In this document: in pieces, positions 1-63,704 of the stretch
Layout: each line of letters opens with the position of its first letter
Numbering within the stretch: the stretch's first letter is position 1
Source: a virus
Taxonomy: Duplodnaviria > Caudoviricetes
Direction: 5' to 3' (one strand)
Virus record (IMG/VR): IMGVR_UViG_3300025829_000001
Coordinates: 1-63,704 of that record
DNA length: 63,704 bases
Position numbers and translations under genes: made by a program
Notes under the pieces: model-generated
What the model saw: the letters and a program-made list of their open reading frames with translations, nothing else
What the model was told of the DNA's origin: nothing
The model's database searches: none

Positions 1-127
1 CACGACTTGTTGCCGACGCCGACCCCAACGCCATCCATCCAGGTGGAAACGACATCGCCACCAATCGCTGTGGCCACGGCATCAATCGTTTGGCTGCCTT
101 GACCTGACGTCGCTGTGCCTATTACTG
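1..127. repeat. 127-bp direct end overlap (left copy); indicates a circular or circularly permuted complete assembly
   Basis: Bases 1-127 are identical to 63578-63704, and a reading frame continues across the join. 127 is a common assembler k-mer length. Confidence 0.95.
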
Positions 128-3100
128 CGTTGCCGTTTGCGCCTACGGCATCTACCGTTTGGCTGCCTTGACCTGTCGCTGTTGTTCCGCTGAATTGCAG
201 CGTTGATACCGCATCAACTGTTTGGCTGCCCTGGCTGGAGGTCTCCGTGGCAATGAACTGCAACGCTGCGACAGCGTCAGTAGTTTGCGCTCCTTGCCCA
301 CTTGTCTCGGCAGCAACAAATTGCAGTTGGCTTGTTGCGCTGACTGTTTGGCTGGCTTGTCCACTGGTTGCGGCAGCGATGAATCGTAGCGCAGCGAGCG
401 CAGTAACAGACTGCGAACCCTGACCAGAAGACGCCGTGCCGGTTATTGCGGCACTTGCGGCACCGGTTGCATCAACAGTTTGGCTGCCTTGTCCAGATGT
501 CGCGGTGCCCGCAAATGTTTCATTCGCGGTGGCAGCAACGCCCTGCGATCCTTGACTGCTTGTCTCGACGGCGATGAACTGAAGCAGCGCATTGCTTGTG
601 CTGCTCTGACTTCCTTGTCCAGACGCTGCTGTGCCAGCGAAGCCTTCTGTTTCACTGGCCGTAATGGATTGAGACCCATTACCACTCGTTTCTGTTGCGA
701 TGAATTGTAACAAAACACTTGCTGTGACGCTTTGAGAACCTTGCCCGCTTGTCGTGTTGCCGATGAACTGGAGTGAAGCTGCACTACTGACTATCTGGCT
801 TCCTTGGCCAGAAGCGATTGTTCCTGTGAACGCTTCGCTTGCTGCTGCGCTAACAGACTGAGACCCCTGACCACTTGTTGCTGTCGCTAGGAATTGCAAC
901 AATGCAGTTGATGCTGCGCTCTGAGAACCTTGCCCAGTGGCAACCGTACCTGAGACAGCGACGCCGGTGGTAGCCGTCGCATCGACAGTCTGGGAACCTT
1001 GCCCTGTGCTTGTATATGACGCATCAAACTCGGCGATGATGGTGGCAGATTTACTGCCGCTGGCACTCCCCCATGTGACCGTCGTTCCGCTGAATCCTGA
1101 GTCGCGCGTGACGTATTCTGATCCTGCGGTAATACCGTTGGAGTTGTACCCGGTATTATTTTGTTCAGTCCACCCAGTAGGCGGTGTAATTCCTGAAGGA
1201 TTTAAAGCATTACCTAAAAATCCGAGAGTAGGATTACTGGTTAAAACTGAGACTCCGAACGCAGGCGCAGGGGTAGCGCCGAAAGCTTGGGTAGTTACTG
1301 CATTCTGCCTTACTGCGTTGGCCCCAGTTCGGCTCATGCTAGAAATACGAGCTATTGAAATTACCGCGCCATTAGATGTCCCTGAGCAAGTAAGAGTACA
1401 GGTCTGATTAACCGCTGATGCTAGTTGGTCAGCGATAAACAAAAACGTATTACGGGAGGCTGTGTTGAAATTATCGTTACTGTCGCCGTAACTCGAACTG
1501 AATGTTAGTCCATTAGAATTAGATAGTGTCAGGGTAATGGGAGTGGTAGATGACGTCACAACCATCACCGCCAGAAGATCACCCGCTGCCGGAGTAAATG
1601 CCCCGGTAGTGAAGCCTGTCCCAACTGCGTTATTGACTGTGGTTATGGCGTGGGTGCACGCTGGCGTTGGTAAGGCCGGATTAGCAATAAACTGCAATGC
1701 AGCATTAGCAGTAACAGTCTGGCTGCCTTGCCCGGATGTCGCGGTGCCTGTTATTACCGTGCCCGTGGTAGCGGAAGCGGAAACAGTTTGCGAACCTTGT
1801 CCTGTGGCAGCCGTACCAGTGATCGGGGTAGAGGCCGCAAGAGGACGTATCGCATACCCAGCGATGGCCCAGGTCGTCGTAATGCCCATGCCTGTGAAGC
1901 CCATCGTCACCGAACCGGCGGGCGTCTTGGCAGCGTTGTTGTCTTCGTCCGCCCCAGAACCTAACGTCCCTGCCACGTTATTCCGTGAGGTATTATTGGC
2001 AGCAATCGACGTGTCGTTGGCCACGCAGGCCGCGACGACCCAACAATTATCCGCGACCGTCGTTATCGCGACTGAAGCATCGGTAGCAGAACCGGCATTG
2101 GTGGCCTGGGCCGAGTTGAAAGCCTCGGTAGGGGCCGTCTGGTGCACCCCGGTGTAGGACTCTGCGGTTGCGACACTCTCAATTGAGGCCGAAAGATTAA
2201 CCTGAATCGATTTCGTGCCCGCTGTGGGATTTGCCAGTCCCCACATCTCCACCCGACCAGCACCGGTGACGGTGGATTTTGCGCCGATAAAGGCCAGGGC
2301 TACGTTGCCGCCGCCAGAGTCATCTATCACGCTGGTGACGGTCGCACCGGTCACCGTTAGTAATTCTACGTTGACTGCTAGGTAAGTATTGCTGCCCGTA
2401 ACGGTACGGTTAAACGTGTAGGTGCTGGCTGCTGCCTGATCGCCGGAATTTGAAGCAGCGCCGAACGCAATCCCTGTTGCTGCAACGCTTACCCATATTC
2501 TGCGTGTGTCTTTGAACAGTTGCCAGGGGTTTGCTGTTAAAGATTTTAGCTCTGGCTCTGTAAGAGCTTTATTAAACGGCGCTAGTAATGCTAAATCAAC
2601 GGCCGATGCGTTGGATTTATTATTTAAAGTTGTGCCGATATTTATGACACCGCCATTGTCGGCCACAGCAGAAGGCGAACTCATGTAATCTAATGTATTG
2701 GTTTGCTTTACCCCGTTGACGTAATGCACGGCCAACGATAAATCAGCCACATTGCCGCTAGGGACTGATACACCCCAAACAAGTAACTTATTGGTGCTAA
2801 ATGTTTCAGCAGTTTTATACCAACCAGCACCACCGCTGGAGGTTGCTCTGCCGATTTTCAGATGACCAGTAGCGTCGACAAACAACATCCACGGAGTGTT
2901 ATACCAGTTGGTGTCGCCTGAGTCTTTCAGTGCAAAACATTGGTCGGCCCCGATTGACCGTATTACAAAAACGGTCAGTAAGGTGATTGGGCCTGTAATT
3001 GCATATTGTGCATCATTCGGATATGTTAAATAATTCGTGCCTCCGGTCAGGCTTTTCGCAATTACCCCGCCGGACACGACTACTGGGGCAGTATCATGTG

Positions 3101-3200
3101 TAGCACCAAGCTTGTAGCGCGAAAAAGGCGCAACCAGCCCTCTTGATATCCATTTTGGATCAAGATCAAACGGGCCTGCCTGCGGCTGTTTATATCTCAC
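1..3200 (-). CDS. Large putative virion protein (about 1170 aa), 5' part: LamG/ConA-like N-terminus, beta-rich domains and GQGSQ repeats; continues across the join to 63265
   Basis: Hand translation from GTG at 3200 (GAGG upstream) is open to position 1 and joins in frame with 63577-63265 (3513 nt). It contains LTANPWQLFK, typical of the end of phage LamG domains, and about 17 (S/T)GQGSQ-type repeats. It is absent from the ORF track because it crosses the window end. Confidence 0.85.
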   Translation of the reverse strand, partial: MRYKQPQAGPFDLDPKWISRGLVAPFSRYKLGATHDTAPVVVSGGVIAKSLTGGTNYLTYPNDAQYAITGPITLLTVFVIRSIGADQCFALKDSGDTNWYNTPWMLFVDATGHLKIGRATSSGGAGWYKTAETFSTNKLLVWGVSVPSGNVADLSLAVHYVNGVKQTNTLDYMSSPSAVADNGGVINIGTTLNNKSNASAVDLALLAPFNKALTEPELKSLTANPWQLFKDTRRIWVSVAATGIAFGAASNSGDQAAASTYTFNRTVTGSNTYLAVNVELLTVTGATVTSVIDDSGGGNVALAFIGAKSTVTGAGRVEMWGLANPTAGTKSIQVNLSASIESVATAESYTGVHQTAPTEAFNSAQATNAGSATDASVAITTVADNCWVVAACVANDTSIAANNTSRNNVAGTLGSGADEDNNAAKTPAGSVTMGFTGMGITTTWAIAGYAIRPLAASTPITGTAATGQGSQTVSASATTGTVITGTATSGQGSQTVTANAALQFIANPALPTPACTHAITTVNNAVGTGFTTGAFTPAAGDLLAVMVVTSSTTPITLTLSNSNGLTFSSSYGDSNDNFNTASRNTFLFIADQLASAVNQTCTLTCSGTSNGAVISIARISSMSRTGANAVRQNAVTTQAFGATPAPAFGVSVLTSNPTLGFLGNALNPSGITPPTGWTEQNNTGYNSNGITAGSEYVTRDSGFSGTTVTWGSASGSKSATIIAEFDASYTSTGQGSQTVDATATTGVAVSGTVATGQGSQSAASTALLQFLATATSGQGSQSVSAAASEAFTGTIASGQGSQIVSSAASLQFIGNTTSGQGSQSVTASVLLQFIATETSGNGSQSITASETEGFAGTAASGQGSQSSTSNALLQFIAVETSSQGSQGVAATANETFAGTATSGQGSQTVDATGAASAAITGTASSGQGSQSVTALAALRFIAAATSGQASQTVSATSQLQFVAAETSGQGAQTTDAVAALQFIATETSSQGSQTVDAVSTLQFSGTTATGQGSQTVDAVGANGNAVIGTATSGQGSQTIDAVATAIGGDVVSTWMDGVGVGVGNKS

Positions 3201-3232
3201 GGCTTACAGCCTCGTCAGGAGAGTAGGATTCC

Positions 3233-3589
3233 TCATATCGTTGAACCTTCCTGACCGTAAATTTCCACGGTAATGGAATTGGTCGCCCCATTGGTGATGG
3301 TGCAGTTGGCGAACATATGCTGCAAGCCGTACTCACATTCAATGTCATTAACAGAACTATTTACGGTGTCGCCACCGCCCGACCAACGCTTGTATTTTTT
3401 ACCCGTGGCATCGCCAGAATAAAATGTAACAACAGGCGCTGTTGTTGGGGCAGATGACCCATTAGTTAAGCGAACGATAATACTCCCGGCATAAGCGGTA
3501 GACATATTCCACTCAGCCGCGTTGACGCTCGTACTAGCCGCCAACGACTGTGAGGTAAGGAGAACTTTTTGTGCTTTTCCAGCGGCCAT
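3233..3589 (-). CDS. Small beta-rich putative virion protein
   Basis: Thr/Ser/Asn-rich 118-aa ORF in the head module, closely spaced with its neighbours; four N-X-S/T sequons. Confidence 0.7.
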   Translation of the reverse strand: MAAGKAQKVLLTSQSLAASTSVNAAEWNMSTAYAGSIIVRLTNGSSAPTTAPVVTFYSGDATGKKYKRWSGGGDTVNSSVNDIECEYGLQHMFANCTITNGATNSITVEIYGQEGSTI

Positions 3590-3592
3590 GAT

Positions 3593-4012
3593 TTAGCCTC
3601 CCAGCCAAGTGCCTGCTGCATCCCATAGAGCGCAGCGCACGTCGAATTCGGTGATAGGGTCAGGTGTTGCGGCCAGTGCCAGCAGAATATCCGCCTGCGT
3701 CTGAGTAAATACCACGCCCACAAGCGCCTGAATCTGCCCGCGTGTGGATAGCTTGCTTATGTCCAGTTCGCCACGGTCAAGCAACTTCATGGCCCATTTA
3801 ACAGGTGCGGATTGAGCAGCGAGCGATTCAAGCGCATTCAACACATTGGCTCCATCAACCGGCCCTAGCGCGTCCATGACAGTGCCGTAGCCAACCATCG
3901 TGGGTTGCAGGCGAGTACGGCCAAGGGATACCTTGGCGGCAATTGCGCCGTCATCACGGCTGGCTAGTTCAGCAGGCGTACACTTGGCTTTGATTTCGTC
4001 TAGTAGCATCAC
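3593..4012 (-). CDS. Hypothetical phage protein (head module)
   Basis: 139-aa ORF tightly packed between co-oriented genes. Confidence 0.7.
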   Translation of the reverse strand: MMLLDEIKAKCTPAELASRDDGAIAAKVSLGRTRLQPTMVGYGTVMDALGPVDGANVLNALESLAAQSAPVKWAMKLLDRGELDISKLSTRGQIQALVGVVFTQTQADILLALAATPDPITEFDVRCALWDAAGTWLGG

Positions 4013-4432
4013 TTAACTGCCCGAAGTGCTCTTAGCAACAGTGTGCACAAAACTGCTGATGCTCACCTGTGCATTAGCCTGAATCGCAATGCTGTTCAGC
4101 ACTATGTTGGTATTGGCTGTGCCCACGCTTACGTCCGTGATCTTGGTGGTGTGGTCCGTCTTGTAACAGCGCGCCCAGGTGGCATTCCCAGTCATGGCAG
4201 CAGCGGAGCACGCGGTCATCGGGTTTGCCGTGATCACGCCGTTCGCAGCGGACGGAAATGCCGTGGAATTGAATCCTACGGTGCAGAGCAGGTTCTGTGC
4301 CCCAACTGCGGTGTCCCCTGTTGCGGCCTGGGTGCCGTCATACAGATCGCAGAAGCCGGAATTGAACAACGCAGCGAAGGCGTCCGCTTCCGTGCTTGCT
4401 GCGAGGTTGGTTAGCTGTGTGTTTTTTGCCAT
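4013..4432 (-). CDS. Putative virion structural or decoration protein
   Basis: Motifs LYDGTQAAT, ATWARCY and DVSVGT resemble a common phage structural family; AAGGAG RBS upstream. Confidence 0.7.
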   Translation of the reverse strand: MAKNTQLTNLAASTEADAFAALFNSGFCDLYDGTQAATGDTAVGAQNLLCTVGFNSTAFPSAANGVITANPMTACSAAAMTGNATWARCYKTDHTTKITDVSVGTANTNIVLNSIAIQANAQVSISSFVHTVAKSTSGS

Positions 4433-4443
4433 GTTAACGCTCC

Positions 4444-6066
4444 TTAAGTCTTAGTGAGTTCATCTTCGTAAACGATCTTGGCCAGCATTGAGCCGTCCGG
4501 CTGACGTTCGGCTTTCACGGTGGTGGAGCGTGGTTTCTCGGCAGGCAGAGTGTTGTTGGTAATGTTCCGCATGTGCACATCCGGCGGTTCAATGTTGACT
4601 GTTATGGGACTAGGCTCCGAACCAGCAACGCGCACGAATGTATCCCCTTGATGTATCTCCGGCGTATTGACCGTGATGTTGAACATCTTCTGCACCTCTG
4701 CCTCGCCGGATGGTGCTGTACTGGCACTGGTACCAGTCGCTTCAACAGCGGCGGGTGGTGTGACGGGAGGAGGAGGCCAGGCGGCATTGACCTCCTCAGG
4801 CGTCAAGGCGTCCATGCCCAGGCGCTCACGCACCTCGGTCGGCGTCATAATGCGTGTCTCAGTATAAAGCTGGTCAACTTTCGCTTGGGTCAATGGGTCC
4901 AGCGCCATCTCCATCTTCCACTTGAACTTTACCTCTGGCGTGCCTAAGTGGCGGGAGATCAAAAAGTTCATCTTGTTCTGGATCCAGCGCATCAGGGGCA
5001 TCAACCCCTCTTCTTTAGCCGTCTCAGCACCCTGCTCGGCTGTGGCACGGTTGTTGGATTTGATGAACGGGGTCGGCGCGATGGAGAACGCGAAGCATAC
5101 AATGCGCGCCAGCCACTCGTCGTACTCGTCCTTGAGGATGTCTTTACGCGGGAAGACGATGTCTTTAAGTGTCGGGATGAACCGCATCTTGCGCCGGGCT
5201 GCCGTGTTGCCCTCATTCATGCTGTCCCAGAGCAGCTGGAAGTCGGCGATCTGCTTCGGCGTCCAGGTTTCAGGCACCTGGGCGATGGCTTCTGGCACGT
5301 TGCCACTGGTGTAGAACTCTAGCTGGCTCATCTGGCGGCGCAGGGCGATGTTGACCGTCATCATGACCTGCTCGACTGGCGACATGCCATACAGCCGGTT
5401 GGTACGCGGATTGCGCATCATGTAGATGAGCTGGTCAGACGTCAGGTCGTTCGCCATGATGCCATGCAGCACCTGTTGATAGGCTGGGTCGGGCGGCAAC
5501 GGCGTGCGTCCGGTGGCGTCAATCTTGCGCGTAATGGTCGCCGCATCAATCAGTTCCAGCGCCCTGACCTTGCCGCCACGGTTCATGGCGGGGTAAACTG
5601 CAACCGCATCAATGACCAGCAGGTCTTCCACGAACATGCTGAGCCAATCATCCCAGGCGTGCTCGCCATCAGGCCGCTCGAAGAAGTCCGACACAGTCTT
5701 AACTTGCGCCGCCAAGGCCTCTGGTGCTACAGTTTCATCGGACGGCACAATTTCCCAAGCGAAGCTCTTGATCTGATCCTTGCGCGTCTCGATGACTAGG
5801 CGCAGCAGGTCGTAGCCGTCCGCCAGGTTGCGCATGAGGTAGAACGGATTCGCCTCCGTGCTGCGTGGTTGCAGGCGAGTGTTGATCGCGACAGGGTAAT
5901 CGAATTGTCGGCCTTCGGTCTTATCCTGTGCGACAGGCGCCAGCGGCTGTCCTGGGCCGAACCAGGCGGATGGGTCAGCACCCGTGATCATGTAACGCAG
6001 GCCACCCGTTATGCGGGTGATGACACCTGGGTCTACGTTGCTGCCGGAGGTTTCGCGGGATGCCAT
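4444..6066 (-). CDS. Portal protein
   Basis: 540 aa, downstream of TerL; motifs EDLLVIDA, YGMSPVE and ICFAFSIAP-like segment typical of Phage_portal proteins. Confidence 0.9.
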   Translation of the reverse strand: MASRETSGSNVDPGVITRITGGLRYMITGADPSAWFGPGQPLAPVAQDKTEGRQFDYPVAINTRLQPRSTEANPFYLMRNLADGYDLLRLVIETRKDQIKSFAWEIVPSDETVAPEALAAQVKTVSDFFERPDGEHAWDDWLSMFVEDLLVIDAVAVYPAMNRGGKVRALELIDAATITRKIDATGRTPLPPDPAYQQVLHGIMANDLTSDQLIYMMRNPRTNRLYGMSPVEQVMMTVNIALRRQMSQLEFYTSGNVPEAIAQVPETWTPKQIADFQLLWDSMNEGNTAARRKMRFIPTLKDIVFPRKDILKDEYDEWLARIVCFAFSIAPTPFIKSNNRATAEQGAETAKEEGLMPLMRWIQNKMNFLISRHLGTPEVKFKWKMEMALDPLTQAKVDQLYTETRIMTPTEVRERLGMDALTPEEVNAAWPPPPVTPPAAVEATGTSASTAPSGEAEVQKMFNITVNTPEIHQGDTFVRVAGSEPSPITVNIEPPDVHMRNITNNTLPAEKPRSTTVKAERQPDGSMLAKIVYEDELTKT

Positions 6067-6581
6067 TATTTATAATTGCTCGAATGTCCGCCACGATCGG
6101 TGGTTGGTGCTGGACCAGAAATGGTATTGTATCGATCAGTGGTTGCAGCAGCAGAAGTGTGACCGTGCGATTCTAGAGATGTTGTTTTTGTTTCATTTGC
6201 AAGACGCAAACCAAAAGCAGTTGCCATTTTCTCGTGTGTTGACGCCGCAGAGTCATGATATGCCGCAGCAGAAAAATTACCGTGCGTGCGGGAAACATTT
6301 CTAGCGCTTTGGTGTAGCTCTTTTGCCCTTGTGTGCAATGTTTGTGCTACTCTATTTGAACCTGTTCCAGCTTGAGCGCTAACAGCAGCATCATTGGCTT
6401 TGCGTGTAGCTATTTCTGCATCTTTTGCAGTTTGTCCTCCACCACCTTGATACTGATTCCCGTGGAACTCATGACCGGGCAGATCGCCTTTTTGCAGGTT
6501 GAACAGCGGCGTGCCAACTTCAGGTGCAATAGCTGCCTTGATTAAGTCCACAGCTGCTTGACGATCATGTAGGTTGCTCAT
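6066..6581 (-). CDS. His/Ala-rich putative capsid-internal protein carrying the KGDLPGHEFHGNQ motif
   Basis: Lies between TerL and portal; shares a 13-aa motif with the N-terminus of the MuF fusion. Confidence 0.7.
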   Translation of the reverse strand: MSNLHDRQAAVDLIKAAIAPEVGTPLFNLQKGDLPGHEFHGNQYQGGGGQTAKDAEIATRKANDAAVSAQAGTGSNRVAQTLHTRAKELHQSARNVSRTHGNFSAAAYHDSAASTHEKMATAFGLRLANETKTTSLESHGHTSAAATTDRYNTISGPAPTTDRGGHSSNYK

Positions 6582-8110
6582 GCTGCTTCCTTTGCTTTGG
6601 CTGCTTGTTGGTAGAATTCGATGAGGCCGAACGATTTGCTACGCACACGGCGCCAGTTGCAATACTGCGTCATGCCGTCCACCTCATCGTCGTGCGGCAA
6701 GGTTGGAAAGCCGCTGACCTCATGCAGAAATGTTTCAATATCTGGATCAATGCCAGGGTCTGGAAGCCACACGTTGCCTGCCTCCTGGCTGGGCTGCATC
6801 GCATACGCCCGTGCGGTCTTGCCGCCTTCGGGGTTGATCGCGATGATGCCGGAAATCTCTGACGACAGCGTCTCGATGACCGCGCTGCCGTTGGCCTTAT
6901 CTTCAATCAGGATGGCCACTGCGTGAGGGTAGAGCGCCTTCATCGCCCGCACCGCGACGACAGTCGCTGCGAAATTCAAGCGCTGCTTGGTACGCTTCAA
7001 TAGGTAATCGTTCGCGCCCTTGTTGCCCCAGGCTTGAATCGCGACAAAGTCCGATGTTTCCAAATCCTTAAACGTGCAATCCACACTGATGACGATCTCG
7101 TCTAGCTCTGGCAATACCTTCCAAAACTTCCAATGGTTGCGATTGAAGATGATACCGCCACGTGGTTCAGGATTTTGCTGCAGCTGCGCAGCGCGATGGT
7201 AGGTACCCAGCGTCTTCTCAAGCTCCTGCGCCGATGCTTCCGGAACACGCGTTGGATGGATCAGTTCGCCTTCTATCGTGCGCGGATCTTGGAACCCGAT
7301 GCTGGTAGTCTTGCGCAGTGCTTTATCGTAGCGGAAGGGCAGCACCAGGTGCTCCCAGCCTTCCTCCTCTGCCAGCAGGTAGCCAGTCAGGTCGTTCGGG
7401 TTGAGGCGCTGGTGCACGACGATGGCTGCTCCGGTGGTTGGGTCATTTGCCCGCGTTGCCATCGTGCCCTTCCACCACTCGATGCTGCTGGCCAAAGCCA
7501 AAGCGCTGTCAGCATTCTTAGCGGAAACTGGATCGTCCACAATTCTGACGTCGCCGCCGAAGCCTGTGCCAGCTGCGTCGGTGCTGGTGACGATCCTGGT
7601 TCCACGCTTGTCGTTTTCATATCGACTCTTCACGTTCTGGTCGGTCGTCATCTTGAACCGGGTGCCATACGCAACCTGGTAGCGCGGACTTTCGATGATA
7701 CGCCGGGTATCAACCGCATCGCGCACGGCGACATCGGTGGCATAGGATGCCGTCAGATACTGCCTGGAAGGATTTGTGATCCAATCCCACGCAGGAAACG
7801 CCTGGCTAACCAGGGACGATTTCAACATTCTGAACGGCATGTTAATTAACAACTTGCGGATCTGGCCGAGCTTGACTGCTTCTAAATGCTCGCAGATCGC
7901 GTGGATGTGCCAGTTGTCTTGAAAAGGGGTTGCGGGTTGCAGGACGGGCCAGGCAAACAGACGAAAAAAATGATGCAGGCGGCGTTTACCAAGCTCTGCA
8001 TCAAGGACGATGTCGGGGATGTTGTCCTGCTGGACGAATTTTCTTGCTGCTAGTGCATCACGGAAGCGCTTTGTGATATCCCGCTGACTTTTTCCCGCAG
8101 GAGCTTCCAT
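6578..8110 (-). CDS. terL: Terminase large subunit
   Basis: Walker A variant INMPFRMLKS, Walker B IVDDP, nuclease motifs ISVDCTFK and HDDEVD. Confidence 0.95.
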   Translation of the reverse strand: MEAPAGKSQRDITKRFRDALAARKFVQQDNIPDIVLDAELGKRRLHHFFRLFAWPVLQPATPFQDNWHIHAICEHLEAVKLGQIRKLLINMPFRMLKSSLVSQAFPAWDWITNPSRQYLTASYATDVAVRDAVDTRRIIESPRYQVAYGTRFKMTTDQNVKSRYENDKRGTRIVTSTDAAGTGFGGDVRIVDDPVSAKNADSALALASSIEWWKGTMATRANDPTTGAAIVVHQRLNPNDLTGYLLAEEEGWEHLVLPFRYDKALRKTTSIGFQDPRTIEGELIHPTRVPEASAQELEKTLGTYHRAAQLQQNPEPRGGIIFNRNHWKFWKVLPELDEIVISVDCTFKDLETSDFVAIQAWGNKGANDYLLKRTKQRLNFAATVVAVRAMKALYPHAVAILIEDKANGSAVIETLSSEISGIIAINPEGGKTARAYAMQPSQEAGNVWLPDPGIDPDIETFLHEVSGFPTLPHDDEVDGMTQYCNWRRVRSKSFGLIEFYQQAAKAKEAA

Positions 8111-8409
8111 GCCATTATTTCCTCTTCAGACAGGTTTGCCAGGTCATAATCAACCGGCTCGTTCATGTTCAGGTTGGTATTTTCAGTAATGATCGGCGCA
8201 TTGCTCATGCCCTTATCAAGCAGCAACTTGGCGGCGGACACTTGAGCAGCGGAGAGGACTACCTTTTGTTCGGTGAAGGTACCGTCACGAGCAAATATCT
8301 TTTCTTTATCGCCAGCAACAAATTTCGCTAAGCGTTCAAGAACACTGCCTACCTTGATTTTGGCGCGAATTTCTTCTTGATGACGCGGGTGCAATGTTCT
8401 AGCAGCCAT
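8050..8409 (-). CDS. terS: Terminase small subunit
   Basis: 119-aa ORF directly upstream of terL; the N-terminus MAART..HQEEIRAKIK is typical of a TerS family. Confidence 0.75.
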   Translation of the reverse strand: MAARTLHPRHQEEIRAKIKVGSVLERLAKFVAGDKEKIFARDGTFTEQKVVLSAAQVSAAKLLLDKGMSNAPIITENTNLNMNEPVDYDLANLSEEEIMAWKLLREKVSGISQSASVMH

Positions 8410-8519
8410 GATGGGTACTCCAGGAATTTGGGGAACAGCGGGCTTACGCGGGTGTTGGGAGGCCTCTTTTATATATTGGGCGATCTGGGATTGACCAGAT
8501 GCACTGTGTCAGCCACACC

Positions 8520-8565
8520 GTGAGTATATCCTATTTTTAAATAAAATAAAACATTTATTTTTGAG
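8520..8565 (-). promoter_or_regulatory. Putative sigma70-like late promoter upstream of terS
   Basis: AT-rich tract reading TTTATT...TATACT on the minus strand, between the Q-like gene and terS. Confidence 0.45.
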
Positions 8566-8574
8566 TGATTGATA

Positions 8575-9072
8575 CTACATGCGTCTGTCGATGCCCAAGC
8601 GATGCGACACGCGTCTTTCGATGCCCCGCACCACTAGGTCTGCCTTGCCCAGCACGTCTTTAATGATCAGAAAATCTTTTCTAATAAGCTTTTTGCCGGT
8701 GCCGTTGCAAACATGACACCTAATGTTGGACAGCACGGGGGCGCCATCCAGCTTGATGTACTTCACACCACGGCACGCTTCACAATCTCCGGCAACCCAA
8801 TGCTCCAACGCCCTGACAGAGATTTCTTTCGACCAGCGTATCGCTCTGTTATGTAAACTGGCTGCACAGCATGTCCATTGGAAGAATTGATTGCGCGCCC
8901 CGGCGAGTGACTCGGCATCACCGAGGTACTTGAGACGGAACACAGACAGATGGCCAGGGTTCCTGATCCCGGCAAAGGCGATGACACGCAACGTGTCGAC
9001 GTCACAGGCATGTTCCTTCTGCTTCAAGTCTGACGATGTTTCCGCCCTGATTACCCGCACCAATGCACCCAT
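8575..9072 (-). CDS. Putative late-transcription regulator (antiterminator Q-like, zinc finger)
   Basis: CEACRG...CHVCNGTG zinc-finger pattern; positioned just upstream of the packaging and structural operon. Confidence 0.6.
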   Translation of the reverse strand: MGALVRVIRAETSSDLKQKEHACDVDTLRVIAFAGIRNPGHLSVFRLKYLGDAESLAGARNQFFQWTCCAASLHNRAIRWSKEISVRALEHWVAGDCEACRGVKYIKLDGAPVLSNIRCHVCNGTGKKLIRKDFLIIKDVLGKADLVVRGIERRVSHRLGIDRRM

Positions 9073-9122
9073 AAACTTCTCCTTGTTTCACAATTATAAA
9101 CCGCAACTGACACCAAACGGTA

Positions 9123-9366
9123 TTGCTGTATACGTAAGAGATTCTTTTATAAATAATGAAAGTTAATAAACCTCTCGCGCGTTAACTAGTATACGTTTTT
9201 AAGTTATTGTTTTTATTATCGTTATTAGTAGTATCAGTATCGTATCAGATACAGTTCCATGTAACCTATTGATAATAATCAATTATATTAGTAATATCAG
9301 TATATTAGTTAAAATTCTTTTATTAACTTCCATTGTTTATAAAAGAATTCCTTACGTATATAGCAA
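9123..9366. repeat. AT-rich element bounded by 48-bp imperfect inverted repeats with internal direct repeats; candidate replication origin
   Basis: 9123-9170 matches the reverse complement of 9319-9366 at 43/48. TATTAGTA(G/A)TATCAGTAT occurs at 9223 and 9286. Confidence 0.8.
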
Positions 9367-9384
9367 ATAAGCTATAATCTAACC

Positions 9385-9648
9385 ATGACTCGTCCATGCG
9401 AACAAACCACCTACCTCAATCTTGATGTCGCTGCCTTCATCCGCTGGCAGTTCCGTCGTCCAATTGATTTTTATCGGTCGCATCTTGAGCACGTACCCTT
9501 ACCCGCCTTCTACCGTGCCTTGCGGGATGAACCGGTCACTGAAGAAGTTGCCCAATTCATCGAGTACCAGGCCTGGCACCACAGCTGCTGGGTGAACTTT
9601 GCGAGCGGAGAACCGCCCCCTCAATTTCCACGTGGCCGCAACGACTAA
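9385..9648 (+). CDS. Hypothetical protein (lone plus-strand ORF next to the candidate origin)
   Basis: TATAAT lies just upstream, but the ORF overlaps the 3' end of the opposite-strand nuclease gene. Confidence 0.4.
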   Translation: MTRPCEQTTYLNLDVAAFIRWQFRRPIDFYRSHLEHVPLPAFYRALRDEPVTEEVAQFIEYQAWHHSCWVNFASGEPPPQFPRGRND

Positions 9649-9996
9649 CTCACCCAGCGTCATCTGGTTAAACTCCCGCGCCCAGCACCCGTTGACCAAG
9701 AACGTCCATTCCCCAGCACCCGCAAATACCCACACTGAACCACCCGCCAGTGCTCGCCCGTAGATCCAGGCGATCTGCTCCGGTCTCAAGCCTGATCTCC
9801 CGAATACTGGCGTCCCAGCCCGCTTAGGCACCGCTGCAATCGCTTTGAGCTCCAGCCAGTGCTGCGACCCGTCTACCCGCGACAGCAGGTGCACGTCCGG
9901 CACCCCGCCGCCCACCAGGTTCTCAATCCGCTGTACGAAGTACCCTTTGGCAAGCCTTGGTTGCCACCGATCCCATAACCGTCGTTCACCTGCCAT
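9499..9996 (-). CDS. PD-(D/E)xK nuclease (VRR-NUC / Holliday-junction resolvase-like)
   Basis: RIEN..GGGVPD...WLELK and LRPEQIAW motifs. Confidence 0.8.
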   Translation of the reverse strand: MAGERRLWDRWQPRLAKGYFVQRIENLVGGGVPDVHLLSRVDGSQHWLELKAIAAVPKRAGTPVFGRSGLRPEQIAWIYGRALAGGSVWVFAGAGEWTFLVNGCWAREFNQMTLGELVVAATWKLRGRFSARKVHPAAVVPGLVLDELGNFFSDRFIPQGTVEGG

Positions 9997-10096
9997 TAAA
10001 ACACCCCCATCGCTAACGCTATGCCAGCCAGGACGCGTTATCTCATCCTGCCCTAGATCAGCCTATTCCGAATAAATAAAAACGCGCCTGAGCGCG

Positions 10097-10528
10097 TTAG
10101 ATAAGATCGTAGATCGGCGATACCGCGATGTGCACTGATTCCTGCTTGACCTTGTATTCAAACCGCCGCTCTGGGTAATGGTTCGGCGCGTCCTTTCCAT
10201 CGAACCGGATGATCCGCCCACCAGTCAGCGGCTTTTCTTCTGGTACCTTGCGCTGATATCCCAAGGCGGGAGTAACCAGCTTAGCTGGCGCTGGATAGAC
10301 CTGCTCCCGGCTGGTATGATACCGTCGCAAGCGACTGCGGTGCGTCCCGCAAGACGCTAGCCACCCCGCCGCCGCCAAAACCGACAGGTAATGACTAACG
10401 GTCGATAACCGAAACCCAGTCAGGGTATGAATTTCATGCACAGTCAAAGACTGCGTGCGCAGCATCTCCACCACTACCCCCTTGCGCTGCTCCATTAAAC
10501 TACGTTGCCGTTGGTGCCGTGTATCCAT
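10097..10528 (-). CDS. Winged helix-turn-helix protein
   Basis: SLTVHEIHTLTGFRLSTVSHYLSVL resembles an ArsR/IclR-type HTH. Confidence 0.65.
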   Translation of the reverse strand: MDTRHQRQRSLMEQRKGVVVEMLRTQSLTVHEIHTLTGFRLSTVSHYLSVLAAAGWLASCGTHRSRLRRYHTSREQVYPAPAKLVTPALGYQRKVPEEKPLTGGRIIRFDGKDAPNHYPERRFEYKVKQESVHIAVSPIYDLI

Positions 10529-12554
10529 GCAATTCTCCCCAATTAAGTCCTTCCGTCCGTTCCACCATGATCGGCACCTTCCATTTTACAGCATTCTCCA
10601 TGATTCGTTTCATTTCTACTAATGCTTCTGTTTCTTCCGGGGTATCACCGGCACTGACGTTAACGTCATCGTGCACAATGTTAAGCGGATATCCCAGCAC
10701 ATCAAACAACCCTGCCTCATAGCAATCAACCAGTGCCTTCTTCATGGTGGTGCCTTCACCATCCTGTGCAAGACGGTTAAGGCCCAGGTGGGTAAACGCC
10801 CGCACTGCTCCGCCGGCCTTCCCGGTTGCAGCAAGCACCTCGGTCCGCACCGCCTCTATGTCCTGTGACAGTTTGACCTGTCCGCGTAACCGCCATTCAC
10901 GTGGTTCATAATATGGAAAGCGGTGGCGTCGTCCCATGATCCCCATGATGTACCCTCGGCTCTGCCCAACCCCGGCGATCCGTTCAGATGTCGCCCGCAC
11001 GAATGGCATCCCTGTATGGTAAGCCTCGATCAATGGTCGGGCCTCCTCCACCGGGATGCCCATCTCCCGCGCCAGCTTGTCCACGCCCATGGTAAAGGCC
11101 AAGCCGAAGTTGATGTTCTTTACCGGCTTGCGCCCAAGGTGCATCCCGGTGGTCTCCGCGATGAGCTCTTGCGCCATGTTGTGATAGTCGGTGGTCGGAT
11201 CAGCGTTGTATCTGGCCCGGGCCTCACCGGCGCCCTGCCCCACGGCGTAGTGCGTCATGATCCGGAACTGGATCTGGCTGTAATCCATGCAAACCCACCG
11301 CTTCCCCTCCTCCGGCAGCCAGATGCCGCGGATCAGCGGACCAAGTTCTGGGTCACGCGCTGGGATGTTTTCTAGGTTGGGAAGTGATGAAGAGAACCGC
11401 CCAACGATCGTCCCGCCATCATCCCCACGCAGCTGGTGGAACTGACCGTGCACCCGACCGTTGACCTGCATCTTGAAGATGTACCCGTCGATGAAGGTGG
11501 CTGCCGCCTTGTCGTACTGCCTAGCCTGCCGGAGGCAGCGTGCCAGGTCGCTCGGGTGATGCTCCAGCCAATCAGCGGTAAAGGATGGTTTGCCGGTGGG
11601 TGTTTTTGGGTAGGCGATGCCAGCCTTGTCAAAGGCTTTAGCGATACTGTCGGCGGCCCAGAGGTCAACCCCGCCAATTCTTGATAGAAGCGTATCGACC
11701 TTTTGTTTTAATTCGTCTCGGATGCGCTCTGCATGCGCCAGATTAACCCTGATGCCCTTTTGCCGCATCCCTACCAGAATGCGTGGCAACCTTGACTCCA
11801 AAAGGAAGACGGGCATCAGCCCCTGTGCCTCAAGCAGGGGCTTTTGCTTCTCCCACACTCTCAACGGCAGGTCAACGTCCCCCTCCGCATACGGCCCAAC
11901 CAGGCACGGCGGCGCCCGGAAGATATTGGCCGCCTGCGGGCGCCCGCTGGCCCCGCCATAAGCGCGCTGGCACCAATCATAGAGTACCGTATCGACCTTG
12001 TGCTCACCGAGGTACTTGACCGCCAGTGAGTCAAGCGAATAACTGCGCGCATGCTCATCGAGCAGCGGTTCAGCGATCTGCACGTCGATGATGTCGCCTG
12101 CGACTGCAACCCCTTCGTGCGCCAACCACCCGAGGTCATACTGCGCGTTGGCGAAGACTTTTGGCTGGTGCGCCAAGCTAAAGGCTTCTTTGCACCACCC
12201 AAGCACTGCTTCCACCGGCAGGTTGCCCTCGCCCACCGTATGACGCATCGGGAAGTACCAGCGTTGCCCGTCGTCCGTGCCCACTGCCACGCCGACGACA
12301 TGCCCCACCCCGCGCCCCCAGCCCGGTCCGTGCGTCAGCAGCTCTGGGTCCCAGGTCTCGACGTCGATGCACAGCATCTTGGCCGAGTCAAGCCGAGGGA
12401 AGGTCGTCGGCGAGCGCCACCCAGTCGATGGGATCGGTGGAAGCCCATATGACACCCGGCGCAGATCATCCTTGCTGGCCCTGCCCAGGTAGGGATGGTC
12501 CGAAAAGAGCTCCGTCGTCAGATCTTCTGCCATATCCGACCAGAACTTTCCCAA
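10500..12554 (-). CDS. Family A DNA polymerase with 3'-5' exonuclease domain
   Basis: Exo motifs CIDVET, NAQYD and YAEGD; pol motifs DYSQIQFR, KNINFGLAF and VHDD. Confidence 0.95.
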   Translation of the reverse strand: MGKFWSDMAEDLTTELFSDHPYLGRASKDDLRRVSYGLPPIPSTGWRSPTTFPRLDSAKMLCIDVETWDPELLTHGPGWGRGVGHVVGVAVGTDDGQRWYFPMRHTVGEGNLPVEAVLGWCKEAFSLAHQPKVFANAQYDLGWLAHEGVAVAGDIIDVQIAEPLLDEHARSYSLDSLAVKYLGEHKVDTVLYDWCQRAYGGASGRPQAANIFRAPPCLVGPYAEGDVDLPLRVWEKQKPLLEAQGLMPVFLLESRLPRILVGMRQKGIRVNLAHAERIRDELKQKVDTLLSRIGGVDLWAADSIAKAFDKAGIAYPKTPTGKPSFTADWLEHHPSDLARCLRQARQYDKAAATFIDGYIFKMQVNGRVHGQFHQLRGDDGGTIVGRFSSSLPNLENIPARDPELGPLIRGIWLPEEGKRWVCMDYSQIQFRIMTHYAVGQGAGEARARYNADPTTDYHNMAQELIAETTGMHLGRKPVKNINFGLAFTMGVDKLAREMGIPVEEARPLIEAYHTGMPFVRATSERIAGVGQSRGYIMGIMGRRHRFPYYEPREWRLRGQVKLSQDIEAVRTEVLAATGKAGGAVRAFTHLGLNRLAQDGEGTTMKKALVDCYEAGLFDVLGYPLNIVHDDVNVSAGDTPEETEALVEMKRIMENAVKWKVPIMVERTEGLNWGELHGYTAPTAT

Positions 12555-12991
12555 AGAAACTGCGAATCGGCATGCGGGTATTCATTAAGAAAAACGATCC
12601 TGCGGCAGGCGGTGTTCAGCAGCAGTTTCGTGCAGGTGATGCACGGGCTGGTTGTAACATAGCAGGTATCGATCTGATAAACATCGTGGCACTGCAGCAG
12701 GGCATTTTGCTCGGCGTGGACCGCGTAGCACCCATCTAGGTTTGTGCCGCTTGGCGAGGTCGCCCCAGGACAGGCGAACGGATAGACCACCGGATAGATC
12801 ACCGGGCCAAAACCGTCAACATCGGGTTCGTTGCAGTGCGGCTGTCCTGCTGCCACGCCGTTGTACCCGGTGGCCAAGACATGCCCGCGGACATCTAACA
12901 GTACCGCCCCGACTGAACGGCGCATGCAGGTCGATCGTTGCGCAGTAAGCAACGCCAGCTGCATGGCCCATTGGTCGCGGCTGAGTCTCAT
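12518..12991 (-). CDS. dCMP deaminase
   Basis: HAEQNAL and SPCITC zinc-binding motifs, plus ATGYNG. Confidence 0.92.
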   Translation of the reverse strand: MRLSRDQWAMQLALLTAQRSTCMRRSVGAVLLDVRGHVLATGYNGVAAGQPHCNEPDVDGFGPVIYPVVYPFACPGATSPSGTNLDGCYAVHAEQNALLQCHDVYQIDTCYVTTSPCITCTKLLLNTACRRIVFLNEYPHADSQFLWESSGRIWQKI

Positions 12992-13767
12992 GCTTCCCAC
13001 TCCCACCACCGGAGGACATCGCCGGGCTGCGTGTTACGCAATGACTTCAGCGTCTGCATCAGGCAACCCGGATCACGAAATAGCTGCTCCGGGGTAGCTA
13101 CACCCGTTGAAAACAACCCGCTATCAAGGCAGATTCGCGCGGCATCAAAATTGGTTTCATACAAGTGGCTGCTGGCAGCCGTTAGATACAGCCGTCCAGG
13201 CTCGATGACCGGGTCGTTTAACCGGGCGCAGATCAGGTGCCCAAGCATGCTGAAGTTGAAGACATCATACGGCAGCCCCAGCCAGACGTCGGATGAGCGC
13301 ATGAAGACATGGATGTTCAGCTTGTTCTTCCGGATGCTGGCAAAGATCGCCACCGTACAGGGCACGTCCTTGGTCGTCGGTGGGTTCTCACGCCAGATGG
13401 TGAGACCGGCCTGGCGGCTGTCCGGATCGGTGATCAGTTTATTCACGACATAATCCAACTGACCGACGACCTTTGGCCCGTAGGCCCCAAAGAAGGTCTG
13501 ACCGTCATCACTGAACTCAGCGATCCGCTTATTCCATGGCGCGATCCCGGTGACGGTATCATCACCGGATAGGATCCAGAAGGCTTCAGCTGCCATGAAT
13601 CGGTGGTTGAGTTTACGCTCCTTGATGGTCAGCACAGGATAACGCATATCAACCTTAACGGTGTATTGTGGCAACTCCAGTGTCGGTATGCCACGCGGGC
13701 TGACGTCAACCCCGCGGAGAAACAGATCACTGATCGTATCGATCCAGATAAAGTTTAAGGTTTGCAT
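12988..13767 (-). CDS. Thymidylate synthase-family protein (possible dCMP methyl/hydroxymethyl-transferase)
   Basis: DVPCT catalytic Cys, MRSSDVWLGLPYD and HLY motifs; Asp at the position of E. coli ThyA Asn177. Confidence 0.88.
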   Translation of the reverse strand: MQTLNFIWIDTISDLFLRGVDVSPRGIPTLELPQYTVKVDMRYPVLTIKERKLNHRFMAAEAFWILSGDDTVTGIAPWNKRIAEFSDDGQTFFGAYGPKVVGQLDYVVNKLITDPDSRQAGLTIWRENPPTTKDVPCTVAIFASIRKNKLNIHVFMRSSDVWLGLPYDVFNFSMLGHLICARLNDPVIEPGRLYLTAASSHLYETNFDAARICLDSGLFSTGVATPEQLFRDPGCLMQTLKSLRNTQPGDVLRWWEWEA

Positions 13768-13768
13768 A

Positions 13769-14143
13769 TTACTCCTGACCAATAAAGAATCCAGCATAGT
13801 TGATAATATCAAGAGCTGTATCACGCAAACCTTCAAAATTAGCATCTTGCCCGTGCATTTCTTTTAACACTAACGAATTAAACCGTTGTGCTTTTGTATG
13901 GATCATTTGTGCATAACTTACTGCACCGAATGGGAAATATGAGGATCGATCTACTTTATGAGGGTCCATATTGCTTGAATTTTGATTATAGTCTTGGCTC
14001 TTTTTAATACAAAGCAAAGCTGCTTCAGCTAGTGCCCCTGGATGACCACCGCGAGATTTCAATTCCTCAAGTAATTCAACTGTTGGAAATTCTTTAAGGA
14101 TAATCGATTTGCAATTGTTCTGCACGTCGCACCTCCCCGTCAT
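13769..14143 (-). CDS. Nucleotide-modification-associated domain protein (Nmad1/DUF1599-like)
   Basis: KKSQDY ... LRDTALDIINYAGF pattern; sits in the nucleotide metabolism cluster. Start uncertain. Confidence 0.7.
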   Translation of the reverse strand: MTGRCDVQNNCKSIILKEFPTVELLEELKSRGGHPGALAEAALLCIKKSQDYNQNSSNMDPHKVDRSSYFPFGAVSYAQMIHTKAQRFNSLVLKEMHGQDANFEGLRDTALDIINYAGFFIGQE

Positions 14144-14465
14144 CGATGCGTTGCTGGTTTACGTCCCACTTGGCGCGCAGGGCCAGGGTCAGGTCCTCCG
14201 CTGTCAGGTCCATGGCTAATGCCGCATTGGTCAAGAATTGAAAGATGTCAGTAAGTTCTGTAGCAAGTTTAATCCGATTAACGATCAATTTTTGCTTTTT
14301 CCAATTTTTGAAGTTTGTTTCATTTAATGCTTCAACTATCTCGACTATAGCGTGTAAAAGATTTTCTTTGCAGCCAGCTTCACCATGACCGTTAGGCCAA
14401 CCCATACTGGATTGTAAAGTTCTTTGAGCGTTAAACATTTCTTTAAAATCTAAAATCTTTTTCAC
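14094..14465 (-). CDS. All-alpha NTP pyrophosphatase (dimeric dUTPase/dCTPase, MazG-like)
   Basis: EIVEALNE..FKNWK, ELTDIFQF and KWDVNQQR motifs. Confidence 0.82.
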   Translation of the reverse strand: MKKILDFKEMFNAQRTLQSSMGWPNGHGEAGCKENLLHAIVEIVEALNETNFKNWKKQKLIVNRIKLATELTDIFQFLTNAALAMDLTAEDLTLALRAKWDVNQQRIDDGEVRRAEQLQIDYP

Positions 14466-14949
14466 TTGCCTTCTCCTTAAACTTAAATATCGCCTCTATC
14501 GCATCTTCAATTTTGTTAAAATACCCGACATGCCACTGCTTACCATGAATTCTGGTTTGCGCTCTCCAACGTGAGCTTTGTGGATACCATGACACCCCAA
14601 TGACACCGCCAGAACTTGAGTGTAATGTACATTCACTGTTAAGTTTATTCTCAGATGAGGTCACCCACCTAAGGTTTGTCAATACATCGTTAGTTCTAAC
14701 CCGATCACGGTGATCAACGATGAATCCCGGTTTTAATCCTTCAAACGTTTCAAGTACCAATCTCGCCACACTACGATCGCGTAATTCAGACCCCAATCGA
14801 ATAAAATTATACCCGTCAGGTCTATTCATAACTAACGTCAACTCTTTAATCCTTCCAGATTTTTGAAAATTCAATGACCTCACCTTGCCAAGATTTGAAA
14901 CTTCATATCTACCTTCGTAGTTAACAACCGGTTTCCAAAATTCTATCAT
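14443..14949 (-). CDS. NUMOD4-HNH-AP2 homing endonuclease
   Basis: WKPVVNYEGRYEVSNLGKVRS (NUMOD4), VDHRDRVRTND..NL (HNH) and GVSW...WRAQ (AP2). Confidence 0.9.
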   Translation of the reverse strand: MIEFWKPVVNYEGRYEVSNLGKVRSLNFQKSGRIKELTLVMNRPDGYNFIRLGSELRDRSVARLVLETFEGLKPGFIVDHRDRVRTNDVLTNLRWVTSSENKLNSECTLHSSSGGVIGVSWYPQSSRWRAQTRIHGKQWHVGYFNKIEDAIEAIFKFKEKASEKDFRF

Positions 14950-15698
14950 GGTCGATCACAAATCCAAAGGTTGTTCCTTGCCGAATCTGGGTAAAGTGGC
15001 CCAAAAATATTGGAAACAGCGTCGCTGTCAAAATACTGTTCAAGAGCTTTACGAACCTCAAGGATGGCCGCTTTTGATGCCCTGTCAGTATCAGTTTTGC
15101 CGATATGCTTTATATCCATGAAAGTTCCATATCGGCGACGCACTTTGAACCCTGCCTTCTCAGCATGCTTCTGAAGTTCAGCAATGGTAAACTCATGCAA
15201 ATGATTGGCGGCATGGCGAACACCATCGTAACATGGGGTTGACATCAGCATGATACCACCAGGTTTCAGGCAAGTAAAGCATGCCTTCAAAAACTTATCT
15301 GTAAATTTGATGTTGACGTGCTCAATGACCTCGAAATGCACTACCACGTCAAACCCTTCAGGCTGAAGCTTGCGCAGTTCCTTATAACGCTCCACGAAGT
15401 TAAACTCGCCGAGGAACGTCAGGCGCTGCGAGGCGGACGGATTGAGCTTGTTCAGGTCCACGCCAGTGTAGTGGTTGACATGCGCTGCCGCCCCGCCCGT
15501 CAGGATCTTGCTCAATGGCTTATCTTCCCCGCAACCCACCTCAAGGATGTTGTCTTTTGCCGTGATAAAGCGACGTGCAAAGCTCCAGCGAAAAAAGTGA
15601 CTTGAATAGTCTCTGTGCAGGGTTCTACCATGCCCAGCCTCATGCAGCTGGGTCAGATCGTAGTCGCGGTCATCCCGTGCTTTTTCACGTTTAATCAT
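14946..15698 (-). CDS. Class I SAM-dependent methyltransferase
   Basis: ILEVGCG, FEVIEHV and LKPGG..LMSTP motifs; AAGGAG RBS before ATG 15698. Confidence 0.88.
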   Translation of the reverse strand: MIKREKARDDRDYDLTQLHEAGHGRTLHRDYSSHFFRWSFARRFITAKDNILEVGCGEDKPLSKILTGGAAAHVNHYTGVDLNKLNPSASQRLTFLGEFNFVERYKELRKLQPEGFDVVVHFEVIEHVNIKFTDKFLKACFTCLKPGGIMLMSTPCYDGVRHAANHLHEFTIAELQKHAEKAGFKVRRRYGTFMDIKHIGKTDTDRASKAAILEVRKALEQYFDSDAVSNIFGPLYPDSARNNLWICDRP

Positions 15699-15882
15699 GA
15701 CAGACTCCTTTACAGCATCCAGCCCAAGAATCAGGTTTTCGACCCTCAAATTGTGCTACCGTGTGCTCGGCTTTTTTAACGTGAGACATCCCATACGGAT
15801 TTCCACCATGTGAGCCAGGTAAGGAAGCCCATTTTAGAATTGCATAGGATTCAGAAGGGTCCATCTTTTCTCTTTTAACCAT
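15691..15882 (-). CDS. Small hypothetical protein
   Basis: 63-aa ORF from ATG 15882 with an AAGGAG RBS. Confidence 0.6.
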   Translation of the reverse strand: MVKREKMDPSESYAILKWASLPGSHGGNPYGMSHVKKAEHTVAQFEGRKPDSWAGCCKGVCHD

Positions 15883-15883
15883 G

Positions 15884-16546
15884 TCAGGCTCCTTTGCGTT
15901 TGTTGAGGTAGTTGCGGTACCATTGGACGTAGCTGCGCTTCTTGTCGTCCAGGCTGAACTTTGCCTTGACCGCCGCAAAGATCTCGTCATCGTTCAGCTC
16001 GCCCGCGATGATCAGCGCCTGGAACATCCCCGCGACGGTTTCTTTACGCGGCTTTGGCGTCTTGATCGGTTGCTTAAAGTCAGAATCAGGACGGGCGGTT
16101 CTACCAGGACGGTGAGAAGCAGCCTCAGCAGCGGCATCATTCAGTACAAATCCGCCATTCTTTCCTGGTTCTGGCCACATCTCATTCGAGATGAAATCAT
16201 CCGCGTTTTCCAGCAGCGCCGGGTCGATCTTGCCGAGCGCACGCTTGGCGTCGGACTTGCGTGAGTAGGTCTTCATAATATCCTCCAATAGTTGTTGGGC
16301 TTCAGGGGTCACGGTAGCGATCCCCATGACCGGGTGCAAAAACCGCTCGGCAGCCTGCTTCATGCCTTGCGGGTATTCAAAGTCCTTGCCGCAATCATCA
16401 AGCATCGAATTGCTGACGCGTTTGACATAGATGTGCTTCGCGTCGCGGGCGATGATGGTTGACCACTTGCGTGCCCGGGCGACCTCGATCACCAGCCCCA
16501 GCTTCGGGCACTTCAGCACGCGTGGTTCAAAGGTGAGGGTGTTCAT
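15884..16546 (-). CDS. Hypothetical protein, possibly DNA-binding; internal in-frame start at 16276
   Basis: 220-aa ORF with an internal GGAGG-N6-ATG. Confidence 0.65.
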   Translation of the reverse strand: MNTLTFEPRVLKCPKLGLVIEVARARKWSTIIARDAKHIYVKRVSNSMLDDCGKDFEYPQGMKQAAERFLHPVMGIATVTPEAQQLLEDIMKTYSRKSDAKRALGKIDPALLENADDFISNEMWPEPGKNGGFVLNDAAAEAASHRPGRTARPDSDFKQPIKTPKPRKETVAGMFQALIIAGELNDDEIFAAVKAKFSLDDKKRSYVQWYRNYLNKRKGA

Positions 16547-16746
16547 TCTGCCTCCGCATGTCTCTCAGCGAAGGTTTCCATCCAGTACATAAGCACCTCA
16601 CCAGCTTCCGCTTTTGAGAGTTCTTCAAACGCTTCCATCAGATACGGACGTGCGCCGAACATATTAGTAGCGCCTGATTTGCGCAGACAGTCCAGATATG
16701 CAAGATGCTCGTCGGTAACGACTGTTGGTTTGGTCTTCATTTTCAT
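16543..16746 (-). CDS. Small conserved-type phage protein
   Basis: YLDCLRKSGATNMFGARPYL motif; AAGGAG RBS. Confidence 0.75.
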   Translation of the reverse strand: MKMKTKPTVVTDEHLAYLDCLRKSGATNMFGARPYLMEAFEELSKAEAGEVLMYWMETFAERHAEAE

Positions 16747-16763
16747 TTCTCCTTAAATTGCCT

Positions 16764-16800
16764 ACTGAGCTGGTTTAGCGTCCGCTCGGTTCAAGACGTT
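16764..16800 (-). ncRNA. Putative cis-regulatory H-type pseudoknot, copy 1
   Basis: CGTC/GACG stem, a CTAAAC linker, and loop ACCGAGC pairing with downstream GCTCAGT; homologous to 22675-22711. Confidence 0.55.
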
Positions 16801-17083
16801 ACTTGCGAATCCAAACATCACGATAAGTGTTTGGAAGAGCAGTAGCACCCACTGATACCCGTACCAGTTTATGCGTTTTCAGTTTCTTTTCCAATTTAGC
16901 GTCAAGGATCGCGTGGCCTGCTTCTCTAGCAGCCTCAAAAGGTACTTCCTTGTCATTCACGAAAAATTGATAAAACGGAGACGCAGCCGGTTCTTGACAA
17001 TAGCAAAGTGCATCAAGAAACTCATGCACTCTAATAGCAGGATAATCAAGCACCTGTTCGCCCAACTGAATTCTGAACTTCAT
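16799..17083 (-). CDS. Hypothetical early protein
   Basis: Preceded by TATAAT and an AGGAG RBS. Confidence 0.7.
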   Translation of the reverse strand: MKFRIQLGEQVLDYPAIRVHEFLDALCYCQEPAASPFYQFFVNDKEVPFEAAREAGHAILDAKLEKKLKTHKLVRVSVGATALPNTYRDVWIRK

Positions 17084-17160
17084 TTCTTTTCTCCTATTTC
17101 TGGTCGGCTGCAACGCAACCGATACACTTATTATAATGATAAACGAACAGAATAAAAGGT
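17081..17160 (-). promoter_or_regulatory. Putative early promoter with conserved leader
   Basis: TTTTATTC...TATAAT...ATCG-hairpin-CAGAAATAGGAGAAAnGAAATG, the same layout as 26270-26346. Confidence 0.7.
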
Positions 17161-17210
17161 GTTTTTCTATATTTTGTTTTTATATGAGCGAACATAATTA
17201 TATGTTTCGA

Positions 17211-17846
17211 TTATATCGTTACCGGTTTCTTTTTAATCAGTCCGCGTTCCCACTTAGCGGCTAAAACCGCAGCAATATGTTCCGGTGATTGTTTTCGCCC
17301 CTTTAGCGCATGACCATACGTATTACCCTTATTACGCACCAATAAAATAGCATATTGTTCTGGCGACATTTTGAATGCCCGCGCCACTTCTTTCTGCTTA
17401 TCGCTGTTTACTTTACCAGCTTGTGCTTTTGATATGGCCCTACGATGCTCTGGTGTAAGTTTATTCCCTTTTGCGTATTGGTTTCCTAAATTACGTTGGC
17501 GTAATTTTTCACATACAGCGAGGGGCATTGGACGACCTTTTTGGACGATGCTTAATGCCAAGCTATGTTTTTTCCTCAGCCATTCATACAGTTTATTCTT
17601 ACGTCCTACTTTTGAAATAGTCATCATATACGCAGCAAAAGCTATTTTATGGTTTCCTGGGTACATTTTAACAAGCAGTTGATGCGCGATATAGTGTTCT
17701 GCACCGGTTAATAGTGCACGGTTTCCTGGCGTATCCTCTCCCCCTAAACATTTAGGAACAATATGGTGCCATTCAGTATATCCAGCAGGACGTAAACGTT
17801 CTTTAGCCCGCGTAATAAGTACTTCATAGTGTTTGGAATAGTTCAT
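17211..17846 (-). CDS. HNH homing endonuclease with NUMOD3-like repeats
   Basis: EWHHIVPKCLGG...EHYIAHQLL motif and basic C-terminal repeats. Confidence 0.88.
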   Translation of the reverse strand: MNYSKHYEVLITRAKERLRPAGYTEWHHIVPKCLGGEDTPGNRALLTGAEHYIAHQLLVKMYPGNHKIAFAAYMMTISKVGRKNKLYEWLRKKHSLALSIVQKGRPMPLAVCEKLRQRNLGNQYAKGNKLTPEHRRAISKAQAGKVNSDKQKEVARAFKMSPEQYAILLVRNKGNTYGHALKGRKQSPEHIAAVLAAKWERGLIKKKPVTI

Positions 17847-19366
17847 ATTTGAAAACTTTGTGGGCTTTTAGCATCTATTAAATAAAGATTCATTTTAGCA
17901 CGAGTAAGTGCAACATAAAAAACACGGCGTTCATCATCCGGGAAGCGCTGGTACCCCTGGAACGTCTTGTAGCTCATGTCCAACATCACCGTCACGTTGT
18001 CGGCCTCGCCGCCCTTGGCGCTGTGGATGGTGCCTATCTTCACCAGCGGCGGCGCATGGAGCTTGCGACCGGCCCGCAGCACGGCCAGGTAGTACTCGCG
18101 GACGTCCAGCGCGATGCCGTCTAATGCGTCGTGCCAGATGCCCTGCGCCAGTAGGCCGCATTTCTCCCGCAGGTGCTTATCATCGTACAACAGGTCATCC
18201 AAAAACGCCGTAGCGCCCTTGAACCCGCGCTGAACGCCGGTACCCGGACGCAGGCAGTCGTAGATCCGTTGTACCGCACCGCCCGATACCGATTCACCTC
18301 GTCGAAGGCGCTCCCAGTTGATAATAGCGAGGTAGTGCGCCTGATCCACCGACGGGATGCCACGGCGTCCTGTAAACACGACGCCGGAGCGCCGCAGCAT
18401 CTCCTCCGCCTCATTCAGCATGTACCCATTACGCGCCAGGATCAGCCAGGTGCCCGGTGCCTCGAAGTCCATGGTCTCAAGATGCGGCAGGTGTTGAACC
18501 GAACCTTCCTCATTTCTGGCGCTCCACTTCTTTTGGAAGCGGTGCCCCACGCCCTCAATGACCCGCCGGGCGGTCTGGTAGACGGAGCGCGGCAGCCGGT
18601 AGGAGGTTTTTAGCACCTCCTGCTGGCCGCCGAGGTCTAAAAACTGTTCTACATCCGCCCCGCTCCATCTATATATCGCCTGATCGTCGTCACCGCCGAT
18701 GAAGACGCGCTTCGCGGTGCTGAAAAGCTGCTGGCACACCTGCCATTGCAGGTTAGACAGGTCTTGCGCCTCATCAATCACCACCACGTCCACGTTGACC
18801 TGCTTCTTTTCCAGCAGCACCTGTTCCAGCATGTCCGTGAAGTCTAGTCGCCCGTGCTCCGCTTTGTATGAGGTCAGCGCTACGGAAAGGCGCTTCAGCG
18901 CGAACAGGTCGATATCCGGGTCGTTCAGCTGATGCCACTGCTCCTCTAGGCTGACGCAGCGATTGCGCGCCAGTTGCGTGACGAACAGCAACCGGTCACC
19001 TTCATTACCGCCCACCGGGAATCCTTCCTCCGGATTGATGTCATGTGCACCGAACGTGTACCCCAATTCATCACCCAATGATAAATAGTCTGTTCGTGAC
19101 AAGACATCGCCCCGGCGTAGCCCAAGAAGCTGGAAGCAGAGGCTGTGCAGCGTGCGGAAGTAAGGCAGCTGCGTAGCCTCTAGCTTGAATTTTAATTTGG
19201 CACGGTCGGTCGCCTCCTCCACCGCCTTTTTGGTGAAGCTGACGTAGGCGATCTTGTTCGGCTGAACGCCGTTGATCAGCTCCTCCTCGACGATGCCAAG
19301 CAGCCGCGTGGTCTTACCGGTGCCCGGGGCCCCCAAAATCAATCGTTGGTTAGCGGCGATTTGCAT
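17843..19366 (-). CDS. UvrD/Rep-family (SF1) helicase
   Basis: GAPGTGKT, IDEAQD, GDDDQAIY, TIHSAKGGE and YVALTRAK motifs. Confidence 0.95.
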   Translation of the reverse strand: MQIAANQRLILGAPGTGKTTRLLGIVEEELINGVQPNKIAYVSFTKKAVEEATDRAKLKFKLEATQLPYFRTLHSLCFQLLGLRRGDVLSRTDYLSLGDELGYTFGAHDINPEEGFPVGGNEGDRLLFVTQLARNRCVSLEEQWHQLNDPDIDLFALKRLSVALTSYKAEHGRLDFTDMLEQVLLEKKQVNVDVVVIDEAQDLSNLQWQVCQQLFSTAKRVFIGGDDDQAIYRWSGADVEQFLDLGGQQEVLKTSYRLPRSVYQTARRVIEGVGHRFQKKWSARNEEGSVQHLPHLETMDFEAPGTWLILARNGYMLNEAEEMLRRSGVVFTGRRGIPSVDQAHYLAIINWERLRRGESVSGGAVQRIYDCLRPGTGVQRGFKGATAFLDDLLYDDKHLREKCGLLAQGIWHDALDGIALDVREYYLAVLRAGRKLHAPPLVKIGTIHSAKGGEADNVTVMLDMSYKTFQGYQRFPDDERRVFYVALTRAKMNLYLIDAKSPQSFQI

Positions 19367-19367
19367 G

Positions 19368-20210
19368 CTAGTTTGAAAAAACTTCAAAGGTAGCTGCAAT
19401 AGCAAAAGGGACGGTAAATCCAGCCGCATTCCTATGTCCACCGCCACCGTATTTTTTGGCAATTTCGGAAACGTCTATGCCAGTATCAGTTGAGCGCAAC
19501 CCGAATATCCGACCTTTCGGTGTATCCCAATAGCAGCCCGCGAACGGCTCTCCCTGCGCCATTTTGTGAGCTGCATCGGATACCAGCGTATAAGGAAGAT
19601 TAGCAATAGGGACGTTATAACCGCCAATATTCATGCGCCGTTGAACCACATCAAGCAGTTCTGCGATGTCCTTAAAATGTTTTCGTTCTATGGCTTCACC
19701 TTCAATTGCCAACACAGCAGGATCACTTGCCATCAAACGATCCCAAACAGGAAATTCATACGGGTAGGAGAAAATATTCGCCTGAATCTCGCGCGTTTTC
19801 GGCAACGCGAAGCGCCACAGATCGCGATCCTCAACGTGCAGCAATACTGGCGGCGGCGCTTCATTAGGGAAGTAGTAATCCCATGCGATCTTGCTGCCAG
19901 CGCGTTCCATGTCGAAAACTACTTCTGCACCAAGAAGCCCGAGCAAATCTTCCGCAGCAGTCTTATGATGATCCAAGACCAGCACGGAGCTCGCTTCAGC
20001 GATGATTTTCTCCATGATTGGGCGCTTGTACGAAAAATCCACCAGCACCACATCGCGCCCAGCTACGTCAGGCGGTGGCATCTGATACACGCCAGCATGA
20101 AAATCCGTTGCATCTCCGAGCGCCCTACGGACAACCCAAGCACCCGAAAATCCATCAGCACAATTTCCATGATAAATACATAGTGTATCCATAGTGTATC
20201 CCTTCATCAA
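19368..20210 (-). CDS. DHH/DHHA1 phosphoesterase
   Basis: YHGNCADG, LVDFS, LDHHKT and GGGHRNAAGF motifs. Confidence 0.93.
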   Translation of the reverse strand: MMKGYTMDTLCIYHGNCADGFSGAWVVRRALGDATDFHAGVYQMPPPDVAGRDVVLVDFSYKRPIMEKIIAEASSVLVLDHHKTAAEDLLGLLGAEVVFDMERAGSKIAWDYYFPNEAPPPVLLHVEDRDLWRFALPKTREIQANIFSYPYEFPVWDRLMASDPAVLAIEGEAIERKHFKDIAELLDVVQRRMNIGGYNVPIANLPYTLVSDAAHKMAQGEPFAGCYWDTPKGRIFGLRSTDTGIDVSEIAKKYGGGGHRNAAGFTVPFAIAATFEVFSN

Positions 20211-21709
20211 AAATCCGTATCTCGAGCAGTCTGCTCGAATTCTTCGGTTTGCCGCGCATATTCAGGAATTGACCAGCATTGGCAGCACCTGTTTTTTAAA
20301 GAAAATTGCTCGTGTTTCGCCCCGACCTTGCTGCGCAACAATGACCACGCCTTGCGCGGCGTTAGGTCTCTAAAGTTATGCTGGAGTAAATACCGCATCA
20401 AATCTTCTGACCGAAAGTAGTGCCGCCCGTTCTCCGTCCACGGCTTGCCCAGCAGCATTTCCTCCCGCACCCGTGCGGGGGCGCTGATGACGCAGAACTG
20501 CTCCAGGTGCCACATAAACCGTCCCTCAGGACTGGCTTCTTCAGGTGCCGCGATGATTTCAGCATCATCCAGCCGCTCTTGCACCAGCTTCTGCCACACC
20601 GCAGGCTTGACCGGCGGTGGCCAGCGGTTGATCCTGTCCACGCACGCCTGGGCGAATTTGCCCTGGCTCATCAGCTCCTCGGTTTCTAGTTCAAACCGCA
20701 CGCCTTCCACGTCGATGATCCAGGTTGGCGGGCTGGTGCAGATCTTAACCAATCGACTGATGTTGACGGACGATTCTTGGTTGCCGTGCCCGATGCCGAA
20801 CTCCCGCTGCATGCATAGCGCCTTGTTGCAGCACGATACGATCGGCGGGCTGGTGCAGGGGTAGAAGTAGTCCTTCCGCGAGAGCGAACTAACCAGCCCG
20901 CGGATCTCTCCCATGGGCAGCGGGGGTGAGATAAATGCCTGGTTCAGCTCATCCAGCTTGCCCTCCCAGCCCTCCTTGTATTTGAGCCTGGCATACACGC
21001 CCATGGCGAACATCCCCATGTTACGCGAACCTACGGCAATGCCCTGCCGTGCCAGCGTCTGGAGGCAGGGCGGCCCATCAGCAAAGTGTTCACCCGTGGC
21101 GCAGGATAGCGCCAGAAAGTCATGCGGGTCGCAGCGCAAGACAGTGGCGAGGTCAAGAAACTCTTCAGCCGTGAGGTCTTTGCCTTTGTATACTGCACAG
21201 CGCCGGGCATTGAAGTAAGGCATGTTGAGCCAGTTACCGGCATCGCGTTCGCTGGCGAGCTGCACCTGTTTCGGGTAGATTTCAACACCCGCATAGCCCA
21301 GCGCCCCGGCGATTTCACTCATCTTGGCGCGCATCATGCGGGCGTCAATCGGTTCTGTGACGTAGGCGGTGACGTGCACGCCACCCGATTTGGTGCGCAA
21401 ACAAACCACCGGTAGCTTCAGGGCGCGGGTCTTTTCCTCCACCCCCTCCAGCAGCCCCTCATGGTACTCGTCAATGTCAATGGCACCCCAGCGGCACTGA
21501 TTGTCTTCATTGATGGGTACGATGCCAAGTCCGATGGTACCGGACAGGTGATCGCGCCACATATCAAGCGTCGTCGGCTCAAACAGCGTAACCGCCTTGC
21601 CGCCCATCTTGCCCTTCTTGGCCGCATCAGCCCCCGTGATTTTGTAGGTGCCGTGCGCCCGCTGAAGTCCTCGGTAAAGCTCCTCAAATCGCGCTGATAA
21701 ATCCGCCAA
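20207..21709 (-). CDS. Archaeo-eukaryotic primase-like replication protein
   Basis: WGAIDID and TKSGGVH AEP motifs; GPPCL...RN PriCT-like domain. Confidence 0.85.
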   Translation of the reverse strand: MADLSARFEELYRGLQRAHGTYKITGADAAKKGKMGGKAVTLFEPTTLDMWRDHLSGTIGLGIVPINEDNQCRWGAIDIDEYHEGLLEGVEEKTRALKLPVVCLRTKSGGVHVTAYVTEPIDARMMRAKMSEIAGALGYAGVEIYPKQVQLASERDAGNWLNMPYFNARRCAVYKGKDLTAEEFLDLATVLRCDPHDFLALSCATGEHFADGPPCLQTLARQGIAVGSRNMGMFAMGVYARLKYKEGWEGKLDELNQAFISPPLPMGEIRGLVSSLSRKDYFYPCTSPPIVSCCNKALCMQREFGIGHGNQESSVNISRLVKICTSPPTWIIDVEGVRFELETEELMSQGKFAQACVDRINRWPPPVKPAVWQKLVQERLDDAEIIAAPEEASPEGRFMWHLEQFCVISAPARVREEMLLGKPWTENGRHYFRSEDLMRYLLQHNFRDLTPRKAWSLLRSKVGAKHEQFSLKNRCCQCWSIPEYARQTEEFEQTARDTDF

Positions 21710-21897
21710 TGCGTACCCCTTATGTTAATACCTACTCAAAAGCACGCTCACGAAAATTCTCGGCTTGCAACAAGACGTGCTTAAGGCTAGATACTTAGGC
21801 GCTTATTAATAGCCATGTAATTATCTAACTACTCTCTCGGGAGTTCCTAAAAGTTCACGTCGTCATCATCAGCACCGGGTTCGTACCCCGGGCCCGC

Positions 21898-22656
21898 CTA
21901 ACTTGGGCTAGCCTGTGGTGCCTGCTCGCGCACCTCACCTGCTGCCACAGAATCGCGGAAGGCTTTGGCTTGACCGTATAAAGGCATTTCGGCCAACGGA
22001 TTACCCGTCTCGATCTTCCAACCGAACCAACTACCCTTGTCGTTGGATTCTGGGATGGTGCTTAAATGATAAACGTGACTGAACATCGGCGGCGTGAAGA
22101 TGGTGCCGTTTGTCCGGGTCATCTTGAGCCCGTTCATCTTGCTCATCCACTGGCGAGATTTTTTTATCTGCGTCGAGGCAAAACTGATGACCGCTGGGGT
22201 GAAGCCGCCCTTGCCGTCTAGCACCAGCACGTAGTGCGTGCGGGTATCGGCCAGGAGGTTGCCTTCGCTGTCGACCTGCTGGCCGTCGGCGTTGGTCTTG
22301 GCGGCCGCCACCTGAGGATCGCTAGGCATCAATTCACCCTTGAACCCGCCACCGCTGTCACGTGGAGCCCATTTTATAAAAGAACGCTTGTAATAACAGG
22401 GAATGACATCAACGCCATCGGTACCGTCCATGACCTGCTGCGTGACGGTGTTGAACAGGTGCCCTTCCTCTGCGCCCTTGATGTAAGCGCCATCCGACTT
22501 CTTGACCTGTGGGCTACCTGATTGCAGGATACCTAAGAACGGAATCGCGTAGGCCGAAGCATCCGCCTGTTCAAATCCCGATCCGGCATCCTCTTCATAC
22601 ATGCCAGCGAGGGATAGTTCGGTACCTGGTTTCTGTGTTACTTGGGTCTTGCTCAT
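21898..22656 (-). CDS. Putative single-stranded DNA-binding protein; in-frame extension to 21847 beyond an amber codon
   Basis: Position in the replication block; motifs IPFL.ILQ..SPQV and NDKGSWFGW. The acidic DDDDVNF tail is encoded after TAG 21898-21900. Confidence 0.7.
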   Translation of the reverse strand: MSKTQVTQKPGTELSLAGMYEEDAGSGFEQADASAYAIPFLGILQSGSPQVKKSDGAYIKGAEEGHLFNTVTQQVMDGTDGVDVIPCYYKRSFIKWAPRDSGGGFKGELMPSDPQVAAAKTNADGQQVDSEGNLLADTRTHYVLVLDGKGGFTPAVISFASTQIKKSRQWMSKMNGLKMTRTNGTIFTPPMFSHVYHLSTIPESNDKGSWFGWKIETGNPLAEMPLYGQAKAFRDSVAAGEVREQAPQASPS

Positions 22657-22674
22657 TTTATTTCTCCTTAAAAT

Positions 22675-22711
22675 GCCGTGCCTGTTTAGCGTCCGCACAG
22701 CTCATGACGTT
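22675..22711 (-). ncRNA. Putative cis-regulatory H-type pseudoknot, copy 2 (upstream of SSB)
   Basis: CGTC/GACG stem, a CTAAAC linker, and loop GCTGTGC pairing with GCACGGC just before AAGGAG. Confidence 0.6.
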
Positions 22712-22713
22712 TA

Positions 22714-23235
22714 CTATTTGATGATCGCCTTGGTAAAAGGCACCACGCCAAACAACTCAAATGGGACGTTGGTACCCTTGGCGAGCTGTTCCTTGATCAG
22801 CGCCTTGAGCGTTTGTGGATGCACGGACATCTTTTGATCCGCTAGCTGGCGCCAATGGTGCTCGGTCAGGATGCGAAGAAGCTCGTTCGCCTGCTCGTCC
22901 TCGCCCTTGCCGAAGGCCACCGTGACCGCGTTCTTGATGACGTCACCCAGACCTTGGTTGCGTAACCAGCCAAGGGCTTGGTCAAGCCTATCCTTAGGGA
23001 TGCTGGCAAAGATGTCCTCTTTGATGCTGACCTTTTCACCTGACGGCAGGGTGATGGATGACACCCCAGCTTGCGCCATCGCGTTGGGCAGGTCGATCTC
23101 CTGCACCTGACGAAGACGATCGGCTACGTCTTTCAGCAGCAGCTCGGCTTCTGTTACTTTCTTCTGCCAAAAGAGCTGGTTCGCTGCTAGCGCAGCGATC
23201 TCGGATATTTCTGAATTGGTCGGCATTGCGTCCAT
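22714..23235 (-). CDS. Conserved phage replication-module protein
   Basis: WLR.QGLGDVIKN and VHPQTLKA motifs, typical of the gene preceding SSB in PolA-encoding phages. Confidence 0.75.
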   Translation of the reverse strand: MDAMPTNSEISEIAALAANQLFWQKKVTEAELLLKDVADRLRQVQEIDLPNAMAQAGVSSITLPSGEKVSIKEDIFASIPKDRLDQALGWLRNQGLGDVIKNAVTVAFGKGEDEQANELLRILTEHHWRQLADQKMSVHPQTLKALIKEQLAKGTNVPFELFGVVPFTKAIIK

Positions 23236-23269
23236 ACATTTCTCCTATTTCTAAGTACTAATTATAAGC

Positions 23270-23617
23270 TTAAATTGCCCCGCCCGTTACGTCTATTTGG
23301 ATGCACAGGTAACGCCCTTCCTGCCTGTCCCAGCGCAGCACCTTCATCCGTCCGTTGTTGACGGACGCTGCGATCGCTCCGGCGATCATCATGGCGGATG
23401 GATCACCAACAGGAAGCAGATAATCATCATCGCTAAAATCCGCAAGCTTGTCGCGCATGGTACGCACTGTCGGCACGCTGCTAATGAGCGAGTTGCCGGC
23501 AGGGATCAGCACGGTCAGTTCACCGAATTCTGAGGCGGGAGTCAAATTAAATTTACTTCGCATCCCGCCACCTTCGGTTTTCTCGTACGGTTCATTCGTT
23601 ACGAATACTCTACTCAT
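23270..23617 (-). CDS. Hypothetical phage protein
   Basis: 115 aa with DYLLPVGDP and VLRWD motifs; translationally coupled to its neighbour. Confidence 0.72.
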   Translation of the reverse strand: MSRVFVTNEPYEKTEGGGMRSKFNLTPASEFGELTVLIPAGNSLISSVPTVRTMRDKLADFSDDDYLLPVGDPSAMMIAGAIAASVNNGRMKVLRWDRQEGRYLCIQIDVTGGAI

Positions 23618-23801
23618 GGTGGGGTACCTTCTTATCAGACCAAATATATGGAGAGTACACGCTAGTACGATCCTGTAGCATCATTACAAAGTCTGGTTCA
23701 GCAGTATCGTAATCAGGAACATATTTACGCACTAAAAGTTTAAATTCAGCAAGAAATTCATCCGCTTTATCTAGCTTCTCATCTAGGGTCATTTTAGCCA
23801 T
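23610..23801 (-). CDS. Small hypothetical protein
   Basis: 63-aa ORF overlapping both neighbours. Confidence 0.6.
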   Translation of the reverse strand: MAKMTLDEKLDKADEFLAEFKLLVRKYVPDYDTAEPDFVMMLQDRTSVYSPYIWSDKKVPHHE

Positions 23802-25288
23802 TCAGTCACCTCATCTCCGGTTATTAGTGCAGCGACGTCTTTTTTGCTGCGCAGCGCTGCTATTATCTTACTGTCCACGGTACCGGGAACTTCTAAATCT
23901 ATGATCAGGGTGCCGGTCTTTTTTTCAAGGTTTTCAGCCCGATCTTCCGACTGGATGCGGTGGTATAACGAAAAATCGTTTGAATGGTAGCAGATAATAT
24001 CAGCAGCATGCAAGGGCAAGCCAACCCCGCCAGCTCCCTGCTGCCCCACAAAGTACTGATACCGCCCTGCTTGGAATCCATTTTTTGCCTCTTCTCTTTC
24101 ATCAGTCCCGATATCGCCCCAGTACCGTGCCACCAGCTTACCAGTTGTCTTTTCCAGCAGGTTGGCGATCTGGTGCAGATCAGATCGGAATCGCGCCCAG
24201 AATACGATGTTGGCGTCCGGGTACTCTTCAATGATCTGCAGGATTGCCTGCAAGCGTGGATTGTCCTCGAGCTTATCAAACATACTACGATTGCTTTCCT
24301 CCCCGCTCAACTGCTTTGGGATTAGCCCGCACAGGAGGCGTTGGTAGTACATCACCGCACTCATTTTCTCCACCGGCTCGGGCGTCTTACCCGTGCGCAA
24401 CAGGTCAAGGTAGTACTCGACCTGCTTCCTGTGCTCAGGTGGGTATTCCACCTCCCAGCGTTTAGGTATCTTCTGCGGCATGTCCCCGCATTCCGCCCGC
24501 GTAACGCGGTAGCAGCACTTATCCACCCACTCCTTCAACTCCGCCAGGTTCTTGTACGCCGGGCTGCCGTCGGCGTTGCTGGCGAGGATCTGCGGTGCCC
24601 AGCGGGAACCGGTCTTGCGCATGATGCTCTGTACCAATGCGCTGCTGGCCGGCAAAAAGTCCGCGTAACGGTGACGAAAGGCCACGTAGGACTGCACCGG
24701 CACCGCATAGTCATCCAGGAACAGGAGTTGGCTGTACACATCCAATGGGCTTTGTGTAACAATCGTGCCATTTAATATACGCCGATATTTAGCGTAATCC
24801 CGGAGCTTCATAACATTTTTTACTGTGATAGCACTAGGATTTTTAATACGGGTACTTTCATCGATCACCCAAAGGCAGTCTGTACTTTGCAGGAACCGTT
24901 TAGCAAATTCAAATCCTTTTCGTGTTCCTATTGCTTCGATGTTCATCGATAGAATACGTAGATGTTCCCCACGGTCAAATAATTTTTCTAATGCTTCTAA
25001 ATTCTTTTTAGTAGCTGCATTTGACCAAACAGCGGTATAGCGCTCAGTCCAATCTGGCAGGTGCTGAAAAATTTCATCGCTGACCCAATTTCTTTGAACT
25101 CCCGATGGCGCTAAAATAAATAAAGAGTTGATGCGCCCCATTGCATGTAATTGCGCTGCCGTATCACAGATAATTTTACTTTTTCCGGTCCGTTGTTCAA
25201 GCAATAGGCCAAAGTATGGACGGTCCCACGTATCTTCAAAAATACGTTTTTGATGGGCATACGGAGTGGTTTTGTATTGAAAATCCAT
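23789..25288 (-). CDS. SNF2-family (SF2) helicase
   Basis: EQRTGKS, IDEST.IKN, LNGT, GGVGL.L and QSEDRA motifs. Confidence 0.92.
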   Translation of the reverse strand: MDFQYKTTPYAHQKRIFEDTWDRPYFGLLLEQRTGKSKIICDTAAQLHAMGRINSLFILAPSGVQRNWVSDEIFQHLPDWTERYTAVWSNAATKKNLEALEKLFDRGEHLRILSMNIEAIGTRKGFEFAKRFLQSTDCLWVIDESTRIKNPSAITVKNVMKLRDYAKYRRILNGTIVTQSPLDVYSQLLFLDDYAVPVQSYVAFRHRYADFLPASSALVQSIMRKTGSRWAPQILASNADGSPAYKNLAELKEWVDKCCYRVTRAECGDMPQKIPKRWEVEYPPEHRKQVEYYLDLLRTGKTPEPVEKMSAVMYYQRLLCGLIPKQLSGEESNRSMFDKLEDNPRLQAILQIIEEYPDANIVFWARFRSDLHQIANLLEKTTGKLVARYWGDIGTDEREEAKNGFQAGRYQYFVGQQGAGGVGLPLHAADIICYHSNDFSLYHRIQSEDRAENLEKKTGTLIIDLEVPGTVDSKIIAALRSKKDVAALITGDEVTEWLK

Positions 25289-26085
25289 TACCCGATCAAC
25301 CTCTGGTTACGTGCAATCGTTGCCACGCGCTTTTCTGCGGCAGCAGCTACTTGTTCCGGTGTTCTCCGTTGCTTGGCATCACTTAATTTTTTTCTGTGAA
25401 TTTCTGATAGGGGTCGACCGAGCAATTTTAAATTGGGAACACCTACCTTAGATGCAACCATGCGAGCGATGCTCTCGTCTGATAGCCGCTTCCCATACAT
25501 GGGATTTCCACTTCCTGAATTTAGTTTGGATAAAATTGCTTTATGCTTTGGCGTACATTTCTTACCAAGATGCGCCTGCCTATTTTTTTCGTTCGATGCA
25601 GGAGTGTGCTTCCGTCCAGTAGCTAACAAACTCATTTTAGCGCGTATTTCTAGTGTTAACCCAGCGCTAATTTTAGCCCTGGCAGCAACAGAATGCAGTT
25701 TACCAAACATGGGGTTCTTTTCGCCGGACATGGCGATTCGCATCTTTTCGATATGCTGCGGGGAATGTTTTGTTCCTAAATTAAGTTCACGCATGGCTTC
25801 TGCATGACGCTGTTTTATCCAGGCGTATACTTTGTTATTGCGTTGCGCTAACTTATTTGTAAGCATAAACAACGCAACGCGCAACTTTGGCTTGCATGGG
25901 TACATCTTCACCAGCAACTGATGTGCTACGTAGTGCTCTTCTGCTGTTAAAACGGCGATGTTCAAGGAAGCGTTACTACCCCCCATACACCTCGGAATAA
26001 TATGGTGTCGCTCAGTATATCCATCAGGACGTGTACGGTTCTGCGCCCTAGTAATCAGTCGAGCATAATGGCTTTTATAGTCCAT
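25288..26085 (-). CDS. HNH homing endonuclease with NUMOD3 repeats
   Basis: ERHHIIPRCMGG...EHYVAHQLL and GEKNPMFGK motifs; paralogous to 17211-17846. Confidence 0.9.
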   Translation of the reverse strand: MDYKSHYARLITRAQNRTRPDGYTERHHIIPRCMGGSNASLNIAVLTAEEHYVAHQLLVKMYPCKPKLRVALFMLTNKLAQRNNKVYAWIKQRHAEAMRELNLGTKHSPQHIEKMRIAMSGEKNPMFGKLHSVAARAKISAGLTLEIRAKMSLLATGRKHTPASNEKNRQAHLGKKCTPKHKAILSKLNSGSGNPMYGKRLSDESIARMVASKVGVPNLKLLGRPLSEIHRKKLSDAKQRRTPEQVAAAAEKRVATIARNQRLIG

Positions 26086-26210
26086 CAGCGCCCAAGCACA
26101 TCGCGTTCATAGGCAGCTTTCTCGCCCGGTCGCCACTCACGACTGGCCCATAGCCCGTTGCCGGTCGGGTACCAAACGCGATTCGGAGCACCGCAAGATA
26201 TTCTTTTCAT
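26085..26210 (-). CDS. 41-aa early protein (not in ORF track)
   Basis: ATG 26210 with a GAGG RBS; its TGA overlaps the ATG of the HNH gene. Confidence 0.55.
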   Translation of the reverse strand: MKRISCGAPNRVWYPTGNGLWASREWRPGEKAAYERDVLGR

Positions 26211-26236
26211 GTGACCTCTTTCTAAAATTCTTATGC

Positions 26237-26346
26237 TAATTATAAAGCAAAGCAGCCCATCTTAAAATAATTTTTATTCCGTCGCCGTTTGCTTTATAAT
26301 TATTACATCGAAATTGCATTCGATCAGAAATAGGAGAAACGAAATG
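26237..26346. promoter_or_regulatory. Back-to-back divergent early promoters at the strand switch
   Basis: TTTGCTTTATAATTA occurs on the minus strand at 26237-26251 and on the plus strand at 26288-26302. Confidence 0.75.
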
Positions 26347-26631
26347 ATATTAGTAAATGGTAAGCCAGTTGATTATTCAACCTTGCCAGAAAGCGCCCAA
26401 GGCACCATGCAACGTTATATTGAGCATGGCATCCCGCCAGGAAGCTTTATGGAAGCAGTCCTGTCCAATGACCTGAAACAAACTTGCGAGCGGGCTGATT
26501 TCTTCAATCGTTATCTGTTATTTGAATATGTCCAGTGGCTTTATAACTATGCCCCGCAGAATTGTTTCGGTAGTTGTGAAAACTATAGGGACTGGTTAAA
26601 CAGCTTCAATACAAAAGAGGCCACACTATGA
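26344..26631 (+). CDS. Conserved-type early phage protein
   Basis: RYIEHGIPPGSFMEAVLSNDL motif; AGGAG RBS. Confidence 0.75.
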   Translation: MILVNGKPVDYSTLPESAQGTMQRYIEHGIPPGSFMEAVLSNDLKQTCERADFFNRYLLFEYVQWLYNYAPQNCFGSCENYRDWLNSFNTKEATL

Positions 26632-26926
26632 AATACTTATTCATCGGACTGTGCATCAGCGTGGTTTGGGCCTTGGTCGTTGTATATGCCGGAGCTGCAT
26701 GATGAGCTACACCGACTGGAGCAGTATCCTGCTGTTCGCCGCCCTTTTCCTGTCCATTTACCTGATATGGAGTGTAAAACATGGACACTAACAAAATCAT
26801 TTTGAACTGGATAAACTTTTGCGGTCTGAAGCCTGCCGCCGTGCTGGCTCATAACGCAGGCATCGAGTTCGAGCATTTCTACTTGGTAGCGTTTGGGCGG
26901 TATCCGAGATGATTTGATTAGGAGAT

Positions 26927-27181
26927 ATGGAAATGAAAAAAGTCACCAAACTGGATTGTTGCGGTTGCCAGAATAATTTCTACAACGGTAACAACGCATA
27001 TGGCATCAAAGAATGTTGGTCATTCAAGACGGCTACGCTTGTTAAGCGCCTACAAATTCATGTTGACCAAGCGCCTCCTTATTTGCACGTCAAGCCTGAG
27101 ATGGTGCCGAATTGTAAGCGTGTCGAACGATATGTGATGGTTAAGCCTGAAAATATCACGAAACAGGGATTTTGGGCATGA
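26927..27181 (+). CDS. Cys-rich hypothetical protein
   Basis: AGGAG RBS; CCGCQNNFYN motif. Confidence 0.68.
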   Translation: MEMKKVTKLDCCGCQNNFYNGNNAYGIKECWSFKTATLVKRLQIHVDQAPPYLHVKPEMVPNCKRVERYVMVKPENITKQGFWA

Positions 27182-27337
27182 ACACCCCAGACCACGAACA
27201 GGCCATAACTGATGCCAAGGAATGGCTTAGGAAATATGAAGCCGGAGAATTTACCTCTGAGGAAATGAGCAAGATGTGGATTGATATTCACGAATCCAAC
27301 AAAGCTAACGGGTTTAGTAACGACTAAGGAGATCAGC

Positions 27338-27622
27338 ATGATAACGATTGAAGGCTGGATTTACGGCCAAAAAGATTGGGACGGTACTTATTGGTACACC
27401 TTTTTTAGTGGTAGTGGGTTTGATATGCCTAGTTACTTCAAAGTTTGTCCTTTCGTCATCAATGCAGAATTACCGGCAAATCACGATAACTATTCCGCAC
27501 AGCTTGAAACTCTGAAAGCCAACAAGCAGCGCGTACTGGCTGAGAATGAAATGCGCGAGCAAAAGGCCGAGGAGTTTATTCAGCAGCACCTAGCGATAGA
27601 AAACAAGATGGAGGCTGCATGA
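27338..27622 (+). CDS. Hypothetical protein
   Basis: AAGGAG RBS before ATG 27338; C-terminal coiled coil. Confidence 0.65.
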   Translation: MITIEGWIYGQKDWDGTYWYTFFSGSGFDMPSYFKVCPFVINAELPANHDNYSAQLETLKANKQRVLAENEMREQKAEEFIQQHLAIENKMEAA

Positions 27623-27816
27623 GTACTGTATCTAAAGAAATTGCTGATCGCATTATTGCTGGCGAATATCCAACAGATCATGCAGTAAAGATTGTTGAAT
27701 ATGACAATAACTGGAATGGCGTTGGCTACGGCGTGATATTCCGTGGAGGGGATCCGGATACCTATGAAGAAAGTGATTTTGTCCACAACCCTCGCGTGTA
27801 TTGGATTGCGCCATGA
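27619..27816 (+). CDS. Hypothetical protein
   Basis: GGAGG RBS; ATGA overlaps with neighbours. Confidence 0.65.
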   Translation: MSTVSKEIADRIIAGEYPTDHAVKIVEYDNNWNGVGYGVIFRGGDPDTYEESDFVHNPRVYWIAP

Positions 27817-28034
27817 ACAAGCCACTCATAGAACGTTCCGGAGACCGGCGCAAGCTCTGCGAAATCCCCGATGTAGCCGCGTTCAGGATTAAACAACTTG
27901 AGCGCCAGCGGGATGAGCTTCTGGCAGCTTTGAGAGAGGCAATGGGATGGAATTGGCTGGATGATGATATGCCAGCAGATGTTAGTGGAGAGTTTGAATC
28001 ACTCATCGCCAGAATCGAGGCCGGCCATGATTGA
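27813..28034 (+). CDS. Hypothetical coiled-coil protein
   Basis: QRDELLAAL motif, common in small phage proteins. Confidence 0.6.
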   Translation: MNKPLIERSGDRRKLCEIPDVAAFRIKQLERQRDELLAALREAMGWNWLDDDMPADVSGEFESLIARIEAGHD

Positions 28035-28274
28035 CTACAAACCAAAATCTCAGTACCAGCCCGGATATTTGGCTGGGGTCATTATCGGAGCGCTCTTTGT
28101 TGCCGCGCTATGGTTCTTCGTCTCTGCGAAAGGATTCTAAATGTTAAACACCACACAAGTACAAGCCCTTATCGCACAGCACGAACAGAATCTACTGGTC
28201 GAGAAGTACGCCCGTATCGTTGCTTATTTCCAAAGGTATCCGCTGCGTCCGGTAATCAGGCGGGCGAAGGCAAA

Positions 28275-29282
28275 ATGATCCGCGTTCTCATTCCCGACAT
28301 GCCCAACCACGTCGACCTGCTGCCCTACCTGCGACGCATGGACGAGAGCCGGGTCTACGTCAACCATGGGCCGCTGGTGCAGGAGCTGGAAGCACGGTTG
28401 GAACAGATCACCGGCGTGCCCTGCGTCACGGTTTCGAGCGGCACAATCGCGTTGGAGCTGGCGCTTCAGGCGACAGAGGAGAATATGGTCTATGTGCCAG
28501 CGCTTACCTTTAGCGCTACAGGGTTGGCTGCGCAACGCCTTGGTTATGGTGTTGTGCTGTTTGACGTAAACTCTGATACCTGGCAACTTAAGCCGGGCGA
28601 CATTCGCTTGAGCGATTGGAACAGGGGCGTGGTCATGCCTGTCGCTGCTTTTGGTTGTCCAGTGGACATCGACCAGTGGGAAGGATTCGGATTTGAGATG
28701 CCGGTCATCATCGACGCCGCCGGAGCCTTCCCAGCGCAGTCTGTCAGCAAGGATCCGAACATCACCACGTGCTTCTCGCTGCATGCGACCAAGTTCATCG
28801 GCTGCGGCGAGGGAGGCTTTGTGGCCAGCAACAACCCGGAGCTTATCGCCAAGGTGCGCGACCTGTCCATGTTCGGCGAAGACGGCACCAATGCCAAAAT
28901 GAGCGAGTATCACGCGGCTGTCGCGCTGGCTAGTCTGGATCGGATGGGCGAAAAGCATAAACGAACGCATCATGTTGCACAATGGTACAGGGACAGCTTA
29001 GATAGTTGGGCAGATGTTTCTTGTCAGTCAACCATGCTGAATATCCTGCTGCCGCTGCCAGCTGCCGAAGTAATCCCAAAGATGTTAGCAGCTGGCATCG
29101 AAACCAAGCAATGGTATCGCCCGTACCTGGACGAACGTACTGAGTTTGGTGCGTATCAGTATGGACGCTTACCCGTAACCGATCACCTGCGCACCCATCT
29201 CTTGGGCTTGCCGTTCCATAATTTCTTGACGCAGCAAGACGTCACGCATGTCTGCGATACCTTGAGGAGCATTTTGAAATGA
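28275..29282 (+). CDS. DegT/DnrJ/EryC1/StrS sugar aminotransferase, VioA-like
   Basis: YVNHGP, SSGTIAL, IDAAGA, SLHATK..GEGG (PLP lysine) and NAKMSE motifs. Confidence 0.93.
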   Translation: MIRVLIPDMPNHVDLLPYLRRMDESRVYVNHGPLVQELEARLEQITGVPCVTVSSGTIALELALQATEENMVYVPALTFSATGLAAQRLGYGVVLFDVNSDTWQLKPGDIRLSDWNRGVVMPVAAFGCPVDIDQWEGFGFEMPVIIDAAGAFPAQSVSKDPNITTCFSLHATKFIGCGEGGFVASNNPELIAKVRDLSMFGEDGTNAKMSEYHAAVALASLDRMGEKHKRTHHVAQWYRDSLDSWADVSCQSTMLNILLPLPAAEVIPKMLAAGIETKQWYRPYLDERTEFGAYQYGRLPVTDHLRTHLLGLPFHNFLTQQDVTHVCDTLRSILK

Positions 29283-29451
29283 ATAACGCGATGCGGGAAG
29301 CGTTTAATAAAAGGTGGAAAAGGAATGTTGAGGTTCCAAAACTTCCTTGTGACGAGCCGATTTTGAATAAAATGAAAGTTGAATTCGAAGCTGGCTGGCA
29401 AGCAGCCCTAGCATATCAATCCGATCGGGCTGAGTTAAATCGGAGTAAACT

Positions 29452-30468
29452 TTGAAACTCCTCGTGACCGGCTGCTGCGGCTTCATCGGCAGCCACTTCG
29501 TAAAGCACGCCATCAAGCTTGGACATGAGGTGATCGGGATTGATTTATTGACCTATGCCGGACGAAGTAAAAACATACCCGAACTTAATCGAGGCTTGCT
29601 GGATGGCGGTCGGCTGTTGGTAGGAGATATATGCGACGCAGAATTTGTGCATGCTGTAGTGGACTGGCATCAGCCAGACGCCGTAATCCATCTCGCTGCT
29701 GAATCGCACGTCGCCCGCAGTATCGAAAGTCGCGACGAGTTCCTGCGCACCAACGTCATGGGCACCAACACGCTGCTGGAAGCGTGCTTAAAATACTGGC
29801 GTGGTGGCATACCGCTGGAAATAGGCGGTGAGTTTCCTGTAGTCAGCCAGTTCCGTTTCCTTTACGTCTCCACCGATGAGGTCTACGGCTCGTTGCAACC
29901 GAACGAACCGCCTTGGACGGAGCTATCACCCTACGCCCCGAACAACGCCTACGCCGCCAGCAAGGCCGCTGGCGATCACCTCGTGCGTGCCTATCACAAG
30001 ACCTACGGCCTGCCGACCATCATCACCCACAGCGCCAACAACTACGGCACCCGGCAGCACCCCGAGAAACTGATCCCAACATTGATCCGGCAACTGATGC
30101 ATAATGAATCAATGACGCTGCATGGCGACGGCATGAACATCCGCGATTGGCTGCATGTCTCTGACCACTGCCGTGGGTTGATGGCCGCGTTGACCTACGG
30201 CCGTCCAGGCACGGTTTACAATTTTGGCGGGGAGTGCGAGCGCACCAACCTGCGGATTGCCACGACAATAGCCCGCGTTATGAGTAAATCGGCAAATATC
30301 GAGATGATGCTCGACCGCGCCGGTAACGATGCCCGCTACGCCACCAACAACAGCCATGTGCGGCAAGCGCTAGGTTGGGAGCCTGGGCCATCCATCGAGC
30401 ATCGCATCGCGGATGTCGTGCAGTGGTACATCAATAATCCGGATTATGGAGATGAGTATGGCAGCTAA
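29452..30468 (+). CDS. rmlB: dTDP-glucose 4,6-dehydratase
   Basis: VTGCCGFIGS, AAESHV, STDEVYG, YAASK, HPEKLIP and RDWLHV motifs. Confidence 0.95.
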   Translation: MKLLVTGCCGFIGSHFVKHAIKLGHEVIGIDLLTYAGRSKNIPELNRGLLDGGRLLVGDICDAEFVHAVVDWHQPDAVIHLAAESHVARSIESRDEFLRTNVMGTNTLLEACLKYWRGGIPLEIGGEFPVVSQFRFLYVSTDEVYGSLQPNEPPWTELSPYAPNNAYAASKAAGDHLVRAYHKTYGLPTIITHSANNYGTRQHPEKLIPTLIRQLMHNESMTLHGDGMNIRDWLHVSDHCRGLMAALTYGRPGTVYNFGGECERTNLRIATTIARVMSKSANIEMMLDRAGNDARYATNNSHVRQALGWEPGPSIEHRIADVVQWYINNPDYGDEYGS

Positions 30469-30763
30469 ATATCGTAAAAAACCAATTGTAATTGAAGCAT
30501 ATAAATTCAATCCGGCTGAAAAGGCTGAATATATCATCATTTTGGAGCATGCAGATGGCGGCACTGGAATTGACAATAAATGGGGGATAGCAACTCTTGA
30601 AGGTTTGATGGAGGTCAGATTGGGTGATTGGGTGATTACTGGTGTTAAGGGTGAGCACTATCCTTGCAAGTCTGATATTTTCGAGATGACATATGAGTTG
30701 GCAGCTGAATCGAATCCGCCTCCCCCGCCAGATACAGGCGGCATCACGAAGAAAGGGTTGTGA
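30458..30763 (+). CDS. Small phage protein (KYRKKP..IEA family)
   Basis: KYRKKPIVIEA, TLEG.M and GEHYPCK.DIF motifs. Confidence 0.8.
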   Translation: MAAKYRKKPIVIEAYKFNPAEKAEYIIILEHADGGTGIDNKWGIATLEGLMEVRLGDWVITGVKGEHYPCKSDIFEMTYELAAESNPPPPPDTGGITKKGL

Positions 30764-32595
30764 TGAAGAAAAAACCACATCCAGTAACGCAAATCACAAA
30801 CGTGCAGCTCGAGACCTTCGAGAAGGCAGTCTATTCGCACGACTATGAGGAAGCTAGCCGGTTGCTGCTGGATAGTCTGCGTAAGCTGCGGGCTGGCGCA
30901 GAATTTATCGGCTATCCCGTTGATCCAAACACCAAAGCAATCCTCTATACCCGCTTCTGTGCCGCGATGTTCGCGTTGCTGGCTGATCCAGATTACCGTT
31001 TGTCGATAGAGGGCTACAGTGCGCTGGCGGCGGAGCACGCCATCATTGACCTGCTGTTTCGCTGCTCGGCGTTCGGCAACAGTGACCACATGATGCCGCA
31101 GATGAGCGCTGATCCGACTGAGAAGGATCAGACCAAGATCAAGTTCAAGGACAGTGCTGGGTTGGCCAAGTACATGCTGACCTACTCCATGCGTTCGGGT
31201 TTCCTGATGAACTTTGAGGAAGCTTTCAAGAAAAGCCCGCAGGTGATGTTCCCGCTGTACGTGGGTTTCTTGACCAGCATGGTGGCGTTGTCGCAGACCG
31301 CGCACGACCGGCGCGAGTTGCTGCTCGGCATGGCGCATGTGTTTAAAGACATCTCACTCACTGATCAGCTCATCTCCTCCATGTCGGATGCTTACATGTA
31401 CTGCTCCTACGGGCAACGCCCAGACAAGCATGATTTCAAAGGGTTGGTGCATGACCTCTATTCAAAGATGATGCATGCTAACGGGTTCACCGTTCCGAAG
31501 TTTGCCAAACGGACAAAAGGTAAGCCTGTGATCCTGGTGCCGGTTGAATGGTTCACGTCGTTGCATGCGATGTATCGCTGCTACGCACCGGTCATCCGGC
31601 AGCTCCGCACCAAGTTCAAGGTCATCGGGATGGGACGCCCGCACGCTATTGACAAGGATTCCAAGAAGGAGTTCGACGGTTGGATTGAGGTGCCCGAAGA
31701 GAACATCGCCTTGAGCACGCTGGTCGAACAGATCAAGCAGGTGAAGCCCGACATTATCTATTACCCCTCGCTGGGCATGGACTTGATCTGGGTAGCACTG
31801 GCCTCAGTGCGCCTGGCACCGATTCAGATGATGACGCTGGGGCACCCTGCTTCCAGCCATTCCATGGAGATTGATTATGTGGTGTGTGAAGAAGGCGACA
31901 TTGGCGATGTATCACTATTCACGGAACAAATTATTGCGTTGCCACACGGCGCATTATTCCGCTTCGTCATGCGCCTGGATGCGGATCTACCCGAACCAAC
32001 CGTTCAGGAGAATCCAGAAGTCATCAAAATCGCCATACCCGCGATGGTGCTTAAGCTCAACGCCACGTTCCTTGCGACCCTTAAAGAGATTCAGGAAAAA
32101 TCACAACGTCCGGTGGAGTTTCACTTCTGGCCGAACATGATCACCACCGTGCTGCTGCAAACCGCTCGTGAAATCCGCGAATACTTGCCAGGAGCCTTTA
32201 CCTATGAACGTAACCAGTATAACGATTACATCCGCCAGGTGCAGAAGTGCCACATTCAGCTCGGCACATTCCCGTTCGGCGGCACCAACAGCAACGTGGA
32301 CGCTATGCTGCTCGGTATGCCGATGGTGGTGATGGAAGGCGCGGAGCCGCATGCCACCTGCGACGCCAAGATGCTGCGCCGTGCGGGCATGCCGGAATGG
32401 CTGATCGCGCATGACCGCGATGAATACGTCGAGGCTGCCGTGCGGCTGATTGAGAACGATGACGAGCGGGTATGTTTGAGTCATTACCTGATCGATGAGG
32501 CCGACATCAAGGGCAAGTTCCTGAGTGCTCCGCCGGACGCGTTGAAGACCGCTTTTGTTGATGCTGTGTGGAAGCTGTATGAGGAGGCACGATGA
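30760..32595 (+). CDS. HMW1C/NGT-like cytoplasmic protein N-glycosyltransferase (GT41)
   Basis: About 611 aa with no TPR repeats. Motifs DAYMYCSY, HAMYR, YPSLGMD, RLAPIQ..LGHPA, LKLN and FPFGGTN match in order the conserved segments of Pasteurellaceae HMW1C/NGT. Confidence 0.9.
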   Translation: MMKKKPHPVTQITNVQLETFEKAVYSHDYEEASRLLLDSLRKLRAGAEFIGYPVDPNTKAILYTRFCAAMFALLADPDYRLSIEGYSALAAEHAIIDLLFRCSAFGNSDHMMPQMSADPTEKDQTKIKFKDSAGLAKYMLTYSMRSGFLMNFEEAFKKSPQVMFPLYVGFLTSMVALSQTAHDRRELLLGMAHVFKDISLTDQLISSMSDAYMYCSYGQRPDKHDFKGLVHDLYSKMMHANGFTVPKFAKRTKGKPVILVPVEWFTSLHAMYRCYAPVIRQLRTKFKVIGMGRPHAIDKDSKKEFDGWIEVPEENIALSTLVEQIKQVKPDIIYYPSLGMDLIWVALASVRLAPIQMMTLGHPASSHSMEIDYVVCEEGDIGDVSLFTEQIIALPHGALFRFVMRLDADLPEPTVQENPEVIKIAIPAMVLKLNATFLATLKEIQEKSQRPVEFHFWPNMITTVLLQTAREIREYLPGAFTYERNQYNDYIRQVQKCHIQLGTFPFGGTNSNVDAMLLGMPMVVMEGAEPHATCDAKMLRRAGMPEWLIAHDRDEYVEAAVRLIENDDERVCLSHYLIDEADIKGKFLSAPPDALKTAFVDAVWKLYEEAR

Positions 32596-32695
32596 AAAGA
32601 ATAAACCAATTGATACGGGATTCGGTTCGTATGTACTTTGCTCCGCTTGTTGAAACATTCAAAGCGTTACGCAAATGGATCAGCAGGAGTTGGAA

Positions 32696-33370
32696 ATGAG
32701 TAAGCCACTCATCATCTTCGGCACGGGCAGCATGGCACGGGTACTGCATTCTTTCGTGCGGCACCAATACAAGGTAGTTGCGTTTTGTTGCGATGATGAT
32801 TTTCTCGCGGATCAGTTCGCTGTTCCTGATATACCACAAATTCAGCACAGCACTCTAGTTTGGAAGTATAAACCAAAGGACCACTGCATGGCAATTGCCT
32901 GCGGTTATCACCAGATGAACCGCATACGTCAAGCGCGGTTCGAAGAATTTAAAAATGCAGGGTACGAGATGGTGGGCTACGTCAATTGTGTGATCTTTCC
33001 GCATCTCGGAATAGCCCTCGGAGTCGGAGTCGTGATCTACGACGGCGTCGCGCTTCACGCCGGAGCATCTGTCCGGGACAACGCGTTCATCAGCAGCAAT
33101 GTCTCTGTCGGGCATGACTGCGTGATCGGTGCGCATGCCTGGATCAATTCCGGCGTTACGTTGGGTGGTAACGTATGGGTTGGAGAACGGTGCGTCCTGG
33201 GGATGAACGCCACAATCGCGCAAGGCGTCAAACTTGGTGAAGCGACCTTCGTCGGGGCGAATACCTTGGTGACGCACGACACCTTGCCGAACAGCGTGAT
33301 TGTTTCCGAGCATGGACAGGTGATCGATATGGATAGCGAACGCTTTTTGAAGTTAACGGGGCAGCCATGA
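32696..33370 (+). CDS. Left-handed beta-helix sugar N/O-acyltransferase (NeuD/PglD/VioB-like)
   Basis: N-terminal IIFGTG Rossmann-like domain, hexapeptide repeats and VGHDC. Confidence 0.9.
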   Translation: MSKPLIIFGTGSMARVLHSFVRHQYKVVAFCCDDDFLADQFAVPDIPQIQHSTLVWKYKPKDHCMAIACGYHQMNRIRQARFEEFKNAGYEMVGYVNCVIFPHLGIALGVGVVIYDGVALHAGASVRDNAFISSNVSVGHDCVIGAHAWINSGVTLGGNVWVGERCVLGMNATIAQGVKLGEATFVGANTLVTHDTLPNSVIVSEHGQVIDMDSERFLKLTGQP

Positions 33371-33645
33371 ACGAAGAGCTAAATATTGGTGATTTGGTAG
33401 TTGTGGTGAAGAACATATCTAAATTCAATAAGCGGTATGACTGTTACATCGGATTGATAGATACGGTGCAGGCTAAACTAGGCAGACAAATCTGCTGGGA
33501 TGGTCCTAGAAGGCGGACACTAGGTGCTGTTTACATACTAGTTTCTGTGTCTAACGATCTCTGTTTTGCGCGTGAAGAGCTGAAAAAGATTAAGCCCCTA
33601 AAAGAAAAACAAGAACAAACTACCGAACTTTTGGAGGTTGCATGA
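33367..33645 (+). CDS. Small hypothetical protein inside the sugar operon
   Basis: ATGA overlap with the upstream gene; AT-rich. Confidence 0.6.
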   Translation: MNEELNIGDLVVVVKNISKFNKRYDCYIGLIDTVQAKLGRQICWDGPRRRTLGAVYILVSVSNDLCFAREELKKIKPLKEKQEQTTELLEVA

Positions 33646-33769
33646 AAAAAGGAATGTGCGCACACTGGACACCACAGGGTTGCGCCCCTGCTGTGCTGTT
33701 CAGAGGGACGACGAAATTCTGGTTGTTCCATTCGGTCACGTGGCCGATACGGAAGATTATGGGACGGTT

Positions 33770-35155
33770 ATGAAAACCATCAGCGAATTGTTCTTTGAGC
33801 AAGCGCAGCGTCAGCCGCACAAAATCGCGCTGATCCTGGGTACCCGCACCATAACCTACGCTGGGTTGCTGGTGATGGTGGAGCAGCAGCGCGTCATCCT
33901 GCGTACGATCGGCTTTACGCGAGGCGATCACCTATTGACACAGCTCAAGAATGACATCGACTTCATCGTTATCCTGCTGGCTGCGGCTGACGCGGGACTG
34001 ACGGTGGTGCCCTTGAATCCTGCCATGCCCCGCGCTGCGGTAGAGAATATGGCGATAGCTACCGACAGCACCTATCTCATCAGCGAAGGGTTCGAGGAAA
34101 ACTCCCCGCGCTCCGGATTGAAATTTACCGGACAGCCAGATGACCTCTTCCTGCTGATCACCACCAGCGGCTCGACAGGCGATCCAAAGCCGATCATGCT
34201 GAAGCAAGCGACGAAACTGCGGAGGGTTATCGCGCTGATTGAACTGTACGAGATCACCGAGGACGATATAACGCTAATCAGCACGCCGATGTACCACTCG
34301 ATGGGCATGCGCGTCGCGCTGGCGAGCCTACTGACCGGAGGCACCTTGGTGCTGATGAAAGGGTGGTCAGTTGGCGAATGGATCCGCTTGGTGGCGCAGC
34401 ATCGAGTGACCTTTGCTGTTCCTGTGGCTTCGCAGATCAAGCAAATCGCGCTATCTACTTTGACCATAAAATACAACCTAGTTTCATTACGCTGTTTGGT
34501 ATTTTCATCGGCAGCATTGGAAGCTAACATCAAGCAATTTATGCGGGCACAGATAGGTTGCCCCCTCCACGAATGCTATGGCACCACGGAGGTCGCGATC
34601 GTGACTAGCGGTAGTTCAGACCATGCTGATTATGGTGTTGCCCCTGCCGCTTCTTGTGGGCTTTCAACCCTTGGCGTTGGCGTTGCCACAAATGACGAAG
34701 GCGAAATTCTGGTCTCTACATATTTGCTTTTTGACGGTTACTACAATCTACCAGAGTTGACTGCTGCTACTATGGAATACGGATTTTTCAAAACAGGAGA
34801 TCTTGGTCGGCTAGACCACCTTGGAAACTTATTCTATCTCGGGCGCATCAAGGAACTGATCAACGTTGGCGGCACCAAGGTCTATCCGCTGGACGTCGAG
34901 GCCGTGCTGAATCAGCACCCGGACATCGAGGAGTGTGCTGCCTTCCCGCAGGTAGACGAAACGCTGGGCGAGGCGGTCGCGATAGCGGTGGTCGCCAAGG
35001 AGGGGTTGCTGTTGGACCTGCGTAGTCTTCAGAAGTTCTGCCTGCCGCACCTGACTGACGAGCAACTACCCCGCGCCATGCATCAGGTGCTGGCGCTGCC
35101 TAAGACGGATTCGGGAAAGCTTCAACGCGTTAAACTACAGGAGATGTTTAAATGA
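33770..35155 (+). CDS. ANL-superfamily adenylating enzyme (acyl-CoA / acyl-ACP ligase)
   Basis: TTSGSTGDPK, YGTTE, FKTGDLG, GR.KELI and PKT.SGK motifs. Confidence 0.93.
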   Translation: MKTISELFFEQAQRQPHKIALILGTRTITYAGLLVMVEQQRVILRTIGFTRGDHLLTQLKNDIDFIVILLAAADAGLTVVPLNPAMPRAAVENMAIATDSTYLISEGFEENSPRSGLKFTGQPDDLFLLITTSGSTGDPKPIMLKQATKLRRVIALIELYEITEDDITLISTPMYHSMGMRVALASLLTGGTLVLMKGWSVGEWIRLVAQHRVTFAVPVASQIKQIALSTLTIKYNLVSLRCLVFSSAALEANIKQFMRAQIGCPLHECYGTTEVAIVTSGSSDHADYGVAPAASCGLSTLGVGVATNDEGEILVSTYLLFDGYYNLPELTAATMEYGFFKTGDLGRLDHLGNLFYLGRIKELINVGGTKVYPLDVEAVLNQHPDIEECAAFPQVDETLGEAVAIAVVAKEGLLLDLRSLQKFCLPHLTDEQLPRAMHQVLALPKTDSGKLQRVKLQEMFK

Positions 35156-36285
35156 CTCCGTTGAAACTCGGCTTCATCGGCGGAGGCATCAACAGCGCCG
35201 TAGGTCGGGCGCACTACTCCGCTTGCCGCATGGATGGCCGGTTCGAGGTGGTGGCTGGGTGCTTTTCGCGAGACAAAGCTAACAACGTCGCAACAGGCAA
35301 GGTGTTTAATGCATACGTTTTTGATAAAGTGGAATGGATGCTTGAAATGCGTAGTTTGATAGATGCAGTTGTCGTACTCACACCTACGCCGTCACACTTT
35401 GAAATTGTCCGCGATTGCCTGATGACTGGCGTCCCTGTGATCTGCGAGAAGGCACTGACTGCAACCTCAAAACAAGCAGCGGATTTGATTGAGTTTCAAT
35501 GGGAAAAACGATATTCTGTTCCGGGTGATACTAGCGCAAGATTTCTCGCCGTGACGTACAACTACACCGGCTACCCGATGGTGCGCGAACTGCGTGATAT
35601 TGTACAGACCGGAGCACTCGGCAAGATCATCAGCATCCAAGCCGAGATGCCGCAGGAAGGCTATCTGCGCATGGACGCTCATCCGCAAAACTGGCGATTA
35701 GAGGATGGTCGGATACCTGGCGTGCACCTTGACCTTGGCACCCATCTGCATCACATGATCTACTTTTTGACGGGGCAGCACCCAAAAGCGGTATTAGCGC
35801 ATCAGCAGAAGAGAAGCGAATTCGGGGTGGTCGATGAGGTGAATTGCCTGGCTGAGTATGAAGGATTCAATGCTAATCTGTGGTTTGGCAAAACGGCTCT
35901 TGGCCATCGCAATGGCCTACGCATCAGGATATACGGCACACAAGGATTAGCAGAGTGGCATCAGATGAACCCGGAGGATTTGCAACGAGCGATGCCTAGT
36001 GGCAATCGCTTTACTGAGGATCGGTCATCAATCGGCGTACGCATCGCCAACCATCAGCGCTACCAACGCTTCAAGGCAGGACACCCCCAAGGCTGGCTAG
36101 AGGCGTTAGCTAATTTATATACTGATCTTGCTGATACGTTAGAACTGCATAAATCTGGCATTAGCATCGTGGAATCGTCTCAGAGAGGAACTATACCTGA
36201 ATTGTACGGCGCCGAAGTCGCTCACGCAGGACTTGTGATGATGGAGAATATGGTTAAATCAGCGAAGGAGCGGAGATGGGTCTGA
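35152..36285 (+). CDS. Gfo/Idh/MocA-family oxidoreductase
   Basis: LGFIGGG, TPTPSH, ICEKAL and DLGTH motifs. Confidence 0.92.
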   Translation: MTPLKLGFIGGGINSAVGRAHYSACRMDGRFEVVAGCFSRDKANNVATGKVFNAYVFDKVEWMLEMRSLIDAVVVLTPTPSHFEIVRDCLMTGVPVICEKALTATSKQAADLIEFQWEKRYSVPGDTSARFLAVTYNYTGYPMVRELRDIVQTGALGKIISIQAEMPQEGYLRMDAHPQNWRLEDGRIPGVHLDLGTHLHHMIYFLTGQHPKAVLAHQQKRSEFGVVDEVNCLAEYEGFNANLWFGKTALGHRNGLRIRIYGTQGLAEWHQMNPEDLQRAMPSGNRFTEDRSSIGVRIANHQRYQRFKAGHPQGWLEALANLYTDLADTLELHKSGISIVESSQRGTIPELYGAEVAHAGLVMMENMVKSAKERRWV

Positions 36286-36503
36286 TCCGCGTCTTCCTGT
36301 TGAGTCGGCTTGGGCTGCCTGATTCTGTGCTAGACAGTTACGACTACCGCGCTGGTGGGGACGTGGACTCCATCGAGTTCGTGCGGTTCATCTTGGAAAT
36401 TGAAAAAGATTTCGGTGTTGCTCTGACTGATGCGGATATCGAGTCGCCTGGAGTCAGCACCATCGGTGGATTGGTTGCTATTATTGAAAGGTTAACAGCA
36501 TGA
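36276..36503 (+). CDS. Acyl carrier protein
   Basis: 75-aa acidic protein with the VDSIEFV phosphopantetheine Ser motif and IEKDFGV. Confidence 0.85.
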   Translation: MGLIRVFLLSRLGLPDSVLDSYDYRAGGDVDSIEFVRFILEIEKDFGVALTDADIESPGVSTIGGLVAIIERLTA

Positions 36504-38713
36504 AATTTTCCATCATCATCCCAGCGTATAACGCTGCTGAAACGATCGAAACTTGCCTGCGCAGCTGCGCCTTTGAACCGGACACCGAGGTCGTTGTCTC
36601 GGTAGAGGACAACTGTACGGACGGCACCTGGGACGTTATCCAGGCATTAAGCTTTCCTTCTGTTACTCATATGATGGAGCGTTGGCCAAACCACGAACGC
36701 AAATACCAACCTCATGGCCCAGGCGTTATGCGCAATGCTGCGTTGAACGTGGCCAGAGGCGACTGGATCATCTTCTTGGACGCTGACGATCAGCTGGCTC
36801 CTGGTGCCTTGCAGAAGTTGAGCGATTTCATCAACGCACATCCGGACGTTGACACCATCGGCTACGACTGGGCGTGGGCGCACGACCCGACCGTCAATCA
36901 GCGCAAGGACGGCAAGTATCTGTCACTGAAAAAGAACGCGATGCTGAAGGAATATCTTAGTCTGCACATGGATGGTAGCGTGATCTTTACGGCGATACGG
37001 AACGAGTTTCTTCGTTTTCGCGGCGGGTTGCACGAAGATGTGCCTTTTCTGTTCAACGTGTATCAATTGGCACATAAGGTTGCATATCTGCCTGAAATTC
37101 TTTATTACAAGACAAATTGGCCTGATTCAATCGTCAATACTATTTCACAAGCGCATATCGATGGTTTTATCGCCGCTTGGGGAGAAATAGGCCGTCACGT
37201 TCAGGGAACAGATTTATGGCAGGACTACGAGATCGGGATCATCGGGGTAGTCGCGACGCGGGTGCGAGAGATTTACCGTAAGGCTGAGAATAAAAATTTG
37301 TTGTATCAGCACTTTTTCAATGTTCTGCCTGTCGACTGGAAACGCATCTGTGCTGAAAGCACGCTCGACACTCAATACGCAAAAATCGCCAAGCTATTCG
37401 CCAATGGCAATCCAGCGATAAATTTGGTCAGCGGTGTTGATGTTACCTTATTCAAAAAGACCTGGAGCTGCGTCGATCTGCAAGGCAGCCTGTTCCTGGC
37501 GCCAGGAGAGGTGAGGACATGCTGTAAACGGTTTTTTGTAGACTGTGAGATCAGGGGTGACGTGAAGTTGGTGGACGCGGAGCACGTCTCTGTCGAGAAC
37601 ATTCTGGCAGCCAAGCAGGAGTTGATCGACGGCATCAACAAGGGCGAGCCAACTCCCTGTTCCGGATGTCCATTCATGGAATTTAAGGAATGGGAACCTG
37701 TCTCGCCGCTCAAGATCAAATACCTCTCGTTGGAACACCATTCGGTGTGCAACATGCGCTGCAGTTACTGCGATGATACATACTACGGCGGGAAGCAGGC
37801 GGAGTATGACGTCACTACGTTAATAAATGAACTGCTGAACGACGGTGCTGACATGAAGCCTATCTGGGATGGCAAGAAACAGCTAAGTCACACCAACCTG
37901 CTTGGTGCGTTAGAGGGCTGTAGGACCATCGTTTGGGGCGGAGGTGAGCCAACGGTAGGCAAAGACTTTGAAAAGCTCGCTACGGCGCTTAAAATAGCGT
38001 TACCGCTGGTGAAGCAGCGCATCCTCACCAACGCTTTGAAGTATTCTCCACTAGTCCAGAAGCTTTTGAATGATGATACGGCAACGATCGTCACTTCCGT
38101 CGATGCGGGCACGCAGGAGACCTTCACCAAGGTGCGCGGCATGGGCAAGTTGGAAACTGTGCTGAAGAATCTTCAAAGTTATGCGTATGACAACCCACAG
38201 GCTGTGACCATCAAATACATCCTGACCGAGGACAATTATGCTCGCGCAGAGATTGAAGCTTACGTTGATTTGATTGAAGAATACCAGCTTACGAGGTGCA
38301 ATTTCCAGATCAGTTGTGATTTCAAGCAATCTGTGGCCACCGTTGGGCAGGCCAGAGCTGCATTGCGCCTACATTACGGGTTAAGACTTTATTGCAAGGT
38401 CATCTTCTTTGACGATCTGCTGATGCAGCGCTTGGTTGAAACGGACACCATAAGCATGTCCGGCATCGAATCGCCGGATGACTACCCTGACGGCATTGTG
38501 CTGTTCGGCACGGGCGCGATGACCGACTGGATGCTGGAGCATTCGATGTTTTTGACGCATGTCAAGATCGTGGCGCGTGAACACGTTCTATTCATTGGCA
38601 TTCAAGAACTGCCCGTGCTGATCACAGGCTCGCAGAGTTATCCGGAGACCTACCGTCGAGCGCTGGCGATGGGTGTGCCAGAAGAATTGATCATTCGAGG
38701 AGTAGTGTTATGA
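36500..38713 (+). CDS. GT2 glycosyltransferase fused to a radical SAM domain
   Basis: N-terminal SIIIPAYN, RN.AL..ARGDW, FLDADD and HED; later CNMRCSYC, GGGEPT, TNA and SVDAG; additional Cys cluster (CVD..TCC..CSGC). Confidence 0.9.
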   Translation: MKFSIIIPAYNAAETIETCLRSCAFEPDTEVVVSVEDNCTDGTWDVIQALSFPSVTHMMERWPNHERKYQPHGPGVMRNAALNVARGDWIIFLDADDQLAPGALQKLSDFINAHPDVDTIGYDWAWAHDPTVNQRKDGKYLSLKKNAMLKEYLSLHMDGSVIFTAIRNEFLRFRGGLHEDVPFLFNVYQLAHKVAYLPEILYYKTNWPDSIVNTISQAHIDGFIAAWGEIGRHVQGTDLWQDYEIGIIGVVATRVREIYRKAENKNLLYQHFFNVLPVDWKRICAESTLDTQYAKIAKLFANGNPAINLVSGVDVTLFKKTWSCVDLQGSLFLAPGEVRTCCKRFFVDCEIRGDVKLVDAEHVSVENILAAKQELIDGINKGEPTPCSGCPFMEFKEWEPVSPLKIKYLSLEHHSVCNMRCSYCDDTYYGGKQAEYDVTTLINELLNDGADMKPIWDGKKQLSHTNLLGALEGCRTIVWGGGEPTVGKDFEKLATALKIALPLVKQRILTNALKYSPLVQKLLNDDTATIVTSVDAGTQETFTKVRGMGKLETVLKNLQSYAYDNPQAVTIKYILTEDNYARAEIEAYVDLIEEYQLTRCNFQISCDFKQSVATVGQARAALRLHYGLRLYCKVIFFDDLLMQRLVETDTISMSGIESPDDYPDGIVLFGTGAMTDWMLEHSMFLTHVKIVAREHVLFIGIQELPVLITGSQSYPETYRRALAMGVPEELIIRGVVL

Positions 38714-39708
38714 CCACGCTGATATTTCCCGCCGTCAATCAGGCCGCTGTGGAGTACATAGAAGCAGCCGAAGAACGTGGCGAAGACATCATCTGCGCAT
38801 CGTCAGACAATCGGCTGAACACGTGGCGGTTGTCCGCTATTCACAACAAAGAGTTTGCTAACGATTTTATCGTGTTTAGAGAGCAGTATGACATCACGCA
38901 TATTTTCTGTCCCGTCGCCAGCGTCCATTCATTTATGCAAAAGTTCATCGCTGATTACGGACTGGACATCCAACTCATCGGCAAGTCGCCCATCCAGCAG
39001 GAACTCGACCGGCACAAAGCGCTGATGAAACGCGCAGCGTTGCTCGCACCAACGGCTAAGCTGCCCGTGATCGAGGTCGCTAGCATTCTGCGCCAGGCGT
39101 TTAACATCTATGGAGAATCGAACGATGAGAAGTTGGCAGCGATGATGGGCATCTTCGCAGACATGCCAAATGGGGACGTGGTGGAGATCGGGTGTCTTGC
39201 TGGGCGGTCGGCGTTTGTGCTGATGTGGCTGGCTGGCCGGTATAGCATCGGCGCACAACTAACAGTCGATCCGTGGTCGGCGGCGGAAGGCGCACAAAAA
39301 GATTCGCCTCCGCTGCTGACAGAAATGTCGAACGCGTGGGACTGGGACGCCTTGGCGGAGATTTTCTATGTCAACACGTTCTGTTTTATGCGTCATGCCC
39401 ACTTACGTTTGGCGTCAGAAGACGCATACGATCGATACTTAACTTCACCGATGCTTTCGCATATTCAATTTGCCAAGAGCATCGCGGTCATCCACATCGA
39501 CGGCAATCATGACTACGCCAGCGTCAAGCAAGATTGTGATCTGTGGTTGACACGAATGGCGCCGGGCGGTTGGCTGATACTGGACGACTACGTGTGGGTG
39601 CACGGCGACGGGCCATGCCGGGCAGGGGATGAGTTGCTGCTGGAAAAAGCCGACAGCATCGCGCAGCACTTCGAGTGCGGCAAGGCGCTGTTCGTGCAGT
39701 TTAAATAG
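38710..39708 (+). CDS. Class I SAM-dependent O-methyltransferase (Methyltransf_24-like)
   Basis: VVEIGCLAGRS, HIDGNHDY and GGWLILDDY motifs. Confidence 0.88.
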   Translation: MTTLIFPAVNQAAVEYIEAAEERGEDIICASSDNRLNTWRLSAIHNKEFANDFIVFREQYDITHIFCPVASVHSFMQKFIADYGLDIQLIGKSPIQQELDRHKALMKRAALLAPTAKLPVIEVASILRQAFNIYGESNDEKLAAMMGIFADMPNGDVVEIGCLAGRSAFVLMWLAGRYSIGAQLTVDPWSAAEGAQKDSPPLLTEMSNAWDWDALAEIFYVNTFCFMRHAHLRLASEDAYDRYLTSPMLSHIQFAKSIAVIHIDGNHDYASVKQDCDLWLTRMAPGGWLILDDYVWVHGDGPCRAGDELLLEKADSIAQHFECGKALFVQFK

Positions 39709-39717
39709 GAGATCGAT

Positions 39718-40125
39718 ATGACTGACTTATGCGACAGACTACTTCAAGCAAAGATTGCAGAGCTTGAGCGCGAGAGGGATGAGTTATTGGCTGCCGCAGA
39801 GGCAAGGATACAGGAGCCTGGAAGTTGGATATGTTGGTTAATTGAACGCAACTCGATGTTTGGTGTTGAATGGTTCGCTGGTGAGTGTGGATGGGTTAAA
39901 GAGGCAATTAACGCAATAAAGTTTCCAGACAAAGAAACTGCTATATGGGTGCATACCAAATTTTATTGGTTAAGAGAAAATCCTAGTTTTCCTTATATTC
40001 TCCAAGGTGGCGGAGATTGGGAATATACCCACACAATAACAGAGCATATGTTCATTTCTACCACCAACAACGACGCACCCCTTAATCCTGCAATTCTTGA
40101 AATTGGAGTAAGAACCCATGAGTGA
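39718..40125 (+). CDS. Hypothetical protein
   Basis: AGGAG RBS; N-terminal coiled coil. Confidence 0.65.
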   Translation: MTDLCDRLLQAKIAELERERDELLAAAEARIQEPGSWICWLIERNSMFGVEWFAGECGWVKEAINAIKFPDKETAIWVHTKFYWLRENPSFPYILQGGGDWEYTHTITEHMFISTTNNDAPLNPAILEIGVRTHE

Positions 40126-40453
40126 TTACACAGAATTTCGTGGGAAATGCAAAGAATTATCAGAAGAGGCTATCGCACAAGACCCAACTCTCATATTGGT
40201 TAGAGGCCATTATCATTGTCCTGTTTGGGGTGAGCAGCCGCATTGGTGGACAGTTAAACCAGACGGAACGATATTTGACCCGTCTGCCAGACAATTTCCA
40301 TCGAAAGGAATTGGACGGTATATCGAGTTTGATGGGGGCCTCGCTTGCTCTAATTGTGGAAAAGAGATGAAAGAAACCGACGAAGTTGCTCAATTTGAAA
40401 GTAATTATGCTTTTTGCTCAACGCCATGTCATATGAGGTTTGTTGGATTATGA
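40118..40453 (+). CDS. Hypothetical Cys/His-rich protein
   Basis: HWW motif and a C-terminal CxxC...CxxxC zinc-binding pattern. Confidence 0.68.
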   Translation: MSDYTEFRGKCKELSEEAIAQDPTLILVRGHYHCPVWGEQPHWWTVKPDGTIFDPSARQFPSKGIGRYIEFDGGLACSNCGKEMKETDEVAQFESNYAFCSTPCHMRFVGL

Positions 40454-40674
40454 GAAATTTAAAAAGTTATACCCCACTAGCTTCTGCTGAATATGAAACA
40501 AAAATAGAAGTCTTAATGCAACAGCGTGACGAAGCCAACAGCGAAAATACTCGCCTGCGCCTGCGTGTCGAACAGCTGCGGGGTCTGTGCAAATCAGCCG
40601 TAGGTATGCTGAAGGACGATTACCCGATGATGGCCGAGGAAATATACGAGCAAATTGGAGATATGGAAATATGA
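40450..40674 (+). CDS. Hypothetical coiled-coil protein
   Basis: ATGA-coupled to neighbours. Confidence 0.55.
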   Translation: MRNLKSYTPLASAEYETKIEVLMQQRDEANSENTRLRLRVEQLRGLCKSAVGMLKDDYPMMAEEIYEQIGDMEI

Positions 40675-40931
40675 AACATGTACGAATATTTGAACTAGCT
40701 AAGGAAGCAGGGTTAGATACCTACAAGCAGGATGTCGCCATTGAGCGCTTCGCCCAAGCAGTCGCAGCCGAGTGTGTACCTAACCTCGCCGCGGAATGTA
40801 GTAAGGAATCTGAAAGGTTGAGGTATTGTTACGAAAGAGCAATGGCCTCCCTCATTGTCCCTATGATGACCCATGAAGAATGGATTATTGCTATTGATGC
40901 GGTCATAGACTGCGAAAGGAGTAAGCCATGA
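40671..40931 (+). CDS. Hypothetical protein
   Basis: ELAKEAG...IERFAQAV motif; GGAG RBS. Confidence 0.6.
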   Translation: MKHVRIFELAKEAGLDTYKQDVAIERFAQAVAAECVPNLAAECSKESERLRYCYERAMASLIVPMMTHEEWIIAIDAVIDCERSKP

Positions 40932-41164
40932 ATGATGTAATGTTTGAGCAGTGGTATGCAAAGACGTATGGGCTGGATTCTCCGCCACATCGTGAAAGCT
41001 GTAGAAACGCATGGAAATTCGCCCTGGCATATCAAGCCGAGCACGAGAAGAAGTTGGTGGAATTCACAATTTCCGAAACTCTAACCATCATCGGACAGAC
41101 AGACAAGCCTAACATTTCACCGGCTGCCATTATCGCTGCGTTTCACTTGTCAGCAATCAACTAA
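40928..41164 (+). CDS. Hypothetical protein
   Basis: AGGAG RBS; ATGA overlap. Confidence 0.6.
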   Translation: MNDVMFEQWYAKTYGLDSPPHRESCRNAWKFALAYQAEHEKKLVEFTISETLTIIGQTDKPNISPAAIIAAFHLSAIN

Positions 41165-41175
41165 GGAGCACCACC

Positions 41176-41646
41176 ATGTTTAAAACCAAAGTAATCTCAT
41201 TAATAATCTTGACGGCTTTCGCAGGCAGTGCAAATGCGACCGTAGTGCCTGCCGGATCTAATACCAACATGGTTACTGGAATTAGTATAAGCGAGACTAG
41301 CAGCCAGCAGCAGCAAAATGCTACGGTGAACAACGGTGGAAATTCACAAGCTGTTACTGTAGCAGCACCAGGATCGTATCGCCCGGCTGTTGATTCAGCT
41401 TATGCCCCGACGATTTTCCCAACAGCACCTTGTATGGGTTCATCGTCAATGGGCGTGTCTGGATCCTTGATCGGCCTTTCATTAGGCTCATCTTGGACAT
41501 CAGAAGAGTGCCTAATTCTTGAAACTGCTCGTGGCTTTGACCAAGCTGGCTATGTAGAAGACGGCTTGAACGTCCGCTGCCAAGCCAAGTATGCAAAGGT
41601 TGCACCTTCTTGCAAGGCTTTGCTACATAAAGAAGAAACTAAATGA
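41176..41646 (+). CDS. Exported protein with signal peptide and four cysteines
   Basis: MFKTKVISLIILTAFAGSANA signal peptide; AAGGAG RBS. Confidence 0.75.
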   Translation: MFKTKVISLIILTAFAGSANATVVPAGSNTNMVTGISISETSSQQQQNATVNNGGNSQAVTVAAPGSYRPAVDSAYAPTIFPTAPCMGSSSMGVSGSLIGLSLGSSWTSEECLILETARGFDQAGYVEDGLNVRCQAKYAKVAPSCKALLHKEETK

Positions 41647-41656
41647 TTGACTGTTG

Positions 41657-42097
41657 CTAAACGGTGCCGTAGTGACTCGCCCCGCCGACGCGCACTGCAT
41701 AATAAATTGCCTCGCGCTCTGACTTGGCTTCTGCATCAATTATTGCCGCAATAAGTCTAGGTTCAGTAGATGGAATATAAGTCGCCATCATCCCCTCAAG
41801 TAAAATCTTGTCTGAGATGTCACGCGGCAATACGGCTCTGTTGTAATTGTCATCATGCGTCACGAACGGACCTTGCGACATATCACTGATTCGGTCATAG
41901 ATAACAGGTATTTGCATTACCGAGGCCAGGTCAGTGATGAATCCCTTTTTTGTCGTGACGTTATTCTTCAGTAAATCTGATTGATAGATCAGATCAACTA
42001 GCAATAAATAAAGATGCCTACCATCCCTATTTTTTAAAGGGCAGCCGTTAACATCAAGCAGGTACTCAAGATGAGGCTGATTGATGTAATGGCTCAT
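41657..42097 (-). CDS. DUF1353-like protein
   Basis: GFITDLAS, HDD.Y and YYAVRVGG motifs. Confidence 0.78.
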   Translation of the reverse strand: MSHYINQPHLEYLLDVNGCPLKNRDGRHLYLLLVDLIYQSDLLKNNVTTKKGFITDLASVMQIPVIYDRISDMSQGPFVTHDDNYNRAVLPRDISDKILLEGMMATYIPSTEPRLIAAIIDAEAKSEREAIYYAVRVGGASHYGTV

Positions 42098-42549
42098 GGC
42101 GCAGGGATGACGGGTGCTGGAGCGTTAAGTTTTTGAACGCCCAGGACAACACCAGCGCCTAACGCAGCAGCGCTGATCCCAGGCGAAGCCAGCGCAGCGC
42201 CGGCCATCGGTGCTAGGGCAGGCAATAGCGGAGCTAGAACAGCCGCAACAGCAGCTTTAGTGGCCTCGACCACGGCACTTTTGAAGGCGTCGGCGGCAAT
42301 TTCCTGACCCTTGAAAGCGGCTACCCCCTGTTCCTTCAGATCAACAGTGTAATCGTCACCTGACTTGACGACATGAGCTTCAAGATTGGCGATCTCTTTT
42401 CCATTTCGGATGCTGACTGTACAGCAAACGGGGGTTCCGTCTTTAGTCTCGTATGGTTTCACGTCATAGCTGGCATTTCCTGCATATTGCAACGAAGCGC
42501 AGCCGGTGAGTAAGCATATTGCCAATGCCAGCAAAATGGTCAGTTTCAT
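42094..42549 (-). CDS. Lipoprotein with hydrophobic C-terminus (possible spanin)
   Basis: Lipobox LLTGC; located in the lysis cassette; long apolar C-terminal segment. Confidence 0.7.
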   Translation of the reverse strand: MKLTILLALAICLLTGCASLQYAGNASYDVKPYETKDGTPVCCTVSIRNGKEIANLEAHVVKSGDDYTVDLKEQGVAAFKGQEIAADAFKSAVVEATKAAVAAVLAPLLPALAPMAGAALASPGISAAALGAGVVLGVQKLNAPAPVIPAP

Positions 42550-42737
42550 GGTTTATCTCCTCTAAGAAACTTCAGGAAAATTAGGCAAATTAGGCGGACA
42601 GAGGCGGAGATAAATATGGCAATAAATCGTCTCAGCAAGCCATACTCTTAAAGTATTGCAATAGACCATCCTGAACGGTACTTTATAGCCTAAATTCTTG
42701 CTATAAAATGGGAATGATGTTTTTTCTGGTGGCATAT

Positions 42738-43088
42738 TCATGTTAAATCTCCTTCTATGGTTGGTGGATTAGGTGGTTCATTATTTAGTGGTGTGGGTGC
42801 CACAGTTGCTGCTAGATTGGATATTGTTTCGTTCTTTACCTTGTCGGCATTGCTAGAACCAAAATAATATGTGATGACCGCCGTAAATCCACCGACCAGA
42901 ATCATGGTAATTACCGCGCCCTTCATCTGATCTGAGAATCCGCTGCCGCCGATGTGGAGTGTGAAACCGTTTTTAAGGGTAATAGCGAATACCGGGTCGA
43001 TCAGCACCAGCAACGCGCCGATGATCCCGGCACTCACCAAAATGAGAGCTAACTTGTCATTAAAACTTCTATCGCGTCTATCTATCAT
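42738..43088 (-). CDS. Holin-like membrane protein
   Basis: Two transmembrane segments followed by YYFGSS. Confidence 0.7.
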   Translation of the reverse strand: MIDRRDRSFNDKLALILVSAGIIGALLVLIDPVFAITLKNGFTLHIGGSGFSDQMKGAVITMILVGGFTAVITYYFGSSNADKVKNETISNLAATVAPTPLNNEPPNPPTIEGDLT

Positions 43089-43345
43089 TTGTCATCCATC
43101 CCATTCTGATATTCATGTAACGCATAAGTAACAGCACCGAGCATGATGTAAGGATTGCAGGCAGCATCGGCGGTTTGGCTATCATTCCAAGCCGATAGCG
43201 CCACGCCATCGATTGTGACGCCCACAAAAAATACTGCTTGTATCTCGCCGGACTTTGCACGCTCGAGTGCATTCTCTAAAAGTTCGATAATTCCTTGAAC
43301 TGGATTAGTCTCAGGCTGCTTGGCAGGGAATGAGAGGAGTTTCAT
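43085..43345 (-). CDS. Hypothetical protein
   Basis: LE.ALERAKSGEIQ motif; translationally coupled. Confidence 0.65.
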   Translation of the reverse strand: MKLLSFPAKQPETNPVQGIIELLENALERAKSGEIQAVFFVGVTIDGVALSAWNDSQTADAACNPYIMLGAVTYALHEYQNGMDDK

Positions 43346-43830
43346 CAGCAGCCTTTCGGATCAACATATTTGCTGTATGAGGTTATCCAGTTGTACGAGA
43401 GTTCGTCCTGACCTTGTTGAATGCTCAACTTCTGTGAACAGATCAGGCCGTGGATGACATTCTCCAGATGATCTTTTTTCTCGGCGCCACACGCTGCACC
43501 GTAATGTTCCGGCCAAAGATTTTTAACGTCATCGGCGCCCCCATTTTCCCTAGAGATCAGATGATCGACTTCGCATCCTCTTGGAGACTGAGCGCACTCA
43601 CCAACCCTGTTTTTAAGACCGTAGGCTGCATAAACCTGATTCTTCATGGCTTCGGTCACTGCGCGATGATCTTTCCCCCACTTCGTCGCACAAATCGTTT
43701 CCAGCGATAGGCCGCGGGATACGCCTGGCGTGAGTGCCGGATTTGGCACATCAGAGGCATACGCAAGGGCTATATAGCCTCCAAGCAACAGCCCGATAGC
43801 CAGATAAAGCAAGTTACGTAAAATGCTCAT
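43345..43830 (-). CDS. Exported or membrane-anchored HNH-like nuclease
   Basis: N-terminal signal or anchor; EVDHLISRENGGADDVKNLWP motif. Confidence 0.72.
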   Translation of the reverse strand: MSILRNLLYLAIGLLLGGYIALAYASDVPNPALTPGVSRGLSLETICATKWGKDHRAVTEAMKNQVYAAYGLKNRVGECAQSPRGCEVDHLISRENGGADDVKNLWPEHYGAACGAEKKDHLENVIHGLICSQKLSIQQGQDELSYNWITSYSKYVDPKGC

Positions 43831-44282
43831 GCGATTACTCCTCCGAATTTTACGAAGACGCCAAGTAAGTCAGGCAATTTATTGTGGAATTGATTAAGGT
43901 AATTCTCGCTGGGCAGGGAAGCCCAAATCCTAGAACATTTATGCACGGCTATTCCTATATCACCATTCGCAATATCAGCTAATGCGTGACACTCTTTAAT
44001 CTGCTCCATTGCGATGATGTCTTGATTCTCTGGCGAGAAATCCGGCAAATGCATCTGTTTGGAATAGAAGTCGTAATAGCGCTCGAGAAGTTGGTAACGG
44101 CCGGCAGCAGTCGAGTAGTCTTTAATGCGCTCAATCCACACCTTCTGCCTCGGATGATCTGCGTAGGAATGGAATAGAGTGCCACCAACGAGTACGTTAT
44201 ATCCATCGTCAGATCCCGCTATAGTCGAGGTTCCTTCTGACCATGCAATCATGGAAAGGAAGGCTTTTTGTCCGGGCGTCAT
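43827..44282 (-). CDS. Endolysin, lambda R-like lytic transglycosylase
   Basis: AFL.MIAWSEGT, DDGYNVLVGG, STAAGRYQ, DFSP..QD and WASLP motifs. Confidence 0.93.
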   Translation of the reverse strand: MTPGQKAFLSMIAWSEGTSTIAGSDDGYNVLVGGTLFHSYADHPRQKVWIERIKDYSTAAGRYQLLERYYDFYSKQMHLPDFSPENQDIIAMEQIKECHALADIANGDIGIAVHKCSRIWASLPSENYLNQFHNKLPDLLGVFVKFGGVIA

Positions 44283-44644
44283 ATGATTAGTCCAATAATG
44301 AGTTTTATAATCCACGTCAGCAACAGGCTTACACCGATCAACCACGGCACACAGAACGACAATAACGCCCAATCAACCAAGCCTTTAACTGGTGGGGATT
44401 TTGTATGTCCTACGGTAAAATAGACATATCCCCCAAATACCCATCTCCACCAGACCGGATTTTTAGTCTCATTGGTAAAATGGGTTACGGCTAAATCTTC
44501 CGGCAGAGTATCTGCGTGCATCATGTGCGGGTAAGGGCCAGCCCATGAACGTCTTAGTATCAGATATCCACCGCAAGTCACCCATCTATGCACCGCATAA
44601 AACCAGCAATTAGAGATGCGCAGTCTGGCGCGTTTTTCAATCAT
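44279..44644 (-). CDS. Hypothetical membrane protein
   Basis: C-terminal hydrophobic helix; ATGA coupling. Confidence 0.62.
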   Translation of the reverse strand: MIEKRARLRISNCWFYAVHRWVTCGGYLILRRSWAGPYPHMMHADTLPEDLAVTHFTNETKNPVWWRWVFGGYVYFTVGHTKSPPVKGLVDWALLSFCVPWLIGVSLLLTWIIKLIIGLII

Positions 44645-45231
44645 TCCGGGTCCTGACGCCGACTGCCTGTGGCCCTAGAGTCGCCTATATTCAAAAACCA
44701 ATTAAAAACCTGGCTTTCATGCTTCTGGTTTCTCTCAGCCATGTCAAGGTAGTACTCTCCCTTGAGACAGCTTATGCAGTTCAGCAAAACCGTTTCCCCG
44801 TCCTCTCCACGTCTCTTGAGGAATTCTTCTAATGCCAGCAGCGTTTCCTCGCCCACCTTACCATCGGCGATGGCATAAGAAAAATACCTGCCTCCTCCAT
44901 TAAAAGCGTTCAGCGAGCGTTGCAACATGATGGATACCGATGATGTCCCTATGTCATGGTCTATCCCCGCCCTGATGACCGCGTACCCGATTTTTTCACT
45001 TAGATGGAAAACCCGGTCGAACCGAGGCACGCTTATATACTCGTTGTAGTAGACGCACTGAGCCAACGCCAAGGTAATATTCTCAATCGGCCCCTTGTAC
45101 CCATGACGTTTAGCGAGACTTAAAGACAGTCCGAAGTTTGGAGTTCCTGTGGCTTCTACAAGGTGTTTGATAATCCCCATCAGTGTTGGAGGTGCTTCTT
45201 CCCCAGTTTTTCTTATCTCGCTTATTGTCAT
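44641..45231 (-). CDS. Degenerate GH108 lysozyme-like protein with peptidoglycan-binding domain
   Basis: LQRSLN, ADGKVG.ETL.AL and LN.L.G.YY C-terminal pattern; the N-terminal EGGY catalytic motif is absent. Confidence 0.7.
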   Translation of the reverse strand: MTISEIRKTGEEAPPTLMGIIKHLVEATGTPNFGLSLSLAKRHGYKGPIENITLALAQCVYYNEYISVPRFDRVFHLSEKIGYAVIRAGIDHDIGTSSVSIMLQRSLNAFNGGGRYFSYAIADGKVGEETLLALEEFLKRRGEDGETVLLNCISCLKGEYYLDMAERNQKHESQVFNWFLNIGDSRATGSRRQDPE

Positions 45232-45623
45232 TGCGCATCACCGTGCCCTGGGATTGATGTGGTTTTGTGGAGCGTGGGAACGCGACTTGCATTGAAATAG
45301 TCACGATTATCATTGCGAATTCCGGCTAGGGTGTCGGCCATGCTTTTCATGGTCACATCCTGGGTGGCCAGGTGAATGTCAATCGTCGCCGCGTGTATTT
45401 CCTGCGCAACAAGTCGTGCAATCATGGCATTAAATTCTATGCTTAACTGGCGTTGCTCTTTTTCTATTGCAGCTGCGCGGTCATCTGAAGCTTTAACAAA
45501 GGTGGCAGCCCACCATGTCCCAGTGAAAAACGTGCTAGTAATTACTAAAGCAGAGGCCAAAAACCAAGTAATCACTCTTCGTTTTACACCGCTCGGTTCG
45601 TCTGTGGCACGTTTAAGTGTCAT
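45228..45623 (-). CDS. Single-TM coiled-coil protein (holin/antiholin-like)
   Basis: RRAxD-like N-terminus, one TM helix and a coiled coil; first gene of the lysis cassette. Confidence 0.6.
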   Translation of the reverse strand: MTLKRATDEPSGVKRRVITWFLASALVITSTFFTGTWWAATFVKASDDRAAAIEKEQRQLSIEFNAMIARLVAQEIHAATIDIHLATQDVTMKSMADTLAGIRNDNRDYFNASRVPTLHKTTSIPGHGDAQ

Positions 45624-45979
45624 GGCTGCACCGCGTATTGAATTGCGCGAGAATCAATCTCACTGGTGACAGTTGCGGTTCCGGTGACAATTTTACGTAT
45701 TGGAATACGACCCGATGTGAATGCAGTCTGGTTGACCGACACGACTCCAGCCGTGGTTGCTTCGACGTAATTGGTCGTCGAAGCAGTTAAGGTCACAGCC
45801 CCATCCGCGACAACGCTGATCGTCCCAGATACGTTGATCGTCCCACCGTAATATCCCCAGGTCAAGGCAGATGTAGCTGTTGCATGGCGACCAAACAAAG
45901 ATGCTACCGATACAGCATCAAAATTCTCATTTGCGGTAATTTCTTTGCCCTGCTGACTGGATAATAGTTGATCTAACAT
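45620..45979 (-). CDS. Small tail-associated protein
   Basis: Q.GKEITANENFD and LTWGYYGG motifs; follows the tail-tip gene as in GTA-like tail modules. Confidence 0.72.
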   Translation of the reverse strand: MLDQLLSSQQGKEITANENFDAVSVASLFGRHATATSALTWGYYGGTINVSGTISVVADGAVTLTASTTNYVEATTAGVVSVNQTAFTSGRIPIRKIVTGTATVTSEIDSRAIQYAVQP

Positions 45980-45989
45980 GTTTTATTCC

Positions 45990-48900
45990 TTACGAATGTA
46001 TGCCAGAATCAGCACCGGCTGGTACTGAGTAAGTGAAAGCGGTTGCGCCAGAGTTTAATGTCCAGACATCCCCGACGTTATTCATGGACACCGCTGCGAA
46101 GAATGGGCCAGTGACCGGCCACGATCCTGGCAACGTAGTACCCTTGAGCACGTTATTTACCCGAATAGCCATCTCTCCAGTGGATCCATTAAGCACAATG
46201 CCAATGACATCCCCCGCCACATAGCCGGTTCCATAGGTAGTCACTACGCTGCCGCTATAAACTAGACCGGAATCGGACTCATAGCCAAGGCTACTGGTGA
46301 AACCACTATTGCCTAACTCGGCAGCCAGATTCTGAGACGAGTTGGCTATGCCGACACTTTGGTAAGTCCCGCCAGAGGCTGTAAGTGTTAATTCAAAATA
46401 TGGATTCCCGCTTGATTTTCCGATCGTGACCAGTACAGTTTTCCACCCTGACGCGGTGCTTGTAGCCACCATGTCGCCACCACTGAGGGTTATATTCGAT
46501 CCCATATGAGTAGGATCAAACCTGGCATAGGTACTGGAATCAGGAACAGTTAAACGCGCAGCATATCCGCGACCTGTTGCCCCTATTTGCTGGACAGTGA
46601 AGTCAAACGCGCCTGTGAAACCAAAGTCGGTGGTCTGTTGAGCAGCGGTATAGTTAACGGTATTGGTAGTCGCAGTCAAAGTCCTTAACACGGTCGTCCC
46701 GCCGACAGCATAAATATCAATCGCGTAAGCCTCGGTAGTCTCGCCAAGAGGAACATCTGAGTAATCGACCCAGTTTCCGCCGATGCGCGTGCGTCTAACC
46801 CATTGGAGCGTGATATTTCCCGCTGCGTCTCGTCCCCATCCAAGATGCACCGGCGCATAGCATTTTTTCGATACGGCAGTATTCGTAAACACGAAAGCAT
46901 CTGCGTCAGTGATCATCTGGCCGAAGGTCACGGCCTTGTAGTACCGTGGCAGGTTGTATTCACCAGATGGCGCTGATAACAGGTTGATGGTAGCAGGATC
47001 AAGCAGGACAACTGTCTCGCCAGCAACGTGCGTAGATTGCCCCCAATCCGTACCGTGACAACCTCTTAACATTCCCGATAAAGCATAGGTGTTTGTACCA
47101 GTCAAAACGCAATTCTTGGCCTGCACAATTTCGGAGCCAATCAGGAAAGTATTGGCGTTATTGTTGAAAATATTCGCTGCTGTCGTGCTGGAGAGTGTGC
47201 CTTCATAAACAGTGACTGAAAGTACGTTGGACTCGTCAAAGAACTTTCCGCCAGTCCAATCGCCCAAAACTCCGTTTGTATATCCAATAACAGCCGCGTG
47301 GAAAAATCCATTGCCATAGCTTGAATAAGCGCTGTTATCCGTGGATTTTAAAAGATCAGAACCAGACCATCCTGAAGCGTATCCACACGCCACACCGTAG
47401 AATCCAATACCATCATCCTGATCCCGTAATAGCGGAATATCCATCAGCACGCATTTGGTGTCACCGGTAAGAGTGACTGTGGTCGGAGCAGGCAGCATCA
47501 GCGCTGGAGCATTTGTCTGGGTATAGACCGAAATATTTTCTGCTGCTGCGTCCAGACTGATTATGCCCTTGGCATCATTTCTGTTTGTTCCGCGCAGGGT
47601 GTAATTGATATTGCCCTTTGATGTTTTGAATACATCCGTTGGCGTGATATAACTGTACTTGTTCCCCAACGATATTTTATGCGTATTACGTCCCTGCCAG
47701 GCATTCGCCAGTAGGATGTCCGCGACCTGCTTCCCTTTGGTGGCGCTGATCGCAACGGCTAACGGCACGTCCATGATCATTTTTGAGAGGGTGGTCAAGC
47801 GTCGGGCATATTGCGAGCCGATCAGAAAATTGTTGTCCTTGTCTGGATATGTGACATTCACCTGCAGCGGCAGTTCCATCTCCTGCTTGCGCGTGCTGTA
47901 AATCTGGTCAGGCATGGCCGAGCCATACTCGTGCGCAGCCAAGTCATCCTCTGGAATTGTGACTATCGAACTCTGCCCGCGCTTGACGAAAACTACTTTA
48001 CCGTCGATTTCAGCTGCATCGAATTGAGAGACAGGCATATGAGCTTCAATCGCGCTCCGTCCTGTTCCTACGCTGCCGAGCATGAAACCATAAACGGTAT
48101 CGGCGGTAAGTTGGCTGACGTCTATGTCGCCAGCAGTCAATCCACAATCAATGGAAATGTCAGTGACGAAATCGGACAAAGGCACAGTGCCGTTAGAAAG
48201 TGTTTTGCTGACGAAAAAACTACCCACTTGCCACGGAGTTCCTGGAATCGCGCCGTAAAATACAAGGCTATTTCCAAATACGTTAAATTTCGGCCTTGGC
48301 GCAGAATCAAAATAAAGTGCGGGAGAAGTCGAGAATGCCTTTCCAACTGCACCAGTAGATACCTCTTCAACTATCCCGCTATAGGCTATATAAATCGCAG
48401 AATCGGAAACTACTTTCAACGAATAATTGGTTGATCCGCCTGAACTATAACTATAAACCTCCCCAATATAGGCGTAGGTCGATTTGTTGTATTTCAATAC
48501 CTTTGTGAGTCCAGTTCCCCCACTGTGGCAGCAAACGTAAATATAATTATCACTGCAATCAATCCCGTCTACCGTATAGCCAGAAAGCATGCTGAAGACG
48601 ATATCTGCTGTTATGGCCCCCGCCGGCAGAAGGTAAACATCTGAAGCGAGGAAGTCGGCTATGAGTAATACATTCTGATCATAGAACCAGGTCAAATTGT
48701 CATTATCACTGATTCCGTTAATGTGAAAATTGCGCACAAACCACGGAGAGGTCAACCCAGCCAAAGAAGCTGCTGTTTCATCATAAGTTAAAAGCGTATA
48801 TTGATTGGTCGTATTACTGTTGTATAACGTACAAATACAATTGGCATTGCCACTCGTCAAAACGAGAATATAGGCTGAAGAAACAATCTGATAAGGAACT

Positions 48901-49736
48901 GTCGTGATCTTGACAGGCGTACCGTTCGGTAGCAGGTCATAAATCCATACATTATTTGTCAAATAACTGGCATCCCAGTCGCCGAAAATCCCCCGCATTT
49001 TACTGGCATTCGGCATGTAACTAACTGCGCCAGATGCCGTCGTTACATTGTCGATTGGTCTGGGGCAGGTATATGTAATAGCATCGGTATAAGTCCCGCT
49101 CTTCACTACCACCACTTCAAAATTAAATGCCAGTGGCAGAGCTGTGACGTCCATATCCGTGATGACCAGGTAGCAACACCCACGATAAGCCGGTGTCAGC
49201 GTCACACCTAGATCAGCCTGAATCGTGCTGTTAGGCAGCTGAGTTTCGTCCCCAGGGTAAAACTGGATATTGGCTGCTCCAAGTGCGCTAACCACCTGGG
49301 TGGGGATGTCTGCCGTGCTGCTCATATTGTATACGAGCGCACCATTCACGAAGATCTGAATGAACCCATCTGCTACGCCCTCGCAGATCAGATAGGCCAT
49401 CGACTGCGTGTAGGTGTAGGTCTTGGTCGTCTGGGAAGGTTGCGCGCCCTTACCGCCCGTCGTATCTTTGTGCTCATGCTCGATGCGCTTAGTTGACCAG
49501 ATCATCTTGGTGGCTAGACGTTCAGTGGCCCAGACTTTCGGCACCATCTCACCGTAATTCGCAGAGACGACCTTTAGATCGGTCTGCTTTGGGCCATATT
49601 GGGTAGGTGAAGATCCTGGGAATAAAAAACTTCCCGCAGTCGAAAATATAGAAAACCCCAATTGCGCAGCAGCCATCGTCCCAAACGCTTCAAAACCGAC
49701 GCCCGCTCCGATAGCGCCTAAAGCCAACGCGGCCAT
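45990..49736 (-). CDS. Tail tip / host-specificity protein (Phage-tail_3-like) with C-terminal SPRY-like domain
   Basis: PAYRG..Y, QEMELP, MDIPLLRD, W.RRTR and VPLGE motifs; C-terminus with NITLS and GKSSG..YFE. Confidence 0.9.
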   Translation of the reverse strand: MAALALGAIGAGVGFEAFGTMAAAQLGFSIFSTAGSFLFPGSSPTQYGPKQTDLKVVSANYGEMVPKVWATERLATKMIWSTKRIEHEHKDTTGGKGAQPSQTTKTYTYTQSMAYLICEGVADGFIQIFVNGALVYNMSSTADIPTQVVSALGAANIQFYPGDETQLPNSTIQADLGVTLTPAYRGCCYLVITDMDVTALPLAFNFEVVVVKSGTYTDAITYTCPRPIDNVTTASGAVSYMPNASKMRGIFGDWDASYLTNNVWIYDLLPNGTPVKITTVPYQIVSSAYILVLTSGNANCICTLYNSNTTNQYTLLTYDETAASLAGLTSPWFVRNFHINGISDNDNLTWFYDQNVLLIADFLASDVYLLPAGAITADIVFSMLSGYTVDGIDCSDNYIYVCCHSGGTGLTKVLKYNKSTYAYIGEVYSYSSGGSTNYSLKVVSDSAIYIAYSGIVEEVSTGAVGKAFSTSPALYFDSAPRPKFNVFGNSLVFYGAIPGTPWQVGSFFVSKTLSNGTVPLSDFVTDISIDCGLTAGDIDVSQLTADTVYGFMLGSVGTGRSAIEAHMPVSQFDAAEIDGKVVFVKRGQSSIVTIPEDDLAAHEYGSAMPDQIYSTRKQEMELPLQVNVTYPDKDNNFLIGSQYARRLTTLSKMIMDVPLAVAISATKGKQVADILLANAWQGRNTHKISLGNKYSYITPTDVFKTSKGNINYTLRGTNRNDAKGIISLDAAAENISVYTQTNAPALMLPAPTTVTLTGDTKCVLMDIPLLRDQDDGIGFYGVACGYASGWSGSDLLKSTDNSAYSSYGNGFFHAAVIGYTNGVLGDWTGGKFFDESNVLSVTVYEGTLSSTTAANIFNNNANTFLIGSEIVQAKNCVLTGTNTYALSGMLRGCHGTDWGQSTHVAGETVVLLDPATINLLSAPSGEYNLPRYYKAVTFGQMITDADAFVFTNTAVSKKCYAPVHLGWGRDAAGNITLQWVRRTRIGGNWVDYSDVPLGETTEAYAIDIYAVGGTTVLRTLTATTNTVNYTAAQQTTDFGFTGAFDFTVQQIGATGRGYAARLTVPDSSTYARFDPTHMGSNITLSGGDMVATSTASGWKTVLVTIGKSSGNPYFELTLTASGGTYQSVGIANSSQNLAAELGNSGFTSSLGYESDSGLVYSGSVVTTYGTGYVAGDVIGIVLNGSTGEMAIRVNNVLKGTTLPGSWPVTGPFFAAVSMNNVGDVWTLNSGATAFTYSVPAGADSGIHS

Positions 49737-50158
49737 TATTCTTTGATCCTATAGCAGCCCGACAGTTTCGTCAGCCAGTAAGTGTCAATCGAGTTTTCAG
49801 TGACTTTTGAATTTTTACGATTCAATTGCGCCCAGGCGTGGATCATCATCAATGGTTCGATGCTCGAAACAATCCCGATGTGCTGTGCCTCTTTTTCGAA
49901 TTTAAACATGACCAGATCGCCGAGCTGTAAATCTTTGAATTCAACTAAATTACAGTGCTTTTTTACTGCCTCTAAAAAGTAACCGTCCGGAATGTGCGCG
50001 TAGTTGCTTTGGTCTTCGATCTTGAAGCCAGCCCGGTTCGCAGGGATGACCACGGTTCCAGCACAATCGATGCCAACCTGTGGAACACGCCCTTGATGAT
50101 GGAATGGCGTGCCGATAAGTTCCCGTGCATAAGCTACGAATTGTTCGGTCTTGCTCAT
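49736..50158 (-). CDS. NlpC/P60 tail-associated peptidase
   Basis: GTPFHHQGR, GIDCAG, HIGI and IHA motifs. Confidence 0.9.
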   Translation of the reverse strand: MSKTEQFVAYARELIGTPFHHQGRVPQVGIDCAGTVVIPANRAGFKIEDQSNYAHIPDGYFLEAVKKHCNLVEFKDLQLGDLVMFKFEKEAQHIGIVSSIEPLMMIHAWAQLNRKNSKVTENSIDTYWLTKLSGCYRIKE

Positions 50159-50991
50159 GTCGCACTCAACAATCTGTCTTGTCCTGGCACTGAATTGAAG
50201 CCACGGAAATTGACGATATTGTTGAACTTCGCCGCGCAGGTTGTGTCGATTTTGTTGCATCCGGCGTAGACCGAATACGTATCGCCAACCTGCACGAGAT
50301 TCGGCATCGGTTCGACCAGAGCAAAATTACCAACCAAATAATTTTTCACTTCTTTTTTGTAGGTTTTATTCAGGCCTCCCGTCCACGTCAACAGGCCGCC
50401 ATTAAAATAATAGTCGGCTTTTGTCTGTCCGGTATCCGCAAAAGCAACTGTTCCATCAATAAGCGAAGTCACCGTTCCGGTAAAGGTATACGCAGCCAGC
50501 GCAATCTTACAACGAGCATCTCCAAGATCAGCGTCGCATTGCGCGTTGATGACGCGACCGATGCTCTGCTGATACGCCTGCATCAATCCGCGCAGCTCAG
50601 CGATGAACGAGATGCGCCCGGTAGACACCTCGCCGATGGTGCCCTTACGCATCCACTCGATGCCCATCGACAGATCCATGTAGTTGACGCGGAAGATCTC
50701 AATTCCAGCGTAATCCCACAACCCAGCGAGCAGATCAGCATCGGTGATGGTCGCGGAATTGAGCACCGAGTCCACCTCCAAATTGTCTACGTTCAGTAGG
50801 TCTGACGTGGTGATGTTTGACGCGGTGAACCCAGTGGCTGCTAGGTAGGTGCGTCCTAAATAGGATACATCCTGATCATGCTCCGTGAACGTGAAGATGG
50901 TGCCGTCCTGGCGCGTAACCTTCCACATGAAGCAGATCGTTGTGGTGTCGCCCGCCATGTGCGCCTTGAGCGCGGTGCTGGTGCCTTTCAT
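50155..50991 (-). CDS. Tail hub protein (DUF2163 / BR0599-like)
   Basis: FTEHD, CDADLGD.RC and GC.K...C..KFNN..NFRGF motifs. Confidence 0.92.
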   Translation of the reverse strand: MKGTSTALKAHMAGDTTTICFMWKVTRQDGTIFTFTEHDQDVSYLGRTYLAATGFTASNITTSDLLNVDNLEVDSVLNSATITDADLLAGLWDYAGIEIFRVNYMDLSMGIEWMRKGTIGEVSTGRISFIAELRGLMQAYQQSIGRVINAQCDADLGDARCKIALAAYTFTGTVTSLIDGTVAFADTGQTKADYYFNGGLLTWTGGLNKTYKKEVKNYLVGNFALVEPMPNLVQVGDTYSVYAGCNKIDTTCAAKFNNIVNFRGFNSVPGQDRLLSAT

Positions 50992-51863
50992 ATTCGTTTC
51001 TCGTAGAGGGTGATCGAAGTCCAGTTCATCAGCCCAGCAGGATCCATCCCGATCTGCAACCAGTCGTTATCGTTGCGGATGGGGATGTCAAATTGTCCTG
51101 CCCAAGTAAGCACATCTGAGGTTTGCGGGTATAGATAACCAGAACCGGACACGCTGATCGCCTTGCCCAAGGTATTGGTGCTGATCGTGTATGCTGGGGC
51201 AGCCGAACTGATGACGGTATGGGCAGTGTTGTTGAGCAGCGCTGCATCGTTGCCGGTCATGCCAGACAGGTAAAGCAGGTTGTGTCCTGCATTAGCCGTA
51301 AGCGTCGGTAGATTCGCGGTGAGTGTGACCACGGTGTTCGCGCCCACCGCGATATTGGCTACGGAGGAGGTTGAATCAGCAACAGCACTCACGATGCCCG
51401 TCGTATTGTCGATGCTGTACTGTCCTGCGCCAGAGCCTGCCACCATCGGCGACGCGTTGCGGTATGGCACCACGGTGCCAGCGACCGGCTTCGGCACCTT
51501 GCTCTGCGTAGTTATCGCGCCCGCGATATAGTTCTTGTAGAGTTGGTAGGTTGGGCATCCTGTGCCCACTCCTGCTGTGCCTAGGACGCCCGTTGTGACG
51601 TCTACTAGGTAATCCCATGGAATCTTTACGCGGAAGCCGTTACCGCGTCCTGCGCAAGCCCGAAAGAAAGCGATGGTCGCCTGGATGTTCTTGATCTCAC
51701 GCAGCCCGGCGGACAGGTTGTACTTGCGCAGCGGCATGCTCCAAATGATGTTGACCTGCTCGCCGCCGCCGTTGAGCACGACGATCTCGCTGGCAAACAC
51801 CTCGCCGCCAACGAGCCAGGCAGCGACCTCGTCCGGGAAGCGCGGAGTTTCAATGAAAGCCAT
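50988..51863 (-). CDS. Distal tail protein (DUF2460-like) with an inserted beta domain
   Basis: F.E.PRFP, FF.A..GR..GFR, YQL.K.Y and W.G.FDIP.R motifs. Confidence 0.88.
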   Translation of the reverse strand: MAFIETPRFPDEVAAWLVGGEVFASEIVVLNGGGEQVNIIWSMPLRKYNLSAGLREIKNIQATIAFFRACAGRGNGFRVKIPWDYLVDVTTGVLGTAGVGTGCPTYQLYKNYIAGAITTQSKVPKPVAGTVVPYRNASPMVAGSGAGQYSIDNTTGIVSAVADSTSSVANIAVGANTVVTLTANLPTLTANAGHNLLYLSGMTGNDAALLNNTAHTVISSAAPAYTISTNTLGKAISVSGSGYLYPQTSDVLTWAGQFDIPIRNDNDWLQIGMDPAGLMNWTSITLYEKRI

Positions 51864-54487
51864 TACCCGTTTCTCCCTCGCGCGACAGATAAAGTCTGCG
51901 CGACCATGTTAGCGAGTTGCTGCCGTGTTGTCAGATCCACCGCGCCCGACACGTTGAAATTGTTGTTGATGACCTGACTGCTCTGCCCGCTCTGCCCACG
52001 GTTGTATTGCGCCGGGACGACGGCTTCACCGCGATGGATGACTGCCAGCATATCGTGCGGGACGAAGTTGGTGCCTGTGTCAAAAGACGGTACGGAATTA
52101 AGAACCCCTCCAGCGTCCACAGTCGATGTATTCAGCGCTGGAATTGCTGCGCTACCACCAGAACCGCCCGCTGCTCCCATTAAAGAGCTAATCCAGCCGC
52201 CAAGCCCTGTACCGCTTTCCATTTGGAGTTGGAGCTGCGTCTTGATCCAATTCGTGATCAACTGTACAGTCATCTTGTTAAACTCCAGCACGATGGAATT
52301 GCACATGTTTTTAAAACCGTCATGAATGGTCGTCGTGCCCTGGATGATGCCTTGCACGGTAGTGTCGAACGCCTGCGTAATCGGGTCAAGGAATTTACCA
52401 ATCTGGTCGGCTTGTGCCTTAGCGATGCCCGTGCTCGCATTTGCCATATCTACAGCATGCTTTTCTGCCATCGCAGCAAGCTTGTCGTATGCTTCTTGCT
52501 GCTTCACCACATCATCATGGATACGATCGGCATCGTCTTGCGCAGCCTGATACTTCAACTGGTATTCTTTTTCCAAAAGATCTTTCAACGCGGTGAGTTC
52601 TTCCACGTCACTGATCTGACCGATGTCTTTTTTATGCGCCAGTGCTGCTTTTTCGAGTTCTATGTCGTTGAGCGCTGCTTCTGCGACTCTCGCAGTATGC
52701 AGATCAGCCAGCTTGTCCATCTGCTTCTGATGTTCTTTGGCAGCCTTTTCGATCTCAGCAACAGCTGCTAGGTATTCCTTGCCTTCATAGCCGTATGCCA
52801 TGCCGACACGGTTGGCAATTTCAGTGGCAATTTTAATACGTTCTTCGCCTCCGGCCTGGGCCTGGGCTTCTTGCAGCTTTAACGCTTCCAGATCGTCTGC
52901 TAGTTGCTGATGCGCTTCGGTCTTGCGTAGCATATAAAGTTCATGGTCAATAGCACGGCTTTCCGCGTGAGCAGATTTCTCAATCGCCAGATATTGCTTG
53001 GAACCTTCCTTAACCTTGGATAACTTATCAGCCCAGAACGCAGCAGATTCAGCCTGTTTAGCCGTCCAAAATGTGATCTCCTCATCCGTTGAGGTCTTGA
53101 AATAAGCTTTTTCCGCTTCGAGTTGTTGCTCAAGTTCCGCCTTGTAGTCTGCCATATTGCTTGGTTGGGATGTTGCACCCCCAGCGCCCTTTTTCGCTGT
53201 CGGAGGAGCTTGCTTCCCAGGTTTTGCAATAGGACTTGTGTCGCCAACCTTTGCCGTAGGGTTGAGCAAACCAGCAATTTGATCGTGTGCAGTCTGAGCT
53301 TCTTTGACCATCTTATCGGTCATAGCTTTAAAGGCTGCGGACGAATCGCCAATACCTTTCGCCCAGGCTGTTTTTACGCCTGCCCAGTCCAAATGGAACG
53401 CTGCAACAGCTATCGAGGCGTAGAACTTAAGCGCTGAAGCGCCTTGTTCGAGCGCGTATTGAATCGCAGCTAAAGCAATTATGAAACCCGTGCGGAATCC
53501 AATGATCGCAATTTCTAACACGGTGACCGTGTTACGGAAAAATTCCATCGCCGTAACACCCTCGCCGCCGCTGCCAAACACGGCATTGATGACGTCACCA
53601 ATAGCACGAAAAGCGGTCGTGAGTGTATCCCATAATGCCACAACAACCTCTTTGCAGGCTGTAAGCGCTATAGAAAACCCATCCGCTGCAATGCTTCCAA
53701 TCTCGAAAATGGTCTTGCCCTGCCCCAAAAACCATTCTGCCATGCTGGTTAGAATAGGGGTGAGTTCACGCCCGATGGTGATATAAATACCATGCAGCGC
53801 TTCGCCCATGAGCGTAGTGCTGAAACTGAAGTCTTCCGCAGATTTTACGTCATTCTCAGTAAGCACTAAGCCAAAGTCTTTAGCTACCGACGTGGCTTCC
53901 GCCATGCGGTCTTTGGTCAACTTCATCAGGTCTGACACGCTGATGAACGAACGTCCAAGCAGTTGCGTGGCTACCTTATTACGATCAGCACCTGCTTCAT
54001 ACTCACCGAGCTTATCAACAATTTCGCTGATGATTACCGAAGTCTGCTTGGTCTGCCCGTTAGCGTCCTTCATGGAGATGCCAAACTTTTCGTAGGCTGC
54101 TGCGCTCTTTTCCATGCGCAATGAAACACGCTGCACGATGCCCTCATACTTTTCAGCGCTGATGCCGACAGCACCAAGAGCAGTGTCAAGCGTCGACAAA
54201 GATTCGGTCGTGCCGCCGATGATGCGCTGCATCTTGCCGATTTCTTCGCCGTAGTGAGCGAAGGCTTGATAAGACTCGGTCAACGCTTCCTTAAGTTTAG
54301 CAAAAGCTTCTTCTGCCAAATTAGCAATAACCATCCCTAACGCTACGGTGATAGCATTGAGGCCAGACATTGAATCGCCCGCTTTGCCCATCGAGTCCTT
54401 GATGGTGTCGCCTAGACCTTGAAACTTATCCTCGGCATCGGAGGTGGTCGCACCTACCTCAATCTCTACTTTGTCGTCTTGAGCCAT
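51863..54487 (-). CDS. Tape measure protein
   Basis: 874 aa, Ala-rich helical; C-terminal FDTGT..VP.DMLA.IH.GEAVVP. Confidence 0.92.
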   Translation of the reverse strand: MAQDDKVEIEVGATTSDAEDKFQGLGDTIKDSMGKAGDSMSGLNAITVALGMVIANLAEEAFAKLKEALTESYQAFAHYGEEIGKMQRIIGGTTESLSTLDTALGAVGISAEKYEGIVQRVSLRMEKSAAAYEKFGISMKDANGQTKQTSVIISEIVDKLGEYEAGADRNKVATQLLGRSFISVSDLMKLTKDRMAEATSVAKDFGLVLTENDVKSAEDFSFSTTLMGEALHGIYITIGRELTPILTSMAEWFLGQGKTIFEIGSIAADGFSIALTACKEVVVALWDTLTTAFRAIGDVINAVFGSGGEGVTAMEFFRNTVTVLEIAIIGFRTGFIIALAAIQYALEQGASALKFYASIAVAAFHLDWAGVKTAWAKGIGDSSAAFKAMTDKMVKEAQTAHDQIAGLLNPTAKVGDTSPIAKPGKQAPPTAKKGAGGATSQPSNMADYKAELEQQLEAEKAYFKTSTDEEITFWTAKQAESAAFWADKLSKVKEGSKQYLAIEKSAHAESRAIDHELYMLRKTEAHQQLADDLEALKLQEAQAQAGGEERIKIATEIANRVGMAYGYEGKEYLAAVAEIEKAAKEHQKQMDKLADLHTARVAEAALNDIELEKAALAHKKDIGQISDVEELTALKDLLEKEYQLKYQAAQDDADRIHDDVVKQQEAYDKLAAMAEKHAVDMANASTGIAKAQADQIGKFLDPITQAFDTTVQGIIQGTTTIHDGFKNMCNSIVLEFNKMTVQLITNWIKTQLQLQMESGTGLGGWISSLMGAAGGSGGSAAIPALNTSTVDAGGVLNSVPSFDTGTNFVPHDMLAVIHRGEAVVPAQYNRGQSGQSSQVINNNFNVSGAVDLTTRQQLANMVAQTLSVARGRNG

Positions 54488-54753
54488 TCAGGTATCTCCG
54501 AGTCAAATCCACTGCCAATTAAACTTTGAAGCTCGCCGGGGTCTTGCGATAGCTGCTTGGGCTTTTGGCCTGCACCAAGATACGCCGCCACAAGGAAGTG
54601 CAGCGGCGGATTGATCTTCCAGTACTCCGCCATTTCGGTCAGGCGGGGAATCGTCATGAAGTCGTCGATGTACTCCCACGTCCATCCCGTGCAGGCAATG
54701 ATGTGGGCGTACAGCTGCCCCCACTTTACAGAATCCCCGCTTGCGCCTCCCCC
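54466..54753 (-). CDS. Tail assembly chaperone frameshift extension (gpT-like)
   Basis: The -1 frame is open from GGGGGAG (54753-54747) to the stop at 54466 and encodes WGQLYAHII.CTGWTWEYID. Confidence 0.75.
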   Translation of the reverse strand, partial: GGGASGDSVKWGQLYAHIIACTGWTWEYIDDFMTIPRLTEMAEYWKINPPLHFLVAAYLGAGQKPKQLSQDPGELQSLIGSGFDSEIPEWLKTTK

Positions 54754-55034
54754 GATGACACCAGTCCGCTCACCCCCATGATGGCGGGCACGATCAGCTT
54801 CATGTTGCCGAGGTCAAGCAGATTGCCCACCTGTTCCTGGGTCAATTCAGGATAATTGCGAGACAGCGCCACGAACACGATCTCCGTTACGGTGTCGAGC
54901 TGCTTAACATCCGGCACACTTCCCATCTTGGTAAGCGTTAACAATTTCGGCTGAAGGTTACGGAGTTGCTTGAATGAAAGCGGAGGGACAAGATACTCTG
55001 TCCCTCCAAGGTTAATCTTTACGCCATCAATCAT
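54726..55034 (-). CDS. Tail assembly chaperone (gpG-like)
   Basis: Lies between the tail tube and tape measure genes; slippery sequence near the 3' end. Confidence 0.85.
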   Translation of the reverse strand: MIDGVKINLGGTEYLVPPLSFKQLRNLQPKLLTLTKMGSVPDVKQLDTVTEIVFVALSRNYPELTQEQVGNLLDLGNMKLIVPAIMGVSGLVSSGEAQAGIL

Positions 55035-55036
55035 GA

Positions 55037-55771
55037 TTATTCATCCAAACTCAAGGTTCCGACATTGTTTGAAGCATCAGCAAAGGCTGCGAACTCGAAA
55101 CTTGGAATGGTGAAGTCTTCCAACTTAGTCGCCAGCGTCAACTTGCTAGACATGCAAGCGTTCAGCACCATTGTGAGCTTCTTGCTCTGGAACGTGTTGG
55201 TAAATACTCCGATAAACTGTGGCGCAGCACCTAGCAACTGATTGCTGATGCTGATCTTCTTGCCGTTCGCTGCATCGGTGTAGTTATAGCTCACCAAGAC
55301 GGCCACGGCGTTCTGTGCGCTGTTGAAGGTGTACACGCCGCTTGTTTCATTGCAAACGTATTGCTGCCCGACTGCATTCGCTGTGACGCGGGTGTACGGC
55401 GTGCCGTCCGACGCTTTCACCACGCCCAAATCAGTCGTATAGGTGCCGTTATTGGTGGCAGTCACGATGTTCGCCGTGACTGTTTGCGCTTCACCGACTG
55501 CGGTAACAACCTCGCCCGTGCTTGGGTTGGAAAAGCCGAAGAACAGGTCGTTAAAAGCCTGCGCATTGAACTGCGCGAAGTTGGCCTTGCCAGCAATCTT
55601 GCCCGTTCCACGCCCGAGGGCAACTGGGAACTGGTACGAGCTGTAAAGCTCCTTGGTGGTGAATTGGATATCGATGGACACATCCTGCAACGCACCGAAG
55701 CGCACAGGGGTGGCCGGAAGGTTGGTCGTGCTGCGACCGTACAAAACTCCTGCACCGAATGAATATTGCAT
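55037..55771 (-). CDS. Major tail (tube) protein
   Basis: 244 aa, beta-rich, upstream of chaperone and TMP genes; AAGGAG RBS. Confidence 0.82.
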   Translation of the reverse strand: MQYSFGAGVLYGRSTTNLPATPVRFGALQDVSIDIQFTTKELYSSYQFPVALGRGTGKIAGKANFAQFNAQAFNDLFFGFSNPSTGEVVTAVGEAQTVTANIVTATNNGTYTTDLGVVKASDGTPYTRVTANAVGQQYVCNETSGVYTFNSAQNAVAVLVSYNYTDAANGKKISISNQLLGAAPQFIGVFTNTFQSKKLTMVLNACMSSKLTLATKLEDFTIPSFEFAAFADASNNVGTLSLDE

Positions 55772-55783
55772 TGTGATTCTCCT

Positions 55784-56236
55784 TTACGTTGGTACGATTA
55801 CAGTGAGAGGGACAATACAGACTGCCTGGTCCCCGAGATTCCCTTCAAAAATATTTACTGCGCCATCAATGTAACAGTGCGACACCAGACCTCCCAGTGT
55901 GCAGGCGTCGTTCATGATGTCATCAATCGCGAGGGCTGCTTCAATCGCGTCCATCAGCGGGTTGAGCAACTGCGAGGGCACGATGCTAGGGTCGTTATTC
56001 GCCTCGGTATTGACGTACAGATAGAGGTCAATGGTAAACGTCCACTTGGCCGGCAAGCCTTTTTGTTTCCGGACTGTTTCTGTCTTCTGAAGCTGGAGCA
56101 ATGCCGGTTGATCTTCCTTGGGCACGTCCTCCCAGACTTTGAGCTTGCGCGTAGCGGTCTTGAATGCAGGGCTGCCGCCGATGGTCAATCCTGACCAGTA
56201 GGCGAAAAGTGCTGCGTAGATGTTCTCCCTAACCAC
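55784..56236 (-). CDS. Tail terminator-like protein
   Basis: REN IY.AL, QPAL and TLGGLV motifs; synteny. Confidence 0.75.
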   Translation of the reverse strand: MVRENIYAALFAYWSGLTIGGSPAFKTATRKLKVWEDVPKEDQPALLQLQKTETVRKQKGLPAKWTFTIDLYLYVNTEANNDPSIVPSQLLNPLMDAIEAALAIDDIMNDACTLGGLVSHCYIDGAVNIFEGNLGDQAVCIVPLTVIVPT

Positions 56237-56702
56237 GGAAAGCCTTCAGCGCTGCCGTGCGGATGTCTTCCTTGATGCGCGGCGTAAATTCTTCTAGGGT
56301 TGGTTTGAGGTACGGGCGCTTGTAATTGCGCGTGCCGGGCGGATGACGCTCGAAGTACTTTGCCAGTGCGTTGCCTTGCAGTGTTCGCGGGCCACCACGG
56401 GCACCAGCTCCAATCTTGCGCGTGAAGCCTTCTTCCCACCCGATGCCGTAGCCCAACGTGGTATAAACCCCGCCGAAAATGCCGTTATTTCTCTCCATCG
56501 CAGGGTCTTGCGTAACAGAGCGCGCCAATGTACCGGTCTGGTGCTTGAGCACCTGGCCGTCCAACTTATTCAGCACCACCGAACGCTGCATGTCCAGCGT
56601 CAACCCATTGATGGCATCCGTCATGGCGGCACGCAACCGCTGCGGCATATCATGCAACTTGGCGATGACCGAATCGGCCTTGATGGAGACGATGAGTTCC
56701 AT
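56229..56702 (-). CDS. Neck / tail-completion protein (HK97 gp10-like)
   Basis: TGTLARS, E.G and RPYLKPTL motifs. Confidence 0.75.
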   Translation of the reverse strand: MELIVSIKADSVIAKLHDMPQRLRAAMTDAINGLTLDMQRSVVLNKLDGQVLKHQTGTLARSVTQDPAMERNNGIFGGVYTTLGYGIGWEEGFTRKIGAGARGGPRTLQGNALAKYFERHPPGTRNYKRPYLKPTLEEFTPRIKEDIRTAALKAFRG

Positions 56703-57487
56703 TACGCCACCATCATCCTTCTGTACGGTTGCAGCATCTGGATCGAACTGTCGGTCATGCCCTTCTTCTCGTAGGTCACGGTCTCAGTCGCGAGGTTCTT
56801 GCTGTTGATGCCGATGTTGCTGCGCTGTTGCAGGTCCAGCCCGACCATCTCGATCACGGCTTGTTCCACCGGCGCGGGGACGTAATAGTAGTCCATCGTC
56901 ACGCTGTGGTTGTACTGCGCGGTATTGAACGTGAAAACACCCGCCGAGAAGCTGTATTGCCCGCTTGCAGGCGCGTTTCCCGTCTGGGTCAATGCAACCG
57001 CCCCAGTATTGTCGTAAACGCTGACTGCATACGTTGCAGTGCCTCCCGTGGTAGGCGTTAACGTCGGTACGTTACCCGTTGGCACGAAAGCAGTCTCCGT
57101 GGTCTCATATCCGGCGACCCATGAGCATTGCAAATTCTGGTTTCCTCTCGGGAAGCGGTCTCCCCACAAGCTGCCACCGATGAGGTACAAGCATGTGTCG
57201 TCAAACGTGAACCCGGACTGGATCGCGTCAGGGGACGACGTGATGGGTGTGCCCATGATTGACAGTGCCGACACGGAAAGGATCGGATTGTCCGGCAGTG
57301 CCAGACGCGTTGAGCCTGAACCGTTCAGCCGCTTGTTTAAGTTGCTTACGAATGGGAACTTGCGCCCTGTCCACTGCTCAACCAGAGCAGACTCACGCGC
57401 AATGAGCGCGGTGATCAATGCGTCTTGGTTAGATGTACCAATTGTCAAATACGACTTTACTGCTGCTAGGGTAGTTAGATTTGACAT
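56702..57487 (-). CDS. Head-tail adaptor protein with inserted domain
   Basis: LTTLAAVKSYL, D.LI..LI...S, AGY, P.VEQA and L.PYRR motifs. Confidence 0.82.
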   Translation of the reverse strand: MSNLTTLAAVKSYLTIGTSNQDALITALIARESALVEQWTGRKFPFVSNLNKRLNGSGSTRLALPDNPILSVSALSIMGTPITSSPDAIQSGFTFDDTCLYLIGGSLWGDRFPRGNQNLQCSWVAGYETTETAFVPTGNVPTLTPTTGGTATYAVSVYDNTGAVALTQTGNAPASGQYSFSAGVFTFNTAQYNHSVTMDYYYVPAPVEQAVIEMVGLDLQQRSNIGINSKNLATETVTYEKKGMTDSSIQMLQPYRRMMVA

Positions 57488-57504
57488 TTAGCACTCCTGT
57501 TTAG

Positions 57505-57540
57505 AAAAAACCGGGCGATCATTGGAGGACGACCGCCCGG
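57505..57540 (-). terminator. Rho-independent terminator after the major capsid gene
   Basis: CCGGGCGGTC-loop-GATCGCCCGG hairpin followed by T6 on the minus strand. Confidence 0.85.
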
Positions 57541-57576
57541 AACCCTCAGTACTCTTTTTACTTACCACCAAGTCAA

Positions 57577-59097
57577 CTAGCCATTTGCAATATTGTACAC
57601 GACGCCTGATGCCGGGGGAAAATAATTCTGCAACACACCGTCTTCATAGACACCGTACTGATACTTACGTGTGATCAATGGCCATTCGATCTGGTAGTAA
57701 TCACGACGCATACGCATCTGCAAGATGTTGGTCACGTTCGACAGCGGATAAGGCAGACGCTGTGTGGTGAACAAGATCGTGCCAGCTGGCATATTTGGAT
57801 GCAGGCGGATCTTAAGCTCCTGGGCTCCGTCCATGCCAAACTTGTTGAGGTACGTACGCACCATAATGCCACCACCGACCATGCCCTGATCAGCATTGAA
57901 CACGAAGCGCTGGGCTGCATTCGCTGCACCGGCCAGGATCTTCTTGCCGATGTTGTTCATCTCTTGCGAGCTTACCCACAGGGTATCAGGGCTGAGACGG
58001 TAGTTGTCCCAGAAGGACTTCAGTGCTGCATCAATTTCAACGATGCCACCCGCACCATCGCTGGTGAGAGGTGTGCCTGTGCCATTAACACCTGCTGGCA
58101 TCGCAGCTTGATAGCTGTTCAGTCCAGATTGCGAGGCAAAGGTCAGCAACCCGTCAAACGCCAGCGAGTTGCGAGACTTGTCCGCAACAACCAGCGCCTG
58201 GAAGTTCGCCACACCGCTGCCAGAAGCAGTACCGGTTGCATTGGCGGTTATTGATACGCTGTTGATGGTGGTGATTGCGCCTAGCGTCAAGTTGCCTGCG
58301 TTAGCGCCCCAGAACCAAGCGTAACCTGCCGCACCTGCTACTGCTGCAACCGTTGCGGAATACGAGCATACCGTGCCGGTATTGGCGTTGATGGTGTTGG
58401 CCTGTGCTGCAAAGTTACCTGTGCCGCCGTTGATGGTGTCAGTTGATGCGTCTGCGTTGGTACGGACGTAGGACTGGATGATGCCAGTGGTCATCGAGGA
58501 GTTGAGATAACCCTCGAAGGTCAGCGGCACAACAGCTACCCCGAAACCCGCGTTGCCGGTTAAGCCGCCGCCGGTATTGGCGTTGGTGATGGTTGGTGCT
58601 GCGGCTGTGGTCAGGGTGTACGAATTGTTGCCGCCCAGGATGACCTTTTCTTCCGCGATCATCATGGCACGCAGCAAACCTTCGACGGCCAGTGCCTTGA
58701 CGTCTTGGAAGTTCTCGGCAGCATAATCAGCTTCAAACGTCACTGAGTCTTCCAGGCCGAGACCCTTGTAAGCAGCGGTGTAATCTTGCGTGGTGCTGGT
58801 AATTACCCCGGAGCGGTTGCCGCCAGAGACGTAAGGCGAGCCGTTTAGCGCAGTATTGACGCCGGTGACTGCACGCCAGGCTGCTTGGATGCCTCCCTTA
58901 CCGCTTACGCGGGGGATTTCATTGCGAAGTGGGGTGATGACCGGATAAAGCTGCTTCGCAGGCGCTTCGAGGTCGTAGGCGGTAATGCCGGAAACGGCAG
59001 AACCGGATTGTGTCCAGGCCTTGGTTAGTTCAGTGTCAGGACTGCCTTGTGCTGCTTTGAGCAGAGCTAAAGTCTCTGCTGTGGTTTGATTACCCAT
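57577..59097 (-). CDS. Major capsid protein with a Thr/Asn/Ala-rich insertion domain
   Basis: 506 aa after the protease gene, strong RBS, followed by a terminator; YDLEAPAK.LYP, EEK.ILGG, FDGLL and IRLHP motifs. Confidence 0.88.
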   Translation of the reverse strand: MGNQTTAETLALLKAAQGSPDTELTKAWTQSGSAVSGITAYDLEAPAKQLYPVITPLRNEIPRVSGKGGIQAAWRAVTGVNTALNGSPYVSGGNRSGVITSTTQDYTAAYKGLGLEDSVTFEADYAAENFQDVKALAVEGLLRAMMIAEEKVILGGNNSYTLTTAAAPTITNANTGGGLTGNAGFGVAVVPLTFEGYLNSSMTTGIIQSYVRTNADASTDTINGGTGNFAAQANTINANTGTVCSYSATVAAVAGAAGYAWFWGANAGNLTLGAITTINSVSITANATGTASGSGVANFQALVVADKSRNSLAFDGLLTFASQSGLNSYQAAMPAGVNGTGTPLTSDGAGGIVEIDAALKSFWDNYRLSPDTLWVSSQEMNNIGKKILAGAANAAQRFVFNADQGMVGGGIMVRTYLNKFGMDGAQELKIRLHPNMPAGTILFTTQRLPYPLSNVTNILQMRMRRDYYQIEWPLITRKYQYGVYEDGVLQNYFPPASGVVYNIANG

Positions 59098-59151
59098 GCT
59101 GTTTTCTCCTAAGAGATGGTGCTGCGTTGATAAAGGTTAGTTGATAAAAGG

Positions 59152-60447
59152 TTAGCCGCGATACAGCAAGGGCTTACCGCCTTCAGAGATTGCTTGCTTG
59201 ATGAGGGACGCGGCAGGGTGCACTACACCATGAGCATCCTTCACCAAATCAGCTTCGGTGGGGCCAACGGTTATTGCGCCGGTGTCCTCAGCTTTCGTGA
59301 CAGCGCGCAATGACACGCGAGGTGCTGCCGGTTGTTCTTCTAGCTTCTTGATCTTGCCGTTGGCGTCATCCAGTGCTTTTTGCAGCGGTTCGATAGCGTC
59401 GGCGACCAACTTGGTCAATGCATCAGCTTCCATCTTCTGCAGTTCAGCAGTTGGTTCGACCTTTGCAGCCGAGCAATCAGCACCAAGGTCGACCGCAGCG
59501 GAATGGATCGCGTTCAGGCGGCCTTTGTCCGTAGCACTGTTGCGCGCACCGACCTTAACCAGCGGATCGGCCAGCGCTGCTTCGAGTTTGACTAGGGCTG
59601 CTTCGCCCGCAACCTTAGCTGCGGCGTCAGCGAGGTAGGCTTTCTTCTCAGCAGCCGTCATCGCGTCCCATTTTTCTTGAGAGCAACCGTCTGGCGCGGT
59701 GTCAGCCGCTTTAGCCAGATCAATTTGTGCTTGAGTGGCAGCATCAACTTCACCTCCAACCGCGACGTTGTTGATAACAACGTCGCCCTTGGCGAAAGTG
59801 ATAATGTCAGCCAGCGACAGGCCTTTTTCAGCCATAATCTTGGTGAGCTCGTCCACCTGGTCTGGCGTGCCTTCGACCGTACCGCCTTCGATTTCATCGA
59901 GCTTCTCGATGGCAGAGGTGACAGGGTTTTCTTCAGGTTCCTTGAAATCGACCTTGGCTAAGGTGCCATCGGCTTTTTGGACTTCGAAGAACTTGGCTCC
60001 ATGCATGCACGGCGAATCAACCAACGAACCCTCCGAAGGTTTTGCGGTATACCGCTTTACATCCCTGTCATCGATCTTTTCGACCTTTTTTTCGCCGACG
60101 TAAGAACCACCGATGGAAAATCCGCGATAAACACCTTCTAGAACCTTCGTCCACTCGTTGTCGTCAATAACTTTCGCCACGACGTCAACAGTTTTGCCAA
60201 CATCATCATAATTTATTTCTATGAATTTTCCGGCAGCGACTTTGCCGTGCATTGCACGGAGCGCTCCTAACGATTTGCCGTCGGTGTCTTTGGCGAACTC
60301 ATCCGACCACGCCTTAAAGTAAGGCTTGGACGACGCATAATCCATAATTTCGTCGGATTTATCAGCAACTTCCTCTGCAAGTCTGCCAAAAACTAAACGT
60401 TTTTCAGCATCCACTTTTGTCAATCGGGCAAACATATGTGCATTCAT
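59152..60447 (-). CDS. Prohead protease fused to scaffold
   Basis: LRAMH, YRGFSIGG and EGSLVDSP protease motifs followed by an Ala/Glu/Lys helical scaffold. Confidence 0.9.
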   Translation of the reverse strand: MNAHMFARLTKVDAEKRLVFGRLAEEVADKSDEIMDYASSKPYFKAWSDEFAKDTDGKSLGALRAMHGKVAAGKFIEINYDDVGKTVDVVAKVIDDNEWTKVLEGVYRGFSIGGSYVGEKKVEKIDDRDVKRYTAKPSEGSLVDSPCMHGAKFFEVQKADGTLAKVDFKEPEENPVTSAIEKLDEIEGGTVEGTPDQVDELTKIMAEKGLSLADIITFAKGDVVINNVAVGGEVDAATQAQIDLAKAADTAPDGCSQEKWDAMTAAEKKAYLADAAAKVAGEAALVKLEAALADPLVKVGARNSATDKGRLNAIHSAAVDLGADCSAAKVEPTAELQKMEADALTKLVADAIEPLQKALDDANGKIKKLEEQPAAPRVSLRAVTKAEDTGAITVGPTEADLVKDAHGVVHPAASLIKQAISEGGKPLLYRG

Positions 60448-60457
60448 TGTGAATCTC

Positions 60458-61234
60458 CTAAGTTGATTTTTCTCTCAAACGTCTCAGTTTTTGCGCCGTG
60501 ATCATCCGCAATTTAGTTTCATCCGATGCCTTATTGCCGAGATTGTTCTTGTTTCCCATCATCCGCAAAGATTGTTTAGCACAAGTTTCAGCGGATTGTT
60601 TATACCCAAGCGTATATTGATTACCTTGTAATCGCGCGGATATAGCTGCGCATCGTTCGGCAGATAGTTTTACGCCTGTGTGCGATTCAGACATCTTTGC
60701 GCGAGTTTCTTCCGTATGAGTTGAACCTCGTCTGTAGGTATTTCCTCTTTTTCGCAGTCCATTGGCGATTTTAAACTCTTCCGTGTGAACGCAGCCTTTA
60801 TGTCCCATTCCGCCTTTAGCTATTGCCGCTTTATGGTCTTCTGATAATTTACGCCCAGTTGTGGCTGCAATTAGTTTTACGCGCAAAATTGGATCATCCC
60901 ACATCGCTTGAGAATTAACTGATATTTTCACAAGTGACTCTACAGAATGCTTAAATCCGCTAGAACCTTCACCGCCATCAGTTTTGTTACACAAACTTGC
61001 CCCTGTCGCGCGTAAAGATTTGATTATCAATTGCTCCCGCAAAAATGCCTCTGCTTCTGACCTGCAAGGCATGATCTCAACGAGGATATTTTCTGCTCCA
61101 TACTTTGCAACGACATTTTGATGGTGCTTATTGCGTCCAACAAAGCTATGACTCCGCTTTCCATGTCCTTTACCGATATAAAACGGCGAGCCATCAGGGC
61201 GCAGATGCGCGTAAGCGTAAAATTGCTGTTGCAT
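60458..61234 (-). CDS. GIY-YIG homing endonuclease with NUMOD3 repeats
   Basis: FYAY...PFYIGKG..KR, N.TDGGEG and HTEETRAKMS motifs. Confidence 0.9.
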   Translation of the reverse strand: MQQQFYAYAHLRPDGSPFYIGKGHGKRSHSFVGRNKHHQNVVAKYGAENILVEIMPCRSEAEAFLREQLIIKSLRATGASLCNKTDGGEGSSGFKHSVESLVKISVNSQAMWDDPILRVKLIAATTGRKLSEDHKAAIAKGGMGHKGCVHTEEFKIANGLRKRGNTYRRGSTHTEETRAKMSESHTGVKLSAERCAAISARLQGNQYTLGYKQSAETCAKQSLRMMGNKNNLGNKASDETKLRMITAQKLRRLREKST

Positions 61235-61533
61235 CAAACAACAGCGCCGGTGGTCTGATGACGCCAGGAACCGCTGCCATCCCATACGACGATGTACCCT
61301 AGCGTGGAATCATGATAGGTGACGCCAGGGAATAATCCTGTTTTTGGGCGCTGCGCGGTGGTGCCGGAGCCGACAGACTGCGCCCCGCCGGAATTGATCC
61401 AGCCGTTGGCTGAAGCGATAGCGGCGTCTTGGTCAGGCATCACAACAGGGGTGCCAGCGACAGCGGTGTATGCACGACCATTGATGGTAATGGTTTTTTG
61501 CGCGGTGCTTGACGGCAACATATTTTGACTCAT
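61234..61533 (-). CDS. Small putative capsid decoration protein
   Basis: GTTAQRP...G..Y.DSTLG..VVWDG..W C-terminal motif. Confidence 0.72.
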   Translation of the reverse strand: MSQNMLPSSTAQKTITINGRAYTAVAGTPVVMPDQDAAIASANGWINSGGAQSVGSGTTAQRPKTGLFPGVTYHDSTLGYIVVWDGSGSWRHQTTGAVV

Positions 61534-61706
61534 GGCTTGCTCCTTGATCTGACTCGTTTAGATTTGCGTCGTTTGCTGCTGTAATCGGTGATGCCGGATG
61601 TCGCGCTGGTGGAGGCTGCCCATTCCTTGTTCAGCAACGCTGCCAAACTTACGCGCTGCGGCGCGGGGCACTCGAGCCTGCTGTAAAGCAGCGCAGCAAG
61701 CTGCAT
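61530..61706 (-). CDS. 58-aa protein with a highly basic C-terminus (not in ORF track)
   Basis: Exactly fills the gap between two genes (TAAATG junction, ATGA overlap); ends SKRRKSKRVRSRSKP. Confidence 0.55.
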   Translation of the reverse strand: MQLAALLYSRLECPAPQRVSLAALLNKEWAASTSATSGITDYSSKRRKSKRVRSRSKP

Positions 61707-62018
61707 TTAAATCACGTCGCCCCGCGTGAAGTACACGGTCGAGTTGCCGGCGCTGATCAGCGTCACGTTGGTAGCGCCAACAGGTGCCTGTACGTGCAAC
61801 GCGGGTTGGTTGGCGAATACTGGGAAACCGCCGCCGACGTTCGCTGTTGGAATGCCCGCAGGTCGATTAGCATCGCTGGTAAACGCGCAGAAAACGATCT
61901 GTGGCCCAGCGTTCTGAATCCGCCAGACCAATCCGCCGCCCAAGGGGAGGTTAGCGTTGGATGCTACGCCATTGGCGGTGAAAGCAAACGTACCGTTCAT
62001 GCTCGGTGTTAGGTTCAT
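61707..62018 (-). CDS. Small beta-rich putative virion protein
   Basis: 103 aa from ATG 62018 ending VYFTRGD; four N-X-S/T sequons. Confidence 0.72.
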   Translation of the reverse strand: MNLTPSMNGTFAFTANGVASNANLPLGGGLVWRIQNAGPQIVFCAFTSDANRPAGIPTANVGGGFPVFANQPALHVQAPVGATNVTLISAGNSTVYFTRGDVI

Positions 62019-63268
62019 GTGTCTTCCTCGTCCATATTGCGTACTGATAAGATGCTGCATTCGCAGCGCGGGTGCAACGGCGGACCATCGCCGCCATCAT
62101 TTGGAAATTCTTCGTCCAGCCCGACGATCTCGCCATCCAGTTCAGCGCAGTCGTCGCAGCAGCCCTCGTAGGCGTGCCATTCCTTGCCTTCCACGATGCC
62201 GGTCTGGCGCCAGCCCTCCAGGTTGCCTTGCACGTGGGCGTCTGCCAACTCCGTGCGGGCGATCATCTCTGCCCGACTGTCGCTGAAGGAGCCTAGCTCC
62301 TGAATGCTGTTGGCCAGCTCGCCGGGGCTGCTGCCGTTTTCAATGGCGTCTGACAGCACACCGCGCATCGCGTCTTCGGTCGTGCCCGCCAGGTCCTTGA
62401 TCAGCCCGCCGCCGTGCGCGTCCATGTAATCCAGCGCCCGCTGGTTGATCATCTTGCCCATGGCGCCGGTCGGCGTCAGGTTGAGCTGCGCCACGCCCAT
62501 GATGCCCGCGTCCTTAAATGCTCGGATCAATTCTGGCGTGATACTGTCAACAATGTCGACGCTTATGTCTTCCAGCGCCAGCGCATCGAGGATCTGCTGG
62601 ATGATCTTCTGGTCTTCGTCAGAGACTTTGGCGAGCTTCCCCTCCAGCAGCTTAACAGCCTGCTTCGCGACCCGCTCACCCGCTGCGTTCAGGATGGCGT
62701 TGATCTTGCGCTGGAGCTTAGGCGTCTTGGCGTCAAGCAGCTTGCCGACGTTGGTCTTTGGGTGCGCGGCTTTGGCGAGCTTCTGCACTGCTCGAGGCAA
62801 TATATATTCAGCCTCAGTTATTTTGCCTTCGCCAAGGCTATGTAAATTTAATACCGGGGAGCCTCTTGGCACGCGTATCTCTGTCACATGTTGACCAAAC
62901 CGCACAGCACTTTCCCTATTGCTGGACGCGGAGATAAACGCTTTGTCAGACTGGAATGCTTTGTTCGATCCACGGTACAGCACCAGATCACGAGGAGCGG
63001 GCGATCTTGCAATCAATGCATCCAGATGCTGCACCTGTCTATCTAAGAGGTAATTGAAATGTCCTGTGCTCGCATCGATACGATTGTTGCGAAGATAGGC
63101 ATTAACCTCCGGATGGTCTGTTTGCACATAAGCTTGAACTGCTTGTCGTTCAGCAGAAGAAACTTCTTGTACGCCTCCCCCATCCGTCCATTGATTCCCG
63201 TGGAACTCGTGGCCTGGCAGATCGCCTTTGCACAAAACAGCTTTCAACAATACGTTCAATCCGTTCAT
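62015..63268 (-). CDS. ADP-ribosyltransferase (R-S-E type) fused to MuF/SPP1 gp7-like head morphogenesis domain
   Basis: ART motifs VNAYLR, LYRG, FISAS and EAEYILPR; MuF motifs RAEMIARTE, KEW, CCDDC and PPLHPRCEC. Confidence 0.88.
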   Translation of the reverse strand: MNGLNVLLKAVLCKGDLPGHEFHGNQWTDGGGVQEVSSAERQAVQAYVQTDHPEVNAYLRNNRIDASTGHFNYLLDRQVQHLDALIARSPAPRDLVLYRGSNKAFQSDKAFISASSNRESAVRFGQHVTEIRVPRGSPVLNLHSLGEGKITEAEYILPRAVQKLAKAAHPKTNVGKLLDAKTPKLQRKINAILNAAGERVAKQAVKLLEGKLAKVSDEDQKIIQQILDALALEDISVDIVDSITPELIRAFKDAGIMGVAQLNLTPTGAMGKMINQRALDYMDAHGGGLIKDLAGTTEDAMRGVLSDAIENGSSPGELANSIQELGSFSDSRAEMIARTELADAHVQGNLEGWRQTGIVEGKEWHAYEGCCDDCAELDGEIVGLDEEFPNDGGDGPPLHPRCECSILSVRNMDEEDT

Positions 63269-63577
63269 GCGGCACGTCTCCATTCCTCATCGAACAGCAT
63301 TGCCGCCGCAATGGCGAAGGCCTCCAGCTCCACGTCTCGGATCTCGCCCAAGGCGCTGCTGGTCTGGCTGGCTTGCCCTGTCGTCATGCTCGCGTAATAC
63401 GGGTTGATGATGTACCCGATGCTGGCGGTCGTTTGCGGCGCTTGCTCCGAAACAACAGCTCCGAGTTGCAGTGGAGGGAGCACCAGGCCGACAGCAGTAG
63501 AACCTTGTCCCTGCGCCGTCTTGGCTTGTCCGCTGTGACGCACGCGATGGTCAGCGACGTACTCCAGGTTGTGCATC
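63265..63577 (-). CDS. 3' end of the 1170-aa repeat protein that starts at 3200
   Basis: In frame with 1-3200 across the join; the stop overlaps the ATG of the MuF fusion. Confidence 0.85.
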
Positions 63578-63704
63578 CACGACTTGTTGCCGACGCCGAC
63601 CCCAACGCCATCCATCCAGGTGGAAACGACATCGCCACCAATCGCTGTGGCCACGGCATCAATCGTTTGGCTGCCTTGACCTGACGTCGCTGTGCCTATT
63701 ACTG
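63578..63704. repeat. 127-bp direct end overlap (right copy)
   Basis: Identical to 1-127. Confidence 0.95.

Follow-up and report, generated by a model that had tools for sequence, protein, structure and literature searches.

A candidate cytoplasmic protein-glycosylation cassette, with an HMW1C-like GT41 enzyme and a modified-sugar pathway, in a complete tailed-phage genome

Gene content of the operon

The DNA analysed here (the window, 63,704 nucleotides; IMGVR_UViG_3300025829_000001) is the complete 63.7-kb genome of an uncultured soil phage, as the original prediction had supposed: it ends in direct terminal repeats of 127 bp, its completeness is rated 100%, and it contains the terminase, portal, capsid, tape measure and tail genes of a tailed phage. 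An operon of tightly overlapping genes, all on one strand, spans positions 28141–39708 (Table 1); 9 of its 12 gene junctions overlap by 1–23 bases, when the small ORFs and the next downstream gene are counted. The nine functions that had been read from the letters of this co-oriented operon were all recovered in place by Pfam and NCBIfam, and three small ORFs that had gone unmentioned are added to them. Position 28275, previously taken as the start of both operon and aminotransferase, is likely the true start of the latter because it is an in-frame ATG overlapped by the stop of the 45-codon ORF and gives a protein as long as its homologues (331–374 aa).

Table 1. Features of the operon and a candidate acceptor gene elsewhere in the window
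Feature	Position	Strand	Evidence and remarks
45-codon ORF	28141..28278	+	Read directly from sequence and junction table; stop overlaps aminotransferase start (ATGA); no family assigned
DegT/DesI/VioA-like PLP sugar aminotransferase	28275..29282 (longest ORF from 28110)	+	PF01041 DegT_DnrJ_EryC1, E 7.9e-48
RmlB, dTDP-glucose 4,6-dehydratase	29452..30468	+	TIGR01181, E 1.3e-111
Small ORF, ~105 aa (116 aa from first ATG at 30413)	30446..30763	+	Stop overlaps GT41 start; no Pfam/NCBIfam match; no homologue in related loci
HMW1C-like GT41 protein glycosyltransferase	30760..32595 (GTG at 30760 or ATG at 30763)	+	Pfam HMW1C_N and Glyco_transf_41
NeuD/PglD/VioB-type left-handed beta-helix sugar N-acyltransferase	32675..33370	+	Hexapep, E 1e-18; PglD_N
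92-aa ORF	33367..33645	+	Overlaps both neighbours; no Pfam/NCBIfam match
AMP-forming acyl ligase	33638..35155	+	AMP-binding, E 2.8e-52; AMP-binding_C
GFO/IDH/MocA NAD(P) oxidoreductase	35152..36285	+	PF22725, PF01408, PF02894
Acyl carrier protein (ACP)	36276..36503	+	PP-binding, E 2.5e-6
GT2 and radical SAM fusion, 737 aa	36500..38713	+	Glycos_transf_2 (residues 4–121), Radical_SAM (412–559)
Methyltransf_24/TylF-like (sugar O-) methyltransferase	38710..39708	+	PF13578, E 3.8e-16; TylF, E 3.9e-4
Major capsid protein (candidate acceptor only, a weak lead)	57577..59097	-	54% identity to Brevundimonas phage proteins, 28% to an annotated Arthrobacter phage major capsid protein

RmlB scores above the TIGR01181 cut-off (372.7 versus 365.1 bits), its residues 2–331 covering model positions 1–316 of 321. 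The aminotransferase probably yields a dTDP-4-amino-4,6-dideoxyhexose; its best match among NCBIfam models is DesI (TIGR04427; 129 bits, far under the cut-off) and, among solved structures, 3ju7 and 2po3. Downstream, the N-acyltransferase matches the NeuD/PglB/VioB family model TIGR03570 (E 2e-39; 135 bits, under the 160.8 cut-off), and the ligase, which matches many acyl-CoA ligase NCBIfam models, every one under its cut-off, presumably charges the ACP with an acid. The ACP itself is matched by NCBIfam ACP models under their cut-offs. The GT2-radical SAM fusion has invariant cysteines and carries a CxxxCxxC motif at residues 417–424; its GT2 portion resembles 5tz8/5tze, chondroitin synthase and PglI, and its full-length relatives (36–41% identity) occur in many bacteria, where no other gene accompanies it with such conservation as that of the oxidoreductase (mostly 40–49% identity).

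The absence of Wzx/Wzy, GtrABC and membrane glycosyltransferases had been put forward earlier and is borne out by a hydropathy scan, in which no ORF has more than three hydrophobic 19-residue segments and no flippase, polymerase or other multi-pass membrane protein appears. The cassette is without lipid-carrier or flippase machinery, and its predicted functions support a soluble, cytoplasmic set of protein-glycosylation type that joins an HMW1C-like GT41 to a modified-sugar pathway.

The GT41 enzyme and its active site

The two-domain build of the GT41 protein is complete, with HMW1C_N at residues 16–146 and Glyco_transf_41 at 489–568 (Pfam). In agreement with its earlier assignment to the HMW1C/NGT type, it matches the solved NGTs 8p0o, 8p0q, 3q3e and 8j30 over its full length (E 7e-83 to 2e-81; residues 14–601 aligned with 6–611 of 8p0q) and OGT structures far more weakly (E ~1e-5 only, compared with ~1e-83 for NGTs), and the profile of its family matches solved NGTs at E ~1e-124. 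Like HMW1C, ApNGT and AaNGT, to which it aligns in full, it is soluble and consists of an all-alpha N-terminal domain and a GT-B catalytic domain. Residues 16–601 also match NF049992 ("NGTferase"; E 6.2e-105), at 352.1 bits against an equivalog cut-off of 1000.

All solved structures that match the enzyme are protein glycosyltransferases (NGT, OGT, SPINDLY), which, together with the lack of multi-pass membrane proteins, makes it highly improbable that the sugar goes to a small molecule, to LPS or capsule, or to phage DNA with hypermodified bases. Base modification could be fed by a divergent thymidylate-synthase-like gene of this genome together with its dCMP deaminase and dUTPase, and 32 of 38 bacterial GT2-radical SAM loci have no flagellar genes within 10 kb; against a DNA target, no hydroxymethyl-pyrimidine kinase or similar enzyme was found among the subset of ORFs scanned.

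According to PMC10507012, Lys440, Asn520, Asp524, His276, Arg280 and Gly369/His370 of AaNGT contact the pyrophosphate, ribose and sugar; in the alignment these correspond to K432, N510, D514, H269, R273 and G361/H362, all invariant in 25 family members. The uracil pocket, made up in AaNGT of His494, Ser495 and Tyr500 (PMC10507012), differs in that R484 (nearly invariant) and N485 take the places of the first two, by sequence alignment only, whereas Y490 is kept. The pair that reads Ser/Thr at position +2 of N-X-S/T, described in that text as Arg177 and Asp215, is half preserved: Asp215 corresponds to D210, invariant in 25 family members, but Arg177 is replaced by M175 in the window enzyme and by Leu in the family profile (two HMMER alignments), and an invariant R184 and a nearly invariant R185 lie 9–10 residues past the Arg177-aligned position. 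Thr437 to Met and Ser277 to Ala further distinguish the phage enzyme from HMW1C, ApNGT and AaNGT. Recognition of N-X-S/T, as originally proposed, therefore keeps its Asp215 component and loses the arginine, with the uracil-pocket changes alongside, so that this specificity is not assured.

The phage GT41, unlike characterised HMW1C-like enzymes, is phage-borne and embedded in an amino-sugar pathway, and adhesin families are absent from the 25 commonest neighbour families of GT41 loci. Characterised HMW1C-like NGTs such as H. influenzae HMW1C and A. pleuropneumoniae ApNGT (CAZy GT41) use UDP-glucose or UDP-galactose. For A. aphrophilus AaNGT, PMC10507012 likewise gives UDP-glucose.

Sugar donor and bacterial counterparts

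At 45 of the 78 bacterial loci and 12 of the 21 viral ones, a DegT aminotransferase gene lies within 5 kb of the GT41 gene, and the aminotransferase is the conserved partner of the enzyme in phages and bacteria. It is present in all four of the complete related phages G003, G004, G005 and G008, none of which has a match to PF00535 (GT2) or PF00534 (GT4), compared with one in the window. Because these four carry no other recognisable glycosyltransferase, GT41 itself probably transfers the amino sugar, instead of priming with glucose; the Arg and Asn in the uracil pocket and the acyl-supply genes of sister phages (below) also count for the amino sugar as donor. The mechanism first envisaged, in which an NGT primes Asn with a hexose and GT2 extends it, is accordingly unlikely to be general. 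We consider its canonical form, in which glucose from host UDP-glucose is placed on Asn of virion N-X-S/T sequons and extended by GT2 with the modified amino sugar, quite improbable for this phage too: the full-length homology to solved NGTs, the conserved phosphate, ribose and sugar contacts with Asp215, and the presence of GT2 as another glycosyltransferase domain, able in principle to lengthen a primer, speak for it, but they are set against the loss of Arg177, the changed His494/Ser495, the score far below the equivalog cut-off and four relatives that keep the sugar pathway without GT2 or GT4. In G010 and G012, two further complete phages, the enzyme occurs with no DegT gene, which also fits glucose transfer, and in G009 the DegT gene is ~18 kb from the GT41 gene; the amino sugar can thus be the universal donor only if it may also come from the host.

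Judging by gene order, phages did not build the cassette from scratch, as both of its halves have bacterial counterparts with the same arrangement. The order AT-NGT-MT-AcT-LIG-OXR-ACP is found in bacterial loci L056, L051 and L090, and AcT-LIG-OXR-ACP-GT2rSAM-MT is the same in L219 and near-identical in L220, L222, L227 and L230. The logic is also that of the viosamine-type flagellin island of P. syringae pv. tabaci, which, according to PMC3927599, combines a VioA-type aminotransferase, a VioB-type N-acyltransferase, ACP-based acyl supply, a methyltransferase and a protein-directed transferase. Its dTDP-4-amino-4,6-dideoxyhexose pathway has a counterpart in the window (RmlB over its cut-off, a DegT/DesI-type enzyme related to 2po3, and a NeuD/PglB/VioB-family acyltransferase), whereas acyl supply by KAS III and ketoreductase does not, its place being taken by ACP, AMP-ligase and the GFO/IDH/MocA oxidoreductase. 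Sister phages have ACP, KAS III and SDR instead of ligase and oxidoreductase (KAS III in L009, L011, L012, L014 and L021; the SDR cluster in four of these), functions that supply the acyl group in the P. syringae island (PMC3927599). Further differences are that the phage transferase is assigned to the HMW1C-like enzymes and not to VioT/OrfN, that a GT2-radical SAM fusion is added, that the phage has no flagellin, and that flagellin glycans, where known, are attached through O-linkages.

The homologous cassette of Halioxenophilus aromaticivorans (L056) occupies the flgL–fliC interval, as the P. aeruginosa PAK island does, with flgG, H, I, J and K adjoining; L051, L090 and L241 are likewise located in flagellar clusters, and flagellar genes occur within 10 kb at 8 of 78 GT41 and 6 of 38 GT2-radical SAM loci, in several phyla. 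These locations suggest that the cassette originally acted on a surface protein of the host, and they make a host protein a candidate for the phage cassette as well: modification of flagellin or another appendage protein, through a pathway that mirrors the viosamine island, could alter the cell surface during infection and, for instance, keep rival phages that depend on flagella or pili from adsorbing. We regard this as unlikely, since no integrase or resolvase is found in the window or in three of the four complete related phages, which argues against lysogenic conversion, and flagellin synthesised after infection would be of little use to a virulent phage. Moreover, five phage genomes contain no Flagellin_N match, viral loci give no flagellar HMM match, and the phage copies have a history of their own, as described below.

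Spread among phages and candidate acceptors

The 23 viral GT41 copies group together (support 0.966), with 7 bacterial MAG loci as their sister group, and this single clade is spread over several phage types, the capsid type of the window being shared by 9 of 12 records and not by the other 3. In G009, the gene lies inside the structural module, with the major head protein gene on one side and the adaptor and tail-fibre genes on the other. All three features count for a phage-centred role and against a host-protein target.

Sequon statistics, on the other hand, lend no support to Asn-glycosylation of core virion proteins, the targets originally proposed. The 93 ORFs of the window contain 106 N-X-S/T motifs, against a shuffle expectation of 106.7, and among 10 core proteins of five complete genomes 4 N-x-S/T columns are conserved, compared with 7 for the reverse motif and 7 for D-x-S/T; sequons are neither enriched nor preferentially conserved in virion proteins. 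This lack of excess also weighs against the glucose-priming mechanism, in favour of which two capsid sequons, N269-L-T and N454-V-T, are specific to the clade carrying the GT41 gene, one of them arising from an S-E-V to N-L-T change that creates both of its halves. As one evolutionary event, without excess over control motifs, they make the capsid protein a weak lead.

The tentative reading that we favour is that of a soluble cytoplasmic protein-glycosylation cassette, taken by phages from bacteria and then passed among phages, whose GT41 enzyme attaches an amino sugar directly to protein. RmlB and the aminotransferase would convert host dTDP-glucose into a dTDP-4-amino-4,6-dideoxyhexose; ligase, ACP and oxidoreductase would ready an unusual acyl group, to be placed on the sugar amine by the PglD/VioB-type transferase, and the TylF-like enzyme would methylate the sugar. 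GT41 would then put the modified sugar, by way of either Asn or Ser/Thr, on protein made in the infected cell, and in this phage lineage the GT2-radical SAM protein may add or remodel a further residue. We infer the identity of the sugar, and also the GT41 donor and linkage, these two only from gene context and a small number of residues in the alignment; the acceptors would most likely be the phage's own virion proteins.

The earlier impression that no such system has been described in a tailed phage holds for the records searched: a tblastn comparison of the window's GT41 enzyme with 50,697 phage records (GenBank-wide) is without a match, and a search for publications describing an HMW1C-like enzyme of a phage found none. 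As Freeman and colleagues reportedly described in 2023, the capsid and tail tube of mycobacteriophage virions bear O-linked glycans. Those systems differ from the phage cassette in enzyme families and hosts, and we know of none with an encoded sugar-nucleotide pathway of comparable size.

In summary, the phage appears to carry a full set of functions for a rare acylated amino sugar and its attachment to protein, a set absent from the deposited phage genomes searched, and it may act much as is proposed for mycobacteriophages, whose glycosyltransferases are thought to modify structural proteins of the same phage inside the cytoplasm.

Family and active site of the GT41 enzyme

The GT41 enzyme of the operon shows full-length alignment to the four solved HMW1C-like N-glycosyltransferases, with E-values between 7e-83 and 2e-81, and matches a profile of 25 family members at E 1e-124; for O-GlcNAc transferases and SPINDLY the values are no better than about 1e-5. 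It therefore groups with the cytoplasmic N-glycosyltransferases (NGTs) and not with OGT; grouping with O-GlcNAc-type GT41 had been set beforehand as a possible refutation of the original prediction.

Residue roles were taken from a study of AaNGT, the solved A. aphrophilus enzyme (PMC10507012), and mapped through HMMER alignments, so that the equivalences rest on sequence alignment. Kept in the window enzyme and invariant in the family are (AaNGT = window) Lys440 = K432, Asn520 = N510, Asp524 = D514, His276 = H269, Arg280 = R273, Gly369-His370 = G361-H362 and Asp215 = D210. The uracil contacts are changed (His494 = R484, Ser495 = N485), as are Thr437 = M429, Ser277 = A270 and Gln468 = M460, and His214 falls at a gap. 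According to the same study, Arg177 and Asp215 of AaNGT read the Ser/Thr at position +2 of the sequon, and an Ala mutant of Arg177 is inactive; the position of Arg177 is M175 in the window and Leu in the family profile. Against the NGT equivalog model the enzyme scores 352 bits, the cut-off being 1000. Because of this residue mapping and score, the enzyme is best described as HMW1C-like in its predicted fold and catalytic core, with a nucleotide pocket and an acceptor reader that, as aligned, both differ from those of the characterised N-X-S/T, UDP-glucose enzymes.

Genome and operon layout

The 63,704 bp IMG/VR virus record carries direct terminal repeats of 127 bp and has a completeness rating of 100%; the operon lies within a plus-strand block that separates two minus-strand blocks. 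Polewnik and Strzyga, two Brevundimonas phages, encode proteins with 54% identity to the candidate capsid protein; the protein annotated as major capsid protein in Arthrobacter phage Mufasa8 is 28% identical to it. Four sequencing runs from three studies match the record, two of them labelled soil metagenome and all of them possibly its source; none of the four is an RNA sequencing run.

Features of the phage genome
Feature	Position	Strand	Remarks
1170-aa repeat ORF	3200 down to 1, across the record ends	minus	length after removing the 127-bp terminal repeat; downstream of the portal gene
Portal	4444-6066	minus	
Terminase	6578-8110	minus	
Divergent thymidylate-synthase-like gene, dCMP deaminase, dUTPase_2	12518-14465	minus	side by side; 81 bits to PF00303 for the first
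Three homing/HNH endonuclease genes	25288-26085, 17211-17846, 14443-14949	minus	amid the replication module; two phrog_655, one NUMOD4 + HNH_3
Pam3 gp34-like protein	21898-22698	minus	PF23977, E 5e-78; within the replication block
DNA polymerase, helicases, primase		minus	
MuF-like head protein, tape measure protein, 1248-aa tail protein		minus	
506-aa capsid protein candidate	57577-59097	minus	homology to phage proteins
Block containing the operon	26314-41646	plus	
Operon	28141-39708	plus	
GT41 enzyme	30760-32595	plus	
Acyltransferase to methyltransferase	32675-39708	plus	
GT2-radical-SAM fusion	36500-38713	plus	

All operon functions named in the original prediction were recovered with Pfam and NCBIfam, and 28275 is the most likely start of the aminotransferase, as had been proposed. 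Between 28141 and 40125, nine of the 12 gene junctions overlap by 1-23 bases, the signature of a co-translated operon. In GC content (0.51-0.54) the operon matches the remaining genome, and a scan for promoters and terminators gave counts no higher than the shuffle expectation. Since every ORF of the window has at most three hydrophobic segments, the absence of a flippase, polymerase, GtrA/B or GT-C enzyme noted earlier holds, and the pathway would be cytoplasmic.

In the family of the GT2-radical-SAM fusion, the invariant cysteines outside CxxxCxxC (417-424) number five (324, 341, 342, 387, 390), and near the C-terminus there is a G-x-G motif (670-672); no solved relative was found for this part, which may hold an auxiliary cluster and an additional nucleotide-binding domain. 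Elsewhere in the genome, the thymidylate-synthase-like gene would imply modified DNA if it encodes a hydroxymethylase rather than a true ThyA. The 1170-aa ORF holds at least 16 copies of G-Q-G-S-Q at 21-residue spacing and has no Pfam or PHROG match; it was considered as a conserved acceptor and rejected, since none of the 11 related phage records has a homologue.

Bacterial counterparts and flagellar clusters

At three bacterial loci, L056 (in the complete genome of Halioxenophilus aromaticivorans), L051 and L090, the genes run aminotransferase, GT41 enzyme, methyltransferase, acyltransferase, ligase, oxidoreductase and ACP. The L056 cassette (8456-16583) follows flgG, H, I, J and K and is located between flgL and fliC, the very site occupied by the glycosylation island of P. 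aeruginosa PAK, as described in PMC3927599; in PMC4462625, B. cenocepacia FlmQ is a predicted flagellin glycosyltransferase. Across the loci surveyed with iterated HMMs, flagellar genes occur within 10 kb of the GT41 gene in 8 of 78, from Gammaproteobacteria, Planctomycetota and Gemmatimonadota. Among 145 neighbouring ORFs, the commonest Pfam families are DegT (13) and hexapeptide transferases (12), followed by sulfotransferases (5) and AMP-ligases (4); the top 25 families include no adhesin.

The GT2-radical-SAM fusion is likewise widespread in bacteria (36-41% identity over the full length). Locus L219 has exactly the acyltransferase, ligase, oxidoreductase, ACP, GT2-radical-SAM, methyltransferase order of the phage, and L220, L222, L227 and L230 come close to it; flagellar genes lie within 10 kb in 6 of 38 loci with the fusion, which in L241 directly follows flgL. 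As both halves are found in bacteria, the phage operon is, by its gene order, a composite of two bacterial modules, each of which is also found separately in flagellar clusters.

L056, L051, L090 and L241 present bacterial HMW1C-like genes with an amino-sugar pathway at the position of a flagellin island. They point to a class of flagellin glycosyltransferase not yet described. B. cenocepacia FlmQ may itself be GT41-like, with an acylated viosamine as its sugar. A reading of the closest bacterial loci as a conflict system, based on a trypsin-like protease, a kinase and conserved 717-825-aa ORFs, was rejected because these ORFs are nearly devoid of Asn, Ser and Thr and look like the antisense of a conserved gene on the opposite strand.

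Phage relatives, sugar donor and acceptor

Megablast of the operon against GenBank phages gave no match, and tblastn of the GT41 enzyme found no homologue in 50,697 GenBank phage records. A protein search returned 407 matches, many of the best on 56-68 kb contigs, and GT41 homologues are encoded in 22 IMG/VR loci. The cassette is repeated in four IMG/VR loci (L002-L005), where the GT41 gene is the best conserved (66-72% identity vs 36-61% for the other cassette genes). The window's capsid protein is common to nine of 12 records tested (60-80% identity), and the GT41 gene is absent from 30 records of more distant capsid relatives, only three of which are at least 90% complete. All ten carriers are placed within one clade of the capsid tree, so that the gene was gained once in that lineage.

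In a GT41 tree of 97 sequences (trees were built with FastTree and midpoint-rooted), the 23 viral copies form one clade (support 0.966), sister to seven loci from Betaproteobacteria-type MAGs (joint support 1.0). These copies take in two MAG contigs judged to be phage, L025 for its tail genes and L024 for its copy of the L007/L008 arrangement, as well as G009, G010 and G012, all three of them complete phages whose capsids are of other types. L024, L228 and L254, short contigs of one Legionellales MAG, bear genes closely similar to those of the phages (76% for GT41, 56% for GT2-radical-SAM) and are probably phage fragments, so that the MAG label is no guide to host. G009 (L257 + L016), unrelated to the window's phage, also has a DegT gene about 18 kb from its HMW1C-like gene. 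Genes in related loci were called with a crude longest-ORF script; a contrast of gene content between genomes with and without the enzyme was discarded, as it yielded only divergent head genes and such calling fails at high GC.

A DegT aminotransferase lies within 5 kb of the GT41 gene in 12/21 viral and 45/78 bacterial loci. In sister phages (L009-L014, L021) the aminotransferase and GT41 enzyme are joined by KAS III, an SDR and a small ORF the size of an ACP, frequently with a Rieske oxygenase as well, the KAS III/SDR set replacing the ligase and oxidoreductase of the window; these companions match the acyl-supply functions listed for the viosamine island of P. syringae, whose product for flagellin is N-(3-hydroxybutanoyl)-2-O-methyl-viosamine (PMC3927599). 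Four complete genomes (G003, G004, G005, G008) all retain the aminotransferase and lack GT2 and GT4 domains, with the window as control giving its expected GT2 match. The HMW1C-like enzyme, being their sole recognisable glycosyltransferase, is likely the transferase of the amino sugar. These phages and the altered base pocket disfavour the proposal that NGT primes with hexose and GT2 extends, and direct transfer of the amino sugar is preferred; against a universal amino-sugar donor, G010 and G012 carry the GT41 enzyme and no DegT gene, and the 18-kb distance in G009 counts the same way.

Virion proteins may be the acceptors, though the evidence is thin: in their favour are the spread of the viral GT41 clade over phage types and the case of G009, where the gene sits on the same strand within the structural module, flanked by the gene for the major head protein on one side and those for the SU10-like adaptor and tail fibre on the other. 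Also counted for a virion target are the lack of integrase (PF00589) and resolvase (PF00239) in the window and three of four complete relatives, and of a flagellin gene in five phage genomes. The rival possibility of a host protein as target is alive, given the flagellar context of the bacterial relatives.

The expected modification of virion proteins at Asn sequons drew no support from sequon statistics. The 93 window ORFs contain 106 sequons vs 106.7 expected from shuffles, and no protein is enriched beyond composition against 500 shuffles (best z: 2.5 for a 117-aa ORF, 1.76 for the large tail protein, 1.35 for the capsid); conserved columns of 10 core proteins from five complete genomes show no excess, with four N-x-S/T, seven reverse-motif and seven D-x-S/T. 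Two sequons of the capsid are specific to the carrier clade, N269-L-T, which replaces S-E-V and occurs in 9/10 carriers, 0/5 well-covered non-carriers and 0/59 distant relatives, and N454-V-T456, with T456 in place of Gly. They trace to one ancestor, and capsid columns over the clade-specific threshold include one N-x-S/T, equal to S-x-S/T. Because Arg177 is lost, the enzyme may not be an N-X-S/T reader at all, and sequon tests may be irrelevant.

In a tentative reading, held with clearly less than even confidence, a phage-adapted GT41 clade with changed donor and acceptor reading would use a dTDP donor to place a 4-amino-4,6-dideoxyhexose, N-acylated and methylated, directly on capsid or tail proteins in the cytoplasm, and its bacterial cousins would form a class of flagellin glycosyltransferases not recognised so far. 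Phage virion glycosylation, pathways of the viosamine type and enzymes of the NGT type are known; their combination, its carriage by phages and the changed active-site residues are new, the latter as predicted by alignment. Among literature titles and abstracts none was found on a phage-borne or flagellar HMW1C-like enzyme, in line with the earlier statement that no such system is known to have been described in a tailed phage.

Soluble NGTs serve for protein glycosylation in the cytoplasm of E. coli (PMC6881330); for glycoengineering, more donors and sites could become available through a natural relative whose nucleotide pocket and +2 reader are altered. Judging by the relatives in flagellar clusters, flagellin glycosylation may be a further role of HMW1C-like enzymes. 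If virions are decorated, this phage glycosylation system would be the first of the HMW1C/GT41 type and also the first to bring a rare-sugar pathway of its own, with bearing on escape from capsid-sensing defences, proteases and antibodies and on adsorption. If the tentative reading is true, tailed phages of soil Proteobacteria would gain a glycan coat made wholly by phage-encoded enzymes.
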